From a virus: a stretch of DNA of 48,996 nt. The first letter of the stretch is position 1, and each line of letters begins with the position of its first letter. The position numbers were made by a program, and so were the translations under genes. A model generated the notes under the pieces. That model had not been told where the DNA came from and did not search any database. It saw nothing but the letters and a program-made list of their open reading frames with translations. The stretch is taken from positions 1-48,996 of IMG/VR virus record IMGVR_UViG_3300037873_000028. One strand, given 5' to 3'. Of this stretch, positions 1 through 48,996 are shown piece after piece.

Positions 1-119
1 CCCCCGGCTGCTGGCCGCCACCACCGGCCGAGCGGCCCACCCCGACCGGGTGAGAGGTATCACAGCGACGCGAACCGGTCTCACCTCGTTGACCCGGACG
101 GCGGGAGTGCGGAGGCTCC
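1..119. repeat. Left copy of an exact 119-bp terminal direct repeat (identical to 48878..48996)
   Basis: Read directly: bases 1-119 (cccccggctgctgg...gtgcggaggctcc) recur base for base at 48878-48996, so the window starts and ends with the same sequence. This is either a circular-assembly overlap or an att core. Confidence 0.9.
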
Positions 120-122
120 CCG

Positions 123-386
123 GTGCGCGCCATCATCTACGCCCCCGCCGGCGCCGAGCAGACCCGCTGGCAGCAGGAGTGCGCGGGGCTGTGCCGGGTG
201 CGCGGCTGGCAGGTGGCCGCGGTGACCGGGGATGCGGACACGGCCCGGCGGCTGGTGCTGGCTGGTGCGGCGGATGTGGTGGTGGTGGCCCGGCCGCGTC
301 ATCTGCCGGCGGTGGCTTTGGCGGTGGTGGTGGTCAGTGATCCGCCGGGCCGGGACCGGCGGGGCCGGCCCCGGCGGCTGAGCTGA
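123..386 (+). CDS. Hypothetical 87-aa protein with a degenerate serine-recombinase N-terminal-like motif
   Basis: GTG start 8 nt after GGAGG (110-114). GC3 is high. VRAIIYAPAGAEQ resembles the MRAxIYARxSxxxQ start of resolvase catalytic domains, but the catalytic Ser position is not conserved and the ORF is far too short to be a recombinase. Confidence 0.45.
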   Translation: MRAIIYAPAGAEQTRWQQECAGLCRVRGWQVAAVTGDADTARRLVLAGAADVVVVARPRHLPAVALAVVVVSDPPGRDRRGRPRRLS

Positions 387-422
387 GCCAAGCAGACTTG
401 GGGTTACAGCCGACACGCAAAG

Positions 423-1244
423 TCAACCGGCCGATCTCTTGGCACCGCCGGTCAGCGCCGGCAGCCGGCCGACCGCCGCCGCCAACCGGGGCGAGGCGAC
501 CCGCACATAGCCGAGCGTGGTCGAGATCGACGCGTGGCCCATCAGCTCCCGCACCTCCTCCAGCCCGGCACCCGAGGCCACCAGCGCGGTGCCGTACCAG
601 TGCCTCAACATGTGCGCGGTCACGTCCACCCCCAGGGCGAGGTAGGTACGGCGGAGCTCGGCTGAGACGTGGTCGCGCCACGGGTCCCGCCCCGGCGCCA
701 CCGGACCGGCCGGCAGGCCCTCGACCGCCGCCCAGATCAGCGGGTGGGTCGGCACCCGGCGGGTTTTGTCGCCCTTGCCGTGTAACGTCACCCGTTCGGG
801 CAAGATGTGCTCACGCCGGAGCCGGGTGATCTCGATGCACCGGGCGCCGGCGTACGCGGCCAGCAGCGACCACAGCCGGTACGGCTCGGCCGCTCGAGCG
901 AGGATCGCCGCGAGCTCGGCGTCCGAGCAGGGGTTGGGCAGGCCTGGGCGGACCCGGGGGCGGGGGACCAGCGCCCCCTCGTCCCGGCTGATGTGCCCGA
1001 CGGCGACCGCCCAGGAGATGCAGCCGGTCAACGCGGCGTGGTAGGTGCGGCGGGTGGCCGCGCTGGCGTACCGGCCGAGCCAGGCGGTGATCTCGGCGGC
1101 GGTGGCGGTGGGCACCCCGGCGGGTAGCTCCCGGTGCGCGGCGCGCAGGGCGGTGCCGTAGGTGCGGATGGTCTTCGGGGAGCGGCCGATGGTGGCGAGG
1201 TGGGCGAGGTAGTCCTCGAGGATGTCGGCGTCGGGGGTGCTCAT
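423..1244 (-). CDS. int: Tyrosine recombinase / phage integrase (XerC/D-sized, 273 aa)
   Basis: ARCIEITRLRREHI plus HMLRHWYGTALVASGAGLEEVRELMGHASISTTLGYVRV give the R...HxxR...Y catalytic pattern. The N-terminal SAM-like core-binding region is short and there is no long arm-binding domain. Confidence 0.9.
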   Translation of the reverse strand: MSTPDADILEDYLAHLATIGRSPKTIRTYGTALRAAHRELPAGVPTATAAEITAWLGRYASAATRRTYHAALTGCISWAVAVGHISRDEGALVPRPRVRPGLPNPCSDAELAAILARAAEPYRLWSLLAAYAGARCIEITRLRREHILPERVTLHGKGDKTRRVPTHPLIWAAVEGLPAGPVAPGRDPWRDHVSAELRRTYLALGVDVTAHMLRHWYGTALVASGAGLEEVRELMGHASISTTLGYVRVASPRLAAAVGRLPALTGGAKRSAG

Positions 1245-1250
1245 GTCCGG

Positions 1251-1709
1251 TTATCGGGTGGTGGCGCCGTGTGGTGCCGGGGCTGGCGGGTGGGAGAGTC
1301 GGGCCGGGCGGCTGATGCCGGAGGCCGGTTGCGCGGGTACGCGGCTCATGCTTCTGGGTGAGCCGGCCGGTCGGCTGGTCGGGCGAATCGTGTGGCCGTT
1401 CGGCTGGTCGGGGGTGGCCTGCCCGGTGGCGATGGGATAGCTTGCCGGTAACCTGCGGCGGCGCGTCAGGACCCGCTCGGCCGGCTGGTCAGCCAGCGGC
1501 AACAGCTCGGCGACCTCGACCTCTAGGGCGTTGGCGATGCGCTCCAGGTCGTTGAGTCCGATCTCCTGGTGTCCGGTCAGTCGCTGGCTGACCCACGGTT
1601 GCGAGACTCCGAGCCGTCGAGCCAGCTCGCGGCCGGTGACGCGCTTGCGTCCCAGCATGGCGCGGATCTCCTCGGCGACTTGTTCGCTCAGCGTGTCGCT
1701 GCTATCCAT
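1251..1709 (-). CDS. CI-like HTH (XRE family) repressor with a long low-complexity C-terminal tail
   Basis: Trimmed from ORF 1251..1982 to the ATG at 1709. HTH is TGRELARRLGVSQPWVSQRLTG, followed by about 85 aa rich in Pro/Ser/Arg. The stop lies 6 nt upstream of the int start codon. Divergent from the Cro-like gene. Confidence 0.8.
   Translation of the reverse strand: MDSSDTLSEQVAEEIRAMLGRKRVTGRELARRLGVSQPWVSQRLTGHQEIGLNDLERIANALEVEVAELLPLADQPAERVLTRRRRLPASYPIATGQATPDQPNGHTIRPTSRPAGSPRSMSRVPAQPASGISRPARLSHPPAPAPHGATTR
1365..1412. repeat. Two 19-bp direct repeats (GGCCG[G/T]TCGGCTGGTCGGG) offset by 29 bp inside the repressor 3' tail
   Basis: 1365-1383 and 1394-1412 differ at one base. The 29-bp offset is not a multiple of 3, so the two copies are read in different frames. 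A weaker third copy (core CGGCTGGTC) is at 1482-1490. Confidence 0.7.
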
Positions 1710-1850
1710 ACCGGCCACTTTGACAGGGACAAGCTTTCGCGTCAAGCGTACCGGCCCCGGTTCAGCCTGATAGTTATACCGACTCACCCGAACGGGTGGA
1801 CCTATCGTGGTGCGCTTGCACCTATAGGCTACGGCTGTCACAGTGAGCGC
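1710..1850. promoter_or_regulatory. Divergent repressor/cro intergenic switch region
   Basis: 141-bp gap between divergent HTH genes, with lower GC than the flanks. Contains a TTGACA hexamer (1720-1725) and short inverted repeats: TTGAC..GTCAA (1720-1745), GTGCGCTTGCAC (1810-1821), CCTAT..ATAGG (1801-1828). Promoters and operators were not mapped. Confidence 0.5.
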
Positions 1851-2102
1851 ATGGCTCACATCGACAGCTCGACGGCCCGGGTAGTAGGGGTCCAGACCGA
1901 GATCGCGGCGGTGATGTACGAGCTGCGCGTCTCGCAGCGCGAGCTGGCTCGACGGCTTGAGGTGTCTCAGCCGTGGGTGCAAGCGCGGCTGGCCGGAGAG
2001 ACCACCATCACGGTGGCCGACGTGCAGCGGATCGCCGCCGCGCTCGACGTGCCGGTGACCAGGTTCCTGCCCACGGCCGAGCAGGCGGGAGGTGTGCGAT
2101 GA
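1851..2102 (+). CDS. Cro-like HTH DNA-binding protein (83 aa)
   Basis: Trimmed from ORF 1569..2102 to the ATG at 1851. HTH is SQRELARRLEVSQPWVQARLAG, near-paralogous to the repressor HTH. Divergent arrangement. Confidence 0.75.
   Translation: MAHIDSSTARVVGVQTEIAAVMYELRVSQRELARRLEVSQPWVQARLAGETTITVADVQRIAAALDVPVTRFLPTAEQAGGVR
2077..2094 (+). repeat. Gene-junction repeat copy 1 (CCGAGCAGGCGGGAGGTG)
   Basis: 18-mer at the 3' end of the cro-like gene, immediately upstream of the next start. It differs at one base from the identical copies at 2721-2738 and 2935-2952. Confidence 0.8.
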
Positions 2103-2746
2103 CCCTCGACACGCGCGTCTACATCACCAGCCCGGTCAACGTCCAGGACCTGTTTCTGGAATGCCAGCGGCTAATCAGCATCGCCGACGAACAGGGCCGC
2201 GAGCCAGGACAGCAGAAGTGGACCGATACCCAGGACGGGACATGGCGTGAGGGCAAAAGCTTCGTGGAGCCCGGTAACCCGTGGACGAAAAGCAATAAAC
2301 CGGGGCAGGGCCTGCCCGGCTGGCTGATGATCCACTACCGGCGCAGTGGCATGTACCGGACGCCCCATGACGCCGCCGTTCACGAAGACTGCAACCACCC
2401 GGGCTCCGACTACTTCGACGCGGGTACGCCCACGTGCGACGAATCGGAACACGACCCGGCGTGCTGGGCTGAGGTCTCCATCGACACCGCCTACGGCTAC
2501 CGAGGGCCGAACCGGACCGGGTGTGGCGACCTACACGTCGCGTTCGTGGCGGGGCTCGGTGAATGGCTGGACGCTCGCGGCATCGAGTGGAAGTGGCTCA
2601 ACGAGTTCACTTCCGAGGTCCACGTGGGCTATGAGCGGCTGGTCGAGCTGGCTTCGGGCGGATTCGAGGCGGCCGCGTGGTTCCGTACCACTGCGCTCCC
2701 GGCGATCACCGCACACATCGCCGAGCAGGCGGGCGGTGTGCGGTGA
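2099..2746 (+). CDS. Hypothetical protein (215 aa)
   Basis: ATG at 2099 overlaps the cro stop (ATGA). GC3 is high. Ends in AEQAGGVR, the same C-terminus as the cro-like protein. Confidence 0.7.
   Translation: MTLDTRVYITSPVNVQDLFLECQRLISIADEQGREPGQQKWTDTQDGTWREGKSFVEPGNPWTKSNKPGQGLPGWLMIHYRRSGMYRTPHDAAVHEDCNHPGSDYFDAGTPTCDESEHDPACWAEVSIDTAYGYRGPNRTGCGDLHVAFVAGLGEWLDARGIEWKWLNEFTSEVHVGYERLVELASGGFEAAAWFRTTALPAITAHIAEQAGGVR
2721..2738 (+). repeat. Gene-junction repeat copy 2 (CCGAGCAGGCGGGCGGTG)
   Basis: Identical to 2935-2952. Sits at the 3' end of CDS 2099..2746, just before the GTGA overlap. Confidence 0.8.
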
Positions 2747-2910
2747 TCCATGACCCGCAGCCGCTCACCGGCGACACCGTCGCATGCCCCGAGTGCCACG
2801 AGGACCTGGACAACCACTGCCCGTGCGGTGAGCCCGGCTGCGGCTGCTGGTGCGGGGACCCGGACACACCCGAGCACATGCTCCGGCCACCGCGGGTGGT
2901 GGGGTCATGA
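2743..2910 (+). CDS. Small Cys-rich protein (55 aa), putative zinc-binding
   Basis: GTG at 2743 in a GTGA overlap. Sequence includes ACPECHEDLDNHCPCGEPGCGCWCG. Confidence 0.5.
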   Translation: MIHDPQPLTGDTVACPECHEDLDNHCPCGEPGCGCWCGDPDTPEHMLRPPRVVGS

Positions 2911-2934
2911 TCCGTCAGGCGACCGCGCCCATCA

Positions 2935-2952
2935 CCGAGCAGGCGGGCGGTG
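2935..2952 (+). repeat. Gene-junction repeat copy 3 (CCGAGCAGGCGGGCGGTG)
   Basis: Lies in a 19-codon mini-ORF (2907..2966, MIRQATAPITEQAGGGRDA) that is coupled by ATGA at both ends. Confidence 0.8.
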
Positions 2953-2958
2953 GCCGCG

Positions 2959-3393
2959 ATGCATGACCCGCTGATGATGCTGTTCCGGGTCAAGCTGATC
3001 CGGCTGGACATCTGGCACCGGGAGCCCGGCGGCCACGACGCCGGCGAGGTGTGCGGACCGCCACCGAACAGCGGCCCGTCCGCCTGGTGGTGGTATCTGC
3101 GCCACGTCCGGCACTGGCATCCACGCTGGTGGCCGGTCTTCCGGGTGCGCAAGTGGATCACCGACCGGTGCGACCACTGCGGCCGGCGGTTCCGCTGGCG
3201 CGAAGCCCGATTCAGCTACATCAGCACGGACAAGGTGTGGCACGACCCGTGCATGGCGCTGCGGCACGTCCGAAGCCAGCTCGACGACATCACCCGCTAC
3301 GTGATGGCCACGGCCGACGACACCACCCGCTGGCGGGTCGAGTACCGGCTGAAGCATCTGGACAAGGCCGCCGCCGAGCAGGTGACCCGGTGA
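2959..3393 (+). CDS. Hypothetical Trp/Arg-rich protein
   Basis: ATG at 2959, with an alternative GTG at 2950. Contains WWWYLRHVRHWHPRWWP and a CDHCGRRF motif. GC3 is high. Confidence 0.6.
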   Translation: MHDPLMMLFRVKLIRLDIWHREPGGHDAGEVCGPPPNSGPSAWWWYLRHVRHWHPRWWPVFRVRKWITDRCDHCGRRFRWREARFSYISTDKVWHDPCMALRHVRSQLDDITRYVMATADDTTRWRVEYRLKHLDKAAAEQVTR

Positions 3394-3623
3394 ACGCCCG
3401 GCTGGCCGCGCTCGCCGACATCACCTGGGACCTGATCGTCTGGGGCCACCGGGGCGGCCCCGCCACCCGGCGCCACCCCACCTACGCCTGGCTGTGCAGC
3501 ATCCCCGCCGGCCGGCTGGCGCTGCTATCCGTCCGCTTCGGGCTGGAGTGCATCGCCGCGGGAACCCTGGCGCTGCTGGCGATCCGGCTGCGCCGCGGTG
3601 AGTACGCGGCGGTGACGTCGTGA
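3390..3623 (+). CDS. Hypothetical protein (77 aa), hydrophobic C-terminal half
   Basis: GTGA overlap at 3390-3393 in frame with ORF 3051..3623. Contains LECIAAGTLALLAI. Confidence 0.5.
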   Translation: MNARLAALADITWDLIVWGHRGGPATRRHPTYAWLCSIPAGRLALLSVRFGLECIAAGTLALLAIRLRRGEYAAVTS

Positions 3624-3901
3624 GCCGCCCCGCCGACGGCTGGCAGGACCGCGCGTTCTGCGCCTACCTGGTGGCCCGGCCCGACACCGACGTGACCGTC
3701 CGGCTGTGGTACCCCGGCCCCGGCCAGCGGTCCAACTACAACTTGGCGCGGCGGATCTGCCACCAGTGCCCGGTGCGGGTCGAGTGCTTGCAGTACGCGC
3801 TGGCCACTGAGGTCGAGTACTTCAGGCATGGCATGTGGGGTGGCCTCACCGCCGACGAGCGGTCCACGTTGGTCCGGCAGCGGCAGGCGGCGGTCCGGTG
3901 A
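3620..3901 (+). CDS. whiB: WhiB-family Fe-S transcription factor
   Basis: Four Cys in WhiB spacing (FCAY ... ICHQCPVRVEC) followed by GMWGG. Confidence 0.9.
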   Translation: MSRPADGWQDRAFCAYLVARPDTDVTVRLWYPGPGQRSNYNLARRICHQCPVRVECLQYALATEVEYFRHGMWGGLTADERSTLVRQRQAAVR

Positions 3902-4041
3902 GCCAGACCTGCCAGCAGACCTGGCCATCCGACCAGCCCACCCGGACCGATGCCACCTACCGTCAGCACCGCTGCGGCCTGAACGTGGACCACCGGGGGC
4001 GCTGCATGTGCCGCTACTGCGGGCATGGGGTGGCCCTATGA
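3898..4041 (+). CDS. Small Cys-rich protein (47 aa)
   Basis: GTGA overlap with the whiB stop. Contains HRCGLNVDHRGRCMCRYCGH. Below the ORF-track size cut-off for its trimmed form. Confidence 0.4.
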   Translation: MSQTCQQTWPSDQPTRTDATYRQHRCGLNVDHRGRCMCRYCGHGVAL

Positions 4042-4367
4042 GCCCTCACCGGGTGGACCCCAGCCGCGGCGGCAAGGACGACGACTACCGCCGGGGCTAC
4101 CGCCAGGGCCGTGCCGACACCCGCGCCCAGAAGGCCGCCGTCCGCCGCGCCGGTAAACGACGCCGCTCCGGCTGCACGCTCGCGCTGCTGATGCTGCCGT
4201 GGCTGCTGCTGCGCCACCGCGCGCACGACCAGCCCGACCGGCACGACCAGCACCCCGACCGGTTGGGCGGCCACGAACCAACCGGGTTCTCAGACCACCT
4301 GACACCGGCGGCCGAACTGCTGCGCCGGCTCAACCACACCACCGACACCACCACTGAGGAGAGTTGA
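4038..4367 (+). CDS. Hypothetical protein (109 aa) with one hydrophobic segment
   Basis: ATGA overlap at 4038. Contains CTLALLMLPWLLL. Confidence 0.55.
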   Translation: MSPHRVDPSRGGKDDDYRRGYRQGRADTRAQKAAVRRAGKRRRSGCTLALLMLPWLLLRHRAHDQPDRHDQHPDRLGGHEPTGFSDHLTPAAELLRRLNHTTDTTTEES

Positions 4368-4368
4368 C

Positions 4369-4614
4369 ATGGCCGAGTTCAAGATCGGCGACAAGGTGCG
4401 CGACCTCACCATGTTCGCGGCCGGGATCGGCCGCCAGCATCTCGGCCAGGTCGTGGCCATCTGGCCGCGTACCGAGACCGGCCCGGTGCAGATCGTCGGC
4501 GTGCTCCTCAGGATCACCCACACCATAGACGAGGTCCTGTTGGCGGTGGAGGAGCCCAACATGGATGTCCAGGAGTGGACGCTGAGCCCGGGTGGGCAGG
4601 TGACGGTCCGATGA
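4369..4614 (+). CDS. Hypothetical protein (81 aa)
   Basis: ATG preceded by GAGGAGAG. GC3 is high. Confidence 0.65.
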   Translation: MAEFKIGDKVRDLTMFAAGIGRQHLGQVVAIWPRTETGPVQIVGVLLRITHTIDEVLLAVEEPNMDVQEWTLSPGGQVTVR

Positions 4615-4856
4615 CCGCCACCGACCCGGTTGCCATCCCCTACGCCGCGCTCACCGCCGCGCTCACCGACTGGCAGGTCGACCCCGGCGACGTGCTCGAC
4701 CTGTCCCTCCGCGCCACCCCGGCCGGCGGGTGGCTTGAGGTCGTCCGCCGCCGGCGCGACGCCGACGGGCATCCGCTCACCGCCGGCGGCGGCGTGGCCA
4801 CCGTCACCACCGTGATCGGCATCGACCCGGCCACCACCGGAGAGGAACCGACGTGA
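4611..4856 (+). CDS. Hypothetical protein (81 aa)
   Basis: ATGA overlap at 4611-4614. Confidence 0.6.
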   Translation: MTATDPVAIPYAALTAALTDWQVDPGDVLDLSLRATPAGGWLEVVRRRRDADGHPLTAGGGVATVTTVIGIDPATTGEEPT

Positions 4857-4969
4857 GCCGCCGGGACCCGACCCTGGGTCGGCACCTGCGCGGCCTGGCC
4901 CAACTCACCGTGCTGCTGGCCGTGGTCGCGGCGCTGGCGCTCGTCTGGCTGCACGCGGCCGGGTGGTGA
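4853..4969 (+). CDS. Possible 38-aa single-pass membrane peptide
   Basis: GTGA overlap at 4853. VSRRDPTLGRHLRGLAQLTVLLAVVAALALVWLHAAGW. Hand-translated and not in the ORF track. Confidence 0.35.
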   Translation: MSRRDPTLGRHLRGLAQLTVLLAVVAALALVWLHAAGW

Positions 4970-4971
4970 CA

Positions 4972-5190
4972 ATGGCCATCACGCTCACCGCCGCGCTCCA
5001 GCCGGGTTTCATTCGCGGCTGCCGCGTCGTCGGCATCATGTCCCTAAAGTGGGATCACAACCCTGCGCGCCCCAGCCTGTACGTACCGGTCATCCAAGCG
5101 CGGGGGCCGGTCTGTGAGCGGTGCTGGATGGAGCGGGGGTTCGTGGTCCCCGAATCGTCGGCCACCTGCCGCCATCGTGGTGCGTCGTGA
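4972..5190 (+). CDS. Hypothetical protein (72 aa)
   Basis: ATG at 4972, with an alternative GTG at 4963. GC3 is mostly high. Confidence 0.4.
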   Translation: MAITLTAALQPGFIRGCRVVGIMSLKWDHNPARPSLYVPVIQARGPVCERCWMERGFVVPESSATCRHRGAS

Positions 5191-5612
5191 TCCGCCACCA
5201 CCTGGCCGTGGCCGCCACCCACCCGGCCACCGCCCACACCGCCACCGCCGTAGCGGTCGTCGCCGGCACCGCGGCCGGGCTGTGGCTGCTGGCCACCGCC
5301 GGGCCGCTGCCGCTGCTCGCCGCCCTGTGGGCGGTGGCCACCCTGCTCCCCCGACGCCACCCGGCTGCTGCGTTAGAGGCGGCCCGGGTGGTCCCCCAGG
5401 CTCCCGCGTTAGGTGGCGCGGTGGCAGCCGGGGTTGTGGCGCCCGCCCCTGGTAGGGGTGCGGGGGCGGGCGCCGCCCGGCCGGTGGCGGGCTCCCACTT
5501 CCCCCGGGGGTCTGCCACCGGCCGGCACCGCACTGGCGGCACCCAGATGCCCGCCCGCCGCGGCCACGTGGTCTACGCGACCGGCCGGGCCGCCGTGCGA
5601 GGTGCGACATGA
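5187..5612 (+). CDS. Hypothetical Ala-rich membrane protein (141 aa)
   Basis: GTGA overlap at 5187. The hydrophobic first half has high GC3. The second half has weaker codon bias, so part of 5360-5600 may be non-coding. Confidence 0.4.
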   Translation: MIRHHLAVAATHPATAHTATAVAVVAGTAAGLWLLATAGPLPLLAALWAVATLLPRRHPAAALEAARVVPQAPALGGAVAAGVVAPAPGRGAGAGAARPVAGSHFPRGSATGRHRTGGTQMPARRGHVVYATGRAAVRGAT

Positions 5613-5620
5613 GCCGGCTC
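5581..5620 (+). repeat. Start-associated 40-bp repeat, copy A (spans the ASCH gene start)
   Basis: ccggccgggccgccgtgcgaggtgcgacatgagccggctc matches 5991-6030 at 35 of 40 positions by hand alignment. Both copies include the SD-like GAGGTG and the first three codons, ATG AGC CG(G/C), encoding Met-Ser-Arg. Confidence 0.8.
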
Positions 5621-6022
5621 ATGTCCGTCACGCTCACCGAGCAAGCCGTGGTCGAGCGGCGTAAGACCGTCACCCGCCGCATCGGTTGGCGATTCCTCAA
5701 GACTGGTGACCGGCTGACGCTGTGCCGCAAGGTGCAAGGCCGCCGCCCGGGTGAGCCGCTGGTGCGGCTGGCCGAGGTGGAGGTGACCTCGGTCCGCCGA
5801 GAACCACTGAGCAGGATTGCGCCCGCCGACGTGGCGCGCGAAGGGTTCGAGCCGTGGCGACGCCGGCAGTTCATCGAGTTCTTCTGCGAGTCGATGCGCT
5901 GCGAGCCGGCCACCGAGGTGACCCGGATCGAGTGGCGCTACCTGGACCCGCCGCTCGCCGACCTGACTCCCGCCCGGGACACAGCCCAGCCCGGGCGGGC
6001 CGCCATGCGAGGTGCGGCATGA
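5609..6022 (+). CDS. ASCH-domain protein (137 aa)
   Basis: ERRKTVTRRIGWRFLKTGDRLTL ... EVEVTSV ... ADVAREGF matches the recalled ASCH/YqfB-like pattern (G-K-T-x-T-x-R ... K-x-GD ... E-G-F). Confidence 0.65.
   Translation: MSRLMSVTLTEQAVVERRKTVTRRIGWRFLKTGDRLTLCRKVQGRRPGEPLVRLAEVEVTSVRREPLSRIAPADVAREGFEPWRRRQFIEFFCESMRCEPATEVTRIEWRYLDPPLADLTPARDTAQPGRAAMRGAA
5961..5999 (+). repeat. 39-bp hairpin-containing repeat, copy 1 (3' end of the ASCH gene)
   Basis: acctgactcccgcccgggacacagcccagcccgggcggg is identical to 6665-6703. It contains a perfect 10-bp stem, CCCGCCCGGG (5969-5978) / CCCGGGCGGG (5990-5999). Confidence 0.9.
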
Positions 6023-6030
6023 GCCGCCTT
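5991..6030 (+). repeat. Start-associated 40-bp repeat, copy B (spans the methyltransferase start)
   Basis: See 5581..5620. Confidence 0.8.
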
Positions 6031-6819
6031 CGTCTCCTGGATCTGTTTTGTGGCGGGGGAGGCAGCGCGCGCGGATACCAGCTCGCCGGGTTCCACGTCA
6101 CCGGCGTCGATGTCCGGCCGATGCCCCGGTACGCCGGGGACGAGTTCGTGCTCGGGGACGCGCTGGAGTACCTGGCCGCCCACGGCCGGGAGTTCGACGC
6201 CGTACACGCGTCGCCGCCCTGCCAGGACCACAGCCCTCTACGGAGCCGGGCCGGCGAGCATGGCACCGGCTGGCTGCTCGACGCCACCTTGGAGCTCCTG
6301 GCCGAGCAACCTGCCGTGTGGGTTGTTGAGAACGTGGGCGCCGCCCACAACCGCGCCGACATCCTGCTGTGCGGGGAGATGTTCGGACTACGCACTGTGC
6401 GCCATCGCCGGTTCACCATCGACCCTCGCATGCCGGCCCTGCTCGCCCAGCCAGCTCACCGTAGACACCGCCGGCCTACGAGCACCAAGAACCGGATCAG
6501 CGCGCTGGCCGAGGGGCACAACCTGTCAGTGACCGGCAACATCGGCGTTCACGCCGGCGTCCCCTGTATGGGCATCGACTGGATGACCGGTGACGAGCTC
6601 AGCCAGGCGATTCCGCCGGCCTACACCCAGTTCATCGGCGAGCAGCTGCTCGCCCATCTCACCAACCTGACTCCCGCCCGGGACACAGCCCAGCCCGGGC
6701 GGGTCGGTTCTCTGGTGGCGGCCGCTGCCGTAGCCGCTGACGGCCGCCACCAGACACACACCAGCCCCGCCCGGTCAGGGGCGGGGCCAGCGGACCACCA
6801 CCGAAAGGAGCTGCCATGA
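6019..6819 (+). CDS. DNA (cytosine-5) methyltransferase, short Dcm-like (266 aa)
   Basis: LDLFCGGGGSARGY (motif I, FxGxG), ASPPCQDHS (motif IV, PCQ), VVENV (motif VI). Trimmed to the ATG at 6019. The last ~38 aa follow the repeat at 6665-6703 and look like read-through. Confidence 0.9.
   Translation: MSRLRLLDLFCGGGGSARGYQLAGFHVTGVDVRPMPRYAGDEFVLGDALEYLAAHGREFDAVHASPPCQDHSPLRSRAGEHGTGWLLDATLELLAEQPAVWVVENVGAAHNRADILLCGEMFGLRTVRHRRFTIDPRMPALLAQPAHRRHRRPTSTKNRISALAEGHNLSVTGNIGVHAGVPCMGIDWMTGDELSQAIPPAYTQFIGEQLLAHLTNLTPARDTAQPGRVGSLVAAAAVAADGRHQTHTSPARSGAGPADHHRKELP
6665..6703 (+). repeat. 39-bp hairpin-containing repeat, copy 2 (inside the 3' part of the methyltransferase ORF)
   Basis: Identical to 5961-5999. 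Both copies encode DLTPARDTAQPGR. Confidence 0.9.
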
Positions 6820-7049
6820 ACAGCCGGCTTGCGAAGAGCCAACCCGAGCCTAACAGCCAGCCGCTGGGTGGCCGCCACGGCGACCCCCGGCACGACAACG
6901 GCCAGTGGACCAGCGCCGACCTGCTCGGCCACTACCAGGAGTTCACCGACGCCGTCAACGCCGCCCTCACCGCCCCCGACCTGAGCGACCTGATGCGGCT
7001 GGTGCGCATCACCACCGCCCACTCCCGGCTGGGCAGGGCCGTCCGATGA
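6816..7049 (+). CDS. Hypothetical protein (77 aa)
   Basis: ATGA overlap. AAAGGAG lies 6 nt upstream. Confidence 0.6.
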   Translation: MNSRLAKSQPEPNSQPLGGRHGDPRHDNGQWTSADLLGHYQEFTDAVNAALTAPDLSDLMRLVRITTAHSRLGRAVR

Positions 7050-7399
7050 GCGGCCCCCTGCCACCGTCGACCGCGGCCTACTGGTCAGCCCTCACCTGGC
7101 TGATAGACGAGCACCCGCCCCTCGGGGCCAGCGTCACCCTCCACTACCCGCCCGGCCGGCCCGAGCAGGTCGACGCCGCCGCCCGCGCCGCCGGCATCCC
7201 CACCGGGCGCCGCACCAGCGGCCACGGGGTCGACGTGCACGTCGCCAAAGGCACCCTGGCCGGTGGGACGGTCCAGCTGGTCCTCATGTGCGGCATGCCC
7301 GCCGAGACGCTGGGCCAGCGAATCGACCGGGCCACGGCCGAGCTGGCCGAGCTCACCCGGCAGCTAGCCGCCGCCAACGGAACGGAGGCCGGGTCATGA
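7046..7399 (+). CDS. Hypothetical protein (117 aa)
   Basis: ATGA overlap at 7046. GC3 is high. Confidence 0.6.
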   Translation: MSGPLPPSTAAYWSALTWLIDEHPPLGASVTLHYPPGRPEQVDAAARAAGIPTGRRTSGHGVDVHVAKGTLAGGTVQLVLMCGMPAETLGQRIDRATAELAELTRQLAAANGTEAGS

Positions 7400-7644
7400 T
7401 CGTCGACACCTGGCTGGGGCTCACCATCCACATCACCCGCGTCCACCACGGTCCGCTCAGCCTGCTACGCCGCCGCTGGGAATGGTGGATCGAGGGCACC
7501 CGCGAGGTGGTCGACGGGCGGGCGTGGACCTGGTGGCAGGCGCTCGCCCATGCCCGCACCTGCCGGGCGCTGATGCTCGCCGCCCGCAGTCCGGTAGCCA
7601 CCCGACGCAGCCAGGACGATCTCGAAGGGTGGCGCACCCCGTGA
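7396..7644 (+). CDS. Hypothetical Trp-rich protein (82 aa)
   Basis: ATGA overlap at 7396. Confidence 0.6.
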   Translation: MIVDTWLGLTIHITRVHHGPLSLLRRRWEWWIEGTREVVDGRAWTWWQALAHARTCRALMLAARSPVATRRSQDDLEGWRTP

Positions 7645-8153
7645 ATGACGCGACCCTGTTCGACGCGGCGCCGTACGCGGTCGCCCAACCGGGGCCGCTG
7701 TCGGGGCAGCGGCGCCGGACGCTGCGCCAGGAGCAGGCGGTGGCCAACGGGGTCCACCCGCTGGCGCTGGTGCTGCGGGACCCGACGATCCGGGTCCACC
7801 CGGACGCCCCCCGCGATCGGGGCGGGGCCGGGCCGACCTGCGGCACTTGCTGGTACCGCAGGCAGATCACCACGAACGGCAGCCGGAACTGGCCGAAGTG
7901 CACCTACGGGGTGGAGAACCGGACCGACCAGACCCGGGGCCGGGCACCACGGGTTACCCACGGAGCGGGCACTGATGTGCCCCGGTGGTGGCCGGCGTGC
8001 GACTCGTACTCGCCGGGTGGGGGACTGAGCCCGGACGCTGCCCGGTGGTCTCCACCCGCCACGGCCAGGACCTCGAAGGGTGGCGGCGATGAGCTCGTCG
8101 CCGCTGGCTGGCGGCCCACGTTCCAGGTCGGGGGCAGTGATGCGCCCGGCTGA
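7641..8153 (+). CDS. Hypothetical protein (170 aa) with a CGTC...C motif
   Basis: GTGA overlap at 7641. Contains GPTCGTCWYRRQ ... NWPKCTYG. Confidence 0.6.
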   Translation: MNDATLFDAAPYAVAQPGPLSGQRRRTLRQEQAVANGVHPLALVLRDPTIRVHPDAPRDRGGAGPTCGTCWYRRQITTNGSRNWPKCTYGVENRTDQTRGRAPRVTHGAGTDVPRWWPACDSYSPGGGLSPDAARWSPPATARTSKGGGDELVAAGWRPTFQVGGSDAPG

Positions 8154-8553
8154 CCGGTACCCGCCCCACACCCTTGCCCCCGGCCCCGGCTGGGCAGACG
8201 AGGCCGCCTGCCGGTCAGAGGACCCGGAGATCTTCTTCCCGGTCGCGTTGGACACCGGCGCCACCAGCAGCCACCCCGACGTACTCCCCGCCGTGTGGAT
8301 CTGCCAGAAGTGCCCGGTCACCGCCGCCTGCCTCAAATGGGCCATCGACACCGGCGAACGGCACGGCGTGTGGGGTGCCCGCACCCCGGCCGAACGAGAC
8401 GGCCGGCGGCTGTCCATATGCCACCAGTGCTCCGGCTGGTACACCCCACGCGACACGAGAAGCAGGTACTGCTCGGTGGTCTGCCATCAGAGCGCCCGGC
8501 AGGCCGAAGCGCGGCAGCAGAGGCTGGCCGCCGCGGAAAGGACACCGTCATGA
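8140..8553 (+). CDS. WhiB-like protein with a C-terminal Cys-rich extension (137 aa)
   Basis: WADEAACRSEDPEIFFP ... ICQKCPVTAACLKWA ... GVWGA is the Wbl pattern. An additional ICHQCSGWY...YCSVVCHQ lies downstream. Start chosen at ATG 8140, after GGGGGC; alternatives are 8080 and 8089. Confidence 0.8.
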   Translation: MRPADRYPPHTLAPGPGWADEAACRSEDPEIFFPVALDTGATSSHPDVLPAVWICQKCPVTAACLKWAIDTGERHGVWGARTPAERDGRRLSICHQCSGWYTPRDTRSRYCSVVCHQSARQAEARQQRLAAAERTPS

Positions 8554-8786
8554 CGCGGGAGGAGTTCACGGAGCGGCTGACATCATTCGGCCTGATCTCG
8601 TGGGCCGGCGGCTTGGCGGTGGCCATACTGCTGTTGATCTTCGATGATCTGCTGCCCCCTTTCGTTGCCGGCATCGCCCTAGCAATCGCGGCGGTGTACG
8701 CGAACCGTTGGCACGCAAGACGGCTGGTCCGACGGCTGGACGCGCAACGGCCGGGCTGGCACCTACCAGAGAGGACACGACCATGA
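8550..8786 (+). CDS. Membrane protein (78 aa, two hydrophobic helices)
   Basis: ATGA overlap. Contains GLISWAGGLAVAILLLIF and FVAGIALAIAAVY. Confidence 0.55.
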   Translation: MTREEFTERLTSFGLISWAGGLAVAILLLIFDDLLPPFVAGIALAIAAVYANRWHARRLVRRLDAQRPGWHLPERTRP

Positions 8787-9166
8787 TCCGTAGCCTGCTC
8801 GTCCTGCTCATCGCCACCACCCTCGGCAGCCTGTGGTGGTGGTCCGGTGTGGTCGGCCGCCGCCGGCTCGACCTCGAAGACGCCGCGCTGCTCGCCCGCA
8901 CCCAGGCCATGCCCACCGGCGGCCGGGAAGGCCGCTGCCCACGCTGCGGCGGTTCACACTGCCGCCCGTGGCGGGAAACCGGCGCCGACTGCGGCGGGCA
9001 GCACGCCCCATCACTCGTCCACACCATGTGGACACCTCAGCGGGGCGTGCACGAGCCGGTGGCGGTGCTGCGGCGCATCGTCCCCGGCGGGTGGCGCCCA
9101 CCCCGGCCCCTGTGGTCCACCCTGGCCGAGCGGGTCGGCGGCTTCCCAGTGGGGGTGCTGCCATGA
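8783..9166 (+). CDS. Membrane-anchored Cys-containing protein (127 aa)
   Basis: ATGA overlap. N-terminal MIRSLLVLLIATTLGSLWWW, then CPRCGGSHC. Confidence 0.55.
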   Translation: MIRSLLVLLIATTLGSLWWWSGVVGRRRLDLEDAALLARTQAMPTGGREGRCPRCGGSHCRPWRETGADCGGQHAPSLVHTMWTPQRGVHEPVAVLRRIVPGGWRPPRPLWSTLAERVGGFPVGVLP

Positions 9167-9702
9167 GGATCGTCCGCCGCGACAACGGGCGCATGGCAGA
9201 AGTGCAGCCAGTGAAGCCAGTCCCAATCTCGCAAGGTCTTGTTGCACTCGTGGACGAAGCCGACCTCCACCTAGTCAGTCCGTTCAACTGGTCCGCTCAA
9301 CGCTCGGGCAATACCTGGTATGCCTATCGACGCCACGGAGCCAGCAAGCAGTTTATGCATCAGATCATCGGTGGTTTTCCTCGCACCGACCATATCAACG
9401 GCAATGGCCTGGACAACCGGAAGATCAACCTGCGCCCCGCGACCCACGTCCAGAACGGCCAGAACATGCGGAAGTCCCGAGGCACCTCACGCTACAAGGG
9501 AGTAAGCCGACAGGCGGACCGCCAACTTTGGAAGGCTGAGATCAAGTCGGGCGGGCGGCGCCTGTTCCTGGGTCGATTCAAAGAGGAGGAGCTGGCCGCG
9601 CGAGCGTATGACGCTACCGCCAGGAGCTTGTTCGGGGAGTTCGCTGCACTGAACTTCCCGTGCGATGGAGAGCGCTCGGCGCATCGGGGGGCTGCCGCGT
9701 GA
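9163..9702 (+). CDS. HNH endonuclease with AP2 DNA-binding domain (paralog 1 of 3)
   Basis: DHINGNGLDNRKINLRPATHVQNGQN (HNH) plus SRYKGV...W.A.I...LGRF..EE.AARAYD..A...FGEFAALNFP (AP2). GC is visibly lower than in the neighbouring genes. Confidence 0.85.
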   Translation: MRIVRRDNGRMAEVQPVKPVPISQGLVALVDEADLHLVSPFNWSAQRSGNTWYAYRRHGASKQFMHQIIGGFPRTDHINGNGLDNRKINLRPATHVQNGQNMRKSRGTSRYKGVSRQADRQLWKAEIKSGGRRLFLGRFKEEELAARAYDATARSLFGEFAALNFPCDGERSAHRGAAA

Positions 9703-10529
9703 GAATCCAGCGCAGAGACAACGGAAGATCACACTGGTACGTCGACACCGACACCGACCAGAAGGTCGACGGCGTAACAACCATCGTTGGCAACGGCCTA
9801 CCCAAACCAGCGCTGCTCAACTGGGCAGGCGACGCCACCGCTGAATATGCAGTCGACAACTGGACAGACCTCGACCCACTACCCATGTCCGAACGCCTCA
9901 AGAAGATCAAGGGCGGCCGATACGAGAAACGCGACGCCGCATCCAACAGGGGCAGCCAGATACACGGGATGGCCGAGCGGCTGATTGCTGGAGAGCGGGT
10001 CACCGTACCCGACGCGCTCGCCGGCTACGTTCAGTCCTGCGTAAGGTTCTTGGACGAGTTCGACGTGCGAGCAGTCCATGTCGAGGCCGTCGTCTACTCC
10101 GAAACCCGCCGCCACGTCGGCACCCTCGACCTCATCGCGGACGTGCTGATACCCGACATGCCGGAGTACGACAGCATCGAGCGCGGCGAGGACGGGTACG
10201 CGCGGGGTCTGCTCGACTGGAAGACCGGTAAATCGGGGATTTTCGGCGACGTGGCGATGCAGCTGGCGCCATATCGGCATTCCGAGTATCTGGTCTTGCC
10301 CGACGGGACTGTGATCGACATGCCCCCGGTGGACTTCTGCGCCGGCATCCACATTCGCGCCGACGACTACGAGTTTGTGCCGTTGCTGTGCGGCGAGGAC
10401 CAGTACCGCGACTTCCTTTACATCAAGGAAGTCGCGCGAATTCAGGCCGGGCTGCGGGACCTAGTTGGGCAGCCGATCCAGCCACCCACCGCATCCGCCT
10501 ACGTGCTGGCGAAAGCAGACGAGACATGA
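9699..10529 (+). CDS. PD-(D/E)XK exonuclease (Cas4/RecB-like phage exonuclease, 276 aa)
   Basis: GTLDLIAD ... LLDWKTGKS gives the D...(D/E)xK motif. Positioned directly upstream of an ERF annealase. Confidence 0.7.
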   Translation: MRIQRRDNGRSHWYVDTDTDQKVDGVTTIVGNGLPKPALLNWAGDATAEYAVDNWTDLDPLPMSERLKKIKGGRYEKRDAASNRGSQIHGMAERLIAGERVTVPDALAGYVQSCVRFLDEFDVRAVHVEAVVYSETRRHVGTLDLIADVLIPDMPEYDSIERGEDGYARGLLDWKTGKSGIFGDVAMQLAPYRHSEYLVLPDGTVIDMPPVDFCAGIHIRADDYEFVPLLCGEDQYRDFLYIKEVARIQAGLRDLVGQPIQPPTASAYVLAKADET

Positions 10530-11299
10530 CCGACACCACACCCGCGCTGGCCGCCGCGCTCGCCAAGGTCCAGGCCGAGCTGCCCGAAGTGGAGCGTGAC
10601 CGGACCGTGGAGGTGGAGAAGAAGGCCGGTGGTACCTACAGCTACTCGTACGTAACCCTGGCGAACCTGTCCAAGGCCGTCCTGCCGCTGCTCGCCAAGC
10701 ACGGCCTCGCGTTCACCGCCCTGCCCGGCGCCGGCACCGACGGGAAGATGTGCCTGCGCTACCACCTGCTACACGAATCCGGCGAGACCCTGTCCGGCGA
10801 GTTCCCCATCTCCGGCGAGGGCGGAATCCAGATGATCGGCGGCCGGATCACCTACGCCCGCCGCTACTGCCTGGCCGCGCTGGTCGGCGTCGCCGCGGAC
10901 GAGGATGACGAGTCCCGGCTAGACGAGCCCGGCCGCGCAACCGCCCAGCGGGCCAGTGCGCCACGCGCAACCGTGCCGCGGCCCACGAAAGCCGCCGGGC
11001 GGACCGCCCAGCGGGCGGCCCCGCCGCCACTGCCAAGCGATGGACCCACACCGATCAGCGCCCCCCAGCGGGCAAAGCTGATGGCCGGGTTCGGCCAGAT
11101 CGGCATTACCGACCGGGCTGAGCGGCTGGACATCGCCACCAGGATCGTCGGCCGGTCCGTCGGCTCGGCCAACGAGCTGACCCTGGATGAGGCCCGGCAG
11201 GTGATCGACGCGCTGGAGAGGGCCATCGCGAGCGACAACCCGGCGTTGACGCTGGCCGAGATCGCCGCCTTTGGCGAGGTGACTGATGCCACCACGTAG
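10526..11299 (+). CDS. erf: ERF-family single-strand annealing protein
   Basis: YSYSYVTLANLSKAVLPLLAKHGL ... RITYARRYCLAALVG is the recalled ERF signature. The C-terminal half is low-complexity. Confidence 0.8.
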   Translation: MTDTTPALAAALAKVQAELPEVERDRTVEVEKKAGGTYSYSYVTLANLSKAVLPLLAKHGLAFTALPGAGTDGKMCLRYHLLHESGETLSGEFPISGEGGIQMIGGRITYARRYCLAALVGVAADEDDESRLDEPGRATAQRASAPRATVPRPTKAAGRTAQRAAPPPLPSDGPTPISAPQRAKLMAGFGQIGITDRAERLDIATRIVGRSVGSANELTLDEARQVIDALERAIASDNPALTLAEIAAFGEVTDATT

Positions 11300-11777
11300 C
11301 CCGCGCCACATCGGCACCGACACTGAGACCGCCGTCGTCCGGCACCTGCAGGCCGCCGGCTGGCCGTCGGCCGAACGCCGCTCACTGCGCGGACAGCTCG
11401 ACGCCGGCGACATCACCGGCACCCCCGGCATCTGCTGGTCCGTCAAAGGCGGCCAGGCGGCGAAGGCCGCCAGCGACGGTCAGATCGAAGCCTGGCTGGC
11501 TGAGGCTGAGAAGCAGAAGGCCAACGCCCTGGGCGCCATCGTGTTTCTGCTGGTGGTGCAGCGCAAGGGCATCGGCCCGGCGAATGCCGGCCGCTGGTGG
11601 GCGGTGATGCCCGGCTGGCAGTACGAGTCGCTGTGCCAGCGCGCCGGGGCGGTCCGACCCGACGAGCTCGGCGGGCTCGGCCGCTGGTGCTTCGGCGACC
11701 GCGGGCCGATCCGCATGCACCTGACCCAGGCGTGCGCCCTGCTCAACTACGCCGGCTACGGAGACGCCGATGGCTGA
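11286..11777 (+). CDS. Putative Holliday-junction resolvase / PD-(D/E)XK endonuclease (163 aa)
   Basis: GTDTETAVVRHLQAAGWPSAERRSLRGQLDAGDITGTPGICWSVKGG resembles Hjc-like phage resolvases (E...D...x-V-K). The assignment comes from the motif and from its position after exo/ERF. Confidence 0.55.
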   Translation: MPPRSPRHIGTDTETAVVRHLQAAGWPSAERRSLRGQLDAGDITGTPGICWSVKGGQAAKAASDGQIEAWLAEAEKQKANALGAIVFLLVVQRKGIGPANAGRWWAVMPGWQYESLCQRAGAVRPDELGGLGRWCFGDRGPIRMHLTQACALLNYAGYGDADG

Positions 11778-12030
11778 GTACGTCGAGGACTACGGGTCCG
11801 GCAAGCCGCTGTGCGTCGACTGCGCCACCGGGGCGTGCATCGGTGACATCGCCTGGGAATGCGAGGCCGAATGGTGCCAATGCCCGTGCCGCGCCGACGA
11901 CCGGGCGGCCGAGCTTGACGACCGGCCGGCGGACAAGCTGGCCGCGGTCGCCGCCGAGCTCGCGGCCGAACGCGACGGTGACCCGCGGGATCTGACCGCC
12001 GAGAGGTTCGGGAAAGGCCGTCATGGCTAA
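11770..12030 (+). CDS. Small Cys-rich acidic protein (86 aa)
   Basis: CVDCATGACIGDIAWECEAEWCQCPC. Overlaps the upstream gene by 8 nt. Confidence 0.55.
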   Translation: MAEYVEDYGSGKPLCVDCATGACIGDIAWECEAEWCQCPCRADDRAAELDDRPADKLAAVAAELAAERDGDPRDLTAERFGKGRHG

Positions 12031-12196
12031 GGGATGCAGGGGCAAGCGGAAGCGGACCTACAGCGAGGCGATCGCCGCGGCGCTGCGCTGCTCACGCAAA
12101 CGCGGCACGCCGCTGCGGCCCTACCACTGTGACCGGTGCGGCACCTGGCACCTGACCAAGCATCCGCTACGGGCACGCTCGGAGGTGCCGGCATGA
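12023..12196 (+). CDS. Small basic zinc-ribbon-like protein (57 aa)
   Basis: Hand-translated: MAKGCRGKRKRTYSEAIAAALRCSRKRGTPLRPYHCDRCGTWHLTK. ATGA overlap with the next gene at 12193. Confidence 0.5.
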   Translation: MAKGCRGKRKRTYSEAIAAALRCSRKRGTPLRPYHCDRCGTWHLTKHPLRARSEVPA

Positions 12197-12429
12197 GCGG
12201 GGTGTGGCTGGGCGCCAGCCGGGCGCTCGAACGGCCCGTGCCCACCACCGAGCCCTACCCGCACATCTGCGGCAGCATCATCACCGGCTACGCCACCGGC
12301 CGGGCGGTCACCCTGTGGCGCAACGCCTGCGCGGCGTGCGCGTGGGAGCGGGGCGAGAAGCGGCAGCGGGTGGAGGTCACCGATGAGCTGTTGGAGTTGG
12401 AGCGAAGGCGGTTGGGGGAGCGGGAATGA
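12193..12429 (+). CDS. Hypothetical protein (78 aa)
   Basis: ATGA overlaps at both ends. Confidence 0.55.
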   Translation: MSGVWLGASRALERPVPTTEPYPHICGSIITGYATGRAVTLWRNACAACAWERGEKRQRVEVTDELLELERRRLGERE

Positions 12430-13232
12430 CCCGCTCACACCGCTGGATTGGCAAGGAGACGCACCTTAAGGAGCGCGACTTCTCCGGCCTCATCGGTGGC
12501 ATCCACGTGCCGATCTGCAAGAGCATCCACGACCGTTACGGCCGCCCAAATGATCCGCCGTACCTGTTCGCCGACCTGAACGGCGGCCCCGGGCAACTCC
12601 GGGATGATGCCGGCAGGGAATTCCCGGGTAGTCCGCTCATCGCCGTCGACGCGCTGGCCCGGTCCGGGGTGCCGTACGAGACACTGCACTTCGAGAGCGA
12701 CCCGGACGTTGCCGCCGAGTTGGCCGCCGCCCTGCACCCCAGCATCTACCCCGATACGACCGTCTGCGAGATGCCCTTCGAGGACGGGATTCGTAACTGG
12801 CTGACCCAGACGCGGCCGCACCGGTACCGCTACGGGATGGTCTACTCGGACCCTATCGAGACCCCCATTCCAGTCGACACCTTCAACGACGTCGCCGCGC
12901 ACTTCCCGAGAGTGGACCTGCTCGCCTACGTGGCCGCGAATAACCAGTACAAGCGGATCAACGGTAGTGGCCGCGGGCATGGGCGCAGGTTGGCGGACGA
13001 CATCGCCGCTGTGCACAAGAAGAAGGTACTCATCCGGACGCCGGCCGGCGGTGAGCAGTACACCTTCATCCTGTTCACCGACTGGACCAAGATGCCGCCG
13101 TGGACCAGCCACGGCTTCCACGAGCTGAAGGCCACTGGGCCGGGGCGTCTCATCCTGGATGAGCTGAACCTGACTCGACGTGAGTTACATCAGAGAGCGA
13201 ATCAGCCCCTGCCGTTCGAGGAGCTGGGATGA
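12426..13232 (+). CDS. TcmP-like protein (three-Cys-motif partner protein family; methyltransferase-fold-like)
   Basis: THLKERDF ... PYLFADLNGGPGQ ... FPGSPLIAVDAL matches my recollection of TIGR04474. It lies two genes upstream of a Gp37/Gp68 (DUF5131) gene, as the family definition expects. Confidence 0.6.
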   Translation: MTRSHRWIGKETHLKERDFSGLIGGIHVPICKSIHDRYGRPNDPPYLFADLNGGPGQLRDDAGREFPGSPLIAVDALARSGVPYETLHFESDPDVAAELAAALHPSIYPDTTVCEMPFEDGIRNWLTQTRPHRYRYGMVYSDPIETPIPVDTFNDVAAHFPRVDLLAYVAANNQYKRINGSGRGHGRRLADDIAAVHKKKVLIRTPAGGEQYTFILFTDWTKMPPWTSHGFHELKATGPGRLILDELNLTRRELHQRANQPLPFEELG

Positions 13233-13585
13233 CACCTACCAACATTCGGGAGCATCCACCAAGTTGGACGTGCGTCGAGGGTGACCATGTTGAGTGCGAT
13301 AGCCCACGCTGCGGGTGTGGCTGCCATCCATACGGCTACGTTCTTCCCGGGGCGGGCGACGCGCCGTACCTCACATATCGCGAGTACCTGCGCCACCCTA
13401 GATTCCGTCGGGTTCGGGCTAAGGTGTTCCGGCGCGCCGGCGGGTCGTGTGAACGATGTGACCAACGACCACCGTCTGAGCCCCATCATCTTTGGTATCC
13501 GCCGTGGGGCACCTTCGACGTGCCCGAGAACATGATTGCCGTCTGCCACCCCTGCCACTGCCAGATCCACGGGAAGGCGTCATGA
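13229..13585 (+). CDS. HNH nuclease-family protein (118 aa)
   Basis: SCERCDQRPPSEPHHLWYPPWGTFDVPENMIAVCHPCHCQIHG gives CxxC...HH...N...CxxCHxxxH. There is an additional N-terminal Cys/His cluster. Confidence 0.7.
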   Translation: MTPTNIREHPPSWTCVEGDHVECDSPRCGCGCHPYGYVLPGAGDAPYLTYREYLRHPRFRRVRAKVFRRAGGSCERCDQRPPSEPHHLWYPPWGTFDVPENMIAVCHPCHCQIHGKAS

Positions 13586-14886
13586 ACGAGACACCGGACA
13601 TCCAGTATGGGCGCCTGTTGGAAGCTGCCGAGATCAGCGGCTACGCCGCGCACCGTGCGTTCGAGGTCACGCGAGGGCTGCTGGAATCCGGCGACTGGCA
13701 GAGGGTGGGGCCGGGCTTCAACGACGTGAGCCTGTTCGTCCGTAGCGTGCCGTTCGGGACGCTGAACCCGCCGGAGGAGTTGCGGAAGTCGTACGAACGG
13801 ATTGCCGCCGAGCATGGCGCCACACAGCGCGCTATCGCAGACAGCGCCGGGGTCAGTCAGTCAACCGTCCACAGGGACCTGGCTCCTGATTCAAGTGAAT
13901 CGGGGCCGGGAGTAGCCGCTGCCACTGACCTGCAAGAACCGGAGCAAGCATCGGATGTAGGTGATTCATTTGAATCACAGCCACTCCCCGACCTGCCCGC
14001 TGGGCAGGACGTAGCTGACGAGATTCTGGCAGGGATAGACCAGCAGACCGCAGCGCCAGAACCAGATCATGCGCCGGAGATCGCCCCCAAGCGCGAATCG
14101 GTCATGCTGACCTTGTACGACCACACCGGCAAGGGGCATCCGTACCCAAAGCCCCAGAGCAAGCCCACCTTCAACGAGACCACCGGCGAAGGCATCTCCT
14201 GGGCCGCCTGGTCCTGGAACCCGGTCACCGGCTGCCTCCACGGCTGCGACTACTGCTACGCCCGCGCCATCATCCACCGATACCCCGAACCCAACCCGGC
14301 CGGGTTCACGCCGCTGTTCCATGATGAGCGGCTGAGCGCGCCCGGCAACACCACTATCCCCGAACGGCACCGCGATGATCCCGCCTACAGCCGGGTGTTC
14401 GTCTGCTCGATGGCAGATCTCTACGGCCGGTGGGTGCCGTTGAAGTGGATCGAGGATGTACACAAGGCGATGACCGACAACCCGCAATGGGAATACCTGC
14501 TGCTGACCAAGTTCCCGGACCGGTACGTCGAGCTGGAGCTACCGGCCACCGCCTGGGTAGGCACCTCGGTCGATGAGCAGAAGCGGGTGCGGATCGCCGA
14601 GCGCGCCTTCCGCCGCATCGAGGGCGTCAAGGTCAAGTGGCTGTCGCTCGAACCATTGAGGGAGCCTCTGGAGTTCACCGACCTGTCCATGTTCGACTGG
14701 GTTGTCATCGGCGCCCAGACGGCTACGGTCCAGCCCACCGGCCCGGTGCCCGCCTTCGGCCCGCCGTCCAAGTGGGTCGACCAGATCAAACGGCTCGCTG
14801 ATGCGGCCGGCATCCCGGTGCACGAGAAACCCAACCTGTACAACGGGAATCCCGGGGCGCAGCCGCGAAACGAGTACCCGGCATGA
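13582..14886 (+). CDS. HTH domain fused to a Gp37/Gp68 (PF07505/DUF5131) radical-SAM-like domain (434 aa)
   Basis: N-terminal HTH is ATQRAIADSAGVSQSTVHRDL. An acidic linker of about 100 aa follows. The C-terminal WNPVTGCLHGCDYCYA carries a CxxxCxxC motif typical of DUF5131. Confidence 0.75.
   Translation: MNETPDIQYGRLLEAAEISGYAAHRAFEVTRGLLESGDWQRVGPGFNDVSLFVRSVPFGTLNPPEELRKSYERIAAEHGATQRAIADSAGVSQSTVHRDLAPDSSESGPGVAAATDLQEPEQASDVGDSFESQPLPDLPAGQDVADEILAGIDQQTAAPEPDHAPEIAPKRESVMLTLYDHTGKGHPYPKPQSKPTFNETTGEGISWAAWSWNPVTGCLHGCDYCYARAIIHRYPEPNPAGFTPLFHDERLSAPGNTTIPERHRDDPAYSRVFVCSMADLYGRWVPLKWIEDVHKAMTDNPQWEYLLLTKFPDRYVELELPATAWVGTSVDEQKRVRIAERAFRRIEGVKVKWLSLEPLREPLEFTDLSMFDWVVIGAQTATVQPTGPVPAFGPPSKWVDQIKRLADAAGIPVHEKPNLYNGNPGAQPRNEYPA
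13888..13978. repeat. Two AT-rich palindromes GATTCAnnTGAATC, 75 bp apart, inside the linker of CDS 13582..14886
   Basis: 13888-13901 is gattcaagtgaatc. 13961-13978 is gtgattcatttgaatcac, with perfect 8-bp arms. I found no other copy in the window by eye. Confidence 0.8.
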
Positions 14887-14956
14887 CCCGCCACCGACCT
14901 ATCCGGAAGCCCGCACCCGCCCAGGCGGAAAGCGCACCGGAGCAAGGAGCCGCCTG

Positions 14957-15643
14957 ATGCCCTGGGTCCGGTTCGATGACCAGTACCCGATCCACCGCAA
15001 GGTGAAGCCCTTGTCGGACTCCGAATATCGGTGGCACAACGAGGCGATCTTCTGGTGTGCACGAAACCTCACAGACGGATACGTGCCCGCTGAGGACGTG
15101 GCGGAAGTGTCAGTGGTACGGCGGCCGCACAAGGTCATCCCTTGCCTGGTGGCTCGGGGCTTACTTCACGAAACCGGACACCACTGCGCATCACCACAAT
15201 GCCCACCCGCGCCGGGTGGGGACGGTTGGATGTTGCACGACTACTGGGACTACCAGCCGTCCAAGGTCAAGGTGCTCGCCGAACGCAGGGCCAAAGCCGA
15301 ACGGCAGGCCCGCTGGCTCGCCAAGCGGAACGGGGCGGCATCCACAGGGCCAGCCGCCTTATCCACAACGGGTATGTCCGGGAATCCTCGGGATGGTCCG
15401 AAAAAAGACGCCGATGCAGACGCGTCTACAGACGCGTCTGGAGACGCGTCTGTAGACGCCCCCCCGCCCCGCCCCGCCCCGAAGGAGGCGGTGGCGGGCC
15501 ACCGCAGCACCGCCCGCCGCCAGCGCGCTGGCGGCGCGGCGGGCGGTGAGCCGAACGTCCGAACATCACCCACCTGCCCACGCTGCGGCAACCCCACCAG
15601 CAGCGCCTACCACCGCAACGTCTGCGCCAAGCAGACGCCATGA
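14957..15643 (+). CDS. Putative replication organiser / DNA-binding protein (228 aa)
   Basis: ATG at 14957 after AAGGAG. The MPWVRFDDQYPIHRKV...SEYRWHNEAIFWCARNLTDGYVP N-terminus is of a type I associate with actinophage replication/DNA-binding proteins. C-terminal CPRCG. The function is inferred, not established. Confidence 0.5.
   Translation: MPWVRFDDQYPIHRKVKPLSDSEYRWHNEAIFWCARNLTDGYVPAEDVAEVSVVRRPHKVIPCLVARGLLHETGHHCASPQCPPAPGGDGWMLHDYWDYQPSKVKVLAERRAKAERQARWLAKRNGAASTGPAALSTTGMSGNPRDGPKKDADADASTDASGDASVDAPPPRPAPKEAVAGHRSTARRQRAGGAAGGEPNVRTSPTCPRCGNPTSSAYHRNVCAKQTP
15406..15460. repeat. Five 12-bp-phased units: three perfect AGACGCGTCT palindromes flanked by two AGACGCC half-sites
   Basis: Palindromes are at 15418-27, 15430-39 and 15442-51. 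Half-sites are at 15406-12 and 15454-60. An A6 tract (15401-06) precedes them and a (CCCCG)n tract (15461-80) follows. Confidence 0.85.
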
Positions 15644-15686
15644 CCCCGACCTGCCGGTCCGAGCGGCTCGCACGAAAGGACCCACC

Positions 15687-15884
15687 ATGACCACTCAGCT
15701 CGAACACGACCCAGACGAGGCCACCGACATGACCCGAGCCCAGCGGATCCGTGCTGATGCCGTCATCGTCGCCAGCCAGCTGCTCGGCGACGGCATCACC
15801 GGCACCACCGACGCCATCGCCGCGTACCTGATCGAGCTGGCCGAGCCGATCGCCGACTGGATCCGCGACGGGAGCCGGCCATGA
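15687..15884 (+). CDS. Hypothetical acidic protein (65 aa)
   Basis: ATG after AAAGGA. ATGA overlap at the 3' end. Confidence 0.55.
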   Translation: MTTQLEHDPDEATDMTRAQRIRADAVIVASQLLGDGITGTTDAIAAYLIELAEPIADWIRDGSRP

Positions 15885-16072
15885 CCGCCATCTTCTGGAC
15901 CGGCGCCGCCCTCGTGGTCACACCCCTACTTGCACTTCTCGGGTTCGCGAACCTGGTGCTCTACCGCCAGGAGGGCTGGCGCGGGCCGGCCTGGTTCTGG
16001 GGCATCCTGGGCGCCATCCTCGGCCCGATCCTGGTCGGCGCCATCCTGCTCAACGTCGGGAGCCCGTCATGA
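15881..16072 (+). CDS. Small membrane protein (63 aa, two TM)
   Basis: AALVVTPLLALLGFANLVLY and FWGILGAILGPILVGAILL. Confidence 0.55.
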   Translation: MTAIFWTGAALVVTPLLALLGFANLVLYRQEGWRGPAWFWGILGAILGPILVGAILLNVGSPS

Positions 16073-17421
16073 CCACCCACCAGCTGTGTGCGGCACCGGT
16101 CGGGCTGAACCCCGACCCCGACAGCCGCGAGCGTGTCCAGTGCGGCCAGCAGCGCCCGTGCCCGGTCCACGACCAGCCGTCCGCCGCGCCCGCCCAGCCG
16201 GCCCAGGACGCCCCGGCAGCCGCCGCCCCTACCCCGGGGACCACCGGCCCGGCCATCCTGGGACGGGCGCTGCTGGACCGGCACGGCACGCTGTGGCAGG
16301 ACGATGCGCCACTGAGAAACGACGTTGACATGCTGAAGGCAGGCGCCACATACGTCACTCGCTCGTATGCCGAGAACTACGGCGGCCCGTTGCGGCCAGT
16401 GCTGCTGGTGGACCCGGCCGTCGCCAGGGTGCTGGATGCGGCGGCCGCGGTGCTGCGCGAGTGGCGGCACCCAACCGGCCTGCCGCCCATCAAGGCGATG
16501 CGTGCCGAGCGCCGCGACTCCATCGCTGCGCAGTGGGAGGAACTCGCGGACCTGCTAGACGACGCCCTGGCCGCCGCCGTGGACGCGCTCGGGGAACCGG
16601 CCGGCACACCACCAGCCGACACACCGGCCGGCGACAGCATCGACCCGGCCACCATCCCAGACCAGCGGGCCAAGAACTGGGCCGACTGGCACCCGGAGAC
16701 CTACTGCCACCGCTGCGGCCGGCGCAACATCTGGTCCTGGTACGCCGACAGCGCCGTCTGGAACGAGGCTGAGGGCGACGGCGGCGGCATCCTTTGCCCG
16801 GTGTGCTTCGTGGCCGACCATGAGCGGGTCACCGGGGCGCGCACGTCCTGGCGGCTGGCCCCGGCTGGCAAGACGGACGAGGTGGGGCACCTGGTCCGTT
16901 CCGAGGCGGAGATGCGGCACCAGCTGGACACCGCCCGCGCCGAGTTGGACACGGCGAGCTCGCAGGCCACGTCCCGCTGGCAGCGCATCATCGAGCTGCG
17001 CGCCGAGCTGGCCACCGCCCGCCGGCACGCCGAGTACCGGGCGACAGACGGGCCGGGTTGGGACCGGTACACCGTGGAGGGGGTGATCGACCGGAGCTGC
17101 GCCGATGCCACCGGTGAGGAGCTGGACCAGCTACGGGCGCTGCTGGACGACGTGGACCAGTACGAGGGATGGGCCGAGCGGCTGGCCGAGCACATCCCGG
17201 AGGAGGAGGGCGACGACGTGGCCACGCCGGGGCTGGTCGAGCAGTGGATGGCCCGGCAGCCCGCGCTGCGGGAGGAGATCCGCCGGGACGCCGCCGCCGA
17301 CGCGCTGGTCTTCGCCGCTGGTCTGGCGCACCGCTGGAGCCAGACTGAGTTGGCCGGGGACCTGCGCCACATAGCCGCCGAGATCCGCGCCGGCACTCGC
17401 AGTATTGGAGATGTCAGGTGA
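16069..17421 (+). CDS. Hypothetical 450-aa protein with an internal zinc-ribbon-like motif and coiled-coil-like C-terminal half
   Basis: YCHRCGRRN ... LCPVCF. GC3 is high throughout. I recognise no enzymatic motif. Confidence 0.7.
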   Translation: MTTHQLCAAPVGLNPDPDSRERVQCGQQRPCPVHDQPSAAPAQPAQDAPAAAAPTPGTTGPAILGRALLDRHGTLWQDDAPLRNDVDMLKAGATYVTRSYAENYGGPLRPVLLVDPAVARVLDAAAAVLREWRHPTGLPPIKAMRAERRDSIAAQWEELADLLDDALAAAVDALGEPAGTPPADTPAGDSIDPATIPDQRAKNWADWHPETYCHRCGRRNIWSWYADSAVWNEAEGDGGGILCPVCFVADHERVTGARTSWRLAPAGKTDEVGHLVRSEAEMRHQLDTARAELDTASSQATSRWQRIIELRAELATARRHAEYRATDGPGWDRYTVEGVIDRSCADATGEELDQLRALLDDVDQYEGWAERLAEHIPEEEGDDVATPGLVEQWMARQPALREEIRRDAAADALVFAAGLAHRWSQTELAGDLRHIAAEIRAGTRSIGDVR

Positions 17422-18167
17422 CGGTCGTGCGAATCCCACTGCATCATGGTCTGTTTCTGCTAGTCGATGATGCCGATGCGGAAGCTGTCTCCCAGTTCAG
17501 GTGGCGTCCTGCGGGGAAGCGGGAAACCTATTACGCACGACGACGCTTCCTAGAACCTGATGGGGATTCCGTGCGAGAGCGAGGCCAGTTCGTGCACACC
17601 TTCTTGACCGGTTGGCCACGGGTTGACCACATCAACGGCAACGGCTTGGACAACCGGCGCTGCAACTTGCGACCTGCTACTGAGTCACAGAACCAAGCCA
17701 ATCGCCAAAAAACCAAGGGAACATCTCGCTACAAGGGCGTTGTTTGGGACACGTCGAGGCTTAGGTGGCTAGCGAGGATTTACCCGCAGGGGAAGCAGAT
17801 CAAGCTTGGCCGCTTCATGTCGGAGGAGGATGCAGCACTCGCCTACGACGATGCAGCGCGCCGCTACTTCGGTGACTACGCTGCCCTGAACTTTCCACGT
17901 CCGGGCGAGCAGTCGGCCCTTGGCAGGGTGGCACCGGTAGCCAGGGGGCTTCCCCTGGTCGGTCGTGGGGTCAGGGGTCACCGCCTTGTACGCGTCACCG
18001 CCAAGGAATATCAATGCTCCTGCGGATGCCCACTTGTCTTCGCCCCGCACGGAAAGAGTCAGACTCGCGCTAGGGAAGCAATGAAGGCACACTGCCAAGA
18101 CCTCCTCAAGGTCCGTCCCGTCCCCGGCAGCCCGGCCCCGGCCAGCGGAGAGGACGCGGACCAGTGA
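17418..18167 (+). CDS. HNH endonuclease with AP2 domain (paralog 2 of 3) plus a C-terminal extension
   Basis: DHINGNGLDNRRCNLRPATESQNQAN plus SRYKGV...LGRF..EEDAALAYDDAARRYFGDYAALNFP. GTGA overlap. GC is lower than in the flanks. Confidence 0.85.
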   Translation: MTVVRIPLHHGLFLLVDDADAEAVSQFRWRPAGKRETYYARRRFLEPDGDSVRERGQFVHTFLTGWPRVDHINGNGLDNRRCNLRPATESQNQANRQKTKGTSRYKGVVWDTSRLRWLARIYPQGKQIKLGRFMSEEDAALAYDDAARRYFGDYAALNFPRPGEQSALGRVAPVARGLPLVGRGVRGHRLVRVTAKEYQCSCGCPLVFAPHGKSQTRAREAMKAHCQDLLKVRPVPGSPAPASGEDADQ

Positions 18168-18340
18168 GGCGGTACGAGCTGATCTCCCGCGAGCACTACA
18201 GGTTGGATGACCAGGGGCGGCGCCGCCCCTGGCGGCACTGGCCCACCTGCCTGACCTGCGATGGCACGGGCGTACTGCGCAGCGGCTACACCGCGTGTTC
18301 GTGTGGGAGCTGGGCCAGCGGAGAGGAGCCCGACCGATGA
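18164..18340 (+). CDS. Small Cys-rich protein (58 aa)
   Basis: Hand-translated: VRRYELISREHYRLDDQGRRRPWRHWPTCLTCDGTGVLRSGYTACSCGSW. GTGA and ATGA overlaps. Confidence 0.4.
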   Translation: MRRYELISREHYRLDDQGRRRPWRHWPTCLTCDGTGVLRSGYTACSCGSWASGEEPDR

Positions 18341-18678
18341 TGCCGCTGCTGACCATCTGGGGGTGGCTGCTGATCGGCGCCATCATCGGCCGGGTGGCGT
18401 TCGTGCGCATCCTCGCCGACCAGCCACGCCGCGGCCCGGTGGAGCGAACCAACCAGTACGGCGGGCGACACACGGTGGAGGACGGGTGGACGGATGCATT
18501 CGGCCGCGCTGTGGGGACCGGCATCGCCTGCGTGGTGGCGTGGCCGCTGGCCGTGCCGCTGGCGTTGATGCTCGCCCACACCGGCACCGAGAAGCTACGC
18601 GCCAAGCGTGAGCGGCTGGCGGCTGAGGTGGCAGCGCTGCAGAAGCAGGTGGCACTACTGGAGGATGACCATGCGTAA
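18337..18678 (+). CDS. Membrane protein (113 aa) with a C-terminal coiled-coil-like segment
   Basis: MMPLLTIWGWLLIGAIIGRVAF and IACVVAWPLAVPLALML. Confidence 0.55.
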   Translation: MMPLLTIWGWLLIGAIIGRVAFVRILADQPRRGPVERTNQYGGRHTVEDGWTDAFGRAVGTGIACVVAWPLAVPLALMLAHTGTEKLRAKRERLAAEVAALQKQVALLEDDHA

Positions 18679-18880
18679 CCCGCTGAGCAACCCGGTTCCG
18701 AAGCCCACCATCCTGCCGCCGGGCCATCCTGACTTCTGGGCTGACAGCGTCCGGTTCTGGCGGGAGATGCAGGTCTTCTGGCGCCGGCAGGGGCGTATAG
18801 CGCTGATCACCATGTGGCTGTGGGGTGTCGTAGCGGCTCTGCTGGTGCTCTGGGCGGTGCTGGGGTCGGACGGTGGCTGA
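18671..18880 (+). CDS. Small membrane protein (69 aa)
   Basis: ATG 6 nt after GGAGG, with an alternative ATG at 18665. Contains ALITMWLWGVVAALLVLWAVL. Confidence 0.5.
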   Translation: MRNPLSNPVPKPTILPPGHPDFWADSVRFWREMQVFWRRQGRIALITMWLWGVVAALLVLWAVLGSDGG

Positions 18881-18881
18881 C

Positions 18882-19208
18882 ATGGCGCCCAAGCATCCAC
18901 CGCCGCCGCTGGAGTGGCACCCCTACTACCGGGACCGGACCTGGCTGCTGGACTGGCTGAATGGCGATGGATCGCTGGGCGGACATAACACGCTTCGTAT
19001 CCCCGTGATGGCTCCGATCCGGTTGCCAACTCCCGACGCCCTTTACCCGGTCGAGCCGATGACGTCCCTCACGATGACCCGCTATAAGGCGATGGGACCG
19101 GCGCCCTACGTCGGTAGGCCGTTCGTCTACGTGTGGTGGGTCGGGGTAGACGACTACGGCCGGTCCATCGCCAGCGACTCCCGCATCGCGTACACCGACG
19201 GGCGGTGA
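18882..19208 (+). CDS. Hypothetical protein (108 aa)
   Basis: ATG at 18882, with an alternative GTG at 18873. Confidence 0.55.
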   Translation: MAPKHPPPPLEWHPYYRDRTWLLDWLNGDGSLGGHNTLRIPVMAPIRLPTPDALYPVEPMTSLTMTRYKAMGPAPYVGRPFVYVWWVGVDDYGRSIASDSRIAYTDGR

Positions 19209-19211
19209 CCC

Positions 19212-20105
19212 GTGGCCGACTGCGCCGTCTGCGGCCGCCCCCAGCCTGACACCGGCTGGGTGGACGCCCCGTGCGAGCGTGACCTGGCCGCCCAGCTCCG
19301 GGACGGCGCCGACCTGTGGCCGGAGCTGCGGGTCACCATCGCCCGACTGGCCCGGATGTCCGAGCCGGGACCGCGAGCCCGAGGTAGGGCTCCGGCGCAG
19401 CCGATCCGCCCCGACTCGGGGGTGATGGTCGGCCCAATCTGCCAGAAGTGCACGCACAGGTCATGCCGGAGTATCCGTAGCCCCGACTACCAGCTGGGCG
19501 CCATGACCGGGCTGCCGTTCAACTGGCTGGCGGCCGAGGTGGCGGAGGCGGTGCGGAGCACGGTCACCACCTGGTGCCGGGTGGTGGCTGGGGAGCGCTG
19601 GGGTCCGGACGGGCCACCGGCCGCCCCGCCCCCCGCCACGCCAGCACTGATGCGGTGGTTGGCCGGTCAGCTCAAGTGGATCCGGTATCAGCCGTTCGCC
19701 GGCGAGGCGTGGGATGAGCTGGGCTACGCCTGCGGCCTGATCGGGCCGGCGGTGGACCGGCCGCCACCGCGGCGGCTGGACGCCGGCCCGTGCCTGGCCC
19801 CCACCGCTGCTGGACCGTGCCGGCAGCGGCTGTCAGCCTCACCCAGGGCGGCCTACGTCCACTGCCCGGCCTGCCGGACCACCCACAGCGCCATCGACCG
19901 CTCAGCGACCATCCTGGCCGCTGCGGTGGACATCCGGCTGACCGCGGAGGAGTGCGCCCACCTGCTCAGCCTCCACGGCTGGCCGACCCCGGCCGGGACG
20001 GTCCGCTCATGGGCGAGTCGGCGCCGGCTGACCGTGGCCGGCCGGATCCGGTTCGGCGAGGTGTACAAGCTGCGGATTGCGATGAGAGAGAGGATCAACG
20101 CATGA
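19212..20105 (+). CDS. Hypothetical Cys-containing protein (297 aa) with a possible C-terminal MerR/excisionase-like HTH
   Basis: N-terminal CAVCG...C, internal CQKC and CPAC. C-terminal LTAEECAHLLSLHGWPTPAGTVRSWASRRRL. The HTH call is tentative. Confidence 0.6.
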   Translation: MADCAVCGRPQPDTGWVDAPCERDLAAQLRDGADLWPELRVTIARLARMSEPGPRARGRAPAQPIRPDSGVMVGPICQKCTHRSCRSIRSPDYQLGAMTGLPFNWLAAEVAEAVRSTVTTWCRVVAGERWGPDGPPAAPPPATPALMRWLAGQLKWIRYQPFAGEAWDELGYACGLIGPAVDRPPPRRLDAGPCLAPTAAGPCRQRLSASPRAAYVHCPACRTTHSAIDRSATILAAAVDIRLTAEECAHLLSLHGWPTPAGTVRSWASRRRLTVAGRIRFGEVYKLRIAMRERINA

Positions 20106-20470
20106 CCTTGGTGGAGTTCCTGGCCGCCCAGCTGGACCAGCATGAGGCGGAGGCGCGTGACTGGCAGGGCAGCCACAGTCCGCAGTTCCCGTCGCTAACC
20201 GACCCGGCTCAAGTGCTGGCCGAGGTGGCGCTCAAGCGACAACTCCTGACCGAGCACGAGCCGAAGCCCCTGGTAGATCCCGATGGCCGGGAGCGTCCAG
20301 ACTGGCCCGAACGAGTATGTCGAGTCCACGACCATCGGTGGATGGGGACGCCCGGCTGGGCGCAGGGCGACGACTTTGAACCGCCCGAGCCCGAATACTG
20401 CCCGTTGATCCGCGCGCTTGCCCTGACCTACGCTGACCACCCAGGCTATGACCAGAGCTGGCGGCCGTGA
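20102..20470 (+). CDS. Hypothetical protein (122 aa), DUF6221-like
   Basis: LVEFLAAQLDQHEAEAR ... HSP ... VLAEVALKRQLL resembles the recalled DUF6221 pattern common in actinobacteria and their phages. Confidence 0.55.
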   Translation: MTLVEFLAAQLDQHEAEARDWQGSHSPQFPSLTDPAQVLAEVALKRQLLTEHEPKPLVDPDGRERPDWPERVCRVHDHRWMGTPGWAQGDDFEPPEPEYCPLIRALALTYADHPGYDQSWRP

Positions 20471-20537
20471 TGCGGCAGGCCAGGGGCATGATCTGGTATC
20501 TTGCAACGCAACACCGCCAGTGGACGAGGTGTGCCCG

Positions 20538-20714
20538 ATGAGCATGTACCGGTTCACGGAGTCTGACGTTGCCGACATCGATATGGCGCTGGAGATGTAC
20601 TGGGTGAGCCCAGATGGCCAGGCACACTACGAGGCGTTTATGGCCAGCCTGCCCGACGCGACGATGGAGCTGTCTGGCGTCCTGATCAACCTGAACGAGG
20701 ACGAGGCGCCATGA
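20538..20714 (+). CDS. Small acidic protein (58 aa)
   Basis: Trimmed to the ATG at 20538, after GGACGAGGTG. Confidence 0.45.
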   Translation: MSMYRFTESDVADIDMALEMYWVSPDGQAHYEAFMASLPDATMELSGVLINLNEDEAP

Positions 20715-20959
20715 GCGACCAGGACCTCGCCGCCAAGTGGGAGCGGGCCGACCACCAACTGACCATCCTGGTAGGCGCCGCCGCCACCGACCTGCTCGGC
20801 CAGCCACCCCACACCGTGGCGCTCAGCCTCGCCCGGCTGCTCCACCAGCGGCACGACACGGACACCATCCTCGGGTACGCGGCCATGGCCATCACCCGGC
20901 TCGGCATGCAGAAGAAGGCCGAGCTGGAGGCTACCGACCCGCCAGGTTCGAGCAGATAG
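20711..20959 (+). CDS. Hypothetical protein (82 aa)
   Basis: ATGA overlap at 20711. Confidence 0.55.
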   Translation: MSDQDLAAKWERADHQLTILVGAAATDLLGQPPHTVALSLARLLHQRHDTDTILGYAAMAITRLGMQKKAELEATDPPGSSR

Positions 20960-21380
20960 CCGAGCCTCGTACCGCCGCCGGTCCGTATTGGCACCGGTTG
21001 AGCACCCACGTCCGCGCCGGCACGGTCCCCAGCAACTCCGGGTGCCGGCCGGTCGCTGCCGCGAACGCGGTCAGGTCGGGGCATGCGACGATAGCCCCGT
21101 CCAGGCCCGTGACGGTGTCGCGCATCTCGCTGACCGCGGCCGCCTGCGCTACCAGCCGGGTGCACTCCGCGGGGTCGTCCGTAGGTTGCGCCATCCACAG
21201 GATGGCACCCAGCGCCAGCGCCGGCGCCACGATGCTCAGCGCTATCGGCACCTGCCGGCGCCGGGCGGCGGCCACCGCGTACCGCTGCCAGTCGTCCGCG
21301 CTCGTCAACGGTGGCGGCGCGAGCAGGCCGGCGCCGATCAGCAGCCGGTCCCACCGGGTGATGCGGGTCAGGGGTCTCAT
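20931..21380 (-). CDS. Reverse-strand membrane-anchored, Cys-containing protein (149 aa)
   Basis: Trimmed to the ATG at 21380. GC3 is high on the minus frame (checked codon by codon). The TM segment is VPIALSIVAPALALGAILWM, followed by a domain with four Cys. Its 3' end overlaps CDS 20711..20959 convergently by 29 nt. Confidence 0.6.
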   Translation of the reverse strand: MRPLTRITRWDRLLIGAGLLAPPPLTSADDWQRYAVAAARRRQVPIALSIVAPALALGAILWMAQPTDDPAECTRLVAQAAAVSEMRDTVTGLDGAIVACPDLTAFAAATGRHPELLGTVPARTWVLNRCQYGPAAVRGSAICSNLAGR

Positions 21381-21440
21381 GCCCCGCAGTATCGGGGGGC
21401 GTATCAACCCCCGCCCCCCTAGTGTCGGATAGGCGACGAA

Positions 21441-21800
21441 ATGCCCATGGTGCCGTGCCTTGACTGTGGGGGCCTTGTCGACAAGGGGGTGGCTCAGCGC
21501 GGGGGCCGGCGCAAGCGGCAGTCCGGCCGCTGCCCACGCTGCGCCACTCACCGACCCGTGATCAGCAGCGCCGAGACGCGACGTCGAGCCCGGGCGGTGG
21601 CTGAACACCGGGGGCGGGTCGGTAACTGGTGTCCCGGGTGGGGACGACCACCCCACCGGGCCGTGGACCTGACCGCTGATCACGTGATCGCGGTGGCGGC
21701 CGGAGGCACGGAGGCAGGCGTCCTGACTGTGCTGTGCCGACCATGCAACTCAAGCAAGAAAGCCCAGGTCAGGACGGGGAGTACCCGGGGGGCGGGGTGA
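21441..21800 (+). CDS. HNH endonuclease (terminase-associated type, 119 aa)
   Basis: N-terminal CLDCG...CPRC and DLTADHVIAVAAGGTEAGVLTVLCRPCNSSK (H-N-N/H motif). Sits immediately upstream of the small terminase. Confidence 0.85.
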   Translation: MPMVPCLDCGGLVDKGVAQRGGRRKRQSGRCPRCATHRPVISSAETRRRARAVAEHRGRVGNWCPGWGRPPHRAVDLTADHVIAVAAGGTEAGVLTVLCRPCNSSKKAQVRTGSTRGAG

Positions 21801-21882
21801 CAACGTAAGTCCGACATGTCCGATATAGGACCCTCGACCCTGTCTCGCTATCTGTACGGGTTCCCTCGGGGGAGGTGGGTCG
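21801..21882. other. Candidate cos / packaging-signal region
   Basis: 82-bp gap between HNH and terS with locally lower GC (acgtaagtccgacatgtccgatatagga). The position matches HNH-dependent cos phages. No ends can be determined from sequence alone. Confidence 0.3.
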
Positions 21883-22287
21883 ATGCCTGGTCCGCCACCG
21901 AAGGTCGACCCGATTCGGCGTAACGCGCGGACCGCGCCGCTGAAGCTTCCGAGCGAGGGTCGGAAGGGGCCTCCACCGCGGTGGCCGCTGCCGGGGCGCC
22001 GCCGCGCCGGGGAGGCTGCGTTGTGGTCGGACCTCTGGGCGACCCCGCAAGCTGTCGCGTGGGAGCGGCTGGGGTGGACCCGGGTGGTGGCCCGATACTG
22101 CCGGGTCGTTCTGGTCGCCGAGTCTCTGGACAGGGACGCTTTGGCGGAGGCCCGCCAGCTTGAGGACCGGCTGGGTCTGACCCCGAAGTCGATGCGCATG
22201 CTGCTGTGGGAGATCGTGCCCGATGAGGTGGGACACCGCCGCGAGGCGGCCTCCGGTGCGCGGGGGCGGATCCGGGCGGTCGGCTGA
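21883..22287 (+). CDS. terS: Terminase small subunit
   Basis: The MPGPPPKVDPIRRN... N-terminus is typical of actinophage small terminases. Position is directly upstream of, and overlapping, terL. Confidence 0.75.
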   Translation: MPGPPPKVDPIRRNARTAPLKLPSEGRKGPPPRWPLPGRRRAGEAALWSDLWATPQAVAWERLGWTRVVARYCRVVLVAESLDRDALAEARQLEDRLGLTPKSMRMLLWEIVPDEVGHRREAASGARGRIRAVG

Positions 22288-23891
22288 TGCCGTGGCGCGG
22301 TCCGGAGTCCGAGGGTGAGTTCCCGACCCTGGGCTACGACGTCGGCGAGTGGATCGAGGCGCACTGCGTCATACCGGACGGCTACCGGCAGGGGCACCCG
22401 TTCCTGCTCACCGATGAGATGTGGCGGTTCCTGCTCAAGTTCTACCGGCTTGACCTGGAGGCTGAGCCGTGGCCCGGACCGGTCGGGTTGGCGTACACCG
22501 GCGGGCAGCTGCGCCGGAGTCAGAAGTGGGGCAAAGACCCGTTCGGCGCGGCGATCTGCTGGGCCGAGGCGCTGGGACCAACCCGGTTCACCGGGTGGAA
22601 CGCGGCCGGGGAGCCGGTGGGCGCACCGTACCCGACGCCGCTGATTGTCCAGTTGGGCACGTCGGAGGACCAGACCGACAACACATGGCGGCCGACATTG
22701 GCGATGGCTCGCCGCGGGCCGCTGGTTGACCATCCGAGCATCCGGGAGATCGGCGAGACGAAGGTCGACCTGGCGTCCGGTGGCCGGATCGAGCCGGCGA
22801 CCACTTCGGCGAGGGCGCGCCTGGGTGCGCCAATGTCGTTCGTGTCGATCACCGAGTCGGGACTGTTCACCCTGCAGGGCGGGTTCCGGCGGGTGTGCGG
22901 TGCGGTGAAGCGGAACGTGGCCGGGATGGACGGCCGCTGGTTGGAGCTGACCAACGCGTGGGACCCCACCGAGGGTAGCGAGGCCCAGGTCACCGCCGAC
23001 TCGGGCGACTCGGACGTGCTGCTCGATAACGTCGAGCCCCGCCGGGTCGATGACCTGTCCGACGACACCGTTCTGTACCGGGAGCTGCTTCGCCAATACG
23101 GCGACTCGGCCCGTGAGCGTGGCGGTTGGGTCAACGTCAAGGGCCGGATGCTGTCGGAGTGCCGCAGCAGCCGGCACCTGGAGGCGGACCGGCGCCGGTT
23201 CTTCCTGAACGAGATCGTCGTCGGGCAGTCGGCGTTCGTCGACCCGATAAAGTGGGACCTGTTCGGCTACGATGACCAGACGCTGACCAAGGCGGAGCCG
23301 ATCGCGCTGGGTTTCGACGGGTCGAAGTACCGGGATGCGACCGCGTTGGTGGCATCCCGGATCTCCGACGGCAGGCTGTTCGAGGTACGGATCTGGCAAC
23401 GTCCGGCGAAGGCGCCACTGGATTGGCGGGTTCCGTCGCGCGAGGTCGACCAGGCGGTCCGCGACTGTTTCGACGCGTACGTGGTGGCGGTGCTGTTCGC
23501 CGACCCGTACCGCTGGCAGGACTATCTGGATGTCTGGTCTGCGAAGTGGCCGGACCGGGTGGTGGAGTTCTCAACCAACGTCGAGCAGCGGATGGACCGG
23601 GCGATCGAGCGCTTCACCACCGCGTTCGGTTCCGGGGAGATCACCCACGCAAGCAGTGAGCTGCTGACCAGGCATGCCAAGAACGCGGTCCTGGTGAAGG
23701 GGTCCCGCCGGAAGCCTCGACCGGGTGAGGAAGAGCTACTGGCCACGCACTATCTGAGGCTGGCCAAGCGCGGCGACAAGCTGCTGATTGACGGGGCGGT
23801 GGCGGCGGTGCTGGCTCATGAGGCGCGGGCGCATGCGATCGAGCACGACATGGTGCCCAAGGAGTCGACGTTCTTCGGAGCCTGGCGATAG
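22287..23891 (+). CDS. terL: Terminase large subunit (534 aa)
   Basis: Size, position, and a Walker-A-like QLRRSQKWGKD. An acidic nuclease-type C-terminal half fits typical terL architecture. The start overlaps the terS stop (TGATG). Confidence 0.9.
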   Translation: MPWRGPESEGEFPTLGYDVGEWIEAHCVIPDGYRQGHPFLLTDEMWRFLLKFYRLDLEAEPWPGPVGLAYTGGQLRRSQKWGKDPFGAAICWAEALGPTRFTGWNAAGEPVGAPYPTPLIVQLGTSEDQTDNTWRPTLAMARRGPLVDHPSIREIGETKVDLASGGRIEPATTSARARLGAPMSFVSITESGLFTLQGGFRRVCGAVKRNVAGMDGRWLELTNAWDPTEGSEAQVTADSGDSDVLLDNVEPRRVDDLSDDTVLYRELLRQYGDSARERGGWVNVKGRMLSECRSSRHLEADRRRFFLNEIVVGQSAFVDPIKWDLFGYDDQTLTKAEPIALGFDGSKYRDATALVASRISDGRLFEVRIWQRPAKAPLDWRVPSREVDQAVRDCFDAYVVAVLFADPYRWQDYLDVWSAKWPDRVVEFSTNVEQRMDRAIERFTTAFGSGEITHASSELLTRHAKNAVLVKGSRRKPRPGEEELLATHYLRLAKRGDKLLIDGAVAAVLAHEARAHAIEHDMVPKESTFFGAWR

Positions 23892-23900
23892 GGAGATCAG

Positions 23901-24122
23901 ATGACGGTCCTGGAGCGGGTTCCGGTGGAGCGGATCGTCGAGCAGGCTCGGGCGGTCGACCTTGGCCGGCTGCTGCTGGCGATCGCGCTTGCGCCGCTGT
24001 ACGCGGTCGGGTGGCTGGGTGGTAAGGCACTGCTGGCGCTGGCGGTGGCTGGAACGACGGTGAAGCTTGGTTGGCAGGATGCCCGCGGGGTGACGGGTGT
24101 CGAGCGTGGGCCTGGTCGATAG
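23901..24122 (+). CDS. Small membrane protein (73 aa)
   Basis: LLLAIALAPLYAVGWLGGKALLALAVAG. Overlaps the predicted portal start by 26 nt. Confidence 0.45.
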   Translation: MTVLERVPVERIVEQARAVDLGRLLLAIALAPLYAVGWLGGKALLALAVAGTTVKLGWQDARGVTGVERGPGR

Positions 24123-25485
24123 GGTCGCCGCTGCGCGGCGGCCGAGATCGGACGAGGGCAGGTTCGGCGTCGATCAGTGGATCGGCGAGTACCTGGTGCC
24201 CGCGTTCAGCTACAACGGCGCGTCGTACCCGTACGGGTACGGCCAGCAGTCCAACCGGACTCAGGAGGTCGCATCGACGCTGCCGGCGTACTCGGCGGCG
24301 CTGCGGCGGTGCCCGCCGGCGTTCGCCGCTCAGATGAAGCGGGCGATGGTGTTGAGCCAGGCCCGGTTCCGGTTCAGGAACCCGCCGTGGCATCCGTCCA
24401 CCCCGCGGCGCACCTTCGGCACTTCGGCGCTGTCGATCCTGGAGCGCCCGTGGACGAACGCCACCACGGGCGAGCTGCTGTCGCGGATGGAGTGGCACGC
24501 CGGGCTGGCCGGCAGCTCGTATGTGGCCCGGCAGGGCCGGCGGCTGCGGGTGCTGCGGCCGGACTACACCGCGGTGCTGTACGGCTCGGAGCGCGAGCCG
24601 GACGACCCGATGCACGCGCTGGACGGCGAGATCATCGGGTATGTCTACCAGAACGGCGGTATTCGGGCTGGCAGCGACGCCCCGGCGGAAACCCTGCTGC
24701 CGGGCGACGTCGCGCACTGGTCCCCGATCCCGGACCCCGAGTCGCCGGCGATGGGCATGTCCTGGGTCACCGCGGCGTTGCGGGAGATTCAGGGCGACCG
24801 GGCCGCGACCGAGCACAAGCTGCAGTTCTTCGCCAACGGGGCGACGCCGAGCATGGTGGTCAAGGGCATACCGGCAGTCACCAAAGCCCAGTTTGACGAG
24901 CTGGTCGACATGATGGAGTCCCGCCACGCCGGGGTTCGTAACGCATACCGCACCCTCTATCTGACCGCGGGCGCGGACGCCACGGTCGTCGGCGCCGACC
25001 TGAAGCAGTTGGACTTCAAGGCGACCCAGGGCGCCGGGGAGACGCGCATCGCGCTGCTGGGTGGGGTTCCGGCGGTGCTGCTGGGCATCTCCGAGGGTAT
25101 GCAGGGCAGCTCGTTGAACGCGGGTAACTTCGGCATGGCCCGGCGGATCTTCGCCGACATGTGGTTGTACCCGACGCTGCAGGATGTGGCGGCCGCACTG
25201 TCCCCGGTGGTGGACGTCCCTGGCGACGCCGAGCTGTGGTTTGACACGGCGGACATCCCGCTGCTGCGTGAGGACGGCAAGGACGCGGCGGACATCGAGC
25301 AGGTGAAGGGCGCCACCGTGACGGCGTACGTCCGGGAGGGCTTCACCGCCGAGTCGGCGGTGAGAGCAGTCAATGCCGGAGACATCACCCTGCTTCAGCA
25401 CACCGGCAACGTGTCCGTGCAGCTGCAGCCGCCGGGTACGCCGCCCGCACCTACAGGAGGTCCCGATGCAGGCACCACAGATTGA
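24097..25485 (+). CDS. Portal protein (HK97-family type, 462 aa)
   Basis: Size and position after terL and before the protease. GC3 is high. GTG start. Confidence 0.85.
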   Translation: MSSVGLVDRVAAARRPRSDEGRFGVDQWIGEYLVPAFSYNGASYPYGYGQQSNRTQEVASTLPAYSAALRRCPPAFAAQMKRAMVLSQARFRFRNPPWHPSTPRRTFGTSALSILERPWTNATTGELLSRMEWHAGLAGSSYVARQGRRLRVLRPDYTAVLYGSEREPDDPMHALDGEIIGYVYQNGGIRAGSDAPAETLLPGDVAHWSPIPDPESPAMGMSWVTAALREIQGDRAATEHKLQFFANGATPSMVVKGIPAVTKAQFDELVDMMESRHAGVRNAYRTLYLTAGADATVVGADLKQLDFKATQGAGETRIALLGGVPAVLLGISEGMQGSSLNAGNFGMARRIFADMWLYPTLQDVAAALSPVVDVPGDAELWFDTADIPLLREDGKDAADIEQVKGATVTAYVREGFTAESAVRAVNAGDITLLQHTGNVSVQLQPPGTPPAPTGGPDAGTTD

Positions 25486-26245
25486 CCTGGTGCGTGGTGT
25501 ATCACTCACGCCCGAGCTTCGTGCCGAAGATGGTGACGGTGATGGGCCACTCGGCACCCTGTCCGGCTTCTTTTCGGTGTTCAACGTCTGGTACGAGGTG
25601 GACAGCCTGTGGGAGGGGAAGTTCCTGGAGCACGTTGCCCCCGGTGCCTTCGCCCAGACTATCGAAGAAGACCGCGACTCGATGCGGGTCCTGTTCGACC
25701 ACGGTTTTGACTCGATCGGCAACAAGGTGCTCGGGCCGATCGAGGTCTTGGAGGAGCGGGCTAAGGGGCCGTACTACGAGGTCCCGCTGTTCGACACCAG
25801 CTACAACCGGGACCTACTGCCTGGGCTGCGGGCTGGCGTGTACGGCGCCAGCTTCCGGATGCGGGTGCTGGAGGAGTCGTGGGCGGATGAGCCGAAGCCG
25901 TCGCGGCGCAACCCGAAGGGCATCCCGGAGCGCACCATCCTGCGCACCAAGACGATGGAGTTCGGTCCGGTTACGTTCCCGGCCAACCCAAAGGCATCGG
26001 CCGCCGTCCGGTCGTTGACCGACTCCTACTACGACCGGCTGCGCCAGCGTGACGCCAGCGCCTTTGAGGCTGCGGTGCGCGCCGCAGGCCGGTCAATCCC
26101 AGACCTCACCGGGCGACCCGGCGCGCGGAGCGCGGGTGGCGGTGACCGTGACGTGGAGCCCAGCAGTGGCTTGGCGTCGCCTGTCCACTCAACCCAACAG
26201 CGCCTCGATGATGGGGCACTGCGACTGCGAAGGATCAAGCAATGA
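25466..26245 (+). CDS. Prohead (maturation) protease, HK97/S78-like
   Basis: ATG after ACAGGAGG. VLFDHGFDSIGNKVLG and the position between portal and capsid support the call. Confidence 0.8.
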   Translation: MQAPQIDLVRGVSLTPELRAEDGDGDGPLGTLSGFFSVFNVWYEVDSLWEGKFLEHVAPGAFAQTIEEDRDSMRVLFDHGFDSIGNKVLGPIEVLEERAKGPYYEVPLFDTSYNRDLLPGLRAGVYGASFRMRVLEESWADEPKPSRRNPKGIPERTILRTKTMEFGPVTFPANPKASAAVRSLTDSYYDRLRQRDASAFEAAVRAAGRSIPDLTGRPGARSAGGGDRDVEPSSGLASPVHSTQQRLDDGALRLRRIKQ

Positions 26246-27732
26246 GTGACGACAACGGTGTCACCATCCTGGACGAGCTCCGCGACAAGGACGCGAGCAC
26301 GCTCGACGAGGGGACGCCTGACGAGCTACGGGGCAAGACGCCTGACGAGCTGGCCAAGTACGTGGAGGTGCTTGACGCACACCTGCGCAGCATCCACCAG
26401 ACCGACGAGGGCGAGCTGCGCGAGAAGACCGCCGAGGAGCAGGCCGCGTTCAACTACGGCCTGAGGCTGCGGGATCTCGCCATCACCAAGGTGGAGGAGC
26501 ACCGGAAGATCCAGGAGATCTTCCGCCGTAAGCCGAAGGCGGTCGAGCGGGCCTTGGCCCGGATCAACTACGGCGACGACATGCTCGGTGACGTGCGGCG
26601 GATGTCCACTGCGGAGGCCCGTGACGCTGCGCTGAGGCAGGTGGAGAACCGGGTCGCTACCATGCACCTGACGGACAACCAGAAGGCGCAGATCCAGCGG
26701 AAGATCCGCCGGGACACCGACGTCGCGCGGCGGCTGTTGGTGACCGAGAACGACGACTACCGCAGCGCGTTCGTCAAGCTGGTGACTGACACCCACCCGT
26801 TCCTGACCCAGGATGAGCACCGGGCGGTCCAGGCGTTCAAGGAGTACCGGGCGATGGCCGAGGGCACCGGGTCCACCGGAGGGTTCGGAATTCCGGTGTT
26901 CATCGACCCGTCGATCATCCTGACTGACCAAGAGTCCGGCAACCCGTTCCTGACCCTGGCCCGGCAGGTGACGGTCACCACTAACGCATGGAAGGGCGTG
27001 TCCGCGGCCGGGGTTAGCTGGTCGTTCGACCCGGAAGCCTCAGAGGTGTCCGACGACGATGTGACGCTAGCCCAGCCGGAGGTGGACGTTCACACGGCGC
27101 GCGGGTTCATCCCCTACTCGATCGAGGTGGGCGACGACTATCCGATGTTCGCCGACGAGATGTCCCGGCTCCTGGGGGCCGGCTATGACGAGCTGCTGGT
27201 GGACAAGTTCTCCCGCGGTTCCGGCGCCGGTGAGCCGGACGGGATCCTCACCGCGCTGGACCGGTCCACGTCGGGCGCGGAGGTGCTGCTGACCACGGCG
27301 GGCACGCTCGGCGACATCGATGTCTACAACGTGTGGTCGCGGCTGCCGGCGAAGTACCGCCGTCGGGCGGCGTGGATGATGTCGATCGACGTGAACACGG
27401 CCATTCAGCGGTTCGGCACCGCGGATGCCTGGCACGCGGTGACCCGGCAGCTGCCGGATCCGGCGATCGACGTGCTGCGGGGCAAGCTGGTGTACGAGTC
27501 CAGCTACTTCCCGGACTTCGACGCGACCACCGGCCATCAGAATGTTCTGGTGGTGGGTGACTGGCAGAACTACGTCGTCGCGCGCCGGTCGGGGATGACC
27601 GTCGAGCTCGTGCCGCATCTGTTCGGTACGACCAATGGACTGCCGACCGGGCAGCGTGGCTGGTTCGCGTGGGCGCGGATCGGTGGCGGGGCGAGCAACA
27701 CCGCCGGCTTCCGGCTGCTGAACCAGACCTGA
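26242..27732 (+). CDS. Major capsid protein, HK97 fold, with an N-terminal delta/scaffold-like domain (496 aa)
   Basis: ATGA overlap with the protease. The coiled-coil-like first ~190 aa is followed by TGSTGGFGIPVFIDPSIIL, typical of HK97-family capsids. Confidence 0.9.
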   Translation: MSDDNGVTILDELRDKDASTLDEGTPDELRGKTPDELAKYVEVLDAHLRSIHQTDEGELREKTAEEQAAFNYGLRLRDLAITKVEEHRKIQEIFRRKPKAVERALARINYGDDMLGDVRRMSTAEARDAALRQVENRVATMHLTDNQKAQIQRKIRRDTDVARRLLVTENDDYRSAFVKLVTDTHPFLTQDEHRAVQAFKEYRAMAEGTGSTGGFGIPVFIDPSIILTDQESGNPFLTLARQVTVTTNAWKGVSAAGVSWSFDPEASEVSDDDVTLAQPEVDVHTARGFIPYSIEVGDDYPMFADEMSRLLGAGYDELLVDKFSRGSGAGEPDGILTALDRSTSGAEVLLTTAGTLGDIDVYNVWSRLPAKYRRRAAWMMSIDVNTAIQRFGTADAWHAVTRQLPDPAIDVLRGKLVYESSYFPDFDATTGHQNVLVVGDWQNYVVARRSGMTVELVPHLFGTTNGLPTGQRGWFAWARIGGGASNTAGFRLLNQT

Positions 27733-27745
27733 TGACAGGCAGTGT

Positions 27746-27775
27746 GGCCCCGGGGCCTTCCCTGCTCCCGGGGCT
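27746..27775 (+). terminator. GC-rich hairpin downstream of the capsid gene
   Basis: GCCCCGGG (27747-54) pairs with CCCGGGGC (27767-74). There is no U-tract, which is common in actinobacteria. Confidence 0.45.
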
Positions 27776-27799
27776 GCACGCCGTAACCGAGGAGGTCTC

Positions 27800-28078
27800 A
27801 TGAATGTGGTCTACGCGCGGACCGGTAAGACCTGGGTGGTCGCGCCGGATGGCACGCGCGTCTGGGTTCACATCGGTCAGCACTGGCCGGCCGATGACCC
27901 GGTGGTCAAGAAGTACCCGGGCCTGTTCTCCGATGACCCTGCGGTCGGCCTGACGTTCTCGGTCACCCCGCGCCCGGACGCGCCGCCTCCGGTGGAGCAG
28001 GCCACGGCCGCGCCGGGTGAGCGCCGGGCGATCCGGCGCCCGCGCCGGACCACGGAGCCGGACCAGGTTGAGCAGTGA
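27800..28078 (+). CDS. Hypothetical protein (92 aa)
   Basis: ATG after GAGGAGG. GTGA overlap with the next gene. Confidence 0.55.
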   Translation: MNVVYARTGKTWVVAPDGTRVWVHIGQHWPADDPVVKKYPGLFSDDPAVGLTFSVTPRPDAPPPVEQATAAPGERRAIRRPRRTTEPDQVEQ

Positions 28079-29436
28079 CCGACTCCGTCACCGTGGCCTA
28101 CCTCCACCAGACCGACGTGGCCTACTCGTGGCACCGGTCGCTACTGGAGATGGTCGGGTATGACCTCGGCCGCCAATCCCGGATCATCCGCGGCGGCTGG
28201 ATGGGGATGCGGTGCGGTACCGGCGGGCTCGTCGAGGGCCGAAACGAACTGGTGCGGCGGTTCCTGGACGAGACTGACAGCCCGTGGCTGTGGTGGGTTG
28301 ACACGGACATGGGGTTTGCGCCGGACACGGTGGACCGGCTGATGGAGGTGGCGGACCCGGTCGACCGGCCGATAGTCGGGGGGCTGTGCTTCGCGTACAA
28401 GGAGGTGTCACCGGACGGCCTGGGCGGCTACCGGTGCGCTCCGCGGCCCACCATCTTCGACTGGGTCACGGAGGATGACGCGCAGGGGTTCCGAGGGCGC
28501 ACGACCTATCCGCCGAACACGGTGGTGCGGTGCGCCGGCACCGGTGCTGCCTGCGTGCTGGTGCACCGGGAGGTGCTGGAGAAGATCCGGGCCGAATTCG
28601 GGCCGCACTGGTATGACCGGGTTCCGGACTCCACCGGTGGGCTGATCAGTGAGGATCTCTCGTTCTGCGTGCGGGCCGGCGCGGTGGGCGTTGCGGTGCA
28701 CGTGCACACCGGCGTACGGACCGACCACCAGAAGACAACCTGGGTGGGCGAGGCGGACTACTGGCACCAGGCGGTCGCGCCGCCGGCGACCGAGCCGACT
28801 GCGGTGCTGGTGCCGGCGATCCGGCATGTCCACGCTCAGCGGTTCATGGACTCCTTGCGCGCGTCGACCGGCCTGGCGCGGGCGTACGCCGTGGCCCGTC
28901 CGGATGAGACCGAGGCGATCGCCGCGTGGAAGGCGGCCGGTGCCGAGGTGCTGGCCGGTGATGTCGCGACGTTCGCGGAGCGGATCAACCTGGCCTACCG
29001 GCAGACAGCCGAACCGTGGTTGCTGGTCGCCGGTGACGACGTGCTGTTCCGGCCGGGCTGGCTGGACCACGCGCAGGCGGTGGCCGGCGAGCGCTACCAC
29101 GTGGTCGGCACGAACGACCTGGCCAACTCCCGGGTGATGGCCGGCCACCACGCGACCCACATGCTGGTCCGCCGGTCGTACGTGGACGAGCTCGGCGGCG
29201 GGTGGGACGGGCCGGGCGCCGTGGCGCACGAGGGGTACCGGCATTGGTTCGTCGATGACGAGATCGTGACCGTGGCGAAGCAGCGTGGGGTGTGGGCTAT
29301 GGCGCTGGGTTCGGTCGTGGAGCACATGCACCCGATCGCGGGCAAGGCCCCGGATGATGAGGTCTACCGCCGCGGCCGAGAGTCGGCCGACGCCGACCGG
29401 GAGTTGTTCGCCGCACGGCTGGCCGCCAATGCTTGA
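28075..29436 (+). CDS. Two-domain GT-A-type glycosyltransferase (453 aa)
   Basis: Domain 1: PWLWWVDTDMGFAPDTVDRL (DxD) ... GTGAACVLVHREVL ... SEDLSFC. Domain 2: LLVAGDDVLFRPGWLD. Both match recalled GT2-like patterns. Confidence 0.7.
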   Translation: MTDSVTVAYLHQTDVAYSWHRSLLEMVGYDLGRQSRIIRGGWMGMRCGTGGLVEGRNELVRRFLDETDSPWLWWVDTDMGFAPDTVDRLMEVADPVDRPIVGGLCFAYKEVSPDGLGGYRCAPRPTIFDWVTEDDAQGFRGRTTYPPNTVVRCAGTGAACVLVHREVLEKIRAEFGPHWYDRVPDSTGGLISEDLSFCVRAGAVGVAVHVHTGVRTDHQKTTWVGEADYWHQAVAPPATEPTAVLVPAIRHVHAQRFMDSLRASTGLARAYAVARPDETEAIAAWKAAGAEVLAGDVATFAERINLAYRQTAEPWLLVAGDDVLFRPGWLDHAQAVAGERYHVVGTNDLANSRVMAGHHATHMLVRRSYVDELGGGWDGPGAVAHEGYRHWFVDDEIVTVAKQRGVWAMALGSVVEHMHPIAGKAPDDEVYRRGRESADADRELFAARLAANA

Positions 29437-30061
29437 CCGGGCCGAGCTTGACCGGCGGATCGCTACGGTGGACATGCCGGCGCCTCACGAGCCGTGGCAC
29501 ATCGCCACTTTCGTGGATGCGGTGCTGGCCGACCCGGCGCCGGGCGTGCTGGTGGAGTGCGGCGTCTACCGCGGGGTGTCGGCTGCGAAGTGGTCGCACC
29601 TGGCGGCCGCGCTGGGCCGGACACTATGGCTGTTCGACAGCTTCGCCGGCCTGCCGGCCAACAGCGAACGGCACAGGCGCAGCATCGACGACCGGTCGAT
29701 AGCCGGCATGTTCGGCGAGGGCGCTTACGCCGGGACGCTGGAGCAGGCGCAACACACGGTCTGCCGCTACGGCGTGCCAGAGGTGACCCGCTGGGCGCCG
29801 GGCTGGTTCGAGGCGACCCTGCCGGGGTTCCGCGAGCCGGTGGCCGCGGCCTACCTGGACGTCGACCTGGCCGAGTCCGCCACCACCTGCCTGAGGCACC
29901 TGTGGCCGCTGGTCACCCCGGGTGGCTGCATCGTGAGCCAGGATGGCGACTTTCCGCTGACCCTGGCCGCGATGCGGGAGTGGGCGGCCACGGCCGATCC
30001 GGTGCCGGTGGTTACCGGGCTCGGCGAGTCGAAGATGGTCGTGTTCCGGCGGCCGCTGTGA
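29429..30061 (+). CDS. TylF/MycF-type SAM-dependent O-methyltransferase (210 aa)
   Basis: GVLVECGVYRGVSAAK ... LWLFDSFAGLP ... YLDVDLAESATTCLRHLWPLVTPGGCIVSQDG is the macrocin-O-methyltransferase family pattern. Confidence 0.8.
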   Translation: MLDRAELDRRIATVDMPAPHEPWHIATFVDAVLADPAPGVLVECGVYRGVSAAKWSHLAAALGRTLWLFDSFAGLPANSERHRRSIDDRSIAGMFGEGAYAGTLEQAQHTVCRYGVPEVTRWAPGWFEATLPGFREPVAAAYLDVDLAESATTCLRHLWPLVTPGGCIVSQDGDFPLTLAAMREWAATADPVPVVTGLGESKMVVFRRPL

Positions 30062-30564
30062 TGCCGCCGCATGCGACCGAGGTCCTGGCCGCCGGTGCGG
30101 ATCTGCTCGACGGGTTGGGCGTTCACTGGTGGCTGTCGGCCGGCACTGCGCTGGGGGTGGTGCGTGACGGCCGGCTGATCCCGCATGACACCGATCTCGA
30201 CGTGGGTGTGCTGGACGACCCGCCGGGGGTGCTGGACCGGGTGCACCTGGCGTTCGCGACCGCCGGGTGGGTGTTGGCGCGGCTGATGCCGTACCAGCGC
30301 GCCCACCTGTCCCGGGGCGTGATCTTTGACGTCTACGCCTACCGCCGTGACGGCGACCGGCTGGTGGCGGACACCGACTGCGGCCGGTTGTCCAAGCCTG
30401 CTCACCTGTTCGCCGAGCTGACCTGGCTGGAGTTCGCCGGCCGGTGCTATCCGCTGCCATCGCCACCGTCCGAGTATCTGGAGGTGCGGTACGGTCCCGG
30501 CTGGCGGATGCCAGCCGGGACGAAGGGACCATGGCAGGCCGAGACGGCGGCGCTACGGCGATGA
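30061..30564 (+). CDS. LicD-family (phospho)transferase-like protein (167 aa)
   Basis: WWLSAGTALGVVRDGRLIPHDTDLDVGV matches the LicD GT(L)LG..R....IP.D.D.D motif. Confidence 0.65.
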   Translation: MPPHATEVLAAGADLLDGLGVHWWLSAGTALGVVRDGRLIPHDTDLDVGVLDDPPGVLDRVHLAFATAGWVLARLMPYQRAHLSRGVIFDVYAYRRDGDRLVADTDCGRLSKPAHLFAELTWLEFAGRCYPLPSPPSEYLEVRYGPGWRMPAGTKGPWQAETAALRR

Positions 30565-31199
30565 TCTCCTGGATCGTCGCCTCGCACCGGCCGGAGGTGC
30601 TGGCCGGGAACCTGGGTGCGACGCTGGCGCTCGGCCCCGGGGACGAGCTGGTGGTGGTCGAGGGCGCCGCGTCGATCGCCGCCGCGTACAACCAGGGCCA
30701 GGCCCGGGCGACTCGGCCGATCCGCTGCTACGTGCATCACGACGTGCGGGTGGCCGACCCGGCGCGGCTGCGTGACGAGCTGGTCCGGAGCTGCACGCCG
30801 GAGGTGGGCATGGTGGGGCTCATCGGCAGCCGGGACTACGCCATCCCGTGGTGGGACGGCACCACCTGCGGCTCGGTGGTCGACGCGCGCATGGGCCGGC
30901 TGGACTTCGGCCCGGGCGGTGAGTGCACCTACCTGGACGGGCTGCTGCTGGCCACCGCGCAGCCGGTGGTCTGGGACGAGAGCTATCCGGGCTGGCACGG
31001 CTACGACCATGACATGTGCGAGCAGCAGTTGGCCGCTGGCCGCCACAACTGGTGCCTGACCGGTGGCGCGGAGATGGTGCTGCACAACACGGCCGGCCCG
31101 ACCGACGTGGGCCGACTGGACGGGTGGGCCGCGGGGCTGGCCCGGTTCCAGCGGAAGTGGGGCACGGATGGACCCGGTGGTCGGGGCGCTCTGGGGTGA
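30561..31199 (+). CDS. Glycosyltransferase-like protein (GT-A/GT2-like, 212 aa)
   Basis: MISWIVASHRPEVLAGNL ... AAAYNQG ... YVHHDV ... YLDGLLLA resembles small phage GT2-like enzymes. Confidence 0.6.
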   Translation: MISWIVASHRPEVLAGNLGATLALGPGDELVVVEGAASIAAAYNQGQARATRPIRCYVHHDVRVADPARLRDELVRSCTPEVGMVGLIGSRDYAIPWWDGTTCGSVVDARMGRLDFGPGGECTYLDGLLLATAQPVVWDESYPGWHGYDHDMCEQQLAAGRHNWCLTGGAEMVLHNTAGPTDVGRLDGWAAGLARFQRKWGTDGPGGRGALG

Positions 31200-31350
31200 G
31201 CTGCTGGTGCGCCGCGCCGGGTGCCGTGTCGCGCCTGCGTGGCGGGTGGCGCTGCGCGATCCGGACCTGGGCGGCACCGTCCACTCGCTACACCACCGGA
31301 CCCCGGAGCGGACTGGTAGGCCATCACGTCGAGGAGAGACGAGGACGGAT

Positions 31351-31485
31351 ATGACCGACACAACCCCCATCCCGGAACCTGAGCCGGCGGCTCAGGTGAC
31401 CACGAACATCAACCTGTCGGTGGCCACCGGGCAGCCCATCCCGCAGCCGGACACCGAGCCGGAGGAGGAAGACACCGATGAGTGA
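31351..31485 (+). CDS. Possible small acidic Pro/Glu-rich peptide (44 aa)
   Basis: ATG after GAGGAGAGACGAGGACGG. The same frame is also open from ATG 31168, so the start is uncertain. Confidence 0.35.
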   Translation: MTDTTPIPEPEPAAQVTTNINLSVATGQPIPQPDTEPEEEDTDE

Positions 31486-31810
31486 CGCACTACTGCTGAA
31501 CGCGGCCGCCGACGCGGCCGGGCTGAACCTGGAGAACGCCTGGTACGCCATCGGCGATGGCCCCACCGGCGGCGACCAGGTGTCCAACGAACGGCTGCAG
31601 CCGGCCTACACCACCGCGGTGGCTGGCGTGGCCGCGTTGACCAGCACGCTGAGTTTCACCGGCACCGGCTCGGCCGCGGTGAGCGACCTGCTCGTGTTCG
31701 ACGACGAGGCCGCCGGCAACTTCCGGTTCTCGGCGACGCTGGGCGGCGACAACACGTTCAATTCCGCAGGCGACTTGGATCTCACCGCCGCGCCGATCAC
31801 CGTCACCTGA
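31478..31810 (+). CDS. Hypothetical structural-module protein (110 aa)
   Basis: 8-nt overlap with the upstream ORF. Gly/Ala/Thr-rich and beta-type in composition. Confidence 0.55.
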   Translation: MSDALLLNAAADAAGLNLENAWYAIGDGPTGGDQVSNERLQPAYTTAVAGVAALTSTLSFTGTGSAAVSDLLVFDDEAAGNFRFSATLGGDNTFNSAGDLDLTAAPITVT

Positions 31811-31820
31811 GGAGGATGAC

Positions 31821-32120
31821 ATGGCCGCAGGGTTCGCTGCGTTCACCACAAAGGACGAGATCAACCGGGGAGGTGGCCGGATGGTCTATGCCGGCCGGGA
31901 GTTCTTCCGGCTGGTGGCGATGATGGACGCCTTCCACGCCCCACTGGGGTCGGCTGGGCTTCAGACCGATTACGGTTTCGATGAGCCGTCCGCCACCCTG
32001 CTCGGATCCGCGATCGGCGACTCGAAGCAGCTGATGGACATCCGCAACGGCCTGGCAACCCTAGGGGTCGCCAAGGACTTCGACTTCTTCGCCAAGCAGC
32101 TGATCGGTCTCCGGCCGTAG
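31821..32120 (+). CDS. Hypothetical structural-module protein (99 aa)
   Basis: ATG after GAGGAGG. Confidence 0.55.
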   Translation: MAAGFAAFTTKDEINRGGGRMVYAGREFFRLVAMMDAFHAPLGSAGLQTDYGFDEPSATLLGSAIGDSKQLMDIRNGLATLGVAKDFDFFAKQLIGLRP

Positions 32121-32141
32121 CTTGGCCGAGGTGGTGCGGCA

Positions 32142-34856
32142 ATGACGTTCATCCGCAGGCTCGCCGACACCGACGACATCGTCTTCACCACCGGCCTCGG
32201 CGGGCTGGACGGCATCACCCACGGCACCGTCGCCATACTCTTCCGGCCCAACGCCGCGTTCGGCTCCACCGCCCGCACCCTGTTCCGGCTGCACGACTCG
32301 GCCGGCGTGGACCTCGGTGGCATCGGGCTGAACAGCTCCGACGAGGTTGTCTGGTCGGACGGGACCAACGAGTCGACCGGGCCGGCCACCACCACCACCG
32401 ACTGGCATGTTCTGGTCGCCCGCAAGGCCACCGGCAACAACGTCCCCCGGTTCAGCCTGCTCAACGTGGACACCGGCATCCCGTCCCACGCCGACGGGGA
32501 CGCGGCGGTGGGCGACTGGACCGCACCGGCCGGCGGCACCATCCGCACCACCGTCGAAGGTGCGAGCGGTCCCGGGTCCGACGTGGCGGCGATGGCCGCC
32601 TGGGCCAACGAGCTGCCGTGGGCGGTCGACGCGGGCGGCGACGACGACATCGAGACCGCCGGGCTGGCGGAGCACCTGAACAATTGGCTGGCCGCCGCAC
32701 CGTCGGCGGCGTGGGGCTTCGGCCTGGCCACCGTCTACAACATCGAGGACGTCACCGGCGGCCGGGCTGACCAGATCAACTTCGGCGGCGGCGGCGGCGC
32801 CGACGCCACCGACCTGGACTTCACCTACGAGGACACCACCCTCGACGTCCTGAGCCGCAACTTCCTGCGGGACACCCAGACTGAGCCCGACTCCACCGGC
32901 ATCGTCCGGGACCTGTCCGAGACCCAGGGCACCCCGGGCACCATGGGATCGGGCAACGTGTCCGGCGGGTTCGCCGAAGTGATCCGCTGGCACCGGGTGG
33001 TGGGCACCGGCGTCGGCTCGGCCGACATCTCCACCCAGGTCCAGGTCACCGCCGTCTCCGCGGCCACGCTCAGCTACCGGTGGCGGGTCCAACGTTACGA
33101 CAGCTCCGGGGTGCTGCAGGCCAGCTCCGACTACAGCAGCGGGCACAACACCACCGGCATCAAGGTCCAGAGCTTCACCCTGGCCACCACGTGGGTTGCC
33201 GGGGACCGGCTGGCCCTGTCGCTGGAGCTGCGGAAGACCTCCGGCGGTGGCAGCCGCAACATCACCGTCGCGGTCAACGACGGCGACGCGTGGGCCGAGT
33301 TCGAGGTGGCGGTCGTATCCCCCGCCCAGGTCACCGCCGCCATCCCCCTCACCGTCACGGTCGCGCCGGCTGTGGCCGCCGACCACGCCGCCACCGTCAA
33401 CATCCCCCTGACCGTGGCGGTTGCCCCGACCGTCGCGGCGCCAAGCGCGACCGGACTCATCTCCGGCGAGGTGTCGATCAACCCGGCCACCCTGTCATGC
33501 GGGGTCGGGGAGCGGCTGGTCTGCATCGCCTGGTCCCGCGGCGGTGGCACCAGCTTCGGGGTGACACCTAACGCGGGCGGGGCCAGCTGGACCAACCGGG
33601 TGGTTGAGGCGACGCTGCCGACCAACGACCTGGCCCGCCGGTCGGTGGGTGTGGCCGAGCTGGTGCCCGCGTCCGAGGTGACCGCCGGCGTGTTCACGGC
33701 AGCGTGGTCGGGCGATGCCACCGATGCGATATGGCTGAGGGTCCAGGAAGGCGGCGCGTTCGGCTTCGCCGCCGCTGCGGTGGCCGACTCTGACACCGCG
33801 TTCGTGACGTCCCTGGCCACCGGTGACACCGCGTCGATCCCGGCCGGGGATCTGCTGCTGGTCGCCGCCGCGGTGATCCGAGACGGGGGTGCGGCCGGCA
33901 CCGCCTGGGCCAACGCGGACATCAACCCCGGGCTGGTAGCCGGCGGGAACCTGTCACTCGACGCCTACGCCGGGAAGGGCGCCGGCGGCAACGGCGGCGT
34001 CGCCGGCTACCTGATCCTCGACGGCCAGGGCGCCGGGGTCCGCGCGGACACGCTCACCCTGCCCGGCGGTGACGCCGCCAAGCAGATCAGCGTGGCGCTG
34101 GTGGTGTGGTCCACCGGGGTGACCACCACCCCCCAGGTCACCGCGTCGATCCCCCTGACGGTGGCGGTCGCCGGCACCACCACGGCCGAGCATCAGGCGA
34201 CCGCCGAGCTCGAGCTCGGGGTGGCGCTGGCCGGCACCGTCGCCGCGGAGCATCAGGCCACCGCCGGGGTGGACCTGACGGTCACGCTGGCCGGCACCGC
34301 CGCCACCGACCATGCCGTCACCGCCGCGGTGCCGCTGGCGCTCGGCCTGGCGCCGGTGGTCGCCGCGCCGGAGGTGGGCGCCCCGGCCGAGGTGACCGCC
34401 GACATCCCCCTCACGCTCACCGTGGCCGGCACAGCCCAGGCCACCCACCAGGTCACCACCGCCGTGCCGCTCACCCTGGCCGTCGCCGCCACCGTCCAGG
34501 CCGAGCACCAGGCCACCACCACGGTGCCGCTGGCCCTGACCATCGCCCCGGTGGTCGATGCGCCCGTGCCCGGCGCACCCAACCAGGTCACCACGAGCAT
34601 CCCCCTCGGGCTGGCCGTGGCCGGCACCACCGCCACCGGCTACCAGGCCACCGCTGGCATACCGCTGACGCTGACGATCGCCCCGACCGGGCACGCGGAC
34701 CACTCGGTCACCGCATCGGTCGCGATGGTCCTCGCGCTGGCTGGGGTGATAGGTACTCCAGAAGTCCCGGTGTGGCCGCCGGTCACCGCCCACCGGACAT
34801 CCGTCGCGGCGGTGACGGCCCGACGAACCTCCGCTACGACCGTGACGGGAGGGTGA
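32142..34856 (+). CDS. 904-aa protein: LamG/concanavalin-like N-terminal domain plus two blocks of 20-25-aa tandem repeats
   Basis: The N-terminus has LamG-like features (GTVAILFRP...LFRLHDS...DWHVLVARKATG). Repeats of consensus xxIPLTLTVAGTxxAxHQAT follow. GC3 is high throughout. Confidence 0.75.
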   Translation: MTFIRRLADTDDIVFTTGLGGLDGITHGTVAILFRPNAAFGSTARTLFRLHDSAGVDLGGIGLNSSDEVVWSDGTNESTGPATTTTDWHVLVARKATGNNVPRFSLLNVDTGIPSHADGDAAVGDWTAPAGGTIRTTVEGASGPGSDVAAMAAWANELPWAVDAGGDDDIETAGLAEHLNNWLAAAPSAAWGFGLATVYNIEDVTGGRADQINFGGGGGADATDLDFTYEDTTLDVLSRNFLRDTQTEPDSTGIVRDLSETQGTPGTMGSGNVSGGFAEVIRWHRVVGTGVGSADISTQVQVTAVSAATLSYRWRVQRYDSSGVLQASSDYSSGHNTTGIKVQSFTLATTWVAGDRLALSLELRKTSGGGSRNITVAVNDGDAWAEFEVAVVSPAQVTAAIPLTVTVAPAVAADHAATVNIPLTVAVAPTVAAPSATGLISGEVSINPATLSCGVGERLVCIAWSRGGGTSFGVTPNAGGASWTNRVVEATLPTNDLARRSVGVAELVPASEVTAGVFTAAWSGDATDAIWLRVQEGGAFGFAAAAVADSDTAFVTSLATGDTASIPAGDLLLVAAAVIRDGGAAGTAWANADINPGLVAGGNLSLDAYAGKGAGGNGGVAGYLILDGQGAGVRADTLTLPGGDAAKQISVALVVWSTGVTTTPQVTASIPLTVAVAGTTTAEHQATAELELGVALAGTVAAEHQATAGVDLTVTLAGTAATDHAVTAAVPLALGLAPVVAAPEVGAPAEVTADIPLTLTVAGTAQATHQVTTAVPLTLAVAATVQAEHQATTTVPLALTIAPVVDAPVPGAPNQVTTSIPLGLAVAGTTATGYQATAGIPLTLTIAPTGHADHSVTASVAMVLALAGVIGTPEVPVWPPVTAHRTSVAAVTARRTSATTVTGG
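33327..33446 (+). repeat. Repeat block 1 (two units) within the 904-aa ORF
   Basis: QVTAAIPLTVTVAPAVAADHAAT / VNIPLTVAVAPTVAAP. Confidence 0.7.
34134..34775 (+). repeat. Repeat block 2 (about ten 60-75-bp units) within the 904-aa ORF
   Basis: Units ASIPLTVAVAGTTTAEHQAT, AELELGVALAGTVAAEHQAT, AGVDLTVTLAGTAATDHAVT, AAVPLALGLAPVVAAPEVGAPAEVT, and so on. They form a higher-order pattern of 20+20+25 aa. End coordinate is approximate. Confidence 0.75.
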
Positions 34857-34857
34857 C

Positions 34858-35769
34858 GTGGCAGCGCTGGTCTTCTTCGAGTCGGCGAGTGAGCTGGCGA
34901 CGCTGACCAACACGTTCTCGGTTGACGGCATCCCTACTGACCCGACCGCAATCAGCCTGATCGTCACCGACCCCGAGGGCGCCGCGACCACGTACACCCT
35001 CGCCGCCCTGGAGATCACCAAGACCAGCACCGGTGTGTACACCAAGGACATCACCTGCAGTCTCGCCGGGACGTGGAGCTTTCGGTGGATAGGCACCGGC
35101 GATGTGGTGGACACCGAGGCCGGCACCTGGGATGTGCTGGACACCACGCTCGGCCGGCTCTACGCCACCGTGGAGGCGCTGAAGTCACGGCTCGGGCTGG
35201 AGGTCACCGACACCGCCAGCGACTTCGAGTTGCACATGGCGTGCTTCGCCGCCAGCCGCATGGTGGAGCACTACTGCCAGCGGCTGTTCTGGCGGACCAC
35301 CGCGGCCGAGGTCCGCACGTTCGTCCCGGACAACCCCTACTGCCTGAAGCTGGGCGCCTTCAACGGCCTGGTATCGGTGGCCAGCCTGAAGACCGACGCC
35401 AGCGGTGACGGGACGTTCGAGACCACCTGGGCCGCCACCGACTTCCAACTGCTGCCGGTCAACCTGGCAGCCGCCCCCGAGCGGAGGCCGTACACGGAGG
35501 TGAAGGCGCTGGCCCGGGCTTTCCCGCTGCCGCACGGCACGCTGGCCCGCCAGGACCGGGTGCAGATCACCGGCGTGTTCGGGTGGCCGGCTGTGCCCTA
35601 CAGCGTGAAGCAGTCGGCACTGATCACCTCGGCTGAGTTGTTCCGGTCCAAGTCCACCTTTGAGGCTCAAGGCGGGTTCGATGAGACGGCCGGGTTCATG
35701 CTCCGGCGCAACCCGTTCGCCCTGGACCTGATCAAGCCGTACCGACTCACCCCAGTGCTGATGGCGTGA
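34858..35769 (+). CDS. Head-tail connector (gp6-like) with an extra N-terminal beta-rich domain (303 aa)
   Basis: LYATVEALKSRLGLEVTDTASDFELHMACFAASRMVEHYCQRLF is the classic head-tail connector motif. About 100 aa precede it. Confidence 0.7.
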   Translation: MAALVFFESASELATLTNTFSVDGIPTDPTAISLIVTDPEGAATTYTLAALEITKTSTGVYTKDITCSLAGTWSFRWIGTGDVVDTEAGTWDVLDTTLGRLYATVEALKSRLGLEVTDTASDFELHMACFAASRMVEHYCQRLFWRTTAAEVRTFVPDNPYCLKLGAFNGLVSVASLKTDASGDGTFETTWAATDFQLLPVNLAAAPERRPYTEVKALARAFPLPHGTLARQDRVQITGVFGWPAVPYSVKQSALITSAELFRSKSTFEAQGGFDETAGFMLRRNPFALDLIKPYRLTPVLMA

Positions 35770-36176
35770 TGGCGACTATCCAGGAGATCCGGGCCGGCAT
35801 CAAAGCCCGGCTGGACACCATAGCCGGGCTGCGGGCTCACGCGAACATGCCAGGCACCATCAACGCCCCGGCCGCGGTGGTAGCTCGACGATCCACCGAG
35901 TTCGACACAACGCTCGATGGCCAGAGTGACGATCTGACGTTCGCGGTAACCGTGTTCGTCGAGTGGACCACCGACCGGGCTCAGGAGAAGCTGGACGCCT
36001 ACACCGCCAGCGGGGGCGCGTCGTCGATCCGGGTCGCCATCAATGGTGATCCGACGCTGGGTGGGGTGGTGGACTTCGCGGCGGCCGTCTCGGTGGGGCG
36101 GGATCGTCCGGTCGAATGGCCGCCGGGGAGCAATCAGACGTACCTCGCGGCGGACGTCGTGATTGAGGTCGGCTGA
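35766..36176 (+). CDS. Head-tail joining / tail-terminator-like protein (136 aa)
   Basis: Position and size. Weak resemblance to the DUF3168-type pattern. GTGA overlap. Confidence 0.45.
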   Translation: MMATIQEIRAGIKARLDTIAGLRAHANMPGTINAPAAVVARRSTEFDTTLDGQSDDLTFAVTVFVEWTTDRAQEKLDAYTASGGASSIRVAINGDPTLGGVVDFAAAVSVGRDRPVEWPPGSNQTYLAADVVIEVG

Positions 36177-37204
36177 TGCGATTCGCGGTCTGTCACCCGG
36201 GTCCGGGATTTTCCGTGCACGACGTGTACACCGGGTGGGTGGAGGCGCTCGAACAGCTTGGCCACCAGGTGGTCCCGTTCAACCTGCACGACCGATTGAC
36301 CTTCTACGACAGCGCGTTCTTCAACGTCGCCGAGGGTCAGTTCCGCAAGGCGATCCCGCAGGAGACCGCGGTCGAGCTGGCCGTGAACGGCCTGTACGCC
36401 ACGCTCTACAAGACCCGGCCTGACGTGCTGCTGGTGGTCTCCGCCTTCCTGGTGCCGGTCGAGCTGCTGGACCTGGCCCGCCGCTACGGCACCCGCGTGG
36501 TGGTGCTGCACACCGAGGCGCCCTACGAGGACACCCGACAGCTGGCCGTGGCCGGGCACGCCGATCTGAACCTGGTCAACGACCCAGTGAGCATCGCCCG
36601 GTACCGGGAGCTGGCCCCGACCGAGTACATCCCGCACGCCTACCGGCCGCTGATCCACTGCCCCGGCCCGGTCGAGCCGCACCTGGCCGCAGACCTTGCG
36701 TTCGTCGGCACCGGCTTCGAGTCCCGGATCGAGTTCTTCGAGGCGATGGACCGCACCGGGCTGGACCTGCTCCTGGCCGGCAACTGGCAGCGGCTGGCCG
36801 AGGACTCGCCGCTGCGCAAGTACGTAGCCCACGACGTGGCCGAATGCCTGGACAACACCGATGCGGTCCGCGTCTACCGCTCGGCCAAGGTGGGGCTGAA
36901 CCTGTACCGGCGGGAGGCCGAGGACGGCGATTCTGCGGACGGCTGGGCTTGCGGTCCGCGGGAAGTGGAGATGGCCGCGGTGGGTCTGCCGTTCCTGCGG
37001 GAGCCGCGTGGCGAGGGTGACGAGCTGCTGCCGATGCTGCCCACGTTCAGCTCGCCGGCCGAGGCGGGGTATCTGGCCCGCTGGTGGCTGGCCCATGAGG
37101 ACCTCCGGGTGGAGGCGGCAGCCAAGGCCCGGCAGGCGGTCGCCGACCGCACGTTCAGGAACCACGCAGCGCGCATGCTGCACCTGTTAGAGGGAGTGAG
37201 ATAG
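36176..37204 (+). CDS. GT-B-type glycosyltransferase-like protein (CgeB/DUF3880-like, 342 aa)
   Basis: DLAFVGTGFESRIEFFEAM...LDLLLAGNWQ...VRVYRSAKVGLNLYR...GPREVEMAAVGLPFL resembles CgeB-family / Glyco_trans_1_2 proteins. Confidence 0.6.
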   Translation: MRFAVCHPGPGFSVHDVYTGWVEALEQLGHQVVPFNLHDRLTFYDSAFFNVAEGQFRKAIPQETAVELAVNGLYATLYKTRPDVLLVVSAFLVPVELLDLARRYGTRVVVLHTEAPYEDTRQLAVAGHADLNLVNDPVSIARYRELAPTEYIPHAYRPLIHCPGPVEPHLAADLAFVGTGFESRIEFFEAMDRTGLDLLLAGNWQRLAEDSPLRKYVAHDVAECLDNTDAVRVYRSAKVGLNLYRREAEDGDSADGWACGPREVEMAAVGLPFLREPRGEGDELLPMLPTFSSPAEAGYLARWWLAHEDLRVEAAAKARQAVADRTFRNHAARMLHLLEGVR

Positions 37205-37602
37205 TGGGACGTCTGCATGGGCGTAGAGGGCGCGTCTATTTAGGACTCGCCAGCGGCGGCACCGCTCAGCCGGTGGCGTTCCTGAACAGCTGGTCGATCT
37301 CGTTTCAAGTGGAGCGCCCGGAGGTCACTTCGTTTGAGGATGAAAATAAGACGTACGTGGCGGGCCTGCCGGACGCCTCCGGCGACTTCGCCGGCTTCTA
37401 CGACGACGCCACCGTGCAGACCTACACCGCCGCCACCGACGGCATCGCGCGGAAGTTCTACCTGTACCCCAGCACCAGCAGCAACGGCCAGTACTGGTGG
37501 GGCACCATCCTGCCCGACTTCTCGGTCAACGGGTCGGTCAGCGGAGCTGTCGCGGTCAGCGCCAGTTGGAACGCGGCCAGCGCGATCCGCAAGGTGGGCT
37601 GA
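37204..37602 (+). CDS. Major tail (tail tube) protein (132 aa)
   Basis: Size, position upstream of the chaperones and tape measure, and the N-terminal pattern GRVYLGL...AFLNSWSISFQVERPEVTSFEDE...GLPDASGDFAGFYD typical of small tail-tube proteins. Confidence 0.6.
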   Translation: MGRLHGRRGRVYLGLASGGTAQPVAFLNSWSISFQVERPEVTSFEDENKTYVAGLPDASGDFAGFYDDATVQTYTAATDGIARKFYLYPSTSSNGQYWWGTILPDFSVNGSVSGAVAVSASWNAASAIRKVG

Positions 37603-38070
37603 GTGTCCATCGAACTGCGTAACGTGGAGGTGCTGGAGCAGGCCGGCCGGGCATTGCGCGGCGCCCAGAAACACTACCGGCGTGAGCTGTTCCGCGGCCT
37701 GAACCGGGCGGCCAAGCCGCTGAAGCAGGCGGTCCAGGAGTCCATCCCTGACTACATGCCCGGGCGCGGCGGCTACGCGGCCGCCCTGCAGCGGTCCCAC
37801 TCGCCGCGCACGCAGATCAAGACCGGTGGCCGGGACCCGGGCATCCGCATCATCTCCCGCACCAAGGGCGGGGTGAAGCGGAGTGTCAGGAAGCTGGAGG
37901 CCGGCAAGCTGGCGCACCCGCTGTTCGGCGACCGGGAGCACTGGTTCACCCAGGACATCCGACCGGGGTTCTTCACCGAGCCGATGGAGGGTGAGGCGGA
38001 CGCAGTGCGGGACGAGATGGTGGACGCGATCCAGGACGTGCACGCCGCGATCCGGGCGGCGGTCCGGTGA
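37603..38070 (+). CDS. HK97-gp10-like head-tail/tail completion protein (155 aa)
   Basis: The recalled gp10-family pattern fits loosely (helical N-terminus LNRAAKPLKQAVQESIPDY..GRGGYAAAL). Its placement after the tube gene is unusual. Confidence 0.45.
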   Translation: MSIELRNVEVLEQAGRALRGAQKHYRRELFRGLNRAAKPLKQAVQESIPDYMPGRGGYAAALQRSHSPRTQIKTGGRDPGIRIISRTKGGVKRSVRKLEAGKLAHPLFGDREHWFTQDIRPGFFTEPMEGEADAVRDEMVDAIQDVHAAIRAAVR

Positions 38071-38483
38071 GGTACCGGTTCCAGTTCCAGTTCGCCGAGT
38101 TGGACCGGGAGCGGTACGGCGCCGGCACCTACGAACTGGACTGCTCCCCCGACGGGTTGGCGCGGGTGCCGATGGCGTTGCTGGAGGAGTTCGAGGACGC
38201 CACCGGGATGCGGGTGCTGGGCGATTGGTTGGACCGGCTCGGCGGTATGGAGCTCAAGGCAATCCGCGCGTTCATGTGGCTCGCAGTCCGGGTGGCCAGT
38301 GAGCCAGTGGTCGCCTTCGCCGAGTTCACCCCTAACGTGTTGTCCGCGCAGTTCCACTTCGTGCCGGACGCCGAGGGAAACGGGGCGAGCCCGGTGCCGA
38401 ACCGGGCGGCGAAGAGGACGGCGTCCCGCCAGCGCTCCGGGAGCTCCTCCGCGGCGGCCCCCCGCCGTCGGTCCGCGAGCTGA
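38067..38483 (+). CDS. Tail assembly chaperone (G-like, 138 aa)
   Basis: Position directly upstream of the tape measure. Contains an in-phase slippery heptamer. Confidence 0.7.
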   Translation: MRYRFQFQFAELDRERYGAGTYELDCSPDGLARVPMALLEEFEDATGMRVLGDWLDRLGGMELKAIRAFMWLAVRVASEPVVAFAEFTPNVLSAQFHFVPDAEGNGASPVPNRAAKRTASRQRSGSSSAAAPRRRSAS

Positions 38484-38629
38484 TCGACAGCTACGACCTG
38501 CCGATGCAGCTGCTGCTTCGGCTGGCGCCGTGGGATGTGCGCCGGCTGACGCTGGGCGAGTTCCGCCGCCGGGCGGAGTGGGTTGTCGAGTGGAATGATG
38601 CCCGAGCAGACAAGGGGGCGGTGAGATGA
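38067..38629 (+). CDS. Tail assembly chaperone -1 frameshift fusion (G-T-like)
   Basis: After the slip at 38375-38381, the -1 frame encodes ...ELLRGGPPPSVRELIDSYDLPMQLLLRLAPWDVRRLTLGEFRRRAEWVVEWN. It ends in an ATGA overlap with the tape-measure start. Confidence 0.6.
38375..38381 (+). promoter_or_regulatory. Programmed -1 ribosomal frameshift site G GGA AAC
   Basis: The heptamer is in the X XXY YYZ phase of CDS 38067..38483 (codons GGA 38376, AAC 38379). The -1 frame stays open to the TGA at 38627-38629. Confidence 0.7.
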
Positions 38630-40530
38630 CCCAGCCGCTCGCGTTCGACATCATCGCCCGGGACCGGGCCTCGGATACAACCAAGCGGATCGGCAAGGGC
38701 TTCTCGAACCTGAAGGCCGGCACGGTCGGGGCGTTCGCCGGGATGTCCGCGGCGGTTACCAACTTCGCGCTCAACCAGCTCGGCAACGCCGCCCGCGCGG
38801 TCAAGCAGTTCGTGACGGACAGTATCCAGCAGTTCGCTGCCTTCGATACCAGCATGCGTGAGGTGTGGACCCTGCTGCCCGACCTGTCGGCGGCAGGGTT
38901 CGCTTCCATGCAGGACGACGTCCGGACGTTCGCCAAGGAGATGGGTGTCGCCACCACCGAGGCGGTGCCGGCCCTTTACCAGGCCATCTCGGCGGGGGTG
39001 CCGCAAGGGAGCGTGTTTGACTTCCTGACCACGGCAGCCAAGGCCAGCGTGGGCGGCGTGACCACGCTGGAGACTGCCGTCGATGGGCTGACCACTGCCA
39101 TCAACGCGTACGGGAAGGAGAACCTGTCCGCGCAGGAGGCCAGTGACATCCTGTTCACCACGATGCGGCTGGGGAAGACCAACATTGGCGAGCTTTCGGC
39201 CAACCTCTTCCAGGTGCTGCCGACGGCCGCCGCGCTGGGGATCAGCTTCGGGACCGTTGGCGCAGCACTGTCCACAATCACCACCCAGACCGGCAACACG
39301 GCGGTCAGTACGACGCAGCTGCGGCAACTGTTCGTCGAGCTGAACAAGGAAGGCGGCAAGACCGGCCAGCTGTTCGATGACCTGGCCGGCAAGAGCTTCC
39401 GTGACTTCGTCCGCGACGGCGGCTCGGTCCAGGAAGCGCTCGCGCTGATGAAGGATCACGCCGACGACAACAACACCAGCCTGTCCAACCTGTTCGGCAG
39501 CGTGGAGGCCGGCAACGCGGCGCTGGCGTTGACCAGCGAATCCGGCGCGGCCGCATTCAACTCGGCGCTGGAGGACATGCAGGATTCCGCCGGCGCGACC
39601 GATCAGGCGTTCGGCCGGATGGATGAGGGGATCGGCCGCAAGTGGGACAAGCTGCAGGTCCGCATCGATGACCTGAAGCTGCAGCTTGGCGAGAAGTTGG
39701 CGCCGGCGATCGAGGGCGTGCTGGACTTCTTCGAGCAGGCCGCGGGCGGGTCGGACGAGTTCGGCGCCGCGATGGGTCGGCTGGCCGAATCCGCCGAGGA
39801 CAACATCGGCGGCCGGGTGATGCCGGAGCTGGAGTCGTTCTCGCGGGAGTTCAGGGAATCCATGGTCGAGAACGAATCGGCACTAGGTGAGCTTGGCGCG
39901 GCTACCGGGATCGTGATGGCCGGGATGGTCGTGAACTGGCGGTTCTTCATGGGGGAGCTGCAGCGCAGCCGGGACACCACGGTCACCGTGTTCCGGGGCA
40001 TGGTTGGTATAGCGACCTTCTGGGCGGATGCCACCCTGACCTCGGCCCAGCTCGCCTTCGGCTGGATACCTGGCATCGGGGACCGGCTGCGGGATCTGCG
40101 GGGGAAGATGGAGCAGTTCCGCCGCAAGGTGAATGAGGAGCTTGACCGGATCAGCGGCCGGGTCGACATCAACGTGCACACCCGGTACACGACCAGCGGG
40201 GCACCACCCACGGCGGTCGGCAGCGGCAGCCGCAGCGTGTTCTTCGGCCAGCACGGCGGCGAGGTGCCCGGCCCGTTCACCGGCGTCGACCGGGTGCCGG
40301 CGATGCTGACCGCTGGCGAGTGGGTGGTGGACCGGCCGACGGCGCAGGCGAACCGGGGGCTGCTGGCCAATCTCAGCCCTGGCGGTGGCGGGTCGTCCGG
40401 CCGGGACCGCCTGGTGCTGGAGGTGCGCTCGGGCGGTACGGCCATGGACGACATGCTTGTGGAGGTGCTTACTCGCGCTATCTCTGCTCGTGGTGGCGTC
40501 ACCGCCGTCCTTGGCCCCGGGGTCGTGTGA
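38626..40530 (+). CDS. Tape measure protein (634 aa)
   Basis: Position, length and helical composition. EAVPALYQAISAGVPQG matches the TP901-type core motif. Confidence 0.9.
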   Translation: MTQPLAFDIIARDRASDTTKRIGKGFSNLKAGTVGAFAGMSAAVTNFALNQLGNAARAVKQFVTDSIQQFAAFDTSMREVWTLLPDLSAAGFASMQDDVRTFAKEMGVATTEAVPALYQAISAGVPQGSVFDFLTTAAKASVGGVTTLETAVDGLTTAINAYGKENLSAQEASDILFTTMRLGKTNIGELSANLFQVLPTAAALGISFGTVGAALSTITTQTGNTAVSTTQLRQLFVELNKEGGKTGQLFDDLAGKSFRDFVRDGGSVQEALALMKDHADDNNTSLSNLFGSVEAGNAALALTSESGAAAFNSALEDMQDSAGATDQAFGRMDEGIGRKWDKLQVRIDDLKLQLGEKLAPAIEGVLDFFEQAAGGSDEFGAAMGRLAESAEDNIGGRVMPELESFSREFRESMVENESALGELGAATGIVMAGMVVNWRFFMGELQRSRDTTVTVFRGMVGIATFWADATLTSAQLAFGWIPGIGDRLRDLRGKMEQFRRKVNEELDRISGRVDINVHTRYTTSGAPPTAVGSGSRSVFFGQHGGEVPGPFTGVDRVPAMLTAGEWVVDRPTAQANRGLLANLSPGGGGSSGRDRLVLEVRSGGTAMDDMLVEVLTRAISARGGVTAVLGPGVV

Positions 40531-40531
40531 G

Positions 40532-42733
40532 ATGGCCGTCCACGCCGTCACACTGCAGCTGGAGTACGGCGGTGGCGTGGTGGACCATACCGCCGAGCTG
40601 CTGAACAGCTACGGCGTCCATATCACCCGTGGGGCTCAGGACTGGGTGGCGGAGACCCCGCCGTCGACCGCCCGGTTCGCGCTCAAGGGGTGGCGGTTCG
40701 CCCCGGGCAATGTCGGCAGCGACCTGTTCGGGCTGGTGGGCGAGGGAACCCCGGTGCGGATCATCGTGAGCACGGATGGCGCCACGGCGGACACCCGGTT
40801 CACCGGCGAGATCGTGCAGCGGACCGCCCGGCACGTCGACAAGCGGGACAGTGACGACGTGCGGCTGGTGGAGATCGAAGCGAAAGACACGACCCACCGG
40901 CTCGCCCGGGGAGAGCCGCTGGACGATGCGGTGGCCCGGTTCGCCCGGCTGAACGGGGCGATCGGGTACTGGCCGTTGGATGACCCGCCTGGCACGACTT
41001 CCGCCAGAGCCGTTGCGGGACGACCCCTGCGAGCGCAGAACCACGCAGGGGTAACCGGCTCGGGCGAACAGCATCGGGTTGCGATCCAATGGCAGGCCGC
41101 AGACCTGGCGCCATGGCTGGAGACAGCGCCGATACTCGCGCACCTCGCCGTCGCGGATGGTGTGGGCACGATCCACTTATCGCCGTCGGTCAGCGGCGCC
41201 CTTGACACGCCCAGCAGCCCCACCGATCTGGCTATAGACCTGGCGTTGCGGGGTCACACCACTGCCGCGCCACCGGCGTTCAGTTTCCGTGATGACGCGG
41301 CGGACATCTCGGTACTGTTTGGGTCGCCTCTGGACGACGTGGGCACGCTAACCGTTGATCTGTTTCAGGGTTTCGGCGCGGCCGATGAGAGTTGGGGGCC
41401 GTTCGACGTCCCACAACTGTACGAAGTGGACACGTTTCACCACCTGCGGATCCACTTCGACGACGACGGTGGCGATCTTCGCTGGCGGCTGTGGATAGAT
41501 GGCATCCTGATCGCCTCGGAAACCAGTGCCAGTTTTGCCCCGCCACGGTGGGACTCTTTCAGCGTGCGATCCTCCACCCTTGTCGACCTGCGTGGCGATG
41601 CGATCGTGGTCGGGCGTATCGCCGCCTGGTCGGGCGCCGTTCCCACGGTGGCCGACACCTTCGCCGCCTACTCCGGCCACGCCGGGGAGCACGCTGGCCG
41701 GCGGATCGAGCGGCTCTGCTCGGAGGAGACCATCCCGCTGTCCACTTTGGGGGACCGTGACGACACCCAGCCGATGGGGCCTCAGCATCCGGGGACCGCG
41801 CTGTCGCTGCTGCGTGAGGCGGCGGCGACCGACCACGGGATCCTGACCGGCCGCCAGGACAACCCGGGCGTGTTCGTGAGGTTCTTGCGGAATCTGTACA
41901 ACCAGACCCCGACGCTGCAGCTCTCGCGGGTCGGTGACCCGCTTGAGGTGCTCGCCGGCTGGCAACACCTGACCAACGACGTGACGGTCACCGACCGGCA
42001 GGGCGGCACCGCTAACGCGGTGCTGCTCGCTGGGCCGGGCAACGTCTCGGACCCGGCCGACGACCCGGAGGGTATCGGCCGGTGGCGCGGGCCACCCCGG
42101 GCGGTGAACGTGGCATCGCCGGTGCTGCTGGGCGACCATGCCGGTTGGCTGCTGCTGCAGGGCACCCAGATAGGGCAGCGGCTGGTCCGGCTCACGGTGG
42201 ACCTGGACCGTAACCCTGAGCTGGCGAACGCGGTCCGGCTGACCGCGCTGGGCTCGCGGGTGACGGTCGACGGCCTGCCGCCCACCCTGACCCCGGACCG
42301 GGCTGACACGCTCGCCATGGGCTGGACCGAGACGATCCAGTCGCGCCGCCGGAAGATCACCTACCTGACCGCGCCGGCGCAGCCGCACACCGTGGGAGAG
42401 TACGCCGGCGCGACGGAGGAGCCGGACCCGGACGAGCCGAAGCGGTACTCCCCTACCGACTCCCGGGTGGACGCCCCTTTCGACGCGGGCACCGACACGG
42501 CATTGATGGTCGAGGACCAGACCGGCGGCAACGACCTGTGGTCACAGACCGCGGACTTCCCGTTCGACGTCAAGGCCCGGGGGGTGCGGCTGCGGGTGAC
42601 CGCGGTCGGCTCGCCCACCGGGGCGGTCCAGACGTTGACCGTCCAGCAGACCCCGGTGAACGGGGTGACCGGGGTGGCCATCGCCGCCGGGGAACGGGTG
42701 GAGCTGTGGCAGCCCGCCCGGTACGGGTTGTGA
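40532..42733 (+). CDS. Minor tail protein with a distal-tail (Dit)-like N-terminus (733 aa)
   Basis: Trimmed to the ATG at 40532. Immediately follows the tape measure. N-terminal TLQLEYGGGVVDHTAELLNSYGVHITRG resembles the siphovirus tail family. Confidence 0.7.
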   Translation: MAVHAVTLQLEYGGGVVDHTAELLNSYGVHITRGAQDWVAETPPSTARFALKGWRFAPGNVGSDLFGLVGEGTPVRIIVSTDGATADTRFTGEIVQRTARHVDKRDSDDVRLVEIEAKDTTHRLARGEPLDDAVARFARLNGAIGYWPLDDPPGTTSARAVAGRPLRAQNHAGVTGSGEQHRVAIQWQAADLAPWLETAPILAHLAVADGVGTIHLSPSVSGALDTPSSPTDLAIDLALRGHTTAAPPAFSFRDDAADISVLFGSPLDDVGTLTVDLFQGFGAADESWGPFDVPQLYEVDTFHHLRIHFDDDGGDLRWRLWIDGILIASETSASFAPPRWDSFSVRSSTLVDLRGDAIVVGRIAAWSGAVPTVADTFAAYSGHAGEHAGRRIERLCSEETIPLSTLGDRDDTQPMGPQHPGTALSLLREAAATDHGILTGRQDNPGVFVRFLRNLYNQTPTLQLSRVGDPLEVLAGWQHLTNDVTVTDRQGGTANAVLLAGPGNVSDPADDPEGIGRWRGPPRAVNVASPVLLGDHAGWLLLQGTQIGQRLVRLTVDLDRNPELANAVRLTALGSRVTVDGLPPTLTPDRADTLAMGWTETIQSRRRKITYLTAPAQPHTVGEYAGATEEPDPDEPKRYSPTDSRVDAPFDAGTDTALMVEDQTGGNDLWSQTADFPFDVKARGVRLRVTAVGSPTGAVQTLTVQQTPVNGVTGVAIAAGERVELWQPARYGL

Positions 42734-42742
42734 GGAGAGACG

Positions 42743-43186
42743 ATGCCGCAGGCTGGTGACACGATCCGGGCGCTGGACTTCCCACCCGCCGTGAGTGTCA
42801 GCAATGCCACCGACGAGGGCGCATTCAGCAACACGGTCTACGAGCCGGGAGGCACCCCGGTCGGGGTCGTGTTCATCGCGCCGACCAGCGGCAAGGCCGA
42901 GGTGACCTGGTACGCCCGCGGTGAGTCGAACTCGGCCGGTGTGTCCATGGCCGTCTCGGTAGGCGTCCGAACCGGCGCGACCATCGGCGCCGGCACATCG
43001 GTGGTGGCCGCCAACGACGTGCGCTCACTGGTCTTCGACGTCCACCGCGACGGCAAGGACATGTCGATTCCGGTGGAGAATCTGGTCGCCGGCAACCAGT
43101 ACAACGCGCAGATCGAGTTCAAGATGCTGTCCGCCGGCAACGGAGACATCTTCGACCGGTCGATCACAGTCAAGCCGCTGAGCTGA
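42743..43186 (+). CDS. Minor tail / hypothetical protein (147 aa)
   Basis: ATG after GAGGAGAG. Beta-rich composition, within the tail module. Confidence 0.55.
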   Translation: MPQAGDTIRALDFPPAVSVSNATDEGAFSNTVYEPGGTPVGVVFIAPTSGKAEVTWYARGESNSAGVSMAVSVGVRTGATIGAGTSVVAANDVRSLVFDVHRDGKDMSIPVENLVAGNQYNAQIEFKMLSAGNGDIFDRSITVKPLS

Positions 43187-43198
43187 GGAGGTGAGCTG

Positions 43199-44104
43199 GT
43201 GCCGACCTACGCCGAGCTGCAGACCGAGTCATGGTGGGGCCGGGAGATCGTGCCGGACCCGCTGCGTGGGCTGGGTGAGCGGTTGTGCCGGGCCTACGGC
43301 CGGCCGCTGAACGCCGCCGGCACCAAGGGCGACAACGTGCACCTGTCCGGCGCCCACCGCTCACAGGAGTGGATCCTGAACAGCCGCTTCTGCACCCGCC
43401 GCACCTACACCGTCCAGAGCGGGCTGACCACGGCCCAGTTGCGGTACATCGCCGGGCTGGACTTCAACCCGGGCTCTACCGCGCGGATGATCGAGATCTG
43501 CTCCCGGTTGGACCGGCCGGTCCGCGCCGGCACCCTGGAGGTGGTCCGGGAGTGGTACGGCAACCTGGACGGTGACACCAGGGTGGACGGGTTCAACAAC
43601 ATCCTCAACCGGGCCGCCACATCCGACGCGTCCCATTTGTGGCACCTCCATGTCACTTTGGACCGCCGGTTGGTGGCCGACGCGGGGGCGATGCGGCTGG
43701 TCGGGGACGTGCTACTCGGACAGACGACAGGAGGGGACATGCTCCCAGAACTGGGCGACCAGGGACCCGTGGTGGAGTACTGGCAGCGGATGCTGAAGCT
43801 GGCCGGCTACGACCCGGGGCCGGTCGACGGGGACTACGGCCCGGCCACGAAGGCGGCTGCCGACGGGTTCCGCGCCGACCACGACCTCGGCGGGTCCAAC
43901 TCCATCACGCCGTGGATGGCCACCGCGATCCAGTCCGAGGTGTTCGCCGGGAAGGCCGGCCCGCCGGGTCCGCCCGGACCGGCGGGTGCCGCCGGCAAGC
44001 CGGGGGTCAAGGGTGACCGGGGCGAGCCCGGCCCGGCCGGGCCGGCGGGACCCACCCCGACCGAGGTGACGTTCGCCGGCATCGTGACCAAGACGACGGC
44101 ATGA
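43199..44104 (+). CDS. Putative cell-wall hydrolase/lysin with a PG_binding_1 domain and a collagen-like C-terminus (301 aa)
   Basis: GTG 7 nt after GAGGAGG. GPVVEYWQRMLKLAGYDPGPVDGDYGPATKAAADGFR is the PG-binding repeat. Twelve G-X-Y triplets lie at 43949-44056. The N-terminal His/Asp-containing domain (VHLSGAHRS...SHLWHLHV) is possibly a metallopeptidase. Confidence 0.55.
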   Translation: MPTYAELQTESWWGREIVPDPLRGLGERLCRAYGRPLNAAGTKGDNVHLSGAHRSQEWILNSRFCTRRTYTVQSGLTTAQLRYIAGLDFNPGSTARMIEICSRLDRPVRAGTLEVVREWYGNLDGDTRVDGFNNILNRAATSDASHLWHLHVTLDRRLVADAGAMRLVGDVLLGQTTGGDMLPELGDQGPVVEYWQRMLKLAGYDPGPVDGDYGPATKAAADGFRADHDLGGSNSITPWMATAIQSEVFAGKAGPPGPPGPAGAAGKPGVKGDRGEPGPAGPAGPTPTEVTFAGIVTKTTA

Positions 44105-44111
44105 CCCGGAG

Positions 44112-44321
44112 ATGACCGATGTCCAAGGGTCAGGCCGATGGGTGAGCCGGTCCATACGGGAGACCGCCGTTGTCACGGTGGTGCTCGGGCTGGCCGTGTG
44201 GGAGGTCATCCTCGGCGGGGCGCGGCCGGCGGTGCTCAGCTTCCTGGGCGCGATCCTGCTCAGCCCTGTGGTGATGGCCCTCGATGAGGCGAGGAGACGG
44301 CGTAATGGCGATCCTGACTAG
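44112..44321 (+). CDS. Holin-like small membrane protein (69 aa, two TM)
   Basis: AVVTVVLGLAVWEVILGG and VLSFLGAILLSPVVMAL, with a charged C-terminus. Position is after the lysin. Confidence 0.5.
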   Translation: MTDVQGSGRWVSRSIRETAVVTVVLGLAVWEVILGGARPAVLSFLGAILLSPVVMALDEARRRRNGDPD

Positions 44322-44403
44322 GCGCTACCCGCTGACCGTCATGTACCTGGCGTCGGTGGCGACGGTGTTCGCGATTCTCTGGCTGGCCGGGCTGGTCCCG
44401 TGA
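44305..44403 (+). CDS. Possible 32-aa membrane peptide
   Basis: Hand-translated: MAILTRRYPLTVMYLASVATVFAILWLAGLVP. GAGGAG lies upstream and there is a GTGA overlap with the next gene. Confidence 0.3.
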   Translation: MAILTRRYPLTVMYLASVATVFAILWLAGLVP

Positions 44404-44756
44404 CCCGCCGCGTAGTCGACTGGCTGCGTGACCGGCCGTACACGGTCATGCTGCTGATGCTGGCGCTCGTGTTCGTACCCGGTTTCGTACGGGTGGAGGG
44501 CCTGGCCCGGCAGCAGGCCGAGATCGTCGAATGCACGCAGGCGTGGGGGGACGCGACGGTGGCGCGGTCCAACGTGCTAGGCGGGTTGGCCGGGGACCGC
44601 ACGGACGCGCTGGACCGGCTGGTGCGGGCGGTCGCCAGCCAGGATGAGGAGCAGTTCGCGATGGCGCTGGCCGCCTACCTGGCCGCGAGCGATGCGTACC
44701 GGGACGCGCTGGTGGCCAACCCGGTGCCGGAGCCGCCGAGCCTACGGTGCGGCTGA
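44400..44756 (+). CDS. Membrane-anchored protein (118 aa), lysis-module candidate
   Basis: N-terminal TM segment YTVMLLMLALVFVPGFV followed by a helical domain. Confidence 0.55.
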   Translation: MTRRVVDWLRDRPYTVMLLMLALVFVPGFVRVEGLARQQAEIVECTQAWGDATVARSNVLGGLAGDRTDALDRLVRAVASQDEEQFAMALAAYLAASDAYRDALVANPVPEPPSLRCG

Positions 44757-44772
44757 GCGAGAGGATGAGGAC

Positions 44773-45000
44773 ATGAGACGGATGCGGAAGCTGGTCGCGG
44801 CGATCCTCGGTGGGCTGACCGCCACCGCGGTGGTTGCGGTCGCACGGATGGCCGGGGTGGAGCTGGAGCCGGAGCTGGCCGGGCTGGTCGTGCTGGTCGC
44901 GGCGTCACTGTCGACCTACCTGGCACCAGCCAACGAGGCGACCGAGCTCCGGGGCATGGCGGACCGGGCGGCCAGGCAGGAACGGGAGGCGCCACGGTGA
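44773..45000 (+). CDS. Small membrane protein (75 aa)
   Basis: Trimmed to the ATG at 44773. Contains LVAAILGGLTATAVVAV and LAGLVVLVAASL. Confidence 0.5.
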   Translation: MRRMRKLVAAILGGLTATAVVAVARMAGVELEPELAGLVVLVAASLSTYLAPANEATELRGMADRAARQEREAPR

Positions 45001-45302
45001 GCAGGCGCCGCGACCCGGGCTGGATTCGGCGCTGGTGGCCGATCTTCACCGTGCTGCTCGCACTGCTGGTCGTGGTCGGGTTCGGCGGACCGGAGACGGT
45101 GGCCGTCGTGGACCCCGGGTCCGGCGGCAGCTACACCGAGAGCCTGCGGCAGTGGCTGGGCACCGAGGACGGCGGCACCTCGCCGATCTTCTGGACGGTG
45201 ACCGGTGTGCTGGTCGCCGCCGGTCTGACGGTCGGGGTATGGCTGCCCGTTCACCTCGTAAGGGGCTGGCCGTGGGAGAAGCGTCGGCCGCGCGCGAGAT
45301 AA
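44997..45302 (+). CDS. Membrane protein (101 aa, two TM)
   Basis: GTGA overlap. Contains WWPIFTVLLALLVVVGF and IFWTVTGVLVAAGLTVGVWL. Confidence 0.55.
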   Translation: MSRRRDPGWIRRWWPIFTVLLALLVVVGFGGPETVAVVDPGSGGSYTESLRQWLGTEDGGTSPIFWTVTGVLVAAGLTVGVWLPVHLVRGWPWEKRRPRAR

Positions 45303-45328
45303 TGGGACCTTGAGCAGAGGAGAGCAGC

Positions 45329-45544
45329 ATGCGTAAGTTGATCATCATCGCGGCGCTGGTCGCCGCCGGCGTCGGCGCCGCGGCCAGCCCGGCCCAGGCC
45401 GACCCGATCACCTGCCCACCCGGGCAGGAGGCCACGCTCAACCCCAGCCAGGGCGGTTGGGTGTGCGTGAACCAGGGCGGTCACACCAACGAGTCGGAAG
45501 ACCCGAAGAACCCGAACAAGGACAAGGGCGACTTCCGGCCCTGA
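45329..45544 (+). CDS. Small secreted protein with a signal peptide (71 aa)
   Basis: MRKLIIIAALVAAGVGAAASPAQA, then CPPGQ...WVC. ATG after AGAGGAGAG. Confidence 0.6.
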   Translation: MRKLIIIAALVAAGVGAAASPAQADPITCPPGQEATLNPSQGGWVCVNQGGHTNESEDPKNPNKDKGDFRP

Positions 45545-45556
45545 ACCGAAGAACAT

Positions 45557-45594
45557 AAGGAGCCCTCCCGGGTGGTTGCCCGGGAGGGCTCCTT
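45557..45594. terminator. Bidirectional terminator hairpin between convergent genes
   Basis: Perfect 16-bp stem, AAGGAGCCCTCCCGGG (45557-72) / CCCGGGAGGGCTCCTT (45579-94), with a 6-nt loop and TT after the stem. Confidence 0.75.
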
Positions 45595-45609
45595 CGTCAT
45601 GCCCGGCGG

Positions 45610-46164
45610 TCAGAGTTCCGACACGTCAGCGATCTCCACACCCAGCTCCACATCGGAAGCTGTGCTGATCGACTCCAGCTCCTCCCTGGAGTACTGGTCG
45701 CCGGTCACGGTCAGCGTGTTGATGTACGAGCTCTCGCCGCCGCTGATCTCGTAGGTCACCTCGTATGTGATCGCCGGGTCGAGGTCCCCGCCGGTGTGGA
45801 CGTAGGCCAGCTCGATCCTGAAGTCGATCAGGCAGCCGGCCGAGCCGAAGCACTCCTTCGACAGGGTCTTCACCGTCAGCTCGAAGTCCTCGGCGTCCGG
45901 CTCGTGGTACAGCGCGTCGGGTTCGTCGGCCGGCTCACCGTCGCCGATCGGCTCGGCAGTCTCCGGCCGGATGTCGAGGCCGGGATCATCCGTGTCGACA
46001 CCGGCGATGCCGACCACGGCGAGGATCCCGCCGCCGATGCAGCACAGGGCGACCAGGGTGATGCTGATCGCGATCAGCCAGGTGGGGGCGGTGAGCTTGT
46101 GCTTGGGCGCCTTGACCGGCGGCTGGCTGTGGGCCGGCTGCGGGTCGGGCTGCTGGTAGGTCAT
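45610..46164 (-). CDS. Accessory operon gene 5: membrane-anchored protein with an acidic extracytoplasmic domain (184 aa)
   Basis: Trimmed to the ATG at 46164. Pro/Gln-rich N-terminus, TM segment WLIAISITLVALCCIGGGILAVVGIAGV, and a C-terminal beta-rich domain with CFGSAGC. Confidence 0.65.
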   Translation of the reverse strand: MTYQQPDPQPAHSQPPVKAPKHKLTAPTWLIAISITLVALCCIGGGILAVVGIAGVDTDDPGLDIRPETAEPIGDGEPADEPDALYHEPDAEDFELTVKTLSKECFGSAGCLIDFRIELAYVHTGGDLDPAITYEVTYEISGGESSYINTLTVTGDQYSREELESISTASDVELGVEIADVSEL

Positions 46165-46249
46165 GGCTATTCTGCTCTCTGGTCGGGTGGCGGGTCTGTT
46201 CCGCCACTCGGCCCCCGCCGCGTGATGAGGCGGTTGGGGCCGGGCGGCG

Positions 46250-46582
46250 TCAGGCGGTGCGCTCGACCGGCCGCCGCTGGACCAGCGGGCCGAGCCCCGG
46301 CGCGCGTAGCCCTCGGAAGCTCTCACTCCAGTGGATGGCCAGCTCCGGGACACAGTGACGGAGTCCCGGCCCGGCCTCGACGACCAGGTACAGCCGGCGG
46401 GGGCCGGGACGTACAGGGTGCCCACCCGCGTCGATGAGGTCCGCCCGGCCGCGGCGTCGGGGTAGCCGGATGTCGACGACCAGCCGGCGCGAGTGCCAGA
46501 ACAGCGTCTGTATGCCCTCTCGCACGATGAGGACACTCTGCCATCCGGCGTAGCGCCCGGTTGCGGGCCGTAGTCGCTTCAT
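46250..46582 (-). CDS. Accessory operon gene 4: basic hypothetical protein (110 aa)
   Basis: ATG at 46582 with AAGGAG 7 nt upstream on the minus strand. Confidence 0.55.
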   Translation of the reverse strand: MKRLRPATGRYAGWQSVLIVREGIQTLFWHSRRLVVDIRLPRRRGRADLIDAGGHPVRPGPRRLYLVVEAGPGLRHCVPELAIHWSESFRGLRAPGLGPLVQRRPVERTA

Positions 46583-46604
46583 GATCGTCTCCTTCGATTC
46601 GGCG

Positions 46605-46862
46605 TCAGGGCCACAGCTCGGTGGGTCCCTCTTCCTGTTCCTGCCGGCGCCCCTCCCGGAGCATCTCGCGTACACCCTCCCAGTACGCGGCCAGCTCCCA
46701 GGCGGCGTAGTCCGGGACGCTCCAGCCCGCCCGGACCGCCGTGGTCAGCTCGTCCTGCCACAGGTGCCAGTCGGCGCAGGCACCTGTGTGCATGCTCGGC
46801 GGGTGGCGGATCGGCCGGCCCAGGTTGTCCAGGGCGCCGGACCCGCAGCGGCGCCGGTTCAC
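46605..46862 (-). CDS. Accessory operon gene 3: hypothetical protein (85 aa)
   Basis: GTG at 46862 in a GTGA overlap with the upstream gene's stop. The C-terminal half is helical and Trp-rich. Confidence 0.45.
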   Translation of the reverse strand: MNRRRCGSGALDNLGRPIRHPPSMHTGACADWHLWQDELTTAVRAGWSVPDYAAWELAAYWEGVREMLREGRRQEQEEGPTELWP

Positions 46863-47056
46863 TCTGGCCCGCCGGCCACGAACACCGAACGGCCGTCGAG
46901 CTCGAAGACGCCGGTCTCGCCGGCGGCTAGGGAGCTAGCGTGCTCGGCGGCGGTGGCCGGCCGGATCGGCTCGCCGGTGCGGTAGTCGTTCAGGGTGCCG
47001 TAGTCGGCGACGCTATGCTTCTGGATGTTGATATTGACGTTGATACGGTCGTCCAT
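46859..47056 (-). CDS. Accessory operon gene 2: hypothetical protein (65 aa)
   Basis: ATG at 47056 with AAGGAG upstream. MDDRINVNINIQKHSVADYG... Confidence 0.55.
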   Translation of the reverse strand: MDDRINVNINIQKHSVADYGTLNDYRTGEPIRPATAAEHASSLAAGETGVFELDGRSVFVAGGPE

Positions 47057-47135
47057 GGTCAACTCCTTCGGTGGTGGTGTCTGCCAGTGTGGCCGACTCG
47101 GCACGGCCCCGGGGTCCGGGGCCGCACCGGGCTGG

Positions 47136-47366
47136 TCAGTTCGTTGGTCCGATCAGCGCTGCCCATAGGGTCATCCCGCCAACCCCCTTGTCCAGGAGCC
47201 AATCGCCGGAGCGGGTGAACCCGTTGGTCTTGAGTACCTGGTCTGCGCTAGCCAGCGTGGCCGGCCGGTTGTCGACGAACACCGGGCCGGAGATGCCAGC
47301 GGGGCGGTCCGCGACAACGGTCAGGCCGTCGATGTCAATGAACACCTGATAGGTGATGCTGTCCAT
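47136..47366 (-). CDS. Accessory operon gene 1: hypothetical protein (76 aa)
   Basis: ATG at 47366 with GAAGGGA upstream. A GC hairpin (47105-47123) follows. Confidence 0.55.
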   Translation of the reverse strand: MDSITYQVFIDIDGLTVVADRPAGISGPVFVDNRPATLASADQVLKTNGFTRSGDWLLDKGVGGMTLWAALIGPTN

Positions 47367-47400
47367 TCTGAGTTCCCTTCGGGGTGCTGGCGTGTGGACC

Positions 47401-47528
47401 TGCATCCACATGGCCGGCCCGTCGGAGGGCTCTCCTCGCCGGTGGCTTCGGCATGCGCCCCACCCGCCTGAGCCTGGAGGGGCAGCCACCACCGGTTCAC
47501 GGGACGGCGAGCCGGCCATGTGGGTGCA
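47401..47528. repeat. 18-bp long-range inverted repeat enclosing 92 nt
   Basis: tgcatccacatggccggc (47401-18) against gccggccatgtgggtgca (47511-28) gives 17 Watson-Crick pairs plus one T/G position. The nested CCGGTGG (47439-45) pairs with CCACCGG (47489-95). Confidence 0.8.
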
Positions 47529-47764
47529 AGTTCTGCGTGTACCTGATGCCACGGGGGGAGCCGCCGGGGAAGCCTCTCTGGGGCGGTCCCGAGCCGTGGC
47601 TGCGGGTGCCGGTCGAGAGCCCGACCGCCTGGGTGGGCGGCCAGTGATCGTCGCAACTGGTCCGGTCGGCTCCCCTCGAAGCATCAGGTCGCTTCGTTGT
47701 CCCTGGCGGTTCTACCCGCGGTGGCCGCTTTTCTCGTTTGGCCTGGGACCCTCTCTTGTCTTAT

Positions 47765-47865
47765 GTGTATAACTGTACACCCAGAATGGGGGGGTGTCAA
47801 GCCCTCCGCTCAACCTTTCGGGTAGTTCTGTCTACCCAAAAGGTGCAGCCTTGTGGGTGTACACT
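47765..47865 (+). promoter_or_regulatory. Candidate operator palindromes and leaderless promoter for the RHH gene
   Basis: GTGTATAACTGTACAC (47765-80) and GTGTACAC (47857-64) share GTGTA/TACAC half-sites. TACACT (47860-65) fits TANNNT and lies 6 nt before the ATG at 47872. Confidence 0.4.
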
Positions 47866-47871
47866 AGAAGC

Positions 47872-48051
47872 ATGGCGGAGAGCGCGAAGTCTCGTGGTCG
47901 TCCATCTGTTGGACCGAAGCGGTATCTGCGGATGGGTGATCTATGGGATGAAGCTGTGGAGCTTGCCAGGCAGCGCCGCGAGAGCATGAGCGAACTGGTG
48001 CGTCGGGCCATCGAGCGCGAGGTCCGCCGGCTGCGACGGGGGGCGAAATGA
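47872..48051 (+). CDS. Ribbon-helix-helix (CopG/Arc-like) DNA-binding protein (59 aa)
   Basis: GRPSVGPKRYLRMGDLWDEAVELARQRRESMSELVRRAIEREV fits the RHH pattern (beta strand, helix, helix). Confidence 0.7.
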   Translation: MAESAKSRGRPSVGPKRYLRMGDLWDEAVELARQRRESMSELVRRAIEREVRRLRRGAK

Positions 48052-48608
48052 CCGTAGAGATACCAGTCACCCGCGGCTTCGTCGCGCTAGTGGACGACGG
48101 GGACGCCGTGCAGGTTATGCCGTACCGCTGGATTGCGCTGAAAGGCCCTCGGACCTGGTATGCCTGGGCTCAGGTACCTGGTCGCGTTGGATCCGGGGCG
48201 ACCCTGATGCACTCGCTCCTGACCGGCTGGCCACAGGTCGATCATGTCAACGGTGACGGTCTGGACAACCGACGCCAGAATCTGCGCCCGGCAACCCGAG
48301 AGCAAAACATGCGCAACAGTCGCAAGTACAGGGGAGGCAGCTCCCGGTACAAGGGAGTTTGCTGGAAGATACGTGATCAGCGGTGGCTGGCTCAGATCTA
48401 CGTGTCCGAGCGAGATGCTGGTGGAATGCTGGCTCGGCACAAGCTGCACCTGGGTACCTTCACTGACCAGGAGACCGCCGCCCGGGCGTACGACGCTGCG
48501 GCGCGGGAGCACTTCGGCGAGTTCGCCTGTCTGAACTTCCCTCTGCCCGGCGAGCGTGGAGCGTTGGGGCCGGGGAAGGGCGCCAACTGGTGGAAGGAGG
48601 GTAGCTGA
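48048..48608 (+). CDS. HNH endonuclease with AP2 domain (paralog 3 of 3)
   Basis: DHVNGDGLDNRRQNLRPATREQNMRN plus SRYKGV...LGTFTDQETAARAYDAAAREHFGEFACLNFP. ATGA overlap with the RHH gene. Confidence 0.85.
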   Translation: MTVEIPVTRGFVALVDDGDAVQVMPYRWIALKGPRTWYAWAQVPGRVGSGATLMHSLLTGWPQVDHVNGDGLDNRRQNLRPATREQNMRNSRKYRGGSSRYKGVCWKIRDQRWLAQIYVSERDAGGMLARHKLHLGTFTDQETAARAYDAAAREHFGEFACLNFPLPGERGALGPGKGANWWKEGS

Positions 48609-48832
48609 TGGGCTGGCTGATCATCGCTTTGCTGCTGCTCACGGGCCTGGGGCTTGGCGCCGAGCTGAGCGCCGGCACAACCGGGTGGTGGCGTGCCGGC
48701 GTGTTCGTGTCGGGGATCGTGCTGGTCTTCGCCGTGTTCGTGATGGGCGCCAGCGTCGCGTTCCTGTACGACGATGCGCATCCGGAGCCAGAGCCTCAGC
48801 AGTGCCAGGAAGAGGCGCCGGCCCCCGGGTGA
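48608..48832 (+). CDS. Small membrane protein (74 aa, two TM)
   Basis: MGWLIIALLLLTGLGLGA and VFVSGIVLVFAVFVMGASVAF. TGATG overlap. Confidence 0.55.
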   Translation: MGWLIIALLLLTGLGLGAELSAGTTGWWRAGVFVSGIVLVFAVFVMGASVAFLYDDAHPEPEPQQCQEEAPAPG

Positions 48833-48877
48833 CCGGCGCCCACCCCGCACCCCTCGCAGCCCCCCGCGTGACGGTAA

Positions 48878-48996
48878 CCCCCGGCTGCTGGCCGCCACCA
48901 CCGGCCGAGCGGCCCACCCCGACCGGGTGAGAGGTATCACAGCGACGCGAACCGGTCTCACCTCGTTGACCCGGACGGCGGGAGTGCGGAGGCTCC
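48878..48996. repeat. Right copy of the exact 119-bp terminal direct repeat
   Basis: Identical to 1-119. Confidence 0.9.

What the first reader, a model, noticed from the sequence alone, without database searches (positions are those of the whole stretch)
12426..14886. TcmP-like / HNH / HTH-fused DUF5131 (CxxxCxxC) trio next to the recombination genes
Three genes are coupled by ATGA overlaps:
- A 268-aa protein with the TcmP pattern (PYLFADLNGGPGQ, GSPLIAVDAL).
- A 118-aa HNH nuclease-family protein.
- A 434-aa fusion of an N-terminal HTH, an acidic linker of about 100 aa, and a Gp37/Gp68 (PF07505/DUF5131) domain carrying WNPVTGCLHGCDYCYA. That is the radical-SAM-type CxxxCxxC motif.

TcmP and DUF5131 proteins are catalogued as genomic partners. 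As far as I know they have no demonstrated biochemical function.

In this window the pair is split by an HNH protein. The Fe-S-type half is fused to a DNA-binding domain. The module sits between a recombination cassette (exo/ERF/resolvase) and the replication organiser. Local GC also looks lower than in the surrounding early genes.

This points to DNA-directed chemistry. Candidates are base or backbone modification, repair, or counter-defence, with a built-in targeting domain.
Basis: partly seen in the sequence, partly recalled or inferred. Interest (0 to 1): 0.8.

Follow-up and report, generated by a model that had tools for sequence, protein, structure and literature searches.

The report
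Phage SAM/Fe-S enzyme pair with nuclease
A temperate actinobacterial phage carries a conserved three-part cassette (a methyltransferase-fold protein, its own HNH nuclease, and a DNA-binding radical-SAM-like enzyme) that almost certainly acts on DNA, belongs to a widespread enzyme pair whose chemistry nobody has shown, and offers a tractable way to find out.

Summary

- **Gene 3** is a clear DUF5131 protein. It has an N-terminal HTH domain, an acidic disordered linker of about 75 aa, and the motif WNPVTGCLHGCDYCYA.
- **Gene 1** is TcmP-like only below threshold (31.8 bits against a cut-off of 53). Its model has an RlmJ-type SAM-methyltransferase fold. The SAM-binding motifs are kept, but the catalytic DPPY motif is degenerate (SDPI).

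Main correction: the HNH protein does not interrupt the pair. It is a dedicated third component.
- All 24 IMG/VR loci that carry this HNH subfamily also carry the TcmP-like gene and the DUF5131 gene.
- In relatives the HNH is fused in frame to the TcmP-like protein, or encoded in the -1 frame with no start codon behind a conserved in-phase slippery heptamer C_CCT_TTC (a probable programmed frameshift), or encoded as a separate coupled gene, as here.

Second correction: the Cx3Cx2C spacing is specific to this clade. The two canonical DUF5131 proteins I aligned have Cx6Cx2C.

The DUF5131 N-termini swap between HTH and ParB-like domains, which points to DNA as the target. I found no paper that gives a function. 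My best guess, at moderate confidence, is a DNA modification-plus-nuclease module that tells self from non-self. I class it as a new variant of a known but uncharacterised kind.

The parts
12136..12429 (+). Upstream 97-aa ORF whose stop overlaps the start of the TcmP-like gene (ATGA). Whether it belongs to the cassette is doubtful.
   Evidence: ORF with GC3 0.88. No Pfam or PHROG hit. No homologue next to the cassette in related loci.
12426..13232 (+). TcmP-like protein, 268 aa, with a class-I SAM-methyltransferase (RlmJ-type) fold. Motif I is DLNGGPG, followed by GSPLIA, an acidic residue at HFE90, and a degenerate motif IV (SDPI).
   Evidence: TIGR04474 E=1.3e-7, 31.8 bits, below the 53-bit cut-off. 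AF2 pLDDT 91. Top Foldseek hit is RlmJ, E=4e-9. hhalign against E. coli RlmJ gives probability 89%, E=2e-6. About 1226 clusters of relatives.
13229..13585 (+). Dedicated HNH nuclease, 118 aa. Residues 46-118 form the conserved module (CERC...HH...N...CHPCHC..H). Residues 1-45 are a Cys/His-rich extension not found in the relatives examined.
   Evidence: PHROG HNH families down to E=4.5e-8. The same module is fused to TcmP-like proteins in relatives. 24 of 24 loci with this HNH subfamily carry DUF5131. Catalytic residues are invariant.
13582..13884 (+). N-terminal helical DNA-binding (HTH) domain of the 434-aa protein, residues 1-101.
   Evidence: Weak HTH matches at residues 68-101. Confident helical model, pLDDT about 90-97. 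Homologues have other HTH or ParB-like domains at this position.
13885..14103 (+). Acidic, disordered linker, residues about 102-174.
   Evidence: pLDDT below 50 over residues 106-132 and low up to about 175. Length and sequence vary among homologues.
14104..14886 (+). Conserved beta-hairpin extension (residues 175-203) followed by the DUF5131 catalytic domain (204-434).
   Evidence: PF07505 E=2.9e-34. phrog_2045 E=1.1e-42. PADLOC PDC-M41B and PDC-M30B at E about 1e-32 and 1e-31. The barrel model's best PDB match is lipoyl synthase, probability 0.96.
14233..14256 (+). Three-Cys motif C218-x3-C222-x2-C225 (CLHGCDYC) with an aromatic residue before the third Cys. This is the candidate 4Fe-4S ligand set.
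   Evidence: Translation. Invariant in 67 of 67 aligned homologues. The two canonical DUF5131 proteins aligned have Cx6Cx2C.
14954..15643 (+). Replication initiation protein. This is context; its homologue also directly follows DUF5131 in several related loci.
   Evidence: phrog_2447 E=2.2e-27. Synteny in L015, L046, L017 and L009.

Best explanation
This is a three-component, DNA-directed cassette expressed from the early lytic operon of a temperate actinophage.

**Components**
1. An RlmJ-fold, SAM-binding TcmP-like protein.
2. A dedicated HNH nuclease that works with it. In relatives the two are one polypeptide.
3. A DUF5131 enzyme (three-Cys, radical-SAM-like partial barrel) tethered to DNA by an N-terminal HTH domain through a flexible acidic linker.

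**Shown here**
- The three parts co-occur obligatorily.
- The HNH is covalently linked to the TcmP-like protein in relatives.
- The folds and motifs are as described.
- The DNA-binding domain on the DUF5131 enzyme is swapped between relatives.

**Inferred**
- The tethered Fe-S enzyme, together with the SAM-binding partner, makes or checks a covalent change on DNA.
- The HNH then cuts DNA of the wrong chemical state.
- This would be a modification-plus-nuclease logic that separates self from non-self, comparable to a restriction-modification system or to the T4 pairing of modified DNA with nucleases that attack unmodified host DNA.
- It would benefit the phage during lytic growth.
For: **Co-occurrence**
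- A DUF5131 gene directly follows the TcmP-like gene in 10 of 10 loci with downstream sequence.
- The HNH module lies between them in every one of these loci. It is also present in L005-L007, where the partner is far diverged.
- In a sample selected only by HNH similarity, 24 of 24 loci carry DUF5131 and a TcmP-like partner. Two of these have the permuted order HNH, partner, DUF5131.

**Physical link between HNH and the TcmP-like protein**
- In-frame fusions occur.
- Other loci are -1-frame junctions with no start codon and an in-phase C_CCT_TTC.

**Fold and motifs**
- RlmJ-type fold with SAM motifs.
- Intact HNH catalytic and zinc-binding residues.
- Three-Cys motif invariant in 67 of 67 homologues, with radical-SAM spacing and an aromatic residue.
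- Weak structural match to radical-SAM lipoyl synthase.
- DUF5131 is classed in the radical SAM superfamily next to spore photoproduct lyase (PMC9477430).

**DNA targeting**
- HTH and ParB-like N-termini are exchanged on a conserved catalytic domain.

**Expression context**
- The genes are co-directional and overlapping.
- There is no promoter-like or + strand terminator-like site between the recombination and replication genes.
- The cassette has the same early-operon position in L001, L015 and L016.
Against: - No biochemical evidence exists for any member of the family.
- The TcmP-like protein lacks the PP-aromatic part of motif IV that amino-methyltransferases use (SDPI against DPPY). It may therefore not methylate at all.
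- PF04055 is not significant.
- Structural similarity of the DUF5131 domain to radical SAM enzymes is weak (E=0.02).
- One chromosomal relative (L004) has the pair without any HNH, so the nuclease is not universally required.
- Canonical TcmP/DUF5131 pairs sit in contexts that suggest defence. That favours a host- or prophage-protective role over a role in lytic growth.
Confidence: 0.4

Rival explanations
1. It is an anti-phage defence or superinfection-exclusion system. The cassette would attack incoming foreign DNA, or cause abortive infection, for the benefit of the lysogen, as proposed for TcmP/DUF5131-type candidate systems.
For: - The DUF5131 domain matches PADLOC candidate systems PDC-M41B and PDC-M30B (E=2.6e-32 and 3.8e-31).
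- In Gordonia phage Fairfaxidum, a true TcmP (109 bits) and a DUF5131 gene lie between the integrase and the immunity repressor.
- TcmP lies near the hna defence gene (SMa2243 and SMa2245) in S. meliloti (PMC12445080).
- A nuclease effector is present.
Against: - Here and in L001, L015 and L016 the cassette lies inside the rightward early lytic operon, coupled to recombination and replication genes. It is not in the lysogeny module.
- Gene 1 and the HNH match no PADLOC A-component.
- The PDC systems are only candidates.
Confidence: 0.2
2. It is a repair or counter-defence module. The radical-SAM-like enzyme would reverse a DNA lesion or a host-imposed DNA modification, in the manner of a spore photoproduct lyase, and the HNH would process the DNA.
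For: - DUF5131 clusters next to spore photoproduct lyase and MJ0683-like proteins in the radical SAM superfamily (PMC9477430).
- There are weak NCBIfam hits to the PA0069 and Rv2578c radical SAM families.
- The cassette sits beside the exo/ERF/RusA recombination genes.
Against: - The similarity to these families covers only the Cys-motif region (residues 192-234).
- Nothing explains why a SAM-binding methyltransferase-fold partner would always be needed.
- No lesion-recognition domain is present.
Confidence: 0.1
3. It is a selfish mobile cassette. The HNH would be a homing endonuclease that spreads the cassette between related phage genomes, and the other two genes would be cargo or immunity.
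For: - GC is lower than the contig average, and the HNH gene has GC3 of only 0.67.
- The cassette sits at different positions in mosaic early operons.
- The window carries two other AP2-HNH homing-type genes.
Against: - Free-standing homing HNH genes are not normally fused to a conserved enzyme by in-frame fusion or frameshift.
- Strict three-way co-occurrence across two diverged partner clades points to joint function.
Confidence: 0.1
4. The target is RNA. The pair would modify host or phage rRNA or tRNA, in keeping with the RlmJ (23S rRNA m6A) ancestry of the partner, and the HTH would serve only as an autoregulator.
For: - The best structural and profile matches of gene 1 are RNA methyltransferases, RlmJ and Trm1.
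- Known RNA hypermodification pathways combine radical SAM and methyltransferase-fold enzymes (for example wybutosine; established knowledge, not tested here).
Against: - ParB-like and HTH DNA-binding fusions and a fused HNH DNA nuclease argue for DNA.
- The early-operon placement is among DNA-metabolism genes.
Confidence: 0.08

Closest known systems
TcmP / DUF5131 'three-Cys-motif' gene pair (TIGR04474 + PF07505, formerly Phage_Gp37Gp68)
   Same: - A methyltransferase-fold partner sits next to a three-Cys DUF5131 enzyme.
- The pair occurs in phages and mobile elements.
- Gordonia phage Fairfaxidum gp43/gp42 is a bona fide example.
   Different: - Gene 1 scores below the TIGR04474 cut-off and belongs to a sister clade.
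- The DUF5131 protein carries an N-terminal DNA-binding domain, a linker and a conserved hairpin extension.
- The Cys spacing is Cx3Cx2C instead of Cx6Cx2C.
- A dedicated HNH is a constant third part.
- The function of the canonical pair is itself unknown.
E. coli RlmJ (23S rRNA m6A2030 methyltransferase)
   Same: - The fold matches (Foldseek E=4e-9).
- Motif I (FLYLDTHAGAG against YLFADLNGGPG) and the YPGSPLIA motif match, and the aspartate of motif IV aligns.
   Different: - There is no DPPY. The family has SDPI with no aromatic residue.
- The RlmJ helical insert is missing.
- The protein is partnered with an Fe-S enzyme and a nuclease.
- RlmJ acts alone on rRNA.
Radical SAM superfamily, DNA-acting branch (spore photoproduct lyase, MJ0683/PA0069-like)
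   Same: - CxxxCxΦC motif near the N-terminus of a partial barrel.
- DUF5131 is placed beside spore photoproduct lyase in RadicalSAM.org megacluster 5.
   Different: - PF04055 is not significant.
- No solved relative is detectable by sequence.
- Only weak structural similarity.
- Cluster binding and SAM cleavage are untested.
PADLOC candidate systems PDC-M30 and PDC-M41
   Same: The B component is a DUF5131 protein (E about 1e-31 to 1e-32).
   Different: - No A-component match for gene 1.
- No HNH model match.
- The systems are unvalidated candidates.
- Here the setting is a phage early operon, not a defence island.
dnaX-type and tail-chaperone G/GT-type programmed -1 frameshifts (applies to relatives, not to the window)
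   Same: - An in-phase X_XXY_YYZ heptamer lies at a domain junction and would give two isoforms from one gene.
- A GC hairpin lies 7 nt downstream in a subset.
   Different: - The frameshift would join an enzyme-like domain to a nuclease.
- It is unverified experimentally.
- The window itself has CTG CCG TTC at this position and a separate ATG-started HNH gene.

Membership tests
TcmP (NCBIfam TIGR04474) | Score at or above the curated cut-off (53 bits) | tested here: not met
   31.8 bits, E=1.3e-7. Relatives score 31-60 bits, with TIGR04474 as their only hit.
TcmP (NCBIfam TIGR04474) | Encoded next to a DUF5131 three-Cys-motif protein | tested here: met
   Same operon here. 10 of 10 related loci. 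24 of 24 HNH-selected loci.
DUF5131 (Pfam PF07505) | Score above the gathering threshold (28.9 bits) | tested here: met
   119.1 bits, E=2.9e-34, residues 204-414.
DUF5131 (Pfam PF07505) | N-terminal WNP..GC...C..CYA three-Cys motif | tested here: met
   WNPVTGCLHGCDYCYA. The spacing is three residues shorter than in two canonical members, TChen gp66 and Fairfaxidum gp42.
Radical SAM superfamily | CxxxCxΦC cluster-binding motif | tested here: met
   C218-x3-C222-x-Y224-C225, invariant in 67 of 67 homologues.
Radical SAM superfamily | Significant match to PF04055 or to a solved radical SAM structure | tested here: inconclusive
   PF04055 E=0.051, 14.2 bits against 29.5. Foldseek to lipoyl synthase gives E=0.02, probability 0.96. 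No PDB hit by sequence.
Radical SAM superfamily | 4Fe-4S cluster and reductive cleavage of SAM to 5'-deoxyadenosine | not testable with these tools
   Needs anaerobic purification, UV-vis/EPR and a 5'-dA assay.
HNH (ββα-Me) nucleases | Catalytic His, Asn and His with two CxxC zinc-binding pairs | tested here: met
   C74ERC77...H86H87...N101...C106HPC109HC..H114. All invariant in 12 of 12 aligned sequences. PHROG HNH families down to E=4.5e-8. No Pfam hit at E<=0.1.
RlmJ-type N6-adenine methyltransferases | Class-I methyltransferase fold with RlmJ-like motif I and GSPLIA | tested here: met
   Foldseek E=4e-9. hhalign probability 89%, E=2e-6.
RlmJ-type N6-adenine methyltransferases | Catalytic (D/N)PP(Y/F) motif IV | tested here: not met
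   SDPI(E) aligns to RlmJ IDPPY. D142 and P143 are invariant, but there is no second Pro and no aromatic residue.
PADLOC PDC-M30 / PDC-M41 candidate defence systems | All components of the system model are present | tested here: not met
   Only the B component matches. Gene 1 has no PADLOC hit at E<=0.1.
Programmed -1 ribosomal frameshift site | In-phase X_XXY_YYZ heptamer at the junction, with the downstream domain in the -1 frame and no start codon | tested here: not met
   The window has CTG CCG TTC and an ATG-started HNH ORF. The feature is met in relatives L005, L006, L008, L012, L017 and L051, and in six more metagenome loci.

The most novel reading that the evidence does not exclude
The cassette could be a previously unrecognised kind of DNA modification and restriction machinery. 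A DNA-tethered radical-SAM-like enzyme would perform radical chemistry on DNA bases or backbone. An RlmJ-fold SAM-binding partner would flip out or co-modify the target, and its attached HNH would destroy DNA of the other chemical state. In some lineages the ratio of nuclease-bearing to nuclease-free partner would be set by a programmed -1 frameshift. This would give the first function for the whole TcmP/DUF5131 family.
Probability: 0.25. Interest if true: 0.85.

Novelty: new variant of a known kind. Interest (0 to 1): 0.6.

Why it matters
**An uncharacterised family.** TcmP-like proteins form about 1200 clusters at 50% identity. DUF5131 gave more than 2800 hits in one search and occurs in 132 cultured-phage records. 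Only one paper in the searchable library mentions DUF5131, and none gives a function.

**This clade says the most about the family, because it adds three features:**
- a DNA-binding domain,
- a nuclease,
- the canonical radical-SAM Cys spacing.

**Concrete experiments follow from these features.** They include tests for Fe-S cluster binding and SAM cleavage on DNA, nucleoside mass spectrometry, and the toxicity of the HNH.

**If the chemistry is on DNA,** it would add a radical-SAM route to phage DNA modification or restriction.

**The frameshift.** The probable -1 frameshift that joins an enzyme-fold domain to a nuclease in relatives would also be a new example of recoding outside tail-chaperone, dnaX and IS genes.

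Tried and rejected
**Searches that led nowhere**
- Megablast of the region against cultured phages found nothing.
- tblastn of gene 1 against cultured phages found nothing. The DUF5131 domain gave only hits below 40% identity.
- Sequence searches of PDB with gene 3 or its profile gave only noise.
- Foldseek of the whole 434-aa model was diluted by the N-terminus and linker, and most hits were generic TIM barrels.
- A BFVD search with the gene 1 model returned only generic methyltransferases.
- A homologue search with the N-terminal 105 aa alone, meant to find other catalytic domains fused to the same DNA-binding domain, returned nothing.
- Literature searches on TcmP, PF07505, Gp37Gp68, PDC-M30/M41 and the radical SAM mobile pair found no functional study.

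**Ideas rejected**
- A fourth conserved Cys (C275) as a hydrogen-atom donor like that of spore photoproduct lyase. It is not conserved outside the clade.
- The HNH as an intruding homing endonuclease. It is fused to the partner and co-occurs with it.
- A universal downstream hairpin that stimulates the frameshift. It is present in 7 of 11 junctions, with a z-score of about -2 at best.
- A separate transcription unit. No promoter-like or + strand terminator-like sites lie in 9000-16500.
- TChen gp65 as a hidden TcmP. It is an AAA_24 ATPase.


Full report
**1. What is in the sequence**

The window is a complete 48,996-bp metagenome contig. It is a temperate, high-GC (69.5%) actinophage.
- It encodes an integrase at 423-1244 on the minus strand, WhiB, and a portal protein.
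- It has a rightward early operon: exonuclease 9660-10529, ERF 10526-11299, RusA-like resolvase 11286-11777, several small ORFs, the three genes of the finding, and then a replication initiation protein at 14954-15643.

- ATGA start/stop overlaps lie at 13229-13232 and 13582-13585. A further ATGA at 12426-12429 links an upstream 97-aa ORF.
- No promoter-like site, and no terminator-like site on the + strand, lies in 9000-16500. The genes are therefore read as part of a long polycistronic unit.
- GC is lower than average (0.625-0.648 against 0.695, and against 0.71-0.72 for the neighbouring recombination genes). The exonuclease gene and the AP2-HNH genes are just as low.

**2. Family assignments**

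*Gene 3 (434 aa)* is an unambiguous DUF5131 protein.
- PF07505 scores 119 bits at E=2.9e-34 over residues 204-414. phrog_2045 gives E=1.1e-42.
- The AF2 model shows three regions:
  - a confident helical domain at residues 1-100, with weak HTH matches at 68-101;
  - a disordered acidic stretch, with pLDDT below 50 at residues 106-132;
  - an α/β barrel-like C-terminal domain.
- The linker is about 75 aa rather than 100. A beta-hairpin at residues 175-203, conserved across the clade, precedes the Pfam domain.
- The best PDB fold match is the radical-SAM enzyme lipoyl synthase, but it is weak (E=0.02, probability 0.96). PF04055 itself is not significant.

*Gene 1 (268 aa)* hits only TIGR04474 (TcmP), at E=1.3e-7. 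The score of 31.8 bits is below the 53-bit cut-off.
- An exhaustive profile search finds about 1226 clusters of relatives. Ten of ten sampled relatives have TIGR04474 as their only NCBIfam hit, at 31-60 bits. The protein therefore sits in a sister clade of canonical TcmP.
- Its AF2 model is confident (pLDDT 91). The closest solved structure is E. coli RlmJ, the 23S rRNA m6A2030 methyltransferase (Foldseek E=4e-9).
- Profile comparison with RlmJ gives 89% probability and E=2e-6, running from motif I to motif IV.
- Motif I (DLNGGPG against DTHAGAG), the GSPLIA motif, an acidic residue after strand 2 (HFE90) and the aspartate of motif IV are all kept.
- RlmJ's catalytic IDPPY is SDPI here. There is no second proline and no aromatic residue in any of the 48 family members. 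SAM binding is therefore likely, but amino-methyl transfer is not assured.

*Gene 2 (118 aa)* is an HNH nuclease with a full set of catalytic and zinc-binding residues.

**3. The HNH belongs to the system**

- In the alignment of gene 1 homologues, many proteins of about 340 aa continue past the ...PLPF end of the TcmP-like domain into the same HNH sequence that forms residues 46-118 of the window's gene 2.
- In every related locus with sequence available, the HNH module lies between the TcmP-like gene and the DUF5131 gene. This includes L005-L007, where the partner is so diverged that TIGR04474 barely detects it.
- I then retrieved loci from IMG/VR by HNH similarity alone. All 24 loci whose HNH is at least 46% identical to this subfamily carry a DUF5131 gene. 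All 24 also carry a TcmP-like partner of one of two diverged clades. Two have the permuted order HNH, partner, DUF5131.
- More distant HNH genes have neither partner.
- One chromosomal Streptomyces locus (L004, with a ParB-fused DUF5131) has the pair without an HNH.
- The catalytic domain of DUF5131 is 55-85% identical across this clade, while its N-terminus is exchanged between unrelated HTH domains and ParB-like domains. This is the pattern expected for an enzyme that must be tethered to DNA.

**4. A probable programmed frameshift in relatives**

The junction between the TcmP-like domain and the HNH takes three forms.
- (a) A separate HNH gene with its own ATG or GTG overlapping the partner's stop codon. 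This is the form in the window and the commonest one, about 17 of 23 in the HNH-selected sample.
- (b) An in-frame fusion (L001, L003, L009, L014, L050).
- (c) The HNH in the -1 frame with no available start codon.

In every case of form (c) the conserved Leu-Pro-Phe at the end of the TcmP-like domain is encoded CTC CCT TT(C/T). That is an in-phase X_XXY_YYZ slippery heptamer, C_CCT_TTY, lying 9-22 codons before the zero-frame stop.
- A pattern search added six more distinct metagenome examples. In all of them the HNH is in the -1 frame.
- In the loci retrieved without reference to the heptamer, 6 of 6 junctions without a start codon have it, and 0 of about 18 junctions with a start codon do. 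My Fisher calculation from those counts gives a probability of about 7e-6.
- CCT makes up only 5.5% of proline codons in these genes.
- A six-base-pair GC hairpin begins 7 nt after the heptamer in 7 of 11 junctions. It is only modestly better than shuffled sequence (z about -2.2 to -2.4) and is absent from the others.
- Two in-frame fusions also keep the heptamer, followed in the -1 frame by a stop within 0-2 codons (L001, L003). There a slip would give a nuclease-free isoform, as in dnaX.
- The window itself has CTG CCG TTC at this position and cannot slip there. Its HNH has a Cys/His-rich N-terminal extension of about 45 aa, with low GC3, not seen in the relatives examined.

**5. The Cys motif**

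It is not general to the family.
- The two canonical members I aligned, mycobacteriophage TChen gp66 and Gordonia phage Fairfaxidum gp42, have GCx6CxxCYA.
- The HNH-linked clade, including its distant members L043 and L062, has a three-residue deletion that produces the classical radical-SAM spacing with an aromatic residue before the third Cys.
- RadicalSAM.org lists DUF5131 as megacluster 5-2, beside spore photoproduct lyase (5-3) and MJ0683-like proteins (5-1) (PMC9477430).

**6. What it most likely does**

*Shown here*
- Obligatory three-way linkage.
- A covalent link between the nuclease and the SAM-fold protein in relatives.
- A DNA-binding tether on the Fe-S-type enzyme.
- Early-lytic, co-translated expression next to recombination and replication genes.

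*Inferred*
- The tethered DUF5131 enzyme and the SAM-binding partner act on DNA, and the HNH cuts DNA according to the resulting chemical state. This is a modification-plus-nuclease logic for telling self from non-self. I put this at about 0.4.

*Rivals*
- Defence or superinfection exclusion (0.2). It is supported by the PADLOC PDC-M30B and PDC-M41B matches, by the lysogeny-module location of a true TcmP/DUF5131 pair in Fairfaxidum, and by the TcmP gene near hna in S. meliloti.
- Repair or counter-defence (0.1).
- A selfish homing cassette (0.1).
- An RNA target (0.08).
- Chance juxtaposition is excluded by the co-occurrence data.

**7. Novelty**

The TcmP/DUF5131 partnership is catalogued, and its function is unknown. 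DUF5131 appears in only one paper of the searchable library, in a list, and I found no functional study.

This locus is a new variant of that kind. It is a sister-clade partner, a DUF5131 with a fused DNA-binding domain and canonical radical-SAM spacing, and a dedicated HNH.

As far as I could find, two things have not been described before:
- the three-part architecture;
- the frameshift-type junction in relatives.

No cultured phage in INPHARED carries a close homologue.

Noticed in passing
L005:7736-7771, L006:7733-7771, L008:6781-6816, L012:6781-6816, L017:1460-1498, L051 near 2960 (related loci, not the window): The HNH domain lies in the -1 frame with no start codon, behind an in-phase slippery heptamer C_CCT_TTC/T on the conserved Leu-Pro-Phe. 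This looks like a programmed -1 frameshift that makes a TcmP-HNH fusion. A GCGGCG-N7-CGCCGC hairpin lies 7 nt downstream in 7 of 11 junctions.
   Followed up: yes
L001:10790-10804 and L003:10799-10807: Two in-frame TcmP-HNH fusions keep the same heptamer. A -1-frame stop follows within 0-2 codons, so a slip there would give a nuclease-free short isoform, as in dnaX. With only two cases this could be chance.
   Followed up: partly
L015 about 8780-8800: The junction reads CTCCCCTTTC, one extra C in the heptamer. This puts the HNH in the +1 frame with no start codon. It could be a homopolymer assembly error in a MAG or a real variant.
   Followed up: no
window 13229-13363: The first 45 residues of the HNH ORF (MTPTNIREHPPSWTCVEGDHVECDSPRCGCGCHPYGYVLPGAGDA) are Cys/His-rich and use many A/T-ending codons. 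Relatives have no counterpart: their HNH genes start about 15 aa before PYR, and the nearest relative's HNH is 89 aa. This may be an extra zinc knuckle or recently recruited sequence.
   Followed up: partly
window 9190-9702 and 17418-18167: Two AP2 + HNH_3 homing-endonuclease-type genes flank the early region. The second has GC 0.615 and GC3 0.67, which suggests recent mobile insertions.
   Followed up: partly
window 16069-17421: A 450-aa ORF with strong coding signal (GC3 0.89) directly after the replication genes has no Pfam or PHROG family.
   Followed up: no
L109 (Gordonia phage Fairfaxidum NC_048185.1) 3537-5478: gp43, annotated 'methyltransferase', is a bona fide TcmP (109 bits). It is convergent with DUF5131 gp42, between the integrase and the immunity repressor, a position typical of prophage-expressed genes.
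   Followed up: partly
L108 (Mycobacterium phage TChen NC_048705.1) 2725-4876: A canonical Cx6Cx2C DUF5131 (gp66) sits between an AAA_24 ATPase (gp65) and an unrelated HNH (gp67). No TcmP-like gene is adjacent, so DUF5131 also occurs with a nuclease but without TcmP.
   Followed up: partly
L004:6953-9440 (Streptomyces sp. NPDC094448 chromosome): A clade-B TcmP-like gene and a ParB-fused DUF5131 lie next to a lanthipeptide cluster with no HNH. This was the only HNH-less example seen.
   Followed up: no
L042:3001-5530 and L052:3001-5456: The gene order is permuted: HNH, then the TcmP-like gene, then DUF5131. Here the HNH directly follows an ERF-like gene.
   Followed up: partly
window 14954-15643; L015, L046, L017, L009: A homologue of the replication initiation protein directly follows the DUF5131 gene in several otherwise mosaic relatives. 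This could be shared synteny or a functional link to replication.
   Followed up: partly

What the first reader, a model, noticed from the sequence alone, without database searches (positions are those of the whole stretch)
28075..31199. Four-gene sugar-modification cassette (double GT-A, TylF O-methyltransferase, LicD, GT-A) inserted in the head module
Between the capsid gene and the head-tail connector sit four translationally coupled enzyme genes:
- A 453-aa protein with two GT-A-like domains (DTD and GDD acidic motifs).
- A TylF/MycF-type sugar O-methyltransferase.
- A LicD-type (phospho)transferase (GTALGVVRDGRLIPHDTDLDV).
- A second small GT2-like protein.

A fifth enzyme, of GT-B type, lies beside the tail-tube gene and is reported separately. 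Phage-encoded glycosyltransferases that glycosylate capsid and tail-tube subunits are known from some mycobacteriophages.

Here at least three GT-A domains are combined with a methyltransferase and a LicD-family enzyme. LicD enzymes normally attach phosphocholine or polyol-phosphate to glycans. That combination implies a multi-step, methylated and possibly phospho-substituted glycan built on virion proteins, or on the host envelope during infection. I am not aware of a characterised LicD-containing virion decoration pathway.

The cassette position suggests it acts on late structural proteins. The adjacent 904-aa Thr/Ala-rich repeat protein is an obvious candidate substrate.
Basis: partly seen in the sequence, partly recalled or inferred. 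Interest (0 to 1): 0.82.

Follow-up and report, generated by a model that had tools for sequence, protein, structure and literature searches.

The report
Phage capsid-side sugar-decoration gene cassette
Four overlapping enzyme genes in the head-gene block of an uncultured soil actinobacterial phage look like a kit for building a methylated, possibly phosphate-capped sugar chain, most likely on the virus particle; such kits are known in mycobacteriophages, and only the small LicD-type enzyme is unusual.

Summary
Four + strand genes overlap start-to-stop:
- 28075-29436: a 453-aa tandem GT-A glycosyltransferase.
- 29429-30061: a TylF-type O-methyltransferase.
- 30058-30564: a 168-aa minimal LicD/FKRP-type phosphotransferase.
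- 30561-31199: a Glyco_tranf_2_5 glycosyltransferase.

They lie between the major capsid gene and the head-tail adaptor gene of a temperate actinophage.

In related loci, the tandem GT follows the capsid gene plus a ~92-aa gene wherever that flank was captured. More than 1,800 homologues exist. The three downstream genes occur only in the closest relatives. Other relatives carry different sugar enzymes there: GDP-mannose dehydratase, C- and O-methyltransferases, RGP-type mutase, a 2OG oxygenase, other GTs.

One relative fuses the tandem GT and LicD into one protein.

The kind is already known. Cluster J mycobacteriophages carry GT and methyltransferase genes between capsid and connector genes, including a chondroitin-synthase-like two-domain GT (2013). 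Clusters F, O and C glycosylate capsid and tail tube (2023).

I found no report of LicD in such a cassette.

The target, virion or host envelope, is inferred and not shown. The 904-aa protein is not specifically linked to the cassette.

Verdict: a new variant of a known kind, of moderate interest.

The parts
26242..27732 (+). Major capsid protein (HK97-type, 496 aa). Upstream anchor of the locus and candidate acceptor.
   Evidence: Pfam Phage_capsid 2.3e-24; phrog_10 major head protein 9.6e-27.
27800..28078 (+). 92-aa small connector-like protein. It lies between the capsid gene and the tandem GT in most related loci.
   Evidence: phrog_9538 head-tail connector, 8.9e-5. tblastn shows it conserved between the capsid gene and the GT in most loci where that flank was captured. 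Its stop overlaps the GT453 start.
28075..29436 (+). GT453, a tandem GT-A glycosyltransferase. N-domain is about residues 1-240, with DxD at D76/D78. C-domain is about residues 241-453, with GDD at D322 plus D348, H417 and H419. It is the conserved core of the locus.
   Evidence: Pfam Glyco_tranf_2_3 3.4e-7 for the N-half. phrog_34859 7e-22 for the N-half; phrog_14945 and phrog_22332 for the C-half. AF2 mean pLDDT 91.9. Foldseek matches K4CP, R699, LH3, COLGALT1 and LARGE1 over about 500 columns. Invariant acidic and His residues. More than 1,800 homologues.
29429..30061 (+). MT210, a TylF/NovP/MycF-type SAM-dependent sugar O-methyltransferase. It lacks the N-terminal part of the family profile.
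   Evidence: Pfam TylF 1.7e-20 and Methyltransf_24 2e-10. PDB matches: 4cdz 8e-22, NovP 7e-14, MycF 9e-14, with the DSF..G.P and LD.DL.ES motifs aligned. 30% identical to Corndog gp35, E 2.7e-9.
30058..30564 (+). LicD168, a minimal (168 aa) LicD/FKRP-type phospho-alcohol transferase domain with an invariant HDTDLD motif.
   Evidence: Pfam LicD 8e-7, N-terminal motif only. The family profile matches the FKRP catalytic domain (6kaj residues 290-435) over query positions 18-150, E 2.9e-10. D44, D46 and D48 are invariant. It is fused to the tandem GT in L104.
30561..31199 (+). GT212, a single-domain GT-A-like glycosyltransferase of Pfam family Glyco_tranf_2_5.
   Evidence: Pfam PF13712 1.2e-17. 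Homologues occur in the same interval in about 15 related loci and next to LicD in L098 and L099.
34858..35769 (+). Head-tail adaptor. Downstream anchor of the variable interval.
   Evidence: phrog_442 1.5e-26.
36176..37204 (+). GT-B-like glycosyltransferase between the tail terminator and the major tail protein. Probably part of the same decoration system, acting on the tail tube.
   Evidence: Pfam Glyco_trans_1_2 2.8e-13. The neighbours are phrog_17840 tail terminator and phrog_10528 major tail protein. GT-B is followed by the tube gene in about 20 related loci, preceded by the terminator in most of them.

Best explanation
This is a late-expressed, cytoplasmic glycan-building cassette of a temperate siphovirus that infects Actinomycetota. 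Its most likely role is to decorate virion proteins, as in the glycosylated mycobacteriophages: the capsid, and the tail tube through the separate GT-B.

**Proposed order of action (inferred)**
1. The tandem GT-A enzyme GT453 is conserved next to the capsid gene across the clade. It uses host nucleotide sugars to start and extend the chain. Both domains keep DxD and His metal sites. It therefore probably adds two different sugars, or possibly a repeating disaccharide as other tandem GT-A enzymes do.
2. GT212 adds a further sugar.
3. MT210 O-methylates a sugar hydroxyl, using SAM and a divalent metal.
4. LicD168 transfers a phospho-alcohol onto a sugar hydroxyl from a host-made CDP-activated donor. 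The group could be glycerol-phosphate, ribitol-phosphate or phosphocholine. No cytidylyltransferase is encoded here.

The last three genes are an exchangeable tailoring sub-module. Relatives carry other tailoring or nucleotide-sugar genes at the same place, so glycan structure probably differs between related phages.

**What is shown and what is inferred**
- Shown here: the enzyme families, the gene coupling, the synteny, the variability and the fusion.
- Inferred: the acceptor, the sugars, the order of steps and the LicD donor.
For: **Enzyme identities:**

**Late operon**
- Same strand from the portal gene to the tail genes.
- Four consecutive start-stop overlaps.
- No promoter-like or terminator-like site in 26000-38000 (the consensus scan is weak for actinomycetes).

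**Soluble enzymes:** no 19-residue window in the four proteins exceeds a Kyte-Doolittle mean of 1.35.

**Conserved core**
- Order portal-protease-capsid-92aa-tandem GT wherever the upstream flank was captured among the 78 viral loci.
- Also in an Amycolatopsis pretoriensis prophage and in other Actinomycetota MAGs.

**Variable interval:** the distance from the tandem GT to the adaptor ranges from 72 bp to 7.2 kb. It is filled with GDP-mannose 4,6-dehydratase, sugar C-methyltransferase, Methyltransf_23 and Methyltransf_24 proteins, GT2, TOD1-like, RGP-like, FAD-oxidoreductase and 2OG-oxygenase genes.

**LicD works with the GT**
- A colinear fusion of tandem GT and LicD in L104, 51% identical over 621 residues.
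- LicD is adjacent to the tandem GT in L098 and L099.
- In L097 LicD sits in a capsid-adjacent cassette with a GT-B.
- Other mini-LicD proteins are fused to GT-B, GT2 or a cytidylyltransferase.

**CDP-alcohol donor:** distant mini-LicD genes sit beside TagD-like CTP_transf_like genes.

**Precedent for a virion target**
- Phage-encoded GTs glycosylate capsid and tail tube in Che8, Corndog and Myrna (Freeman 2023, as summarised in PMC12363180 and PMC11600133).
- MT210 is homologous to Corndog gp35.
- The GT453 C-domain is homologous to LittleE gp17, which lies in the capsid-connector cassette of cluster J.
- A second GT gene lies directly upstream of the tail-tube gene.
Against: - No experiment or direct sequence feature identifies the acceptor.
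[quoted passage not shown] The capsid protein ends in S or T in 45 of 63 relatives and not in the other 18. The tube ends in ...KVG.
- No detectable similarity to Corndog gp37 or gp38, the latter named as an essential GT. Che8 gp110 was not tested.
- Bacterial LicD enzymes normally act on envelope glycopolymers.
- No donor-synthesis gene is present in the window or in the related loci.
- The authors who described the cluster J cassettes left open whether the targets are viral or host.
- The LicD model could not be built: the single-sequence AF2 run gave pLDDT 37.
Confidence: 0.55

Rival explanations
1. The enzymes modify host envelope glycopolymers during infection, such as teichoic-acid-like polymers or other cell-wall glycans. 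This could mask receptors, block superinfection, or stop progeny binding to debris.
For: - LicD-family and GT-A enzymes typically act on teichoic acids, LPS or capsules (established knowledge).
- Benler et al. proposed teichoic-acid modification for the phage licD they found (PMC8008677).
- The LicD donor would have to come from the host, which fits hosts that make CDP-polyols.
- Pope et al. left host targets open.
Against: - The genes are embedded in the late structural operon and coupled to it, not placed near the integrase at 423-1244 as lysogenic-conversion genes usually are. They would therefore be silent in a lysogen.
- None of the four proteins has a membrane-spanning segment.
- The tandem GT keeps a fixed position next to the capsid gene, and a GT-B next to the tube gene, across distant relatives.
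Confidence: 0.22
2. The cassette makes a glycan that is not covalently attached to the capsid or the tube. One option is a polymer made by the tandem GT, acting as a polymerase like K4CP, LARGE or PmHS2. Another is glycosylation of a different phage protein, such as the 904-aa repeat protein or another head or fibre protein.
For: - The best structural matches of GT453 are disaccharide-repeat polymerases.
- The Thr/Ala-rich 904-aa protein (T 13%, A 17%) lies just downstream.
Against: - The same fold search also matches protein-glycosylating tandem GT-A enzymes, COLGALT1 and LH3.
- The 904-aa family occurs without LicD and without the tandem GT in L111, and away from any cassette in L112.
- Among the fetched loci with the tandem GT, homologues of the 904-aa protein were detected only in L001, L003 and L004.
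Confidence: 0.13
3. The enzymes modify phage DNA, for example by glycosylating hypermodified bases.
For: Some phages glycosylate their DNA with their own glycosyltransferases (established knowledge).
Against: - No base-hydroxymethylase or thymidylate-synthase-like gene was found among the early genes scanned.
- The cassette lies in the head module.
- TylF- and LicD-type enzymes are not known from DNA modification pathways.
Confidence: 0.03

Closest known systems
Cluster J mycobacteriophage capsid-connector insertion (Omega, LittleE, Thibault; Pope et al. 2013, PMC3706429)
   Same: [quoted passage not shown]
- Omega gp16 is a two-catalytic-domain GT compared to E. coli chondroitin synthase, the same structural match as GT453.
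- The C-domain of LittleE gp17 is homologous to the C-domain of GT453 (28% identity, E 7e-10).
   Different: - No LicD-like gene is present: the A1 profile finds nothing in the LittleE cassette.
- Cluster J carries a kinase-like gene and a Zn-peptidase-like gene instead.
- Sequence identity is low, and tblastn found no match at E <= 1e-5.
- The function of the cluster J cassette was not established in that paper.
Mycobacteriophage virion glycosylation systems (Che8, Corndog, Myrna; Freeman et al. 2023, Cell Host Microbe; seen only through citing papers)
   Same: - Phage-encoded GTs, and in cluster O an O-methyltransferase followed by three GTs, modify capsid and tail-tube subunits.
- The Corndog cassette gp35-38 also lies in the head module, between portal and protease.
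- Corndog gp35 is homologous to MT210.
   Different: - The GTs are not detectably homologous to GT453 or GT212.
- There is no LicD.
- The C-terminal attachment reported for those phages (my recollection of the abstract; the paper was not readable here) has no clear counterpart in this capsid or tube protein.
LicD/FKRP family phospho-alcohol transferases (pneumococcal LicD1/LicD2, fukutin, FKRP)
   Same: - The DxD-containing nucleotidyltransferase-like catalytic domain is shared.
- The family profile aligns with the FKRP catalytic domain across almost the whole protein (E 2.9e-10).
- Distant mini-LicD genes are paired or fused with cytidylyltransferases.
   Different: - The protein is only 168 aa, against a 227-position Pfam profile, and has no stem or extra domain.
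- It is encoded in a phage head module.
- No donor-synthesis gene lies nearby in this phage.
- The substrate is unknown.
licD plus ispD insertion in 'Flandersviridae' gut phages (Benler et al. 2021, PMC8008677)
   Same: A phage-encoded LicD-family enzyme seen in metagenomic phage genomes, present in only some members of the group.
   Different: - There it lies in the DNA replication module, paired with an IspD/TarI-type enzyme.
- It was interpreted as host teichoic-acid modification.
- Here it lies in a capsid-adjacent GT cassette and is fused to the GT in one relative.
Tandem GT-A bifunctional enzymes (K4CP, PmHS2, LARGE1, COLGALT1/LH3, mimivirus R699)
   Same: Two GT-A domains in one chain. 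These are the top Foldseek matches, aligned over about 500 columns.
   Different: - Sequence identity is 8-12%, and TM-scores are about 0.3 because the domains are arranged differently.
- Whether GT453 polymerises or adds two single sugars is unknown.

Membership tests
GT-A fold / GT2-like glycosyltransferase (GT453 N-domain) | Pfam GT2-clan model scored above its curated cut-off | tested here: met
   Glyco_tranf_2_3 scores 31 bits against a cut-off of 27. Glycos_transf_2 scores 21.1 bits, below its cut-off of 23.3.
GT-A fold / GT2-like glycosyltransferase (GT453 N-domain) | DxD metal and nucleotide-sugar binding motif | tested here: met
   D76 and D78 (VDTDM) are invariant in 45 homologues.
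GT-A fold glycosyltransferase (GT453 C-domain) | GT-A fold with an acidic motif and a C-terminal His | tested here: met
   - There is no Pfam hit. PHROG GT families 14945 and 22332 match at 5e-7 and 3.5e-6.
- The AF2 model is confident.
- Foldseek alignments to two-domain GTs span both halves.
- D322, D348, H417 and H419 are invariant.
Tandem GT-A bifunctional glycosyltransferase (K4CP-like) | Two GT-A domains in one polypeptide | tested here: met
   Gordonia phage Sixama has a 437-aa GT of the same architecture.
Tandem GT-A bifunctional glycosyltransferase (K4CP-like) | Alternating transfer of two sugars (polymerase activity) | not testable with these tools
   This needs enzymology.
TylF / NovP / MycF sugar O-methyltransferases (PF05711) | Pfam model above cut-off and homology to solved members | tested here: met
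   73.8 bits against a cut-off of 23. PDB matches: 4cdz 8e-22, NovP 7e-14, MycF 9e-14.
TylF / NovP / MycF sugar O-methyltransferases (PF05711) | Conserved DSF..G.P motif and acidic LD.DL.ES motif | tested here: met
   WLFDSFAGLP and LDVDLAES align with WVVDSFQGMP and LDGDLYES of 4cdz.
TylF / NovP / MycF sugar O-methyltransferases (PF05711) | Full-length architecture including the N-terminal region | tested here: not met
   Only profile positions 79-229 of 264 are matched. The protein has 210 aa, against 250-283 aa in the solved members. Corndog gp35 is equally short at 194 aa.
LicD family (PF04991) | Pfam model above its curated cut-off | tested here: met
   29.8 bits against a cut-off of 22.6, but only profile positions 5-35 of 227 are matched.
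LicD family (PF04991) | Catalytic domain homologous to a solved LicD-type transferase, with the DxD motif kept | tested here: met
   The family profile matches the FKRP catalytic domain at E 2.9e-10 over positions 18-150. HDTDLD aligns with WDYDVD. D44, D46 and D48 are invariant.
LicD family (PF04991) | Typical size and full profile coverage (227-position profile) | tested here: not met
   168 aa. It belongs to a short subfamily of about 165-210 aa that is common in metagenomes: 185 representatives at E <= 1e-30 and 6,950 at E <= 1e-10.
LicD family (PF04991) | A linked gene for the CDP-activated donor (LicC, TarI or TagD type) | tested here: not met
   None in the window or in the 78 related viral loci. 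Such a gene is present beside, or fused to, distant mini-LicD homologues.
LicD family (PF04991) | Phospho-alcohol transfer from a CDP donor to a glycan | not testable with these tools
   This needs an enzyme assay.
Glyco_tranf_2_5 (PF13712), GT212 | Pfam model above its curated cut-off | tested here: met
   64.8 bits against a cut-off of 27, matching profile positions 31-176 of 210.
Actinophage virion glycosylation system (Freeman et al. 2023) | Homology to the GTs named as essential (Che8 gp110, Corndog gp38) | tested here: not met
   BLASTP and hhalign against Corndog gp37 and gp38 give E >= 0.06. Che8 gp110 was not tested.
Actinophage virion glycosylation system (Freeman et al. 2023) | O-methyltransferase homologous to that of the cluster O cassette | tested here: met
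   MT210 against Corndog gp35: 30% identity over 138 aa, E 2.7e-9.
Actinophage virion glycosylation system (Freeman et al. 2023) | Glycans on capsid and tail-tube subunits | not testable with these tools
   This needs virion mass spectrometry. The C-terminal S/T pattern is inconclusive.
Cluster J-type capsid-connector GT insertion (Pope et al. 2013) | Several GT and methyltransferase genes between the capsid gene and the head-tail connector or adaptor genes, including a two-domain GT | tested here: met
   There is homology to LittleE gp17.

The most novel reading that the evidence does not exclude
Some soil actinophages may coat their capsids, and perhaps their tails, with glycans capped by teichoic-acid-like phospho-polyol or phosphocholine groups. 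A minimal LicD enzyme would add these groups, working physically with the capsid-linked tandem glycosyltransferase. The tailoring genes are swapped between relatives, which would make this a hypervariable virion 'glycocode'. Such a coat could mimic host wall polymers or change adsorption, stability or recognition.
Probability: 0.3. Interest if true: 0.75.

Novelty: new variant of a known kind. Interest (0 to 1): 0.5.

Why it matters
Virion glycosylation in phages was shown only recently, in a few mycobacteriophages, where it changes antibody recognition.

**What this locus adds**
- A tandem GT fixed next to the capsid gene is the core of a very large, uncultured clade of actinophages and prophages.
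- The interval behind it is a swap site for sugar-tailoring and nucleotide-sugar genes.
- In a small subset that interval includes a LicD-type phosphotransferase, once fused to the GT.

If virions carry these glycans, phosphate-linked substituents on phage particles would be a new chemistry for viruses of bacteria.

**Practical openings**
- The Amycolatopsis pretoriensis DSM 44654 prophage offers a cultivable entry point to the tandem-GT core.
- The compact 168-aa LicD domain is an attractive minimal model of the FKRP/fukutin class of enzymes.

Tried and rejected
- **Close relatives among isolated phages.** Megablast and tblastn of the cassette against 50,697 phage records found no match at E <= 1e-5. 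Weak C-domain hits to cluster J, Gordonia, Arthrobacter and Streptomyces phage GTs appeared only at relaxed E-values.
- **LicD structure.** Single-sequence AlphaFold2 of LicD168 gave pLDDT 37 and was unusable. That used one of the two jobs, so no LicD model exists. The profile search against PDB replaced it.
- **GT453 profile against PDB by sequence.** Only marginal GlfT2 hits, E about 0.04. The fold search was needed.
- **Own promoter or terminator for the cassette.** None found, but the scan uses an E. coli-type consensus.
- **Cytidylyltransferase search.** Nothing in the window or the related loci.
- **Ser/Thr-rich C-terminal tails on capsid and tube as acceptor sites.** Inconclusive: the capsid ends in S or T in 45 of 63 loci, and the tube ends in ...KVG.
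- **The 904-aa protein as the specific partner of the cassette.** Rejected on co-occurrence. It has no Pfam, PHROG or PDB match, and its homologues are unnamed.
- **DNA modification.** No supporting genes.
- **LittleE gp16 (167 aa, 'kinase') as a hidden mini-LicD.** Rejected: the A1 profile does not match it.
- **Freeman et al. 2023.** The paper could not be read; it is not held. Its content is taken from citing papers and from my recollection of the abstract.

Full report
**1. Observation**

The region 28075-31199 holds four + strand genes with start-stop overlaps:
- GTGA at 28075.
- ATGCTTGA at 29429.
- GTGATG at 30058.
- ATGA at 30561.

Their codon-position GC pattern is that of real genes in this ~70% GC sequence.

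Family assignments:
- Pfam places the 453-aa protein's N-half in the GT2 clan.
- The 210-aa protein is TylF (1.7e-20).
- The 168-aa protein is LicD (8e-7, N-terminal motif only).
- The 212-aa protein is Glyco_tranf_2_5 (1.2e-17).
- PHROGs adds glycosyltransferase families for both halves of the 453-aa protein.

The flanks are a standard head module:
- terminase, 22287-23891;
- portal, 24097-25485;
- protease;
- HK97-type capsid protein, 26242-27732;
- a 92-aa connector-like protein;
- after the cassette, an adaptor at 34858-35769, a tail terminator, a GT-B-like protein at 36176-37204, the major tail protein at 37204-37602, and the tape measure.

An integrase at 423-1244 marks a temperate phage. 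The window corresponds to an IMG/VR soil-type viral contig family.

**2. The four enzymes**

*GT453.*
- An AlphaFold2 model built from 45 homologues is confident, with mean pLDDT 91.9.
- Its best PDB matches are tandem GT-A enzymes aligned over both halves: K4CP chondroitin polymerase, mimivirus R699, LH3, COLGALT1, LARGE1 and PmHS2.
- Among viral models, a 437-aa Gordonia phage Sixama GT has the same architecture.
- Invariant residues include D76/D78 in the N-domain, and D322, D348, H417 and H419 in the C-domain. Both domains therefore look catalytic.

*MT210.*
- It aligns with solved TylF-family sugar O-methyltransferases (4cdz, NovP, MycF), with the DSF..G.P and LD.DL.ES motifs kept.
- It lacks the N-terminal ~60-80 residues of those enzymes.

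*LicD168.*
- The word-indexed search found only 30 homologues, all about 170-200 aa.
- A profile built from them matches the catalytic domain of fukutin-related protein at E 2.9e-10, across positions 18-150 of 171. FKRP is a CDP-ribitol-dependent ribitol-phosphate transferase.
- HDTDLD aligns with FKRP WDYDVD.
- The exhaustive profile search shows that short LicD domains are widespread: 185 representative clusters at E <= 1e-30 and 6,950 at E <= 1e-10.

*All four.* None has a membrane-spanning segment.

**3. Comparative genomics**

*Conserved core.*
- 78 viral contigs encode a GT453 homologue at 38-100% identity.
- Wherever the upstream DNA is present, the order is portal-protease-capsid-92aa-tandem GT.
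- The protein database holds more than 1,800 homologues. They include prophage copies in Kribbella, Micromonosporaceae, Amycolatopsis pretoriensis DSM 44654, Jiangellaceae and Acidimicrobiia.

*Variable sub-module.*
- MT210 and LicD168 occur only in the closest relatives: L001-L003, L098 and L099, and L104 as a fusion.
- GT212 occurs in about 15 of the 78 loci.

*Variable interval.* In 43 loci where both the tandem GT and the adaptor were captured, the space between them ranges from 72 bp to 7.2 kb. It carries different sugar enzymes:
- GDP-mannose 4,6-dehydratase (17 loci);
- a Zn-finger sugar C-methyltransferase (8 loci);
- small GT2 proteins;
- a TOD1/MUCI70-like GT;
- Methyltransf_23 and Methyltransf_24 proteins;
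- a 2OG-Fe(II) oxygenase;
- FAD oxidoreductases;
- an RGP-type (UDP-arabinopyranose-mutase-like) protein.

The locus is therefore a conserved anchor GT followed by a swap site for glycan tailoring and nucleotide-sugar synthesis.

*Tail side.* GT-B followed by the tail-tube gene recurs in about 20 loci, with the tail terminator upstream in most of them.

**4. Links between LicD and the GT**

*The L104 fusion.*
- In L104 the tandem GT and LicD form one open reading frame.
- A concatenate of GT453 and LicD168 aligns colinearly with it, 51% identical over 621 residues.
- In that fusion the C-domain has lost its invariant acidic and His residues: GDD becomes REH, VDDE becomes VFEE, and HMH is absent.
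- The N-domain DTD and the LicD DxDxD motifs are kept.

*Other contexts.*
- In L097 a mini-LicD sits in a capsid-adjacent cassette that starts with a GT-B rather than the tandem GT-A. That cassette also holds an epimerase/dehydratase, an RGP-type protein, a TylF protein and another methyltransferase.
- More distant mini-LicD genes lie beside TagD-like cytidylyltransferases. This occurs in the structural modules of unrelated podophage-like contigs (L081, L082, L096, L100), in L080, and in an early region (L095).
- Fusions of a mini-LicD domain with a cytidylyltransferase, a GT-B or a GT2 exist.

These data support a CDP-alcohol donor and a glycan acceptor. The window and its relatives encode no cytidylyltransferase, so the donor would be host-made.

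**5. What is already known**

*Cluster J (Pope et al. 2013).*
[quoted passage not shown] - Whether the targets are viral or host was left open (PMC3706429).
- I confirmed the layout in LittleE.
- I also confirmed homology of LittleE gp17 to the GT453 C-domain: BLASTP 7e-10, profile 2.7e-9.

*Clusters O, F and C.*
- Cluster O phages carry an O-methyltransferase followed by three GTs.
- Phage GTs modify capsid and tail tube in Che8, Corndog and Myrna (Freeman et al. 2023, through PMC11600133 and PMC12363180).
- Corndog gp35-38 lie between its portal and protease genes.
- Corndog gp35 is homologous to MT210. Corndog gp37 and gp38 are not detectably related to GT453.

*LicD in phages.* A phage licD paired with ispD was reported in the replication module of gut 'Flandersviridae' (PMC8008677). 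Two full-text searches found no LicD in a virion-glycosylation context.

**6. Mechanism and rivals**

*Virion-protein glycosylation (about 0.55).* Grounds for this reading:
- The genes are late and coupled to the structural operon.
- The enzymes are predicted soluble.
- GT genes keep fixed positions next to the capsid and tube genes.
- The mycobacteriophage systems provide precedent and partial homology.

*Host-envelope modification (about 0.22).* It stays a serious rival. LicD and GT-A enzymes usually act on wall polymers, and no acceptor feature could be identified. The C-terminal S/T pattern is only partial.

*A non-capsid acceptor or a free polymer (about 0.13).* This cannot be excluded. 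That module travels independently of the cassette.

*DNA modification.* Unlikely.

**7. Verdict**

- The general arrangement has been known since 2013, and functionally since 2023.
- New here are the minimal LicD in a capsid-side GT cassette and its fusion to the GT.
- Also new is the picture of a very large uncultured actinophage clade with a conserved tandem GT and a hypervariable sugar-tailoring interval.
- Classification: a new variant of a known kind. Interest 0.5.

Noticed in passing
L104:6147-8165 (IMGVR_UViG_3300037440_000173): A single ORF fuses the tandem GT with a LicD domain. In it the second GT-A domain has lost its invariant GDD, DDE and HxH residues, while the N-domain DxD and the LicD DxDxD motifs are kept. 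A TylF-type methyltransferase gene follows, overlapping the stop.
   Followed up: partly
protein P0074 (734 aa, homologue of GT453): An insertion of about 240 aa that looks like an intein (my reading from its position and end residues). It starts with C and ends ...SRN, followed by C. It sits inside the C-domain at the conserved HWF|(V/C)DDEIVT site. Inteins usually target essential catalytic sites.
   Followed up: no
window 31478-34856 (orf110, orf99, orf904); L111 8278-10941; L112 8307-10983: The 110-aa, 99-aa and 904-aa genes behave as one mobile three-gene module. In L111 it follows a different glyco-cassette, without LicD and without the tandem GT-A. In L112 it lies after tail and endolysin genes. 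No Pfam, PHROG or PDB match exists for the large protein.
   Followed up: partly
window 34154-34547: The 904-aa gene contains imperfect 60-nt (20-aa) Thr/Ala-rich tandem repeats of the type ...PLTLTVAGTAxAxHQATT.... Similar repeats occur earlier in the protein.
   Followed up: no
window 31351-31485: An unannotated 44-aa ORF, MTDTTPIPEPEPAAQVTT...EEEDTDE, rich in Thr, Pro and Glu. It has a Shine-Dalgarno-like GAGGAGAGACGAGGACGG upstream and coding-like GC3 (0.84). It lies just after the cassette and overlaps the next gene's start. No homologue was found in the fetched loci.
   Followed up: partly
window 36176-37204: A GT-B-like glycosyltransferase (Glyco_trans_1_2) is wedged between the tail terminator and the 132-aa major tail protein. 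The arrangement is conserved in about 20 related loci. It also occurs in L099 and L111.
   Followed up: partly
window 23843-31160 vs L001 2674-9990; window 31160-32150: A co-occurring relative (L001) is 96% identical in DNA from the portal gene to the end of GT212. It then has almost no DNA match for about 1 kb, and is 73% identical over the 904-aa gene and 87% afterwards. A recombination breakpoint therefore lies at the 3' end of the cassette.
   Followed up: partly
L081 7738-8920, L082 513-1695, L096 6738-7926: Unrelated podophage-like contigs carry Cpn10(GroES-like)-miniLicD-TagD-like cytidylyltransferase inside their structural modules. L081 and L082 have an SU10-type adaptor, and L081 also an SU10-type portal. 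LicD plus a donor-synthesis gene is thus a recurrent phage module outside actinophages.
   Followed up: no
window 40385-42733: A 782-aa tail-region protein matches phrog_5313 (8.7e-94) and a phosphodiesterase PHROG (2.5e-22). Its counterpart in L112 carries a PhoD domain. This may be a wall-polymer (teichoic-acid?) phosphodiesterase on the tail.
   Followed up: no
window 13492-14886 and 17418-18167: Early-region genes include a DUF5131 (phage Gp37/Gp68-type) protein and an HNH-AP2 domain protein.
   Followed up: no
L069-L073 capsid genes: A subgroup of related phages has capsid proteins only about 29% identical to this one. They carry an extra ~10-residue Thr/Ser/Ala-rich C-terminal tail (...LNTSPAFTAKAS...LATTATFTAKAT), which is a possible glycan acceptor tail.
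   Followed up: no

Follow-up and report, generated by a model that had tools for sequence, protein, structure and literature searches.

Structured RNAs encoded by phages are far less catalogued than phage proteins. Phage leaders processed by RNase III include the early R sites of T7, the lambda N leader and sib, while the put RNAs of HK022 are cis-acting antitermination stem-loops situated downstream of the early promoters and totalling ~70 nt. In actinophages, the best-studied example is the Pleft RNA of L5 and D29, for which we know of no function. In the Cluster A mycobacteriophages L5, D29 and StarStuff, the leftward early promoter Pleft is immediately followed by an abundant, stable and processed non-coding RNA (ncRNA) of ~500 nt, and ~90% of the Pleft transcripts end before the first gene (PMC5712189).

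The locus described here belongs to a 48,996-nt stretch of viral DNA (IMG/VR record IMGVR_UViG_3300037873_000028, analysed over its full length and called the window below). [quoted passage not shown] The two have no sequence similarity (blastn, phage collection). Moreover, the whole early right arm of the Cluster A phages is transcribed from Pleft, which their main repressor represses, whereas the promoter here precedes 4-5 small accessory genes, the main immunity region lies elsewhere and expression is predicted only. The parallel with the L5/D29 Pleft RNA is one of analogy, not of homology.

The other systems compare in part. Like the RNase III-processed leaders, the locus places long, near-continuous duplexes in a predicted leader upstream of the genes that they would modulate, but its ~25-bp closing stems enclose branched interiors of 80-100 nt, and cleavage is hypothetical. 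Like HK022 put, it has two structured domains just downstream of a promoter, portable relative to the downstream genes; unlike put, it has no identified downstream terminators, and the two resemble each other neither in sequence nor in structure. Finally, large Rfam RNAs such as GOLLD and ROOL are also conserved, non-coding and borne by phages or prophages, but the present module is smaller, is known from five contigs only and has no usable Rfam match even at E up to 10.

Genome context

The ends of the window are identical (1-119 and 48878-48996), so it is a circular assembly with a true genome length of 48,877 bp. Its G+C content is ~70%. Among deposited phages, none has a large terminase more than 37% identical to its own, Streptomyces phage Kromp coming closest. 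WhiB, a DNA methyltransferase, an exonuclease, an Erf-like annealing protein and RusA are also encoded. The late genes run rightward and end at 45544; converging on them is the leftward accessory operon (45610-47369), placed at the integrase-distal end of the prophage. To the right of the gap that concerns us come, in order, a rightward ribbon-helix-helix (RHH) gene, an HNH-AP2 endonuclease gene and a gene for a small membrane protein. The landmarks are:

426-1244, minus strand: tyrosine integrase
1254-1703, minus strand, and 1902-2099, plus strand: divergent repressor/Cro-like helix-turn-helix pair
14702-15640: replication initiator gene, containing the AGACGCGTCT iterons
47139-47369, minus strand: first leftward gene, 77 aa, without known family, found only in the window
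47872-48051, plus strand: RHH gene, 59 aa

The 59-aa protein is probably an Arc-like RHH regulator, judging from its matches to PF01402 (E=0.006, below the curated cut-off) and to phrog_6506 'Arc-like repressor' (E=4e-4); a PDB sequence search with it returned nothing significant. The 77-aa protein has no relative among viral contigs. PADLOC found no matches among the leftward genes, and a role for them as a defence system was dropped.

Several further features were seen along the genome. A perfect 16-bp hairpin (45557-45594) sits between the end of the late genes and that of the leftward operon and is a candidate bidirectional terminator. The DNA methyltransferase gene is located between 49-nt direct repeats (5954-6002/6658-6706, 94% identical), and the same region (5581-6706) also holds a 39-nt repeat pair (5581-5619/5991-6029), which suggests cassette insertion or local duplication. 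There are three paralogous genes for HNH-AP2 homing-endonuclease-like proteins (8833-9699, 17418-18164 and 48048-48605), all with atypically low third-position GC.

Parts of the gap and their folding

The comparisons below make use of related contigs, numbered L001 to L014. A search with the RHH protein led to L001 (the same as contigs L003 and L004), ~90% identical to the window overall, and to only one distant relative of the protein, 62% identical, on the Logan contig L002. Pattern scans added L005, L006 and L007, and the 65-aa leftward protein led to L009-L014. Read from the sequence, the gap is a mosaic of a portable module (D1+D2), a separately conserved box (D3) and a promoter/operator block:

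47370-47397, minus strand: linker with the ribosome-binding site GAAGGGAA of the first leftward gene
47398-47531, minus strand: D1, 134-nt branched hairpin with a ~25-bp closing stem, containing an 18-bp repeat
47532-47540, minus strand: variable D1/D2 spacer, whose length in relatives differs by -9, +6 and +2 nt
47541-47689, minus strand: D2, 149-nt branched hairpin with a ~25-bp closing stem
47701-47750, minus strand: D3, small conserved structured box
47800-47795 and 47777-47772, minus strand: P_left, predicted promoter, -35 TTGACA, 17-nt spacer, -10 TACAGT
47774-47783, minus strand, and 47854-47863, plus strand: inverted pair of TGGGTGTACA, overlapping both divergent -10 boxes
47808-47849: hairpin with 18-nt arms between the two promoters, only partly conserved
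47860-47874, plus strand: rightward -10 TACACT (47860-47865), 6 nt before the RHH ATG at 47872

An earlier sequence-only reading of this DNA had described an 18-bp inverted repeat in the gap, and it is indeed there: TGCATCCACATGGCCGGC (47401-47418) pairs with GCCGGCCATGTGGGTGCA (47511-47528) through 17 Watson-Crick pairs and one T/G, enclosing 92 nt. The repeat extends to 27-nt arms (47398-47424/47505-47531) that are 85% complementary, and a second long-range repeat, missed by that reading, has 28-nt arms (47541-47568/47662-47689; 82%). The nested stems and the CGGTCG/CGACCG hairpin that it listed are present too. As for its CGAAGC/GCTTCG hairpin, it exists in the window, but among the relatives only L005 has it: in L001 and L007 an AA>TG change (47679-80) abolishes it and makes the long-range D2 stem continuous.

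The 13-nt exact core, taken alone, is within chance, simulated 49-kb windows giving exact arms of 11-16 nt, and the two long repeats rank only 3rd and 4th in the window. The folding of the entire gap region, by contrast, greatly exceeds chance. For the 502-nt gap, the fold z is -5.1 on the plus strand and -6.95 on the minus strand; for 47395-47694 it reaches -6.5 and -8.9, respectively. This segment is the most strongly folded among 32 sampled 300-nt windows of the genome, the 31 others averaging -1.0 and -0.6 with a minimum of -5.2, values that are rough given the 12 shuffles per window. The gap had been called highly structured from its letters, and these figures place it far outside the genome background.

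Across the five contigs that carry it, D1 is invariant except for 9 substituted columns. In L005 the pair G47402-C47527 is replaced by A-T, a compensatory change, and the pair 47419/47510 is seen on the minus strand as U-G, C-G and U-A. D3 has one compensatory pair as well (U-A to G-C). Its minus strand reads CCCAGGCC...GCGGCCACCGCGG...CCGCCAGGG, and its plus strand is the terminator-like hairpin and T-run of the earlier reading. It is kept in the window, L001, L005 and the distant L002, and is missing in L007. The D3 core CCGCGGTGGCCGC is over-represented in the genome (7 copies vs 1.2 expected); since all the other copies are in coding sequence, this is probably a codon effect (Ala-Ala-Val-Ala).

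Homology among D1, D2 and the different module of contig L010 (see below) is not demonstrable: pairwise z values are 1.4-3.1, and with R1, a covariance model of D1, D2 scores like any long hairpin and L010 gives no match.

In the promoter block, the TGGGTGTACA pair is a candidate operator. L005 has GTGGTACA at both equivalent places, which suggests an operator shared by the divergent promoters; L010 has the TGGGTGTACA motif with no adjoining RHH gene. A looser third copy of this operator-like motif, TTCTGCGTGTAC, was noticed in the D1-D2 spacer (47531-47542). The arrangement of TACACT and the RHH start recurs in L002, L005, L007 and L010, and a -10 box 6 nt before the ATG implies a leaderless RHH mRNA, in which case nothing in the module would be transcribed from the rightward RHH promoter.

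A predicted leader of the leftward operon

Our preferred reading, to which we give an even chance, is that the gap comprises a control region and a long 5′ leader of the leftward accessory operon (47369 to 45610). A sigma-70-like promoter (47800-47772) would fire leftward, with a start near 47765, back-to-back with the leaderless promoter of the Arc-like RHH gene, the TGGGTGTACA motif overlapping both -10 boxes. The first ~395 nt of the leftward transcript would be non-coding and would fold into D3, D2 and D1, as the full predicted leader (47768-47360) does in silico with a z of -5.4; D2 and D1, each closed by its ~25-bp stem, would precede variable accessory genes and form a self-contained RNA module that is horizontally exchanged. 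So stable a structure may attenuate or terminate most transcripts; alternatively, the long duplexes may be cleaved as RNase III-type substrates. With either action, a stable and abundant ncRNA would accumulate, and the quantity of downstream mRNA would be regulated. Transcription, its strand, any processing and the effect on downstream genes are inferred here.

The module is invariant, whereas the genes downstream of it and their ribosome-binding sites vary, so that it more likely acts on the transcript generically than by masking one start site. Two further points count for a leader: other functions have their own sites elsewhere (repressor/cro at 1254-2099, integrase at 426-1244, iterons at 15415-15550), and an unrelated ~185-nt module with a 25-bp stem occupies the same leader place in L010-L013. 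The D1+D2 module is put forward as a candidate new phage RNA, most likely a leader, in a small group of uncultured actinobacterial phages.

A bolder reading, which we hold to be unlikely, would make D2+D1 a new class of autonomous RNA cassette, exchanged among temperate actinophages, expressed from a prophage-end promoter and acting in trans; its target as a decoy might be a host RNA-binding protein, nuclease or RNA polymerase. Since L010 carries a different module, the leader would on that reading be a docking site for interchangeable RNA modules. When the module was searched for complementarity to a trans target in the rest of the genome, the longest stretch was 14 nt, which is the chance level.

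A portable module in a mosaic region

All the contigs carrying the module are metagenomic and come from three related JGI samples. D1+D2 (47394-47695) is 94-98% identical among the window, L001, L005, L006 and L007, while the flanking genes of these carriers are 77-95% identical or replaced outright, and the boundaries of the module are sharp, near 47394 and 47695. The leftward genes of L006 are unrelated to those of the window, L005 has a different RHH, and in L007 the module nearly adjoins the membrane-protein gene and the promoter-proximal leader is different. D1+D2 is missing from L002, L010 and L014: L002 keeps the promoters and D3, and L014 has a short leader only. With such mosaic neighbours around it, the aligned module shows that the gap is built of separable modules, D1+D2 being one portable unit. 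In L010-L013 (Logan runs ERR142250xx) the same leader (L010 3330-3632) holds an unrelated domain of ~185 nt, whose closing stem has 25 bp (3415-3439 paired to 3575-3599) and whose fold z is only -2.7; a purine-rich proximal leader of ~85 nt, common to L007 and L010-L013, precedes this L010-type domain. Whatever the genes, D1+D2 is on the 5′ side (minus strand) of the leftward ones in all five carriers.

On the gene side of the module, a GC-rich hairpin, GGCCCCGGGGTCCGGGGCC, was observed at 47105-47135 (47108-47127) between the 77-aa and 65-aa genes. In L007 this hairpin comes directly after the structured module and could end a discrete non-coding transcript; a further GC-rich hairpin between module and first gene is found in L007 and less clearly in L005, and in the window it sits beyond the inserted 77-aa gene. 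In the relatives, a short GAAC repeat marks the point where the module and the next intergenic hairpin are joined. The presence of the 77-aa gene looks like the simple gain or loss of one accessory gene.

How much of this requires an RNA at all? All of the structure rests on inverted repeats, and a DNA-level function would be served equally well by them. The gap could thus be a protein-bound palindrome or a recombination linker that swaps gene modules, with no RNA function, and it does lie exactly at the mosaic junctions, with varying cargo on its left and varying regulators on its right. Its loops are as invariant as its stems, which could reflect recent spread rather than selection. We nevertheless regard this explanation as improbable: the stem substitutions are nearly all transitions that keep a G-U pair on one strand, unlike what the symmetry of DNA would lead one to expect, and the four arms have in common only a short, loose motif that is not above chance elsewhere in the genome. 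Moreover, the gap is not AT-rich, has no iterons, and is surpassed by other sites of the genome as a candidate attP or origin.

Both of these roles had been raised in the sequence-only reading, and neither holds up well. The integrase (426-1244) is ~2 kb away on the circular map, across three genes, and has a low-GC spacer at its own 3′ end; the gap gave no tRNA/tmRNA signal and no arm-type repeats, its direct repeats being only short two-copy families. An attP site in the gap is disfavoured by this distance and by the missing arm-type and tRNA signals. A second origin fares no better, the gap having neither iterons nor tandem repeats (the absence of the latter was already remarked on in that reading) and an iteron cluster being present in the initiator gene at 15415-15550. 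There, AGACGCGTCT, a 10-bp palindrome, recurs in three to four copies with ~11-bp spacing (15415-15460), followed by a C/G run and a second inverted repeat (15508-15548), all of them within the 3′ part of the gene. The segment 15415-15550, with a fold z of -5.2 on the plus strand, is probably the replication origin.

Of comparably low probability is a MITE-like selfish hairpin, inserted and recently spread among co-occurring phages without any role for them. The presence/absence polymorphism (L002, L010 and L014 lack the module), the sharp boundaries, the high identity in L006 despite an otherwise unrelated flank, and ends that are weakly alike in inverted orientation (GACCTGCATCC and GACCTGATGC) are what such an element would produce. 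However, the module is single-copy in each genome, covariance model R1 and BLAST finding no other copy; no target-site duplication is seen; there is no exact match in 185,579 species genomes and none in phage or plasmid collections. Its place and orientation relative to the leftward operon are always the same, and the different L010 module at the same point resembles module exchange rather than random insertion.

The transcribed strand

For the leader reading, the direction of transcription is central. A promoter scan found a single site, on the minus strand, with 10 of 12 matches, where 0.1 would be expected in shuffled sequences. This P_left (TTGACA-17-TACAGT) recurs with the same hexamers and spacing in L001 and L002; variants are found in L005 (TTGCAC-16-TACAGT) and L010 (TTGTCA-17-TACGAT), with a close one in L007. 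The predicted first transcribed bases, CATAAG(A)CAAG, are kept along with it.

A second line of evidence comes from the stems, where any transition that turns a pair into G-U on one strand turns it into A-C on the opposite one. Six of the strand-informative transitions keep the pairing on the minus strand vs two on the plus strand, a difference that is not significant (one-sided p ~0.14). The minus consensus fold has 479 of 480 pair cells standard, and its 7 variable pairs stay paired, while 8 of 508 cells are broken in the plus consensus fold. As for covariation among the 5 sequences (~97% identical), one double-sided pair was found in D1+D2 and shuffle controls were not exceeded; the sequences are too similar for the formal analysis to yield anything. 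The module is probably read on the minus strand, towards which the evidence leans without reaching significance.

The sequence-only reading had instead proposed a structured RNA of 300-350 nt, transcribed rightward. Its size is borne out, a structured RNA of ~300 nt being the best reading of the module, but its direction is not: no plus-strand promoter or T-run is conserved, and the stem changes and the promoter favour leftward transcription. In full, that proposal would be a free-standing small RNA ending at the hairpin and T-run of 47718-47739, and it retains some appeal through the terminator-like site itself, the lower absolute fold energy of the plus strand (-187 vs -179 kcal/mol) and a few wobble pairs that fit this strand only (47405 in the 47405/47524 pair of the window, 47422/47507 and 47554/47676). 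We nonetheless judge it very unlikely. At the left edge of the module, where one would be expected, the plus strand has neither a predicted nor a conserved promoter, and the left flank differs among contigs, to the point of being unrelated in L006. The pattern of an intrinsic terminator is seen in the window and in L005, where both the GCGG-TGG-CCGC hairpin and the T-run are present, but its stem has 4-5 bp only and its T-run is not conserved, being interrupted in L001 and absent in L002, and in L007 the whole region, D3 included, is missing. The more numerous broken pairs of the plus fold also speak against it.

Coding capacity and database searches

With its 502 nt, the gap is the largest non-coding stretch of the genome, as first noted from its letters: it is the longest by a crude third-position-GC gene map, the others being ~240-280 bp. 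No conserved reading frame exists in 47370-47871, the third-position GC signal typical of genes is absent, and the gap has no Pfam or PHROG matches. The minus-frame translation of the module has no protein homologue among 5.8 billion clusters. Indels in L007 (+2) and in the window (4 nt) mean that no frame is open throughout the relatives, and the description of the gap as non-coding is upheld on all of these counts. A hidden small protein gene, such as the plus-strand ORF at 47384-47647, is thus hardly credible, for even if GC at one codon position is 0.8-0.9 over 47460-47670 and two of the three spacer indels are multiples of 3, its frame is broken in L007 (+2), the 4-nt indel alters the C-terminus, the Pro/Arg/Gly-rich translation has no Pfam or PHROG match, the ribosome-binding site is not convincing, and third-codon-position substitutions (7 of 14 in a hand count) are not clearly enriched.

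The Rfam/Infernal scan that had been suggested brought no family to its gathering threshold (Rfam 15 covariance models, whole window, 0 matches). With E raised to 10 over 47000-48200, weak matches appeared, at 13.8-23.1 bits vs gathering scores of 40-70; the sole one inside the module was Atu_Ti1 (16.8 bits, E 9.8), the other three being in or overlapping the 77-aa gene. Rfam scans of L008 and of the L010 leader gave nothing usable.

Sequence searches were equally empty outside the relatives listed above. BLAST of the region against phage and plasmid collections gave no match, nor did blastn in distant mode against 50,697 phage records, and an exact-pattern scan of the 185,579 species genomes returned 0 matches to the module, a second such scan of genome contigs being empty as well. 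Three patterns of 23-26 bases scanned in viral contigs each hit the same four contigs, and the promoter pattern hit L004 only. In metagenomes, the pattern scan brought up one unrelated contig, L008, of lower GC, whose positions 3021-3045 are an exact 25-nt match to 47542-47566 of the window, with nothing else in common; this match is treated as chance, though few such are expected.

Significance

The module is strongly structured, conserved, non-coding and without match to a known RNA family, and it is most likely transcribed leftward as a leader or ncRNA. Were it only a recombination linker or a selfish insertion, its interest would be local and would concern phage mosaicism. If it does act in trans as an RNA cassette, it would parallel the trans action suspected for the abundant and toxic Pleft RNA of mycobacteriophages. 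Being a compact element of 300 nt, it is testable for transcript fate, lysogen fitness and host factors. A second, unrelated module in a Pleft-like positional niche would make this niche a defined object of study, and relatives carrying different long-stem modules there would likewise define it.
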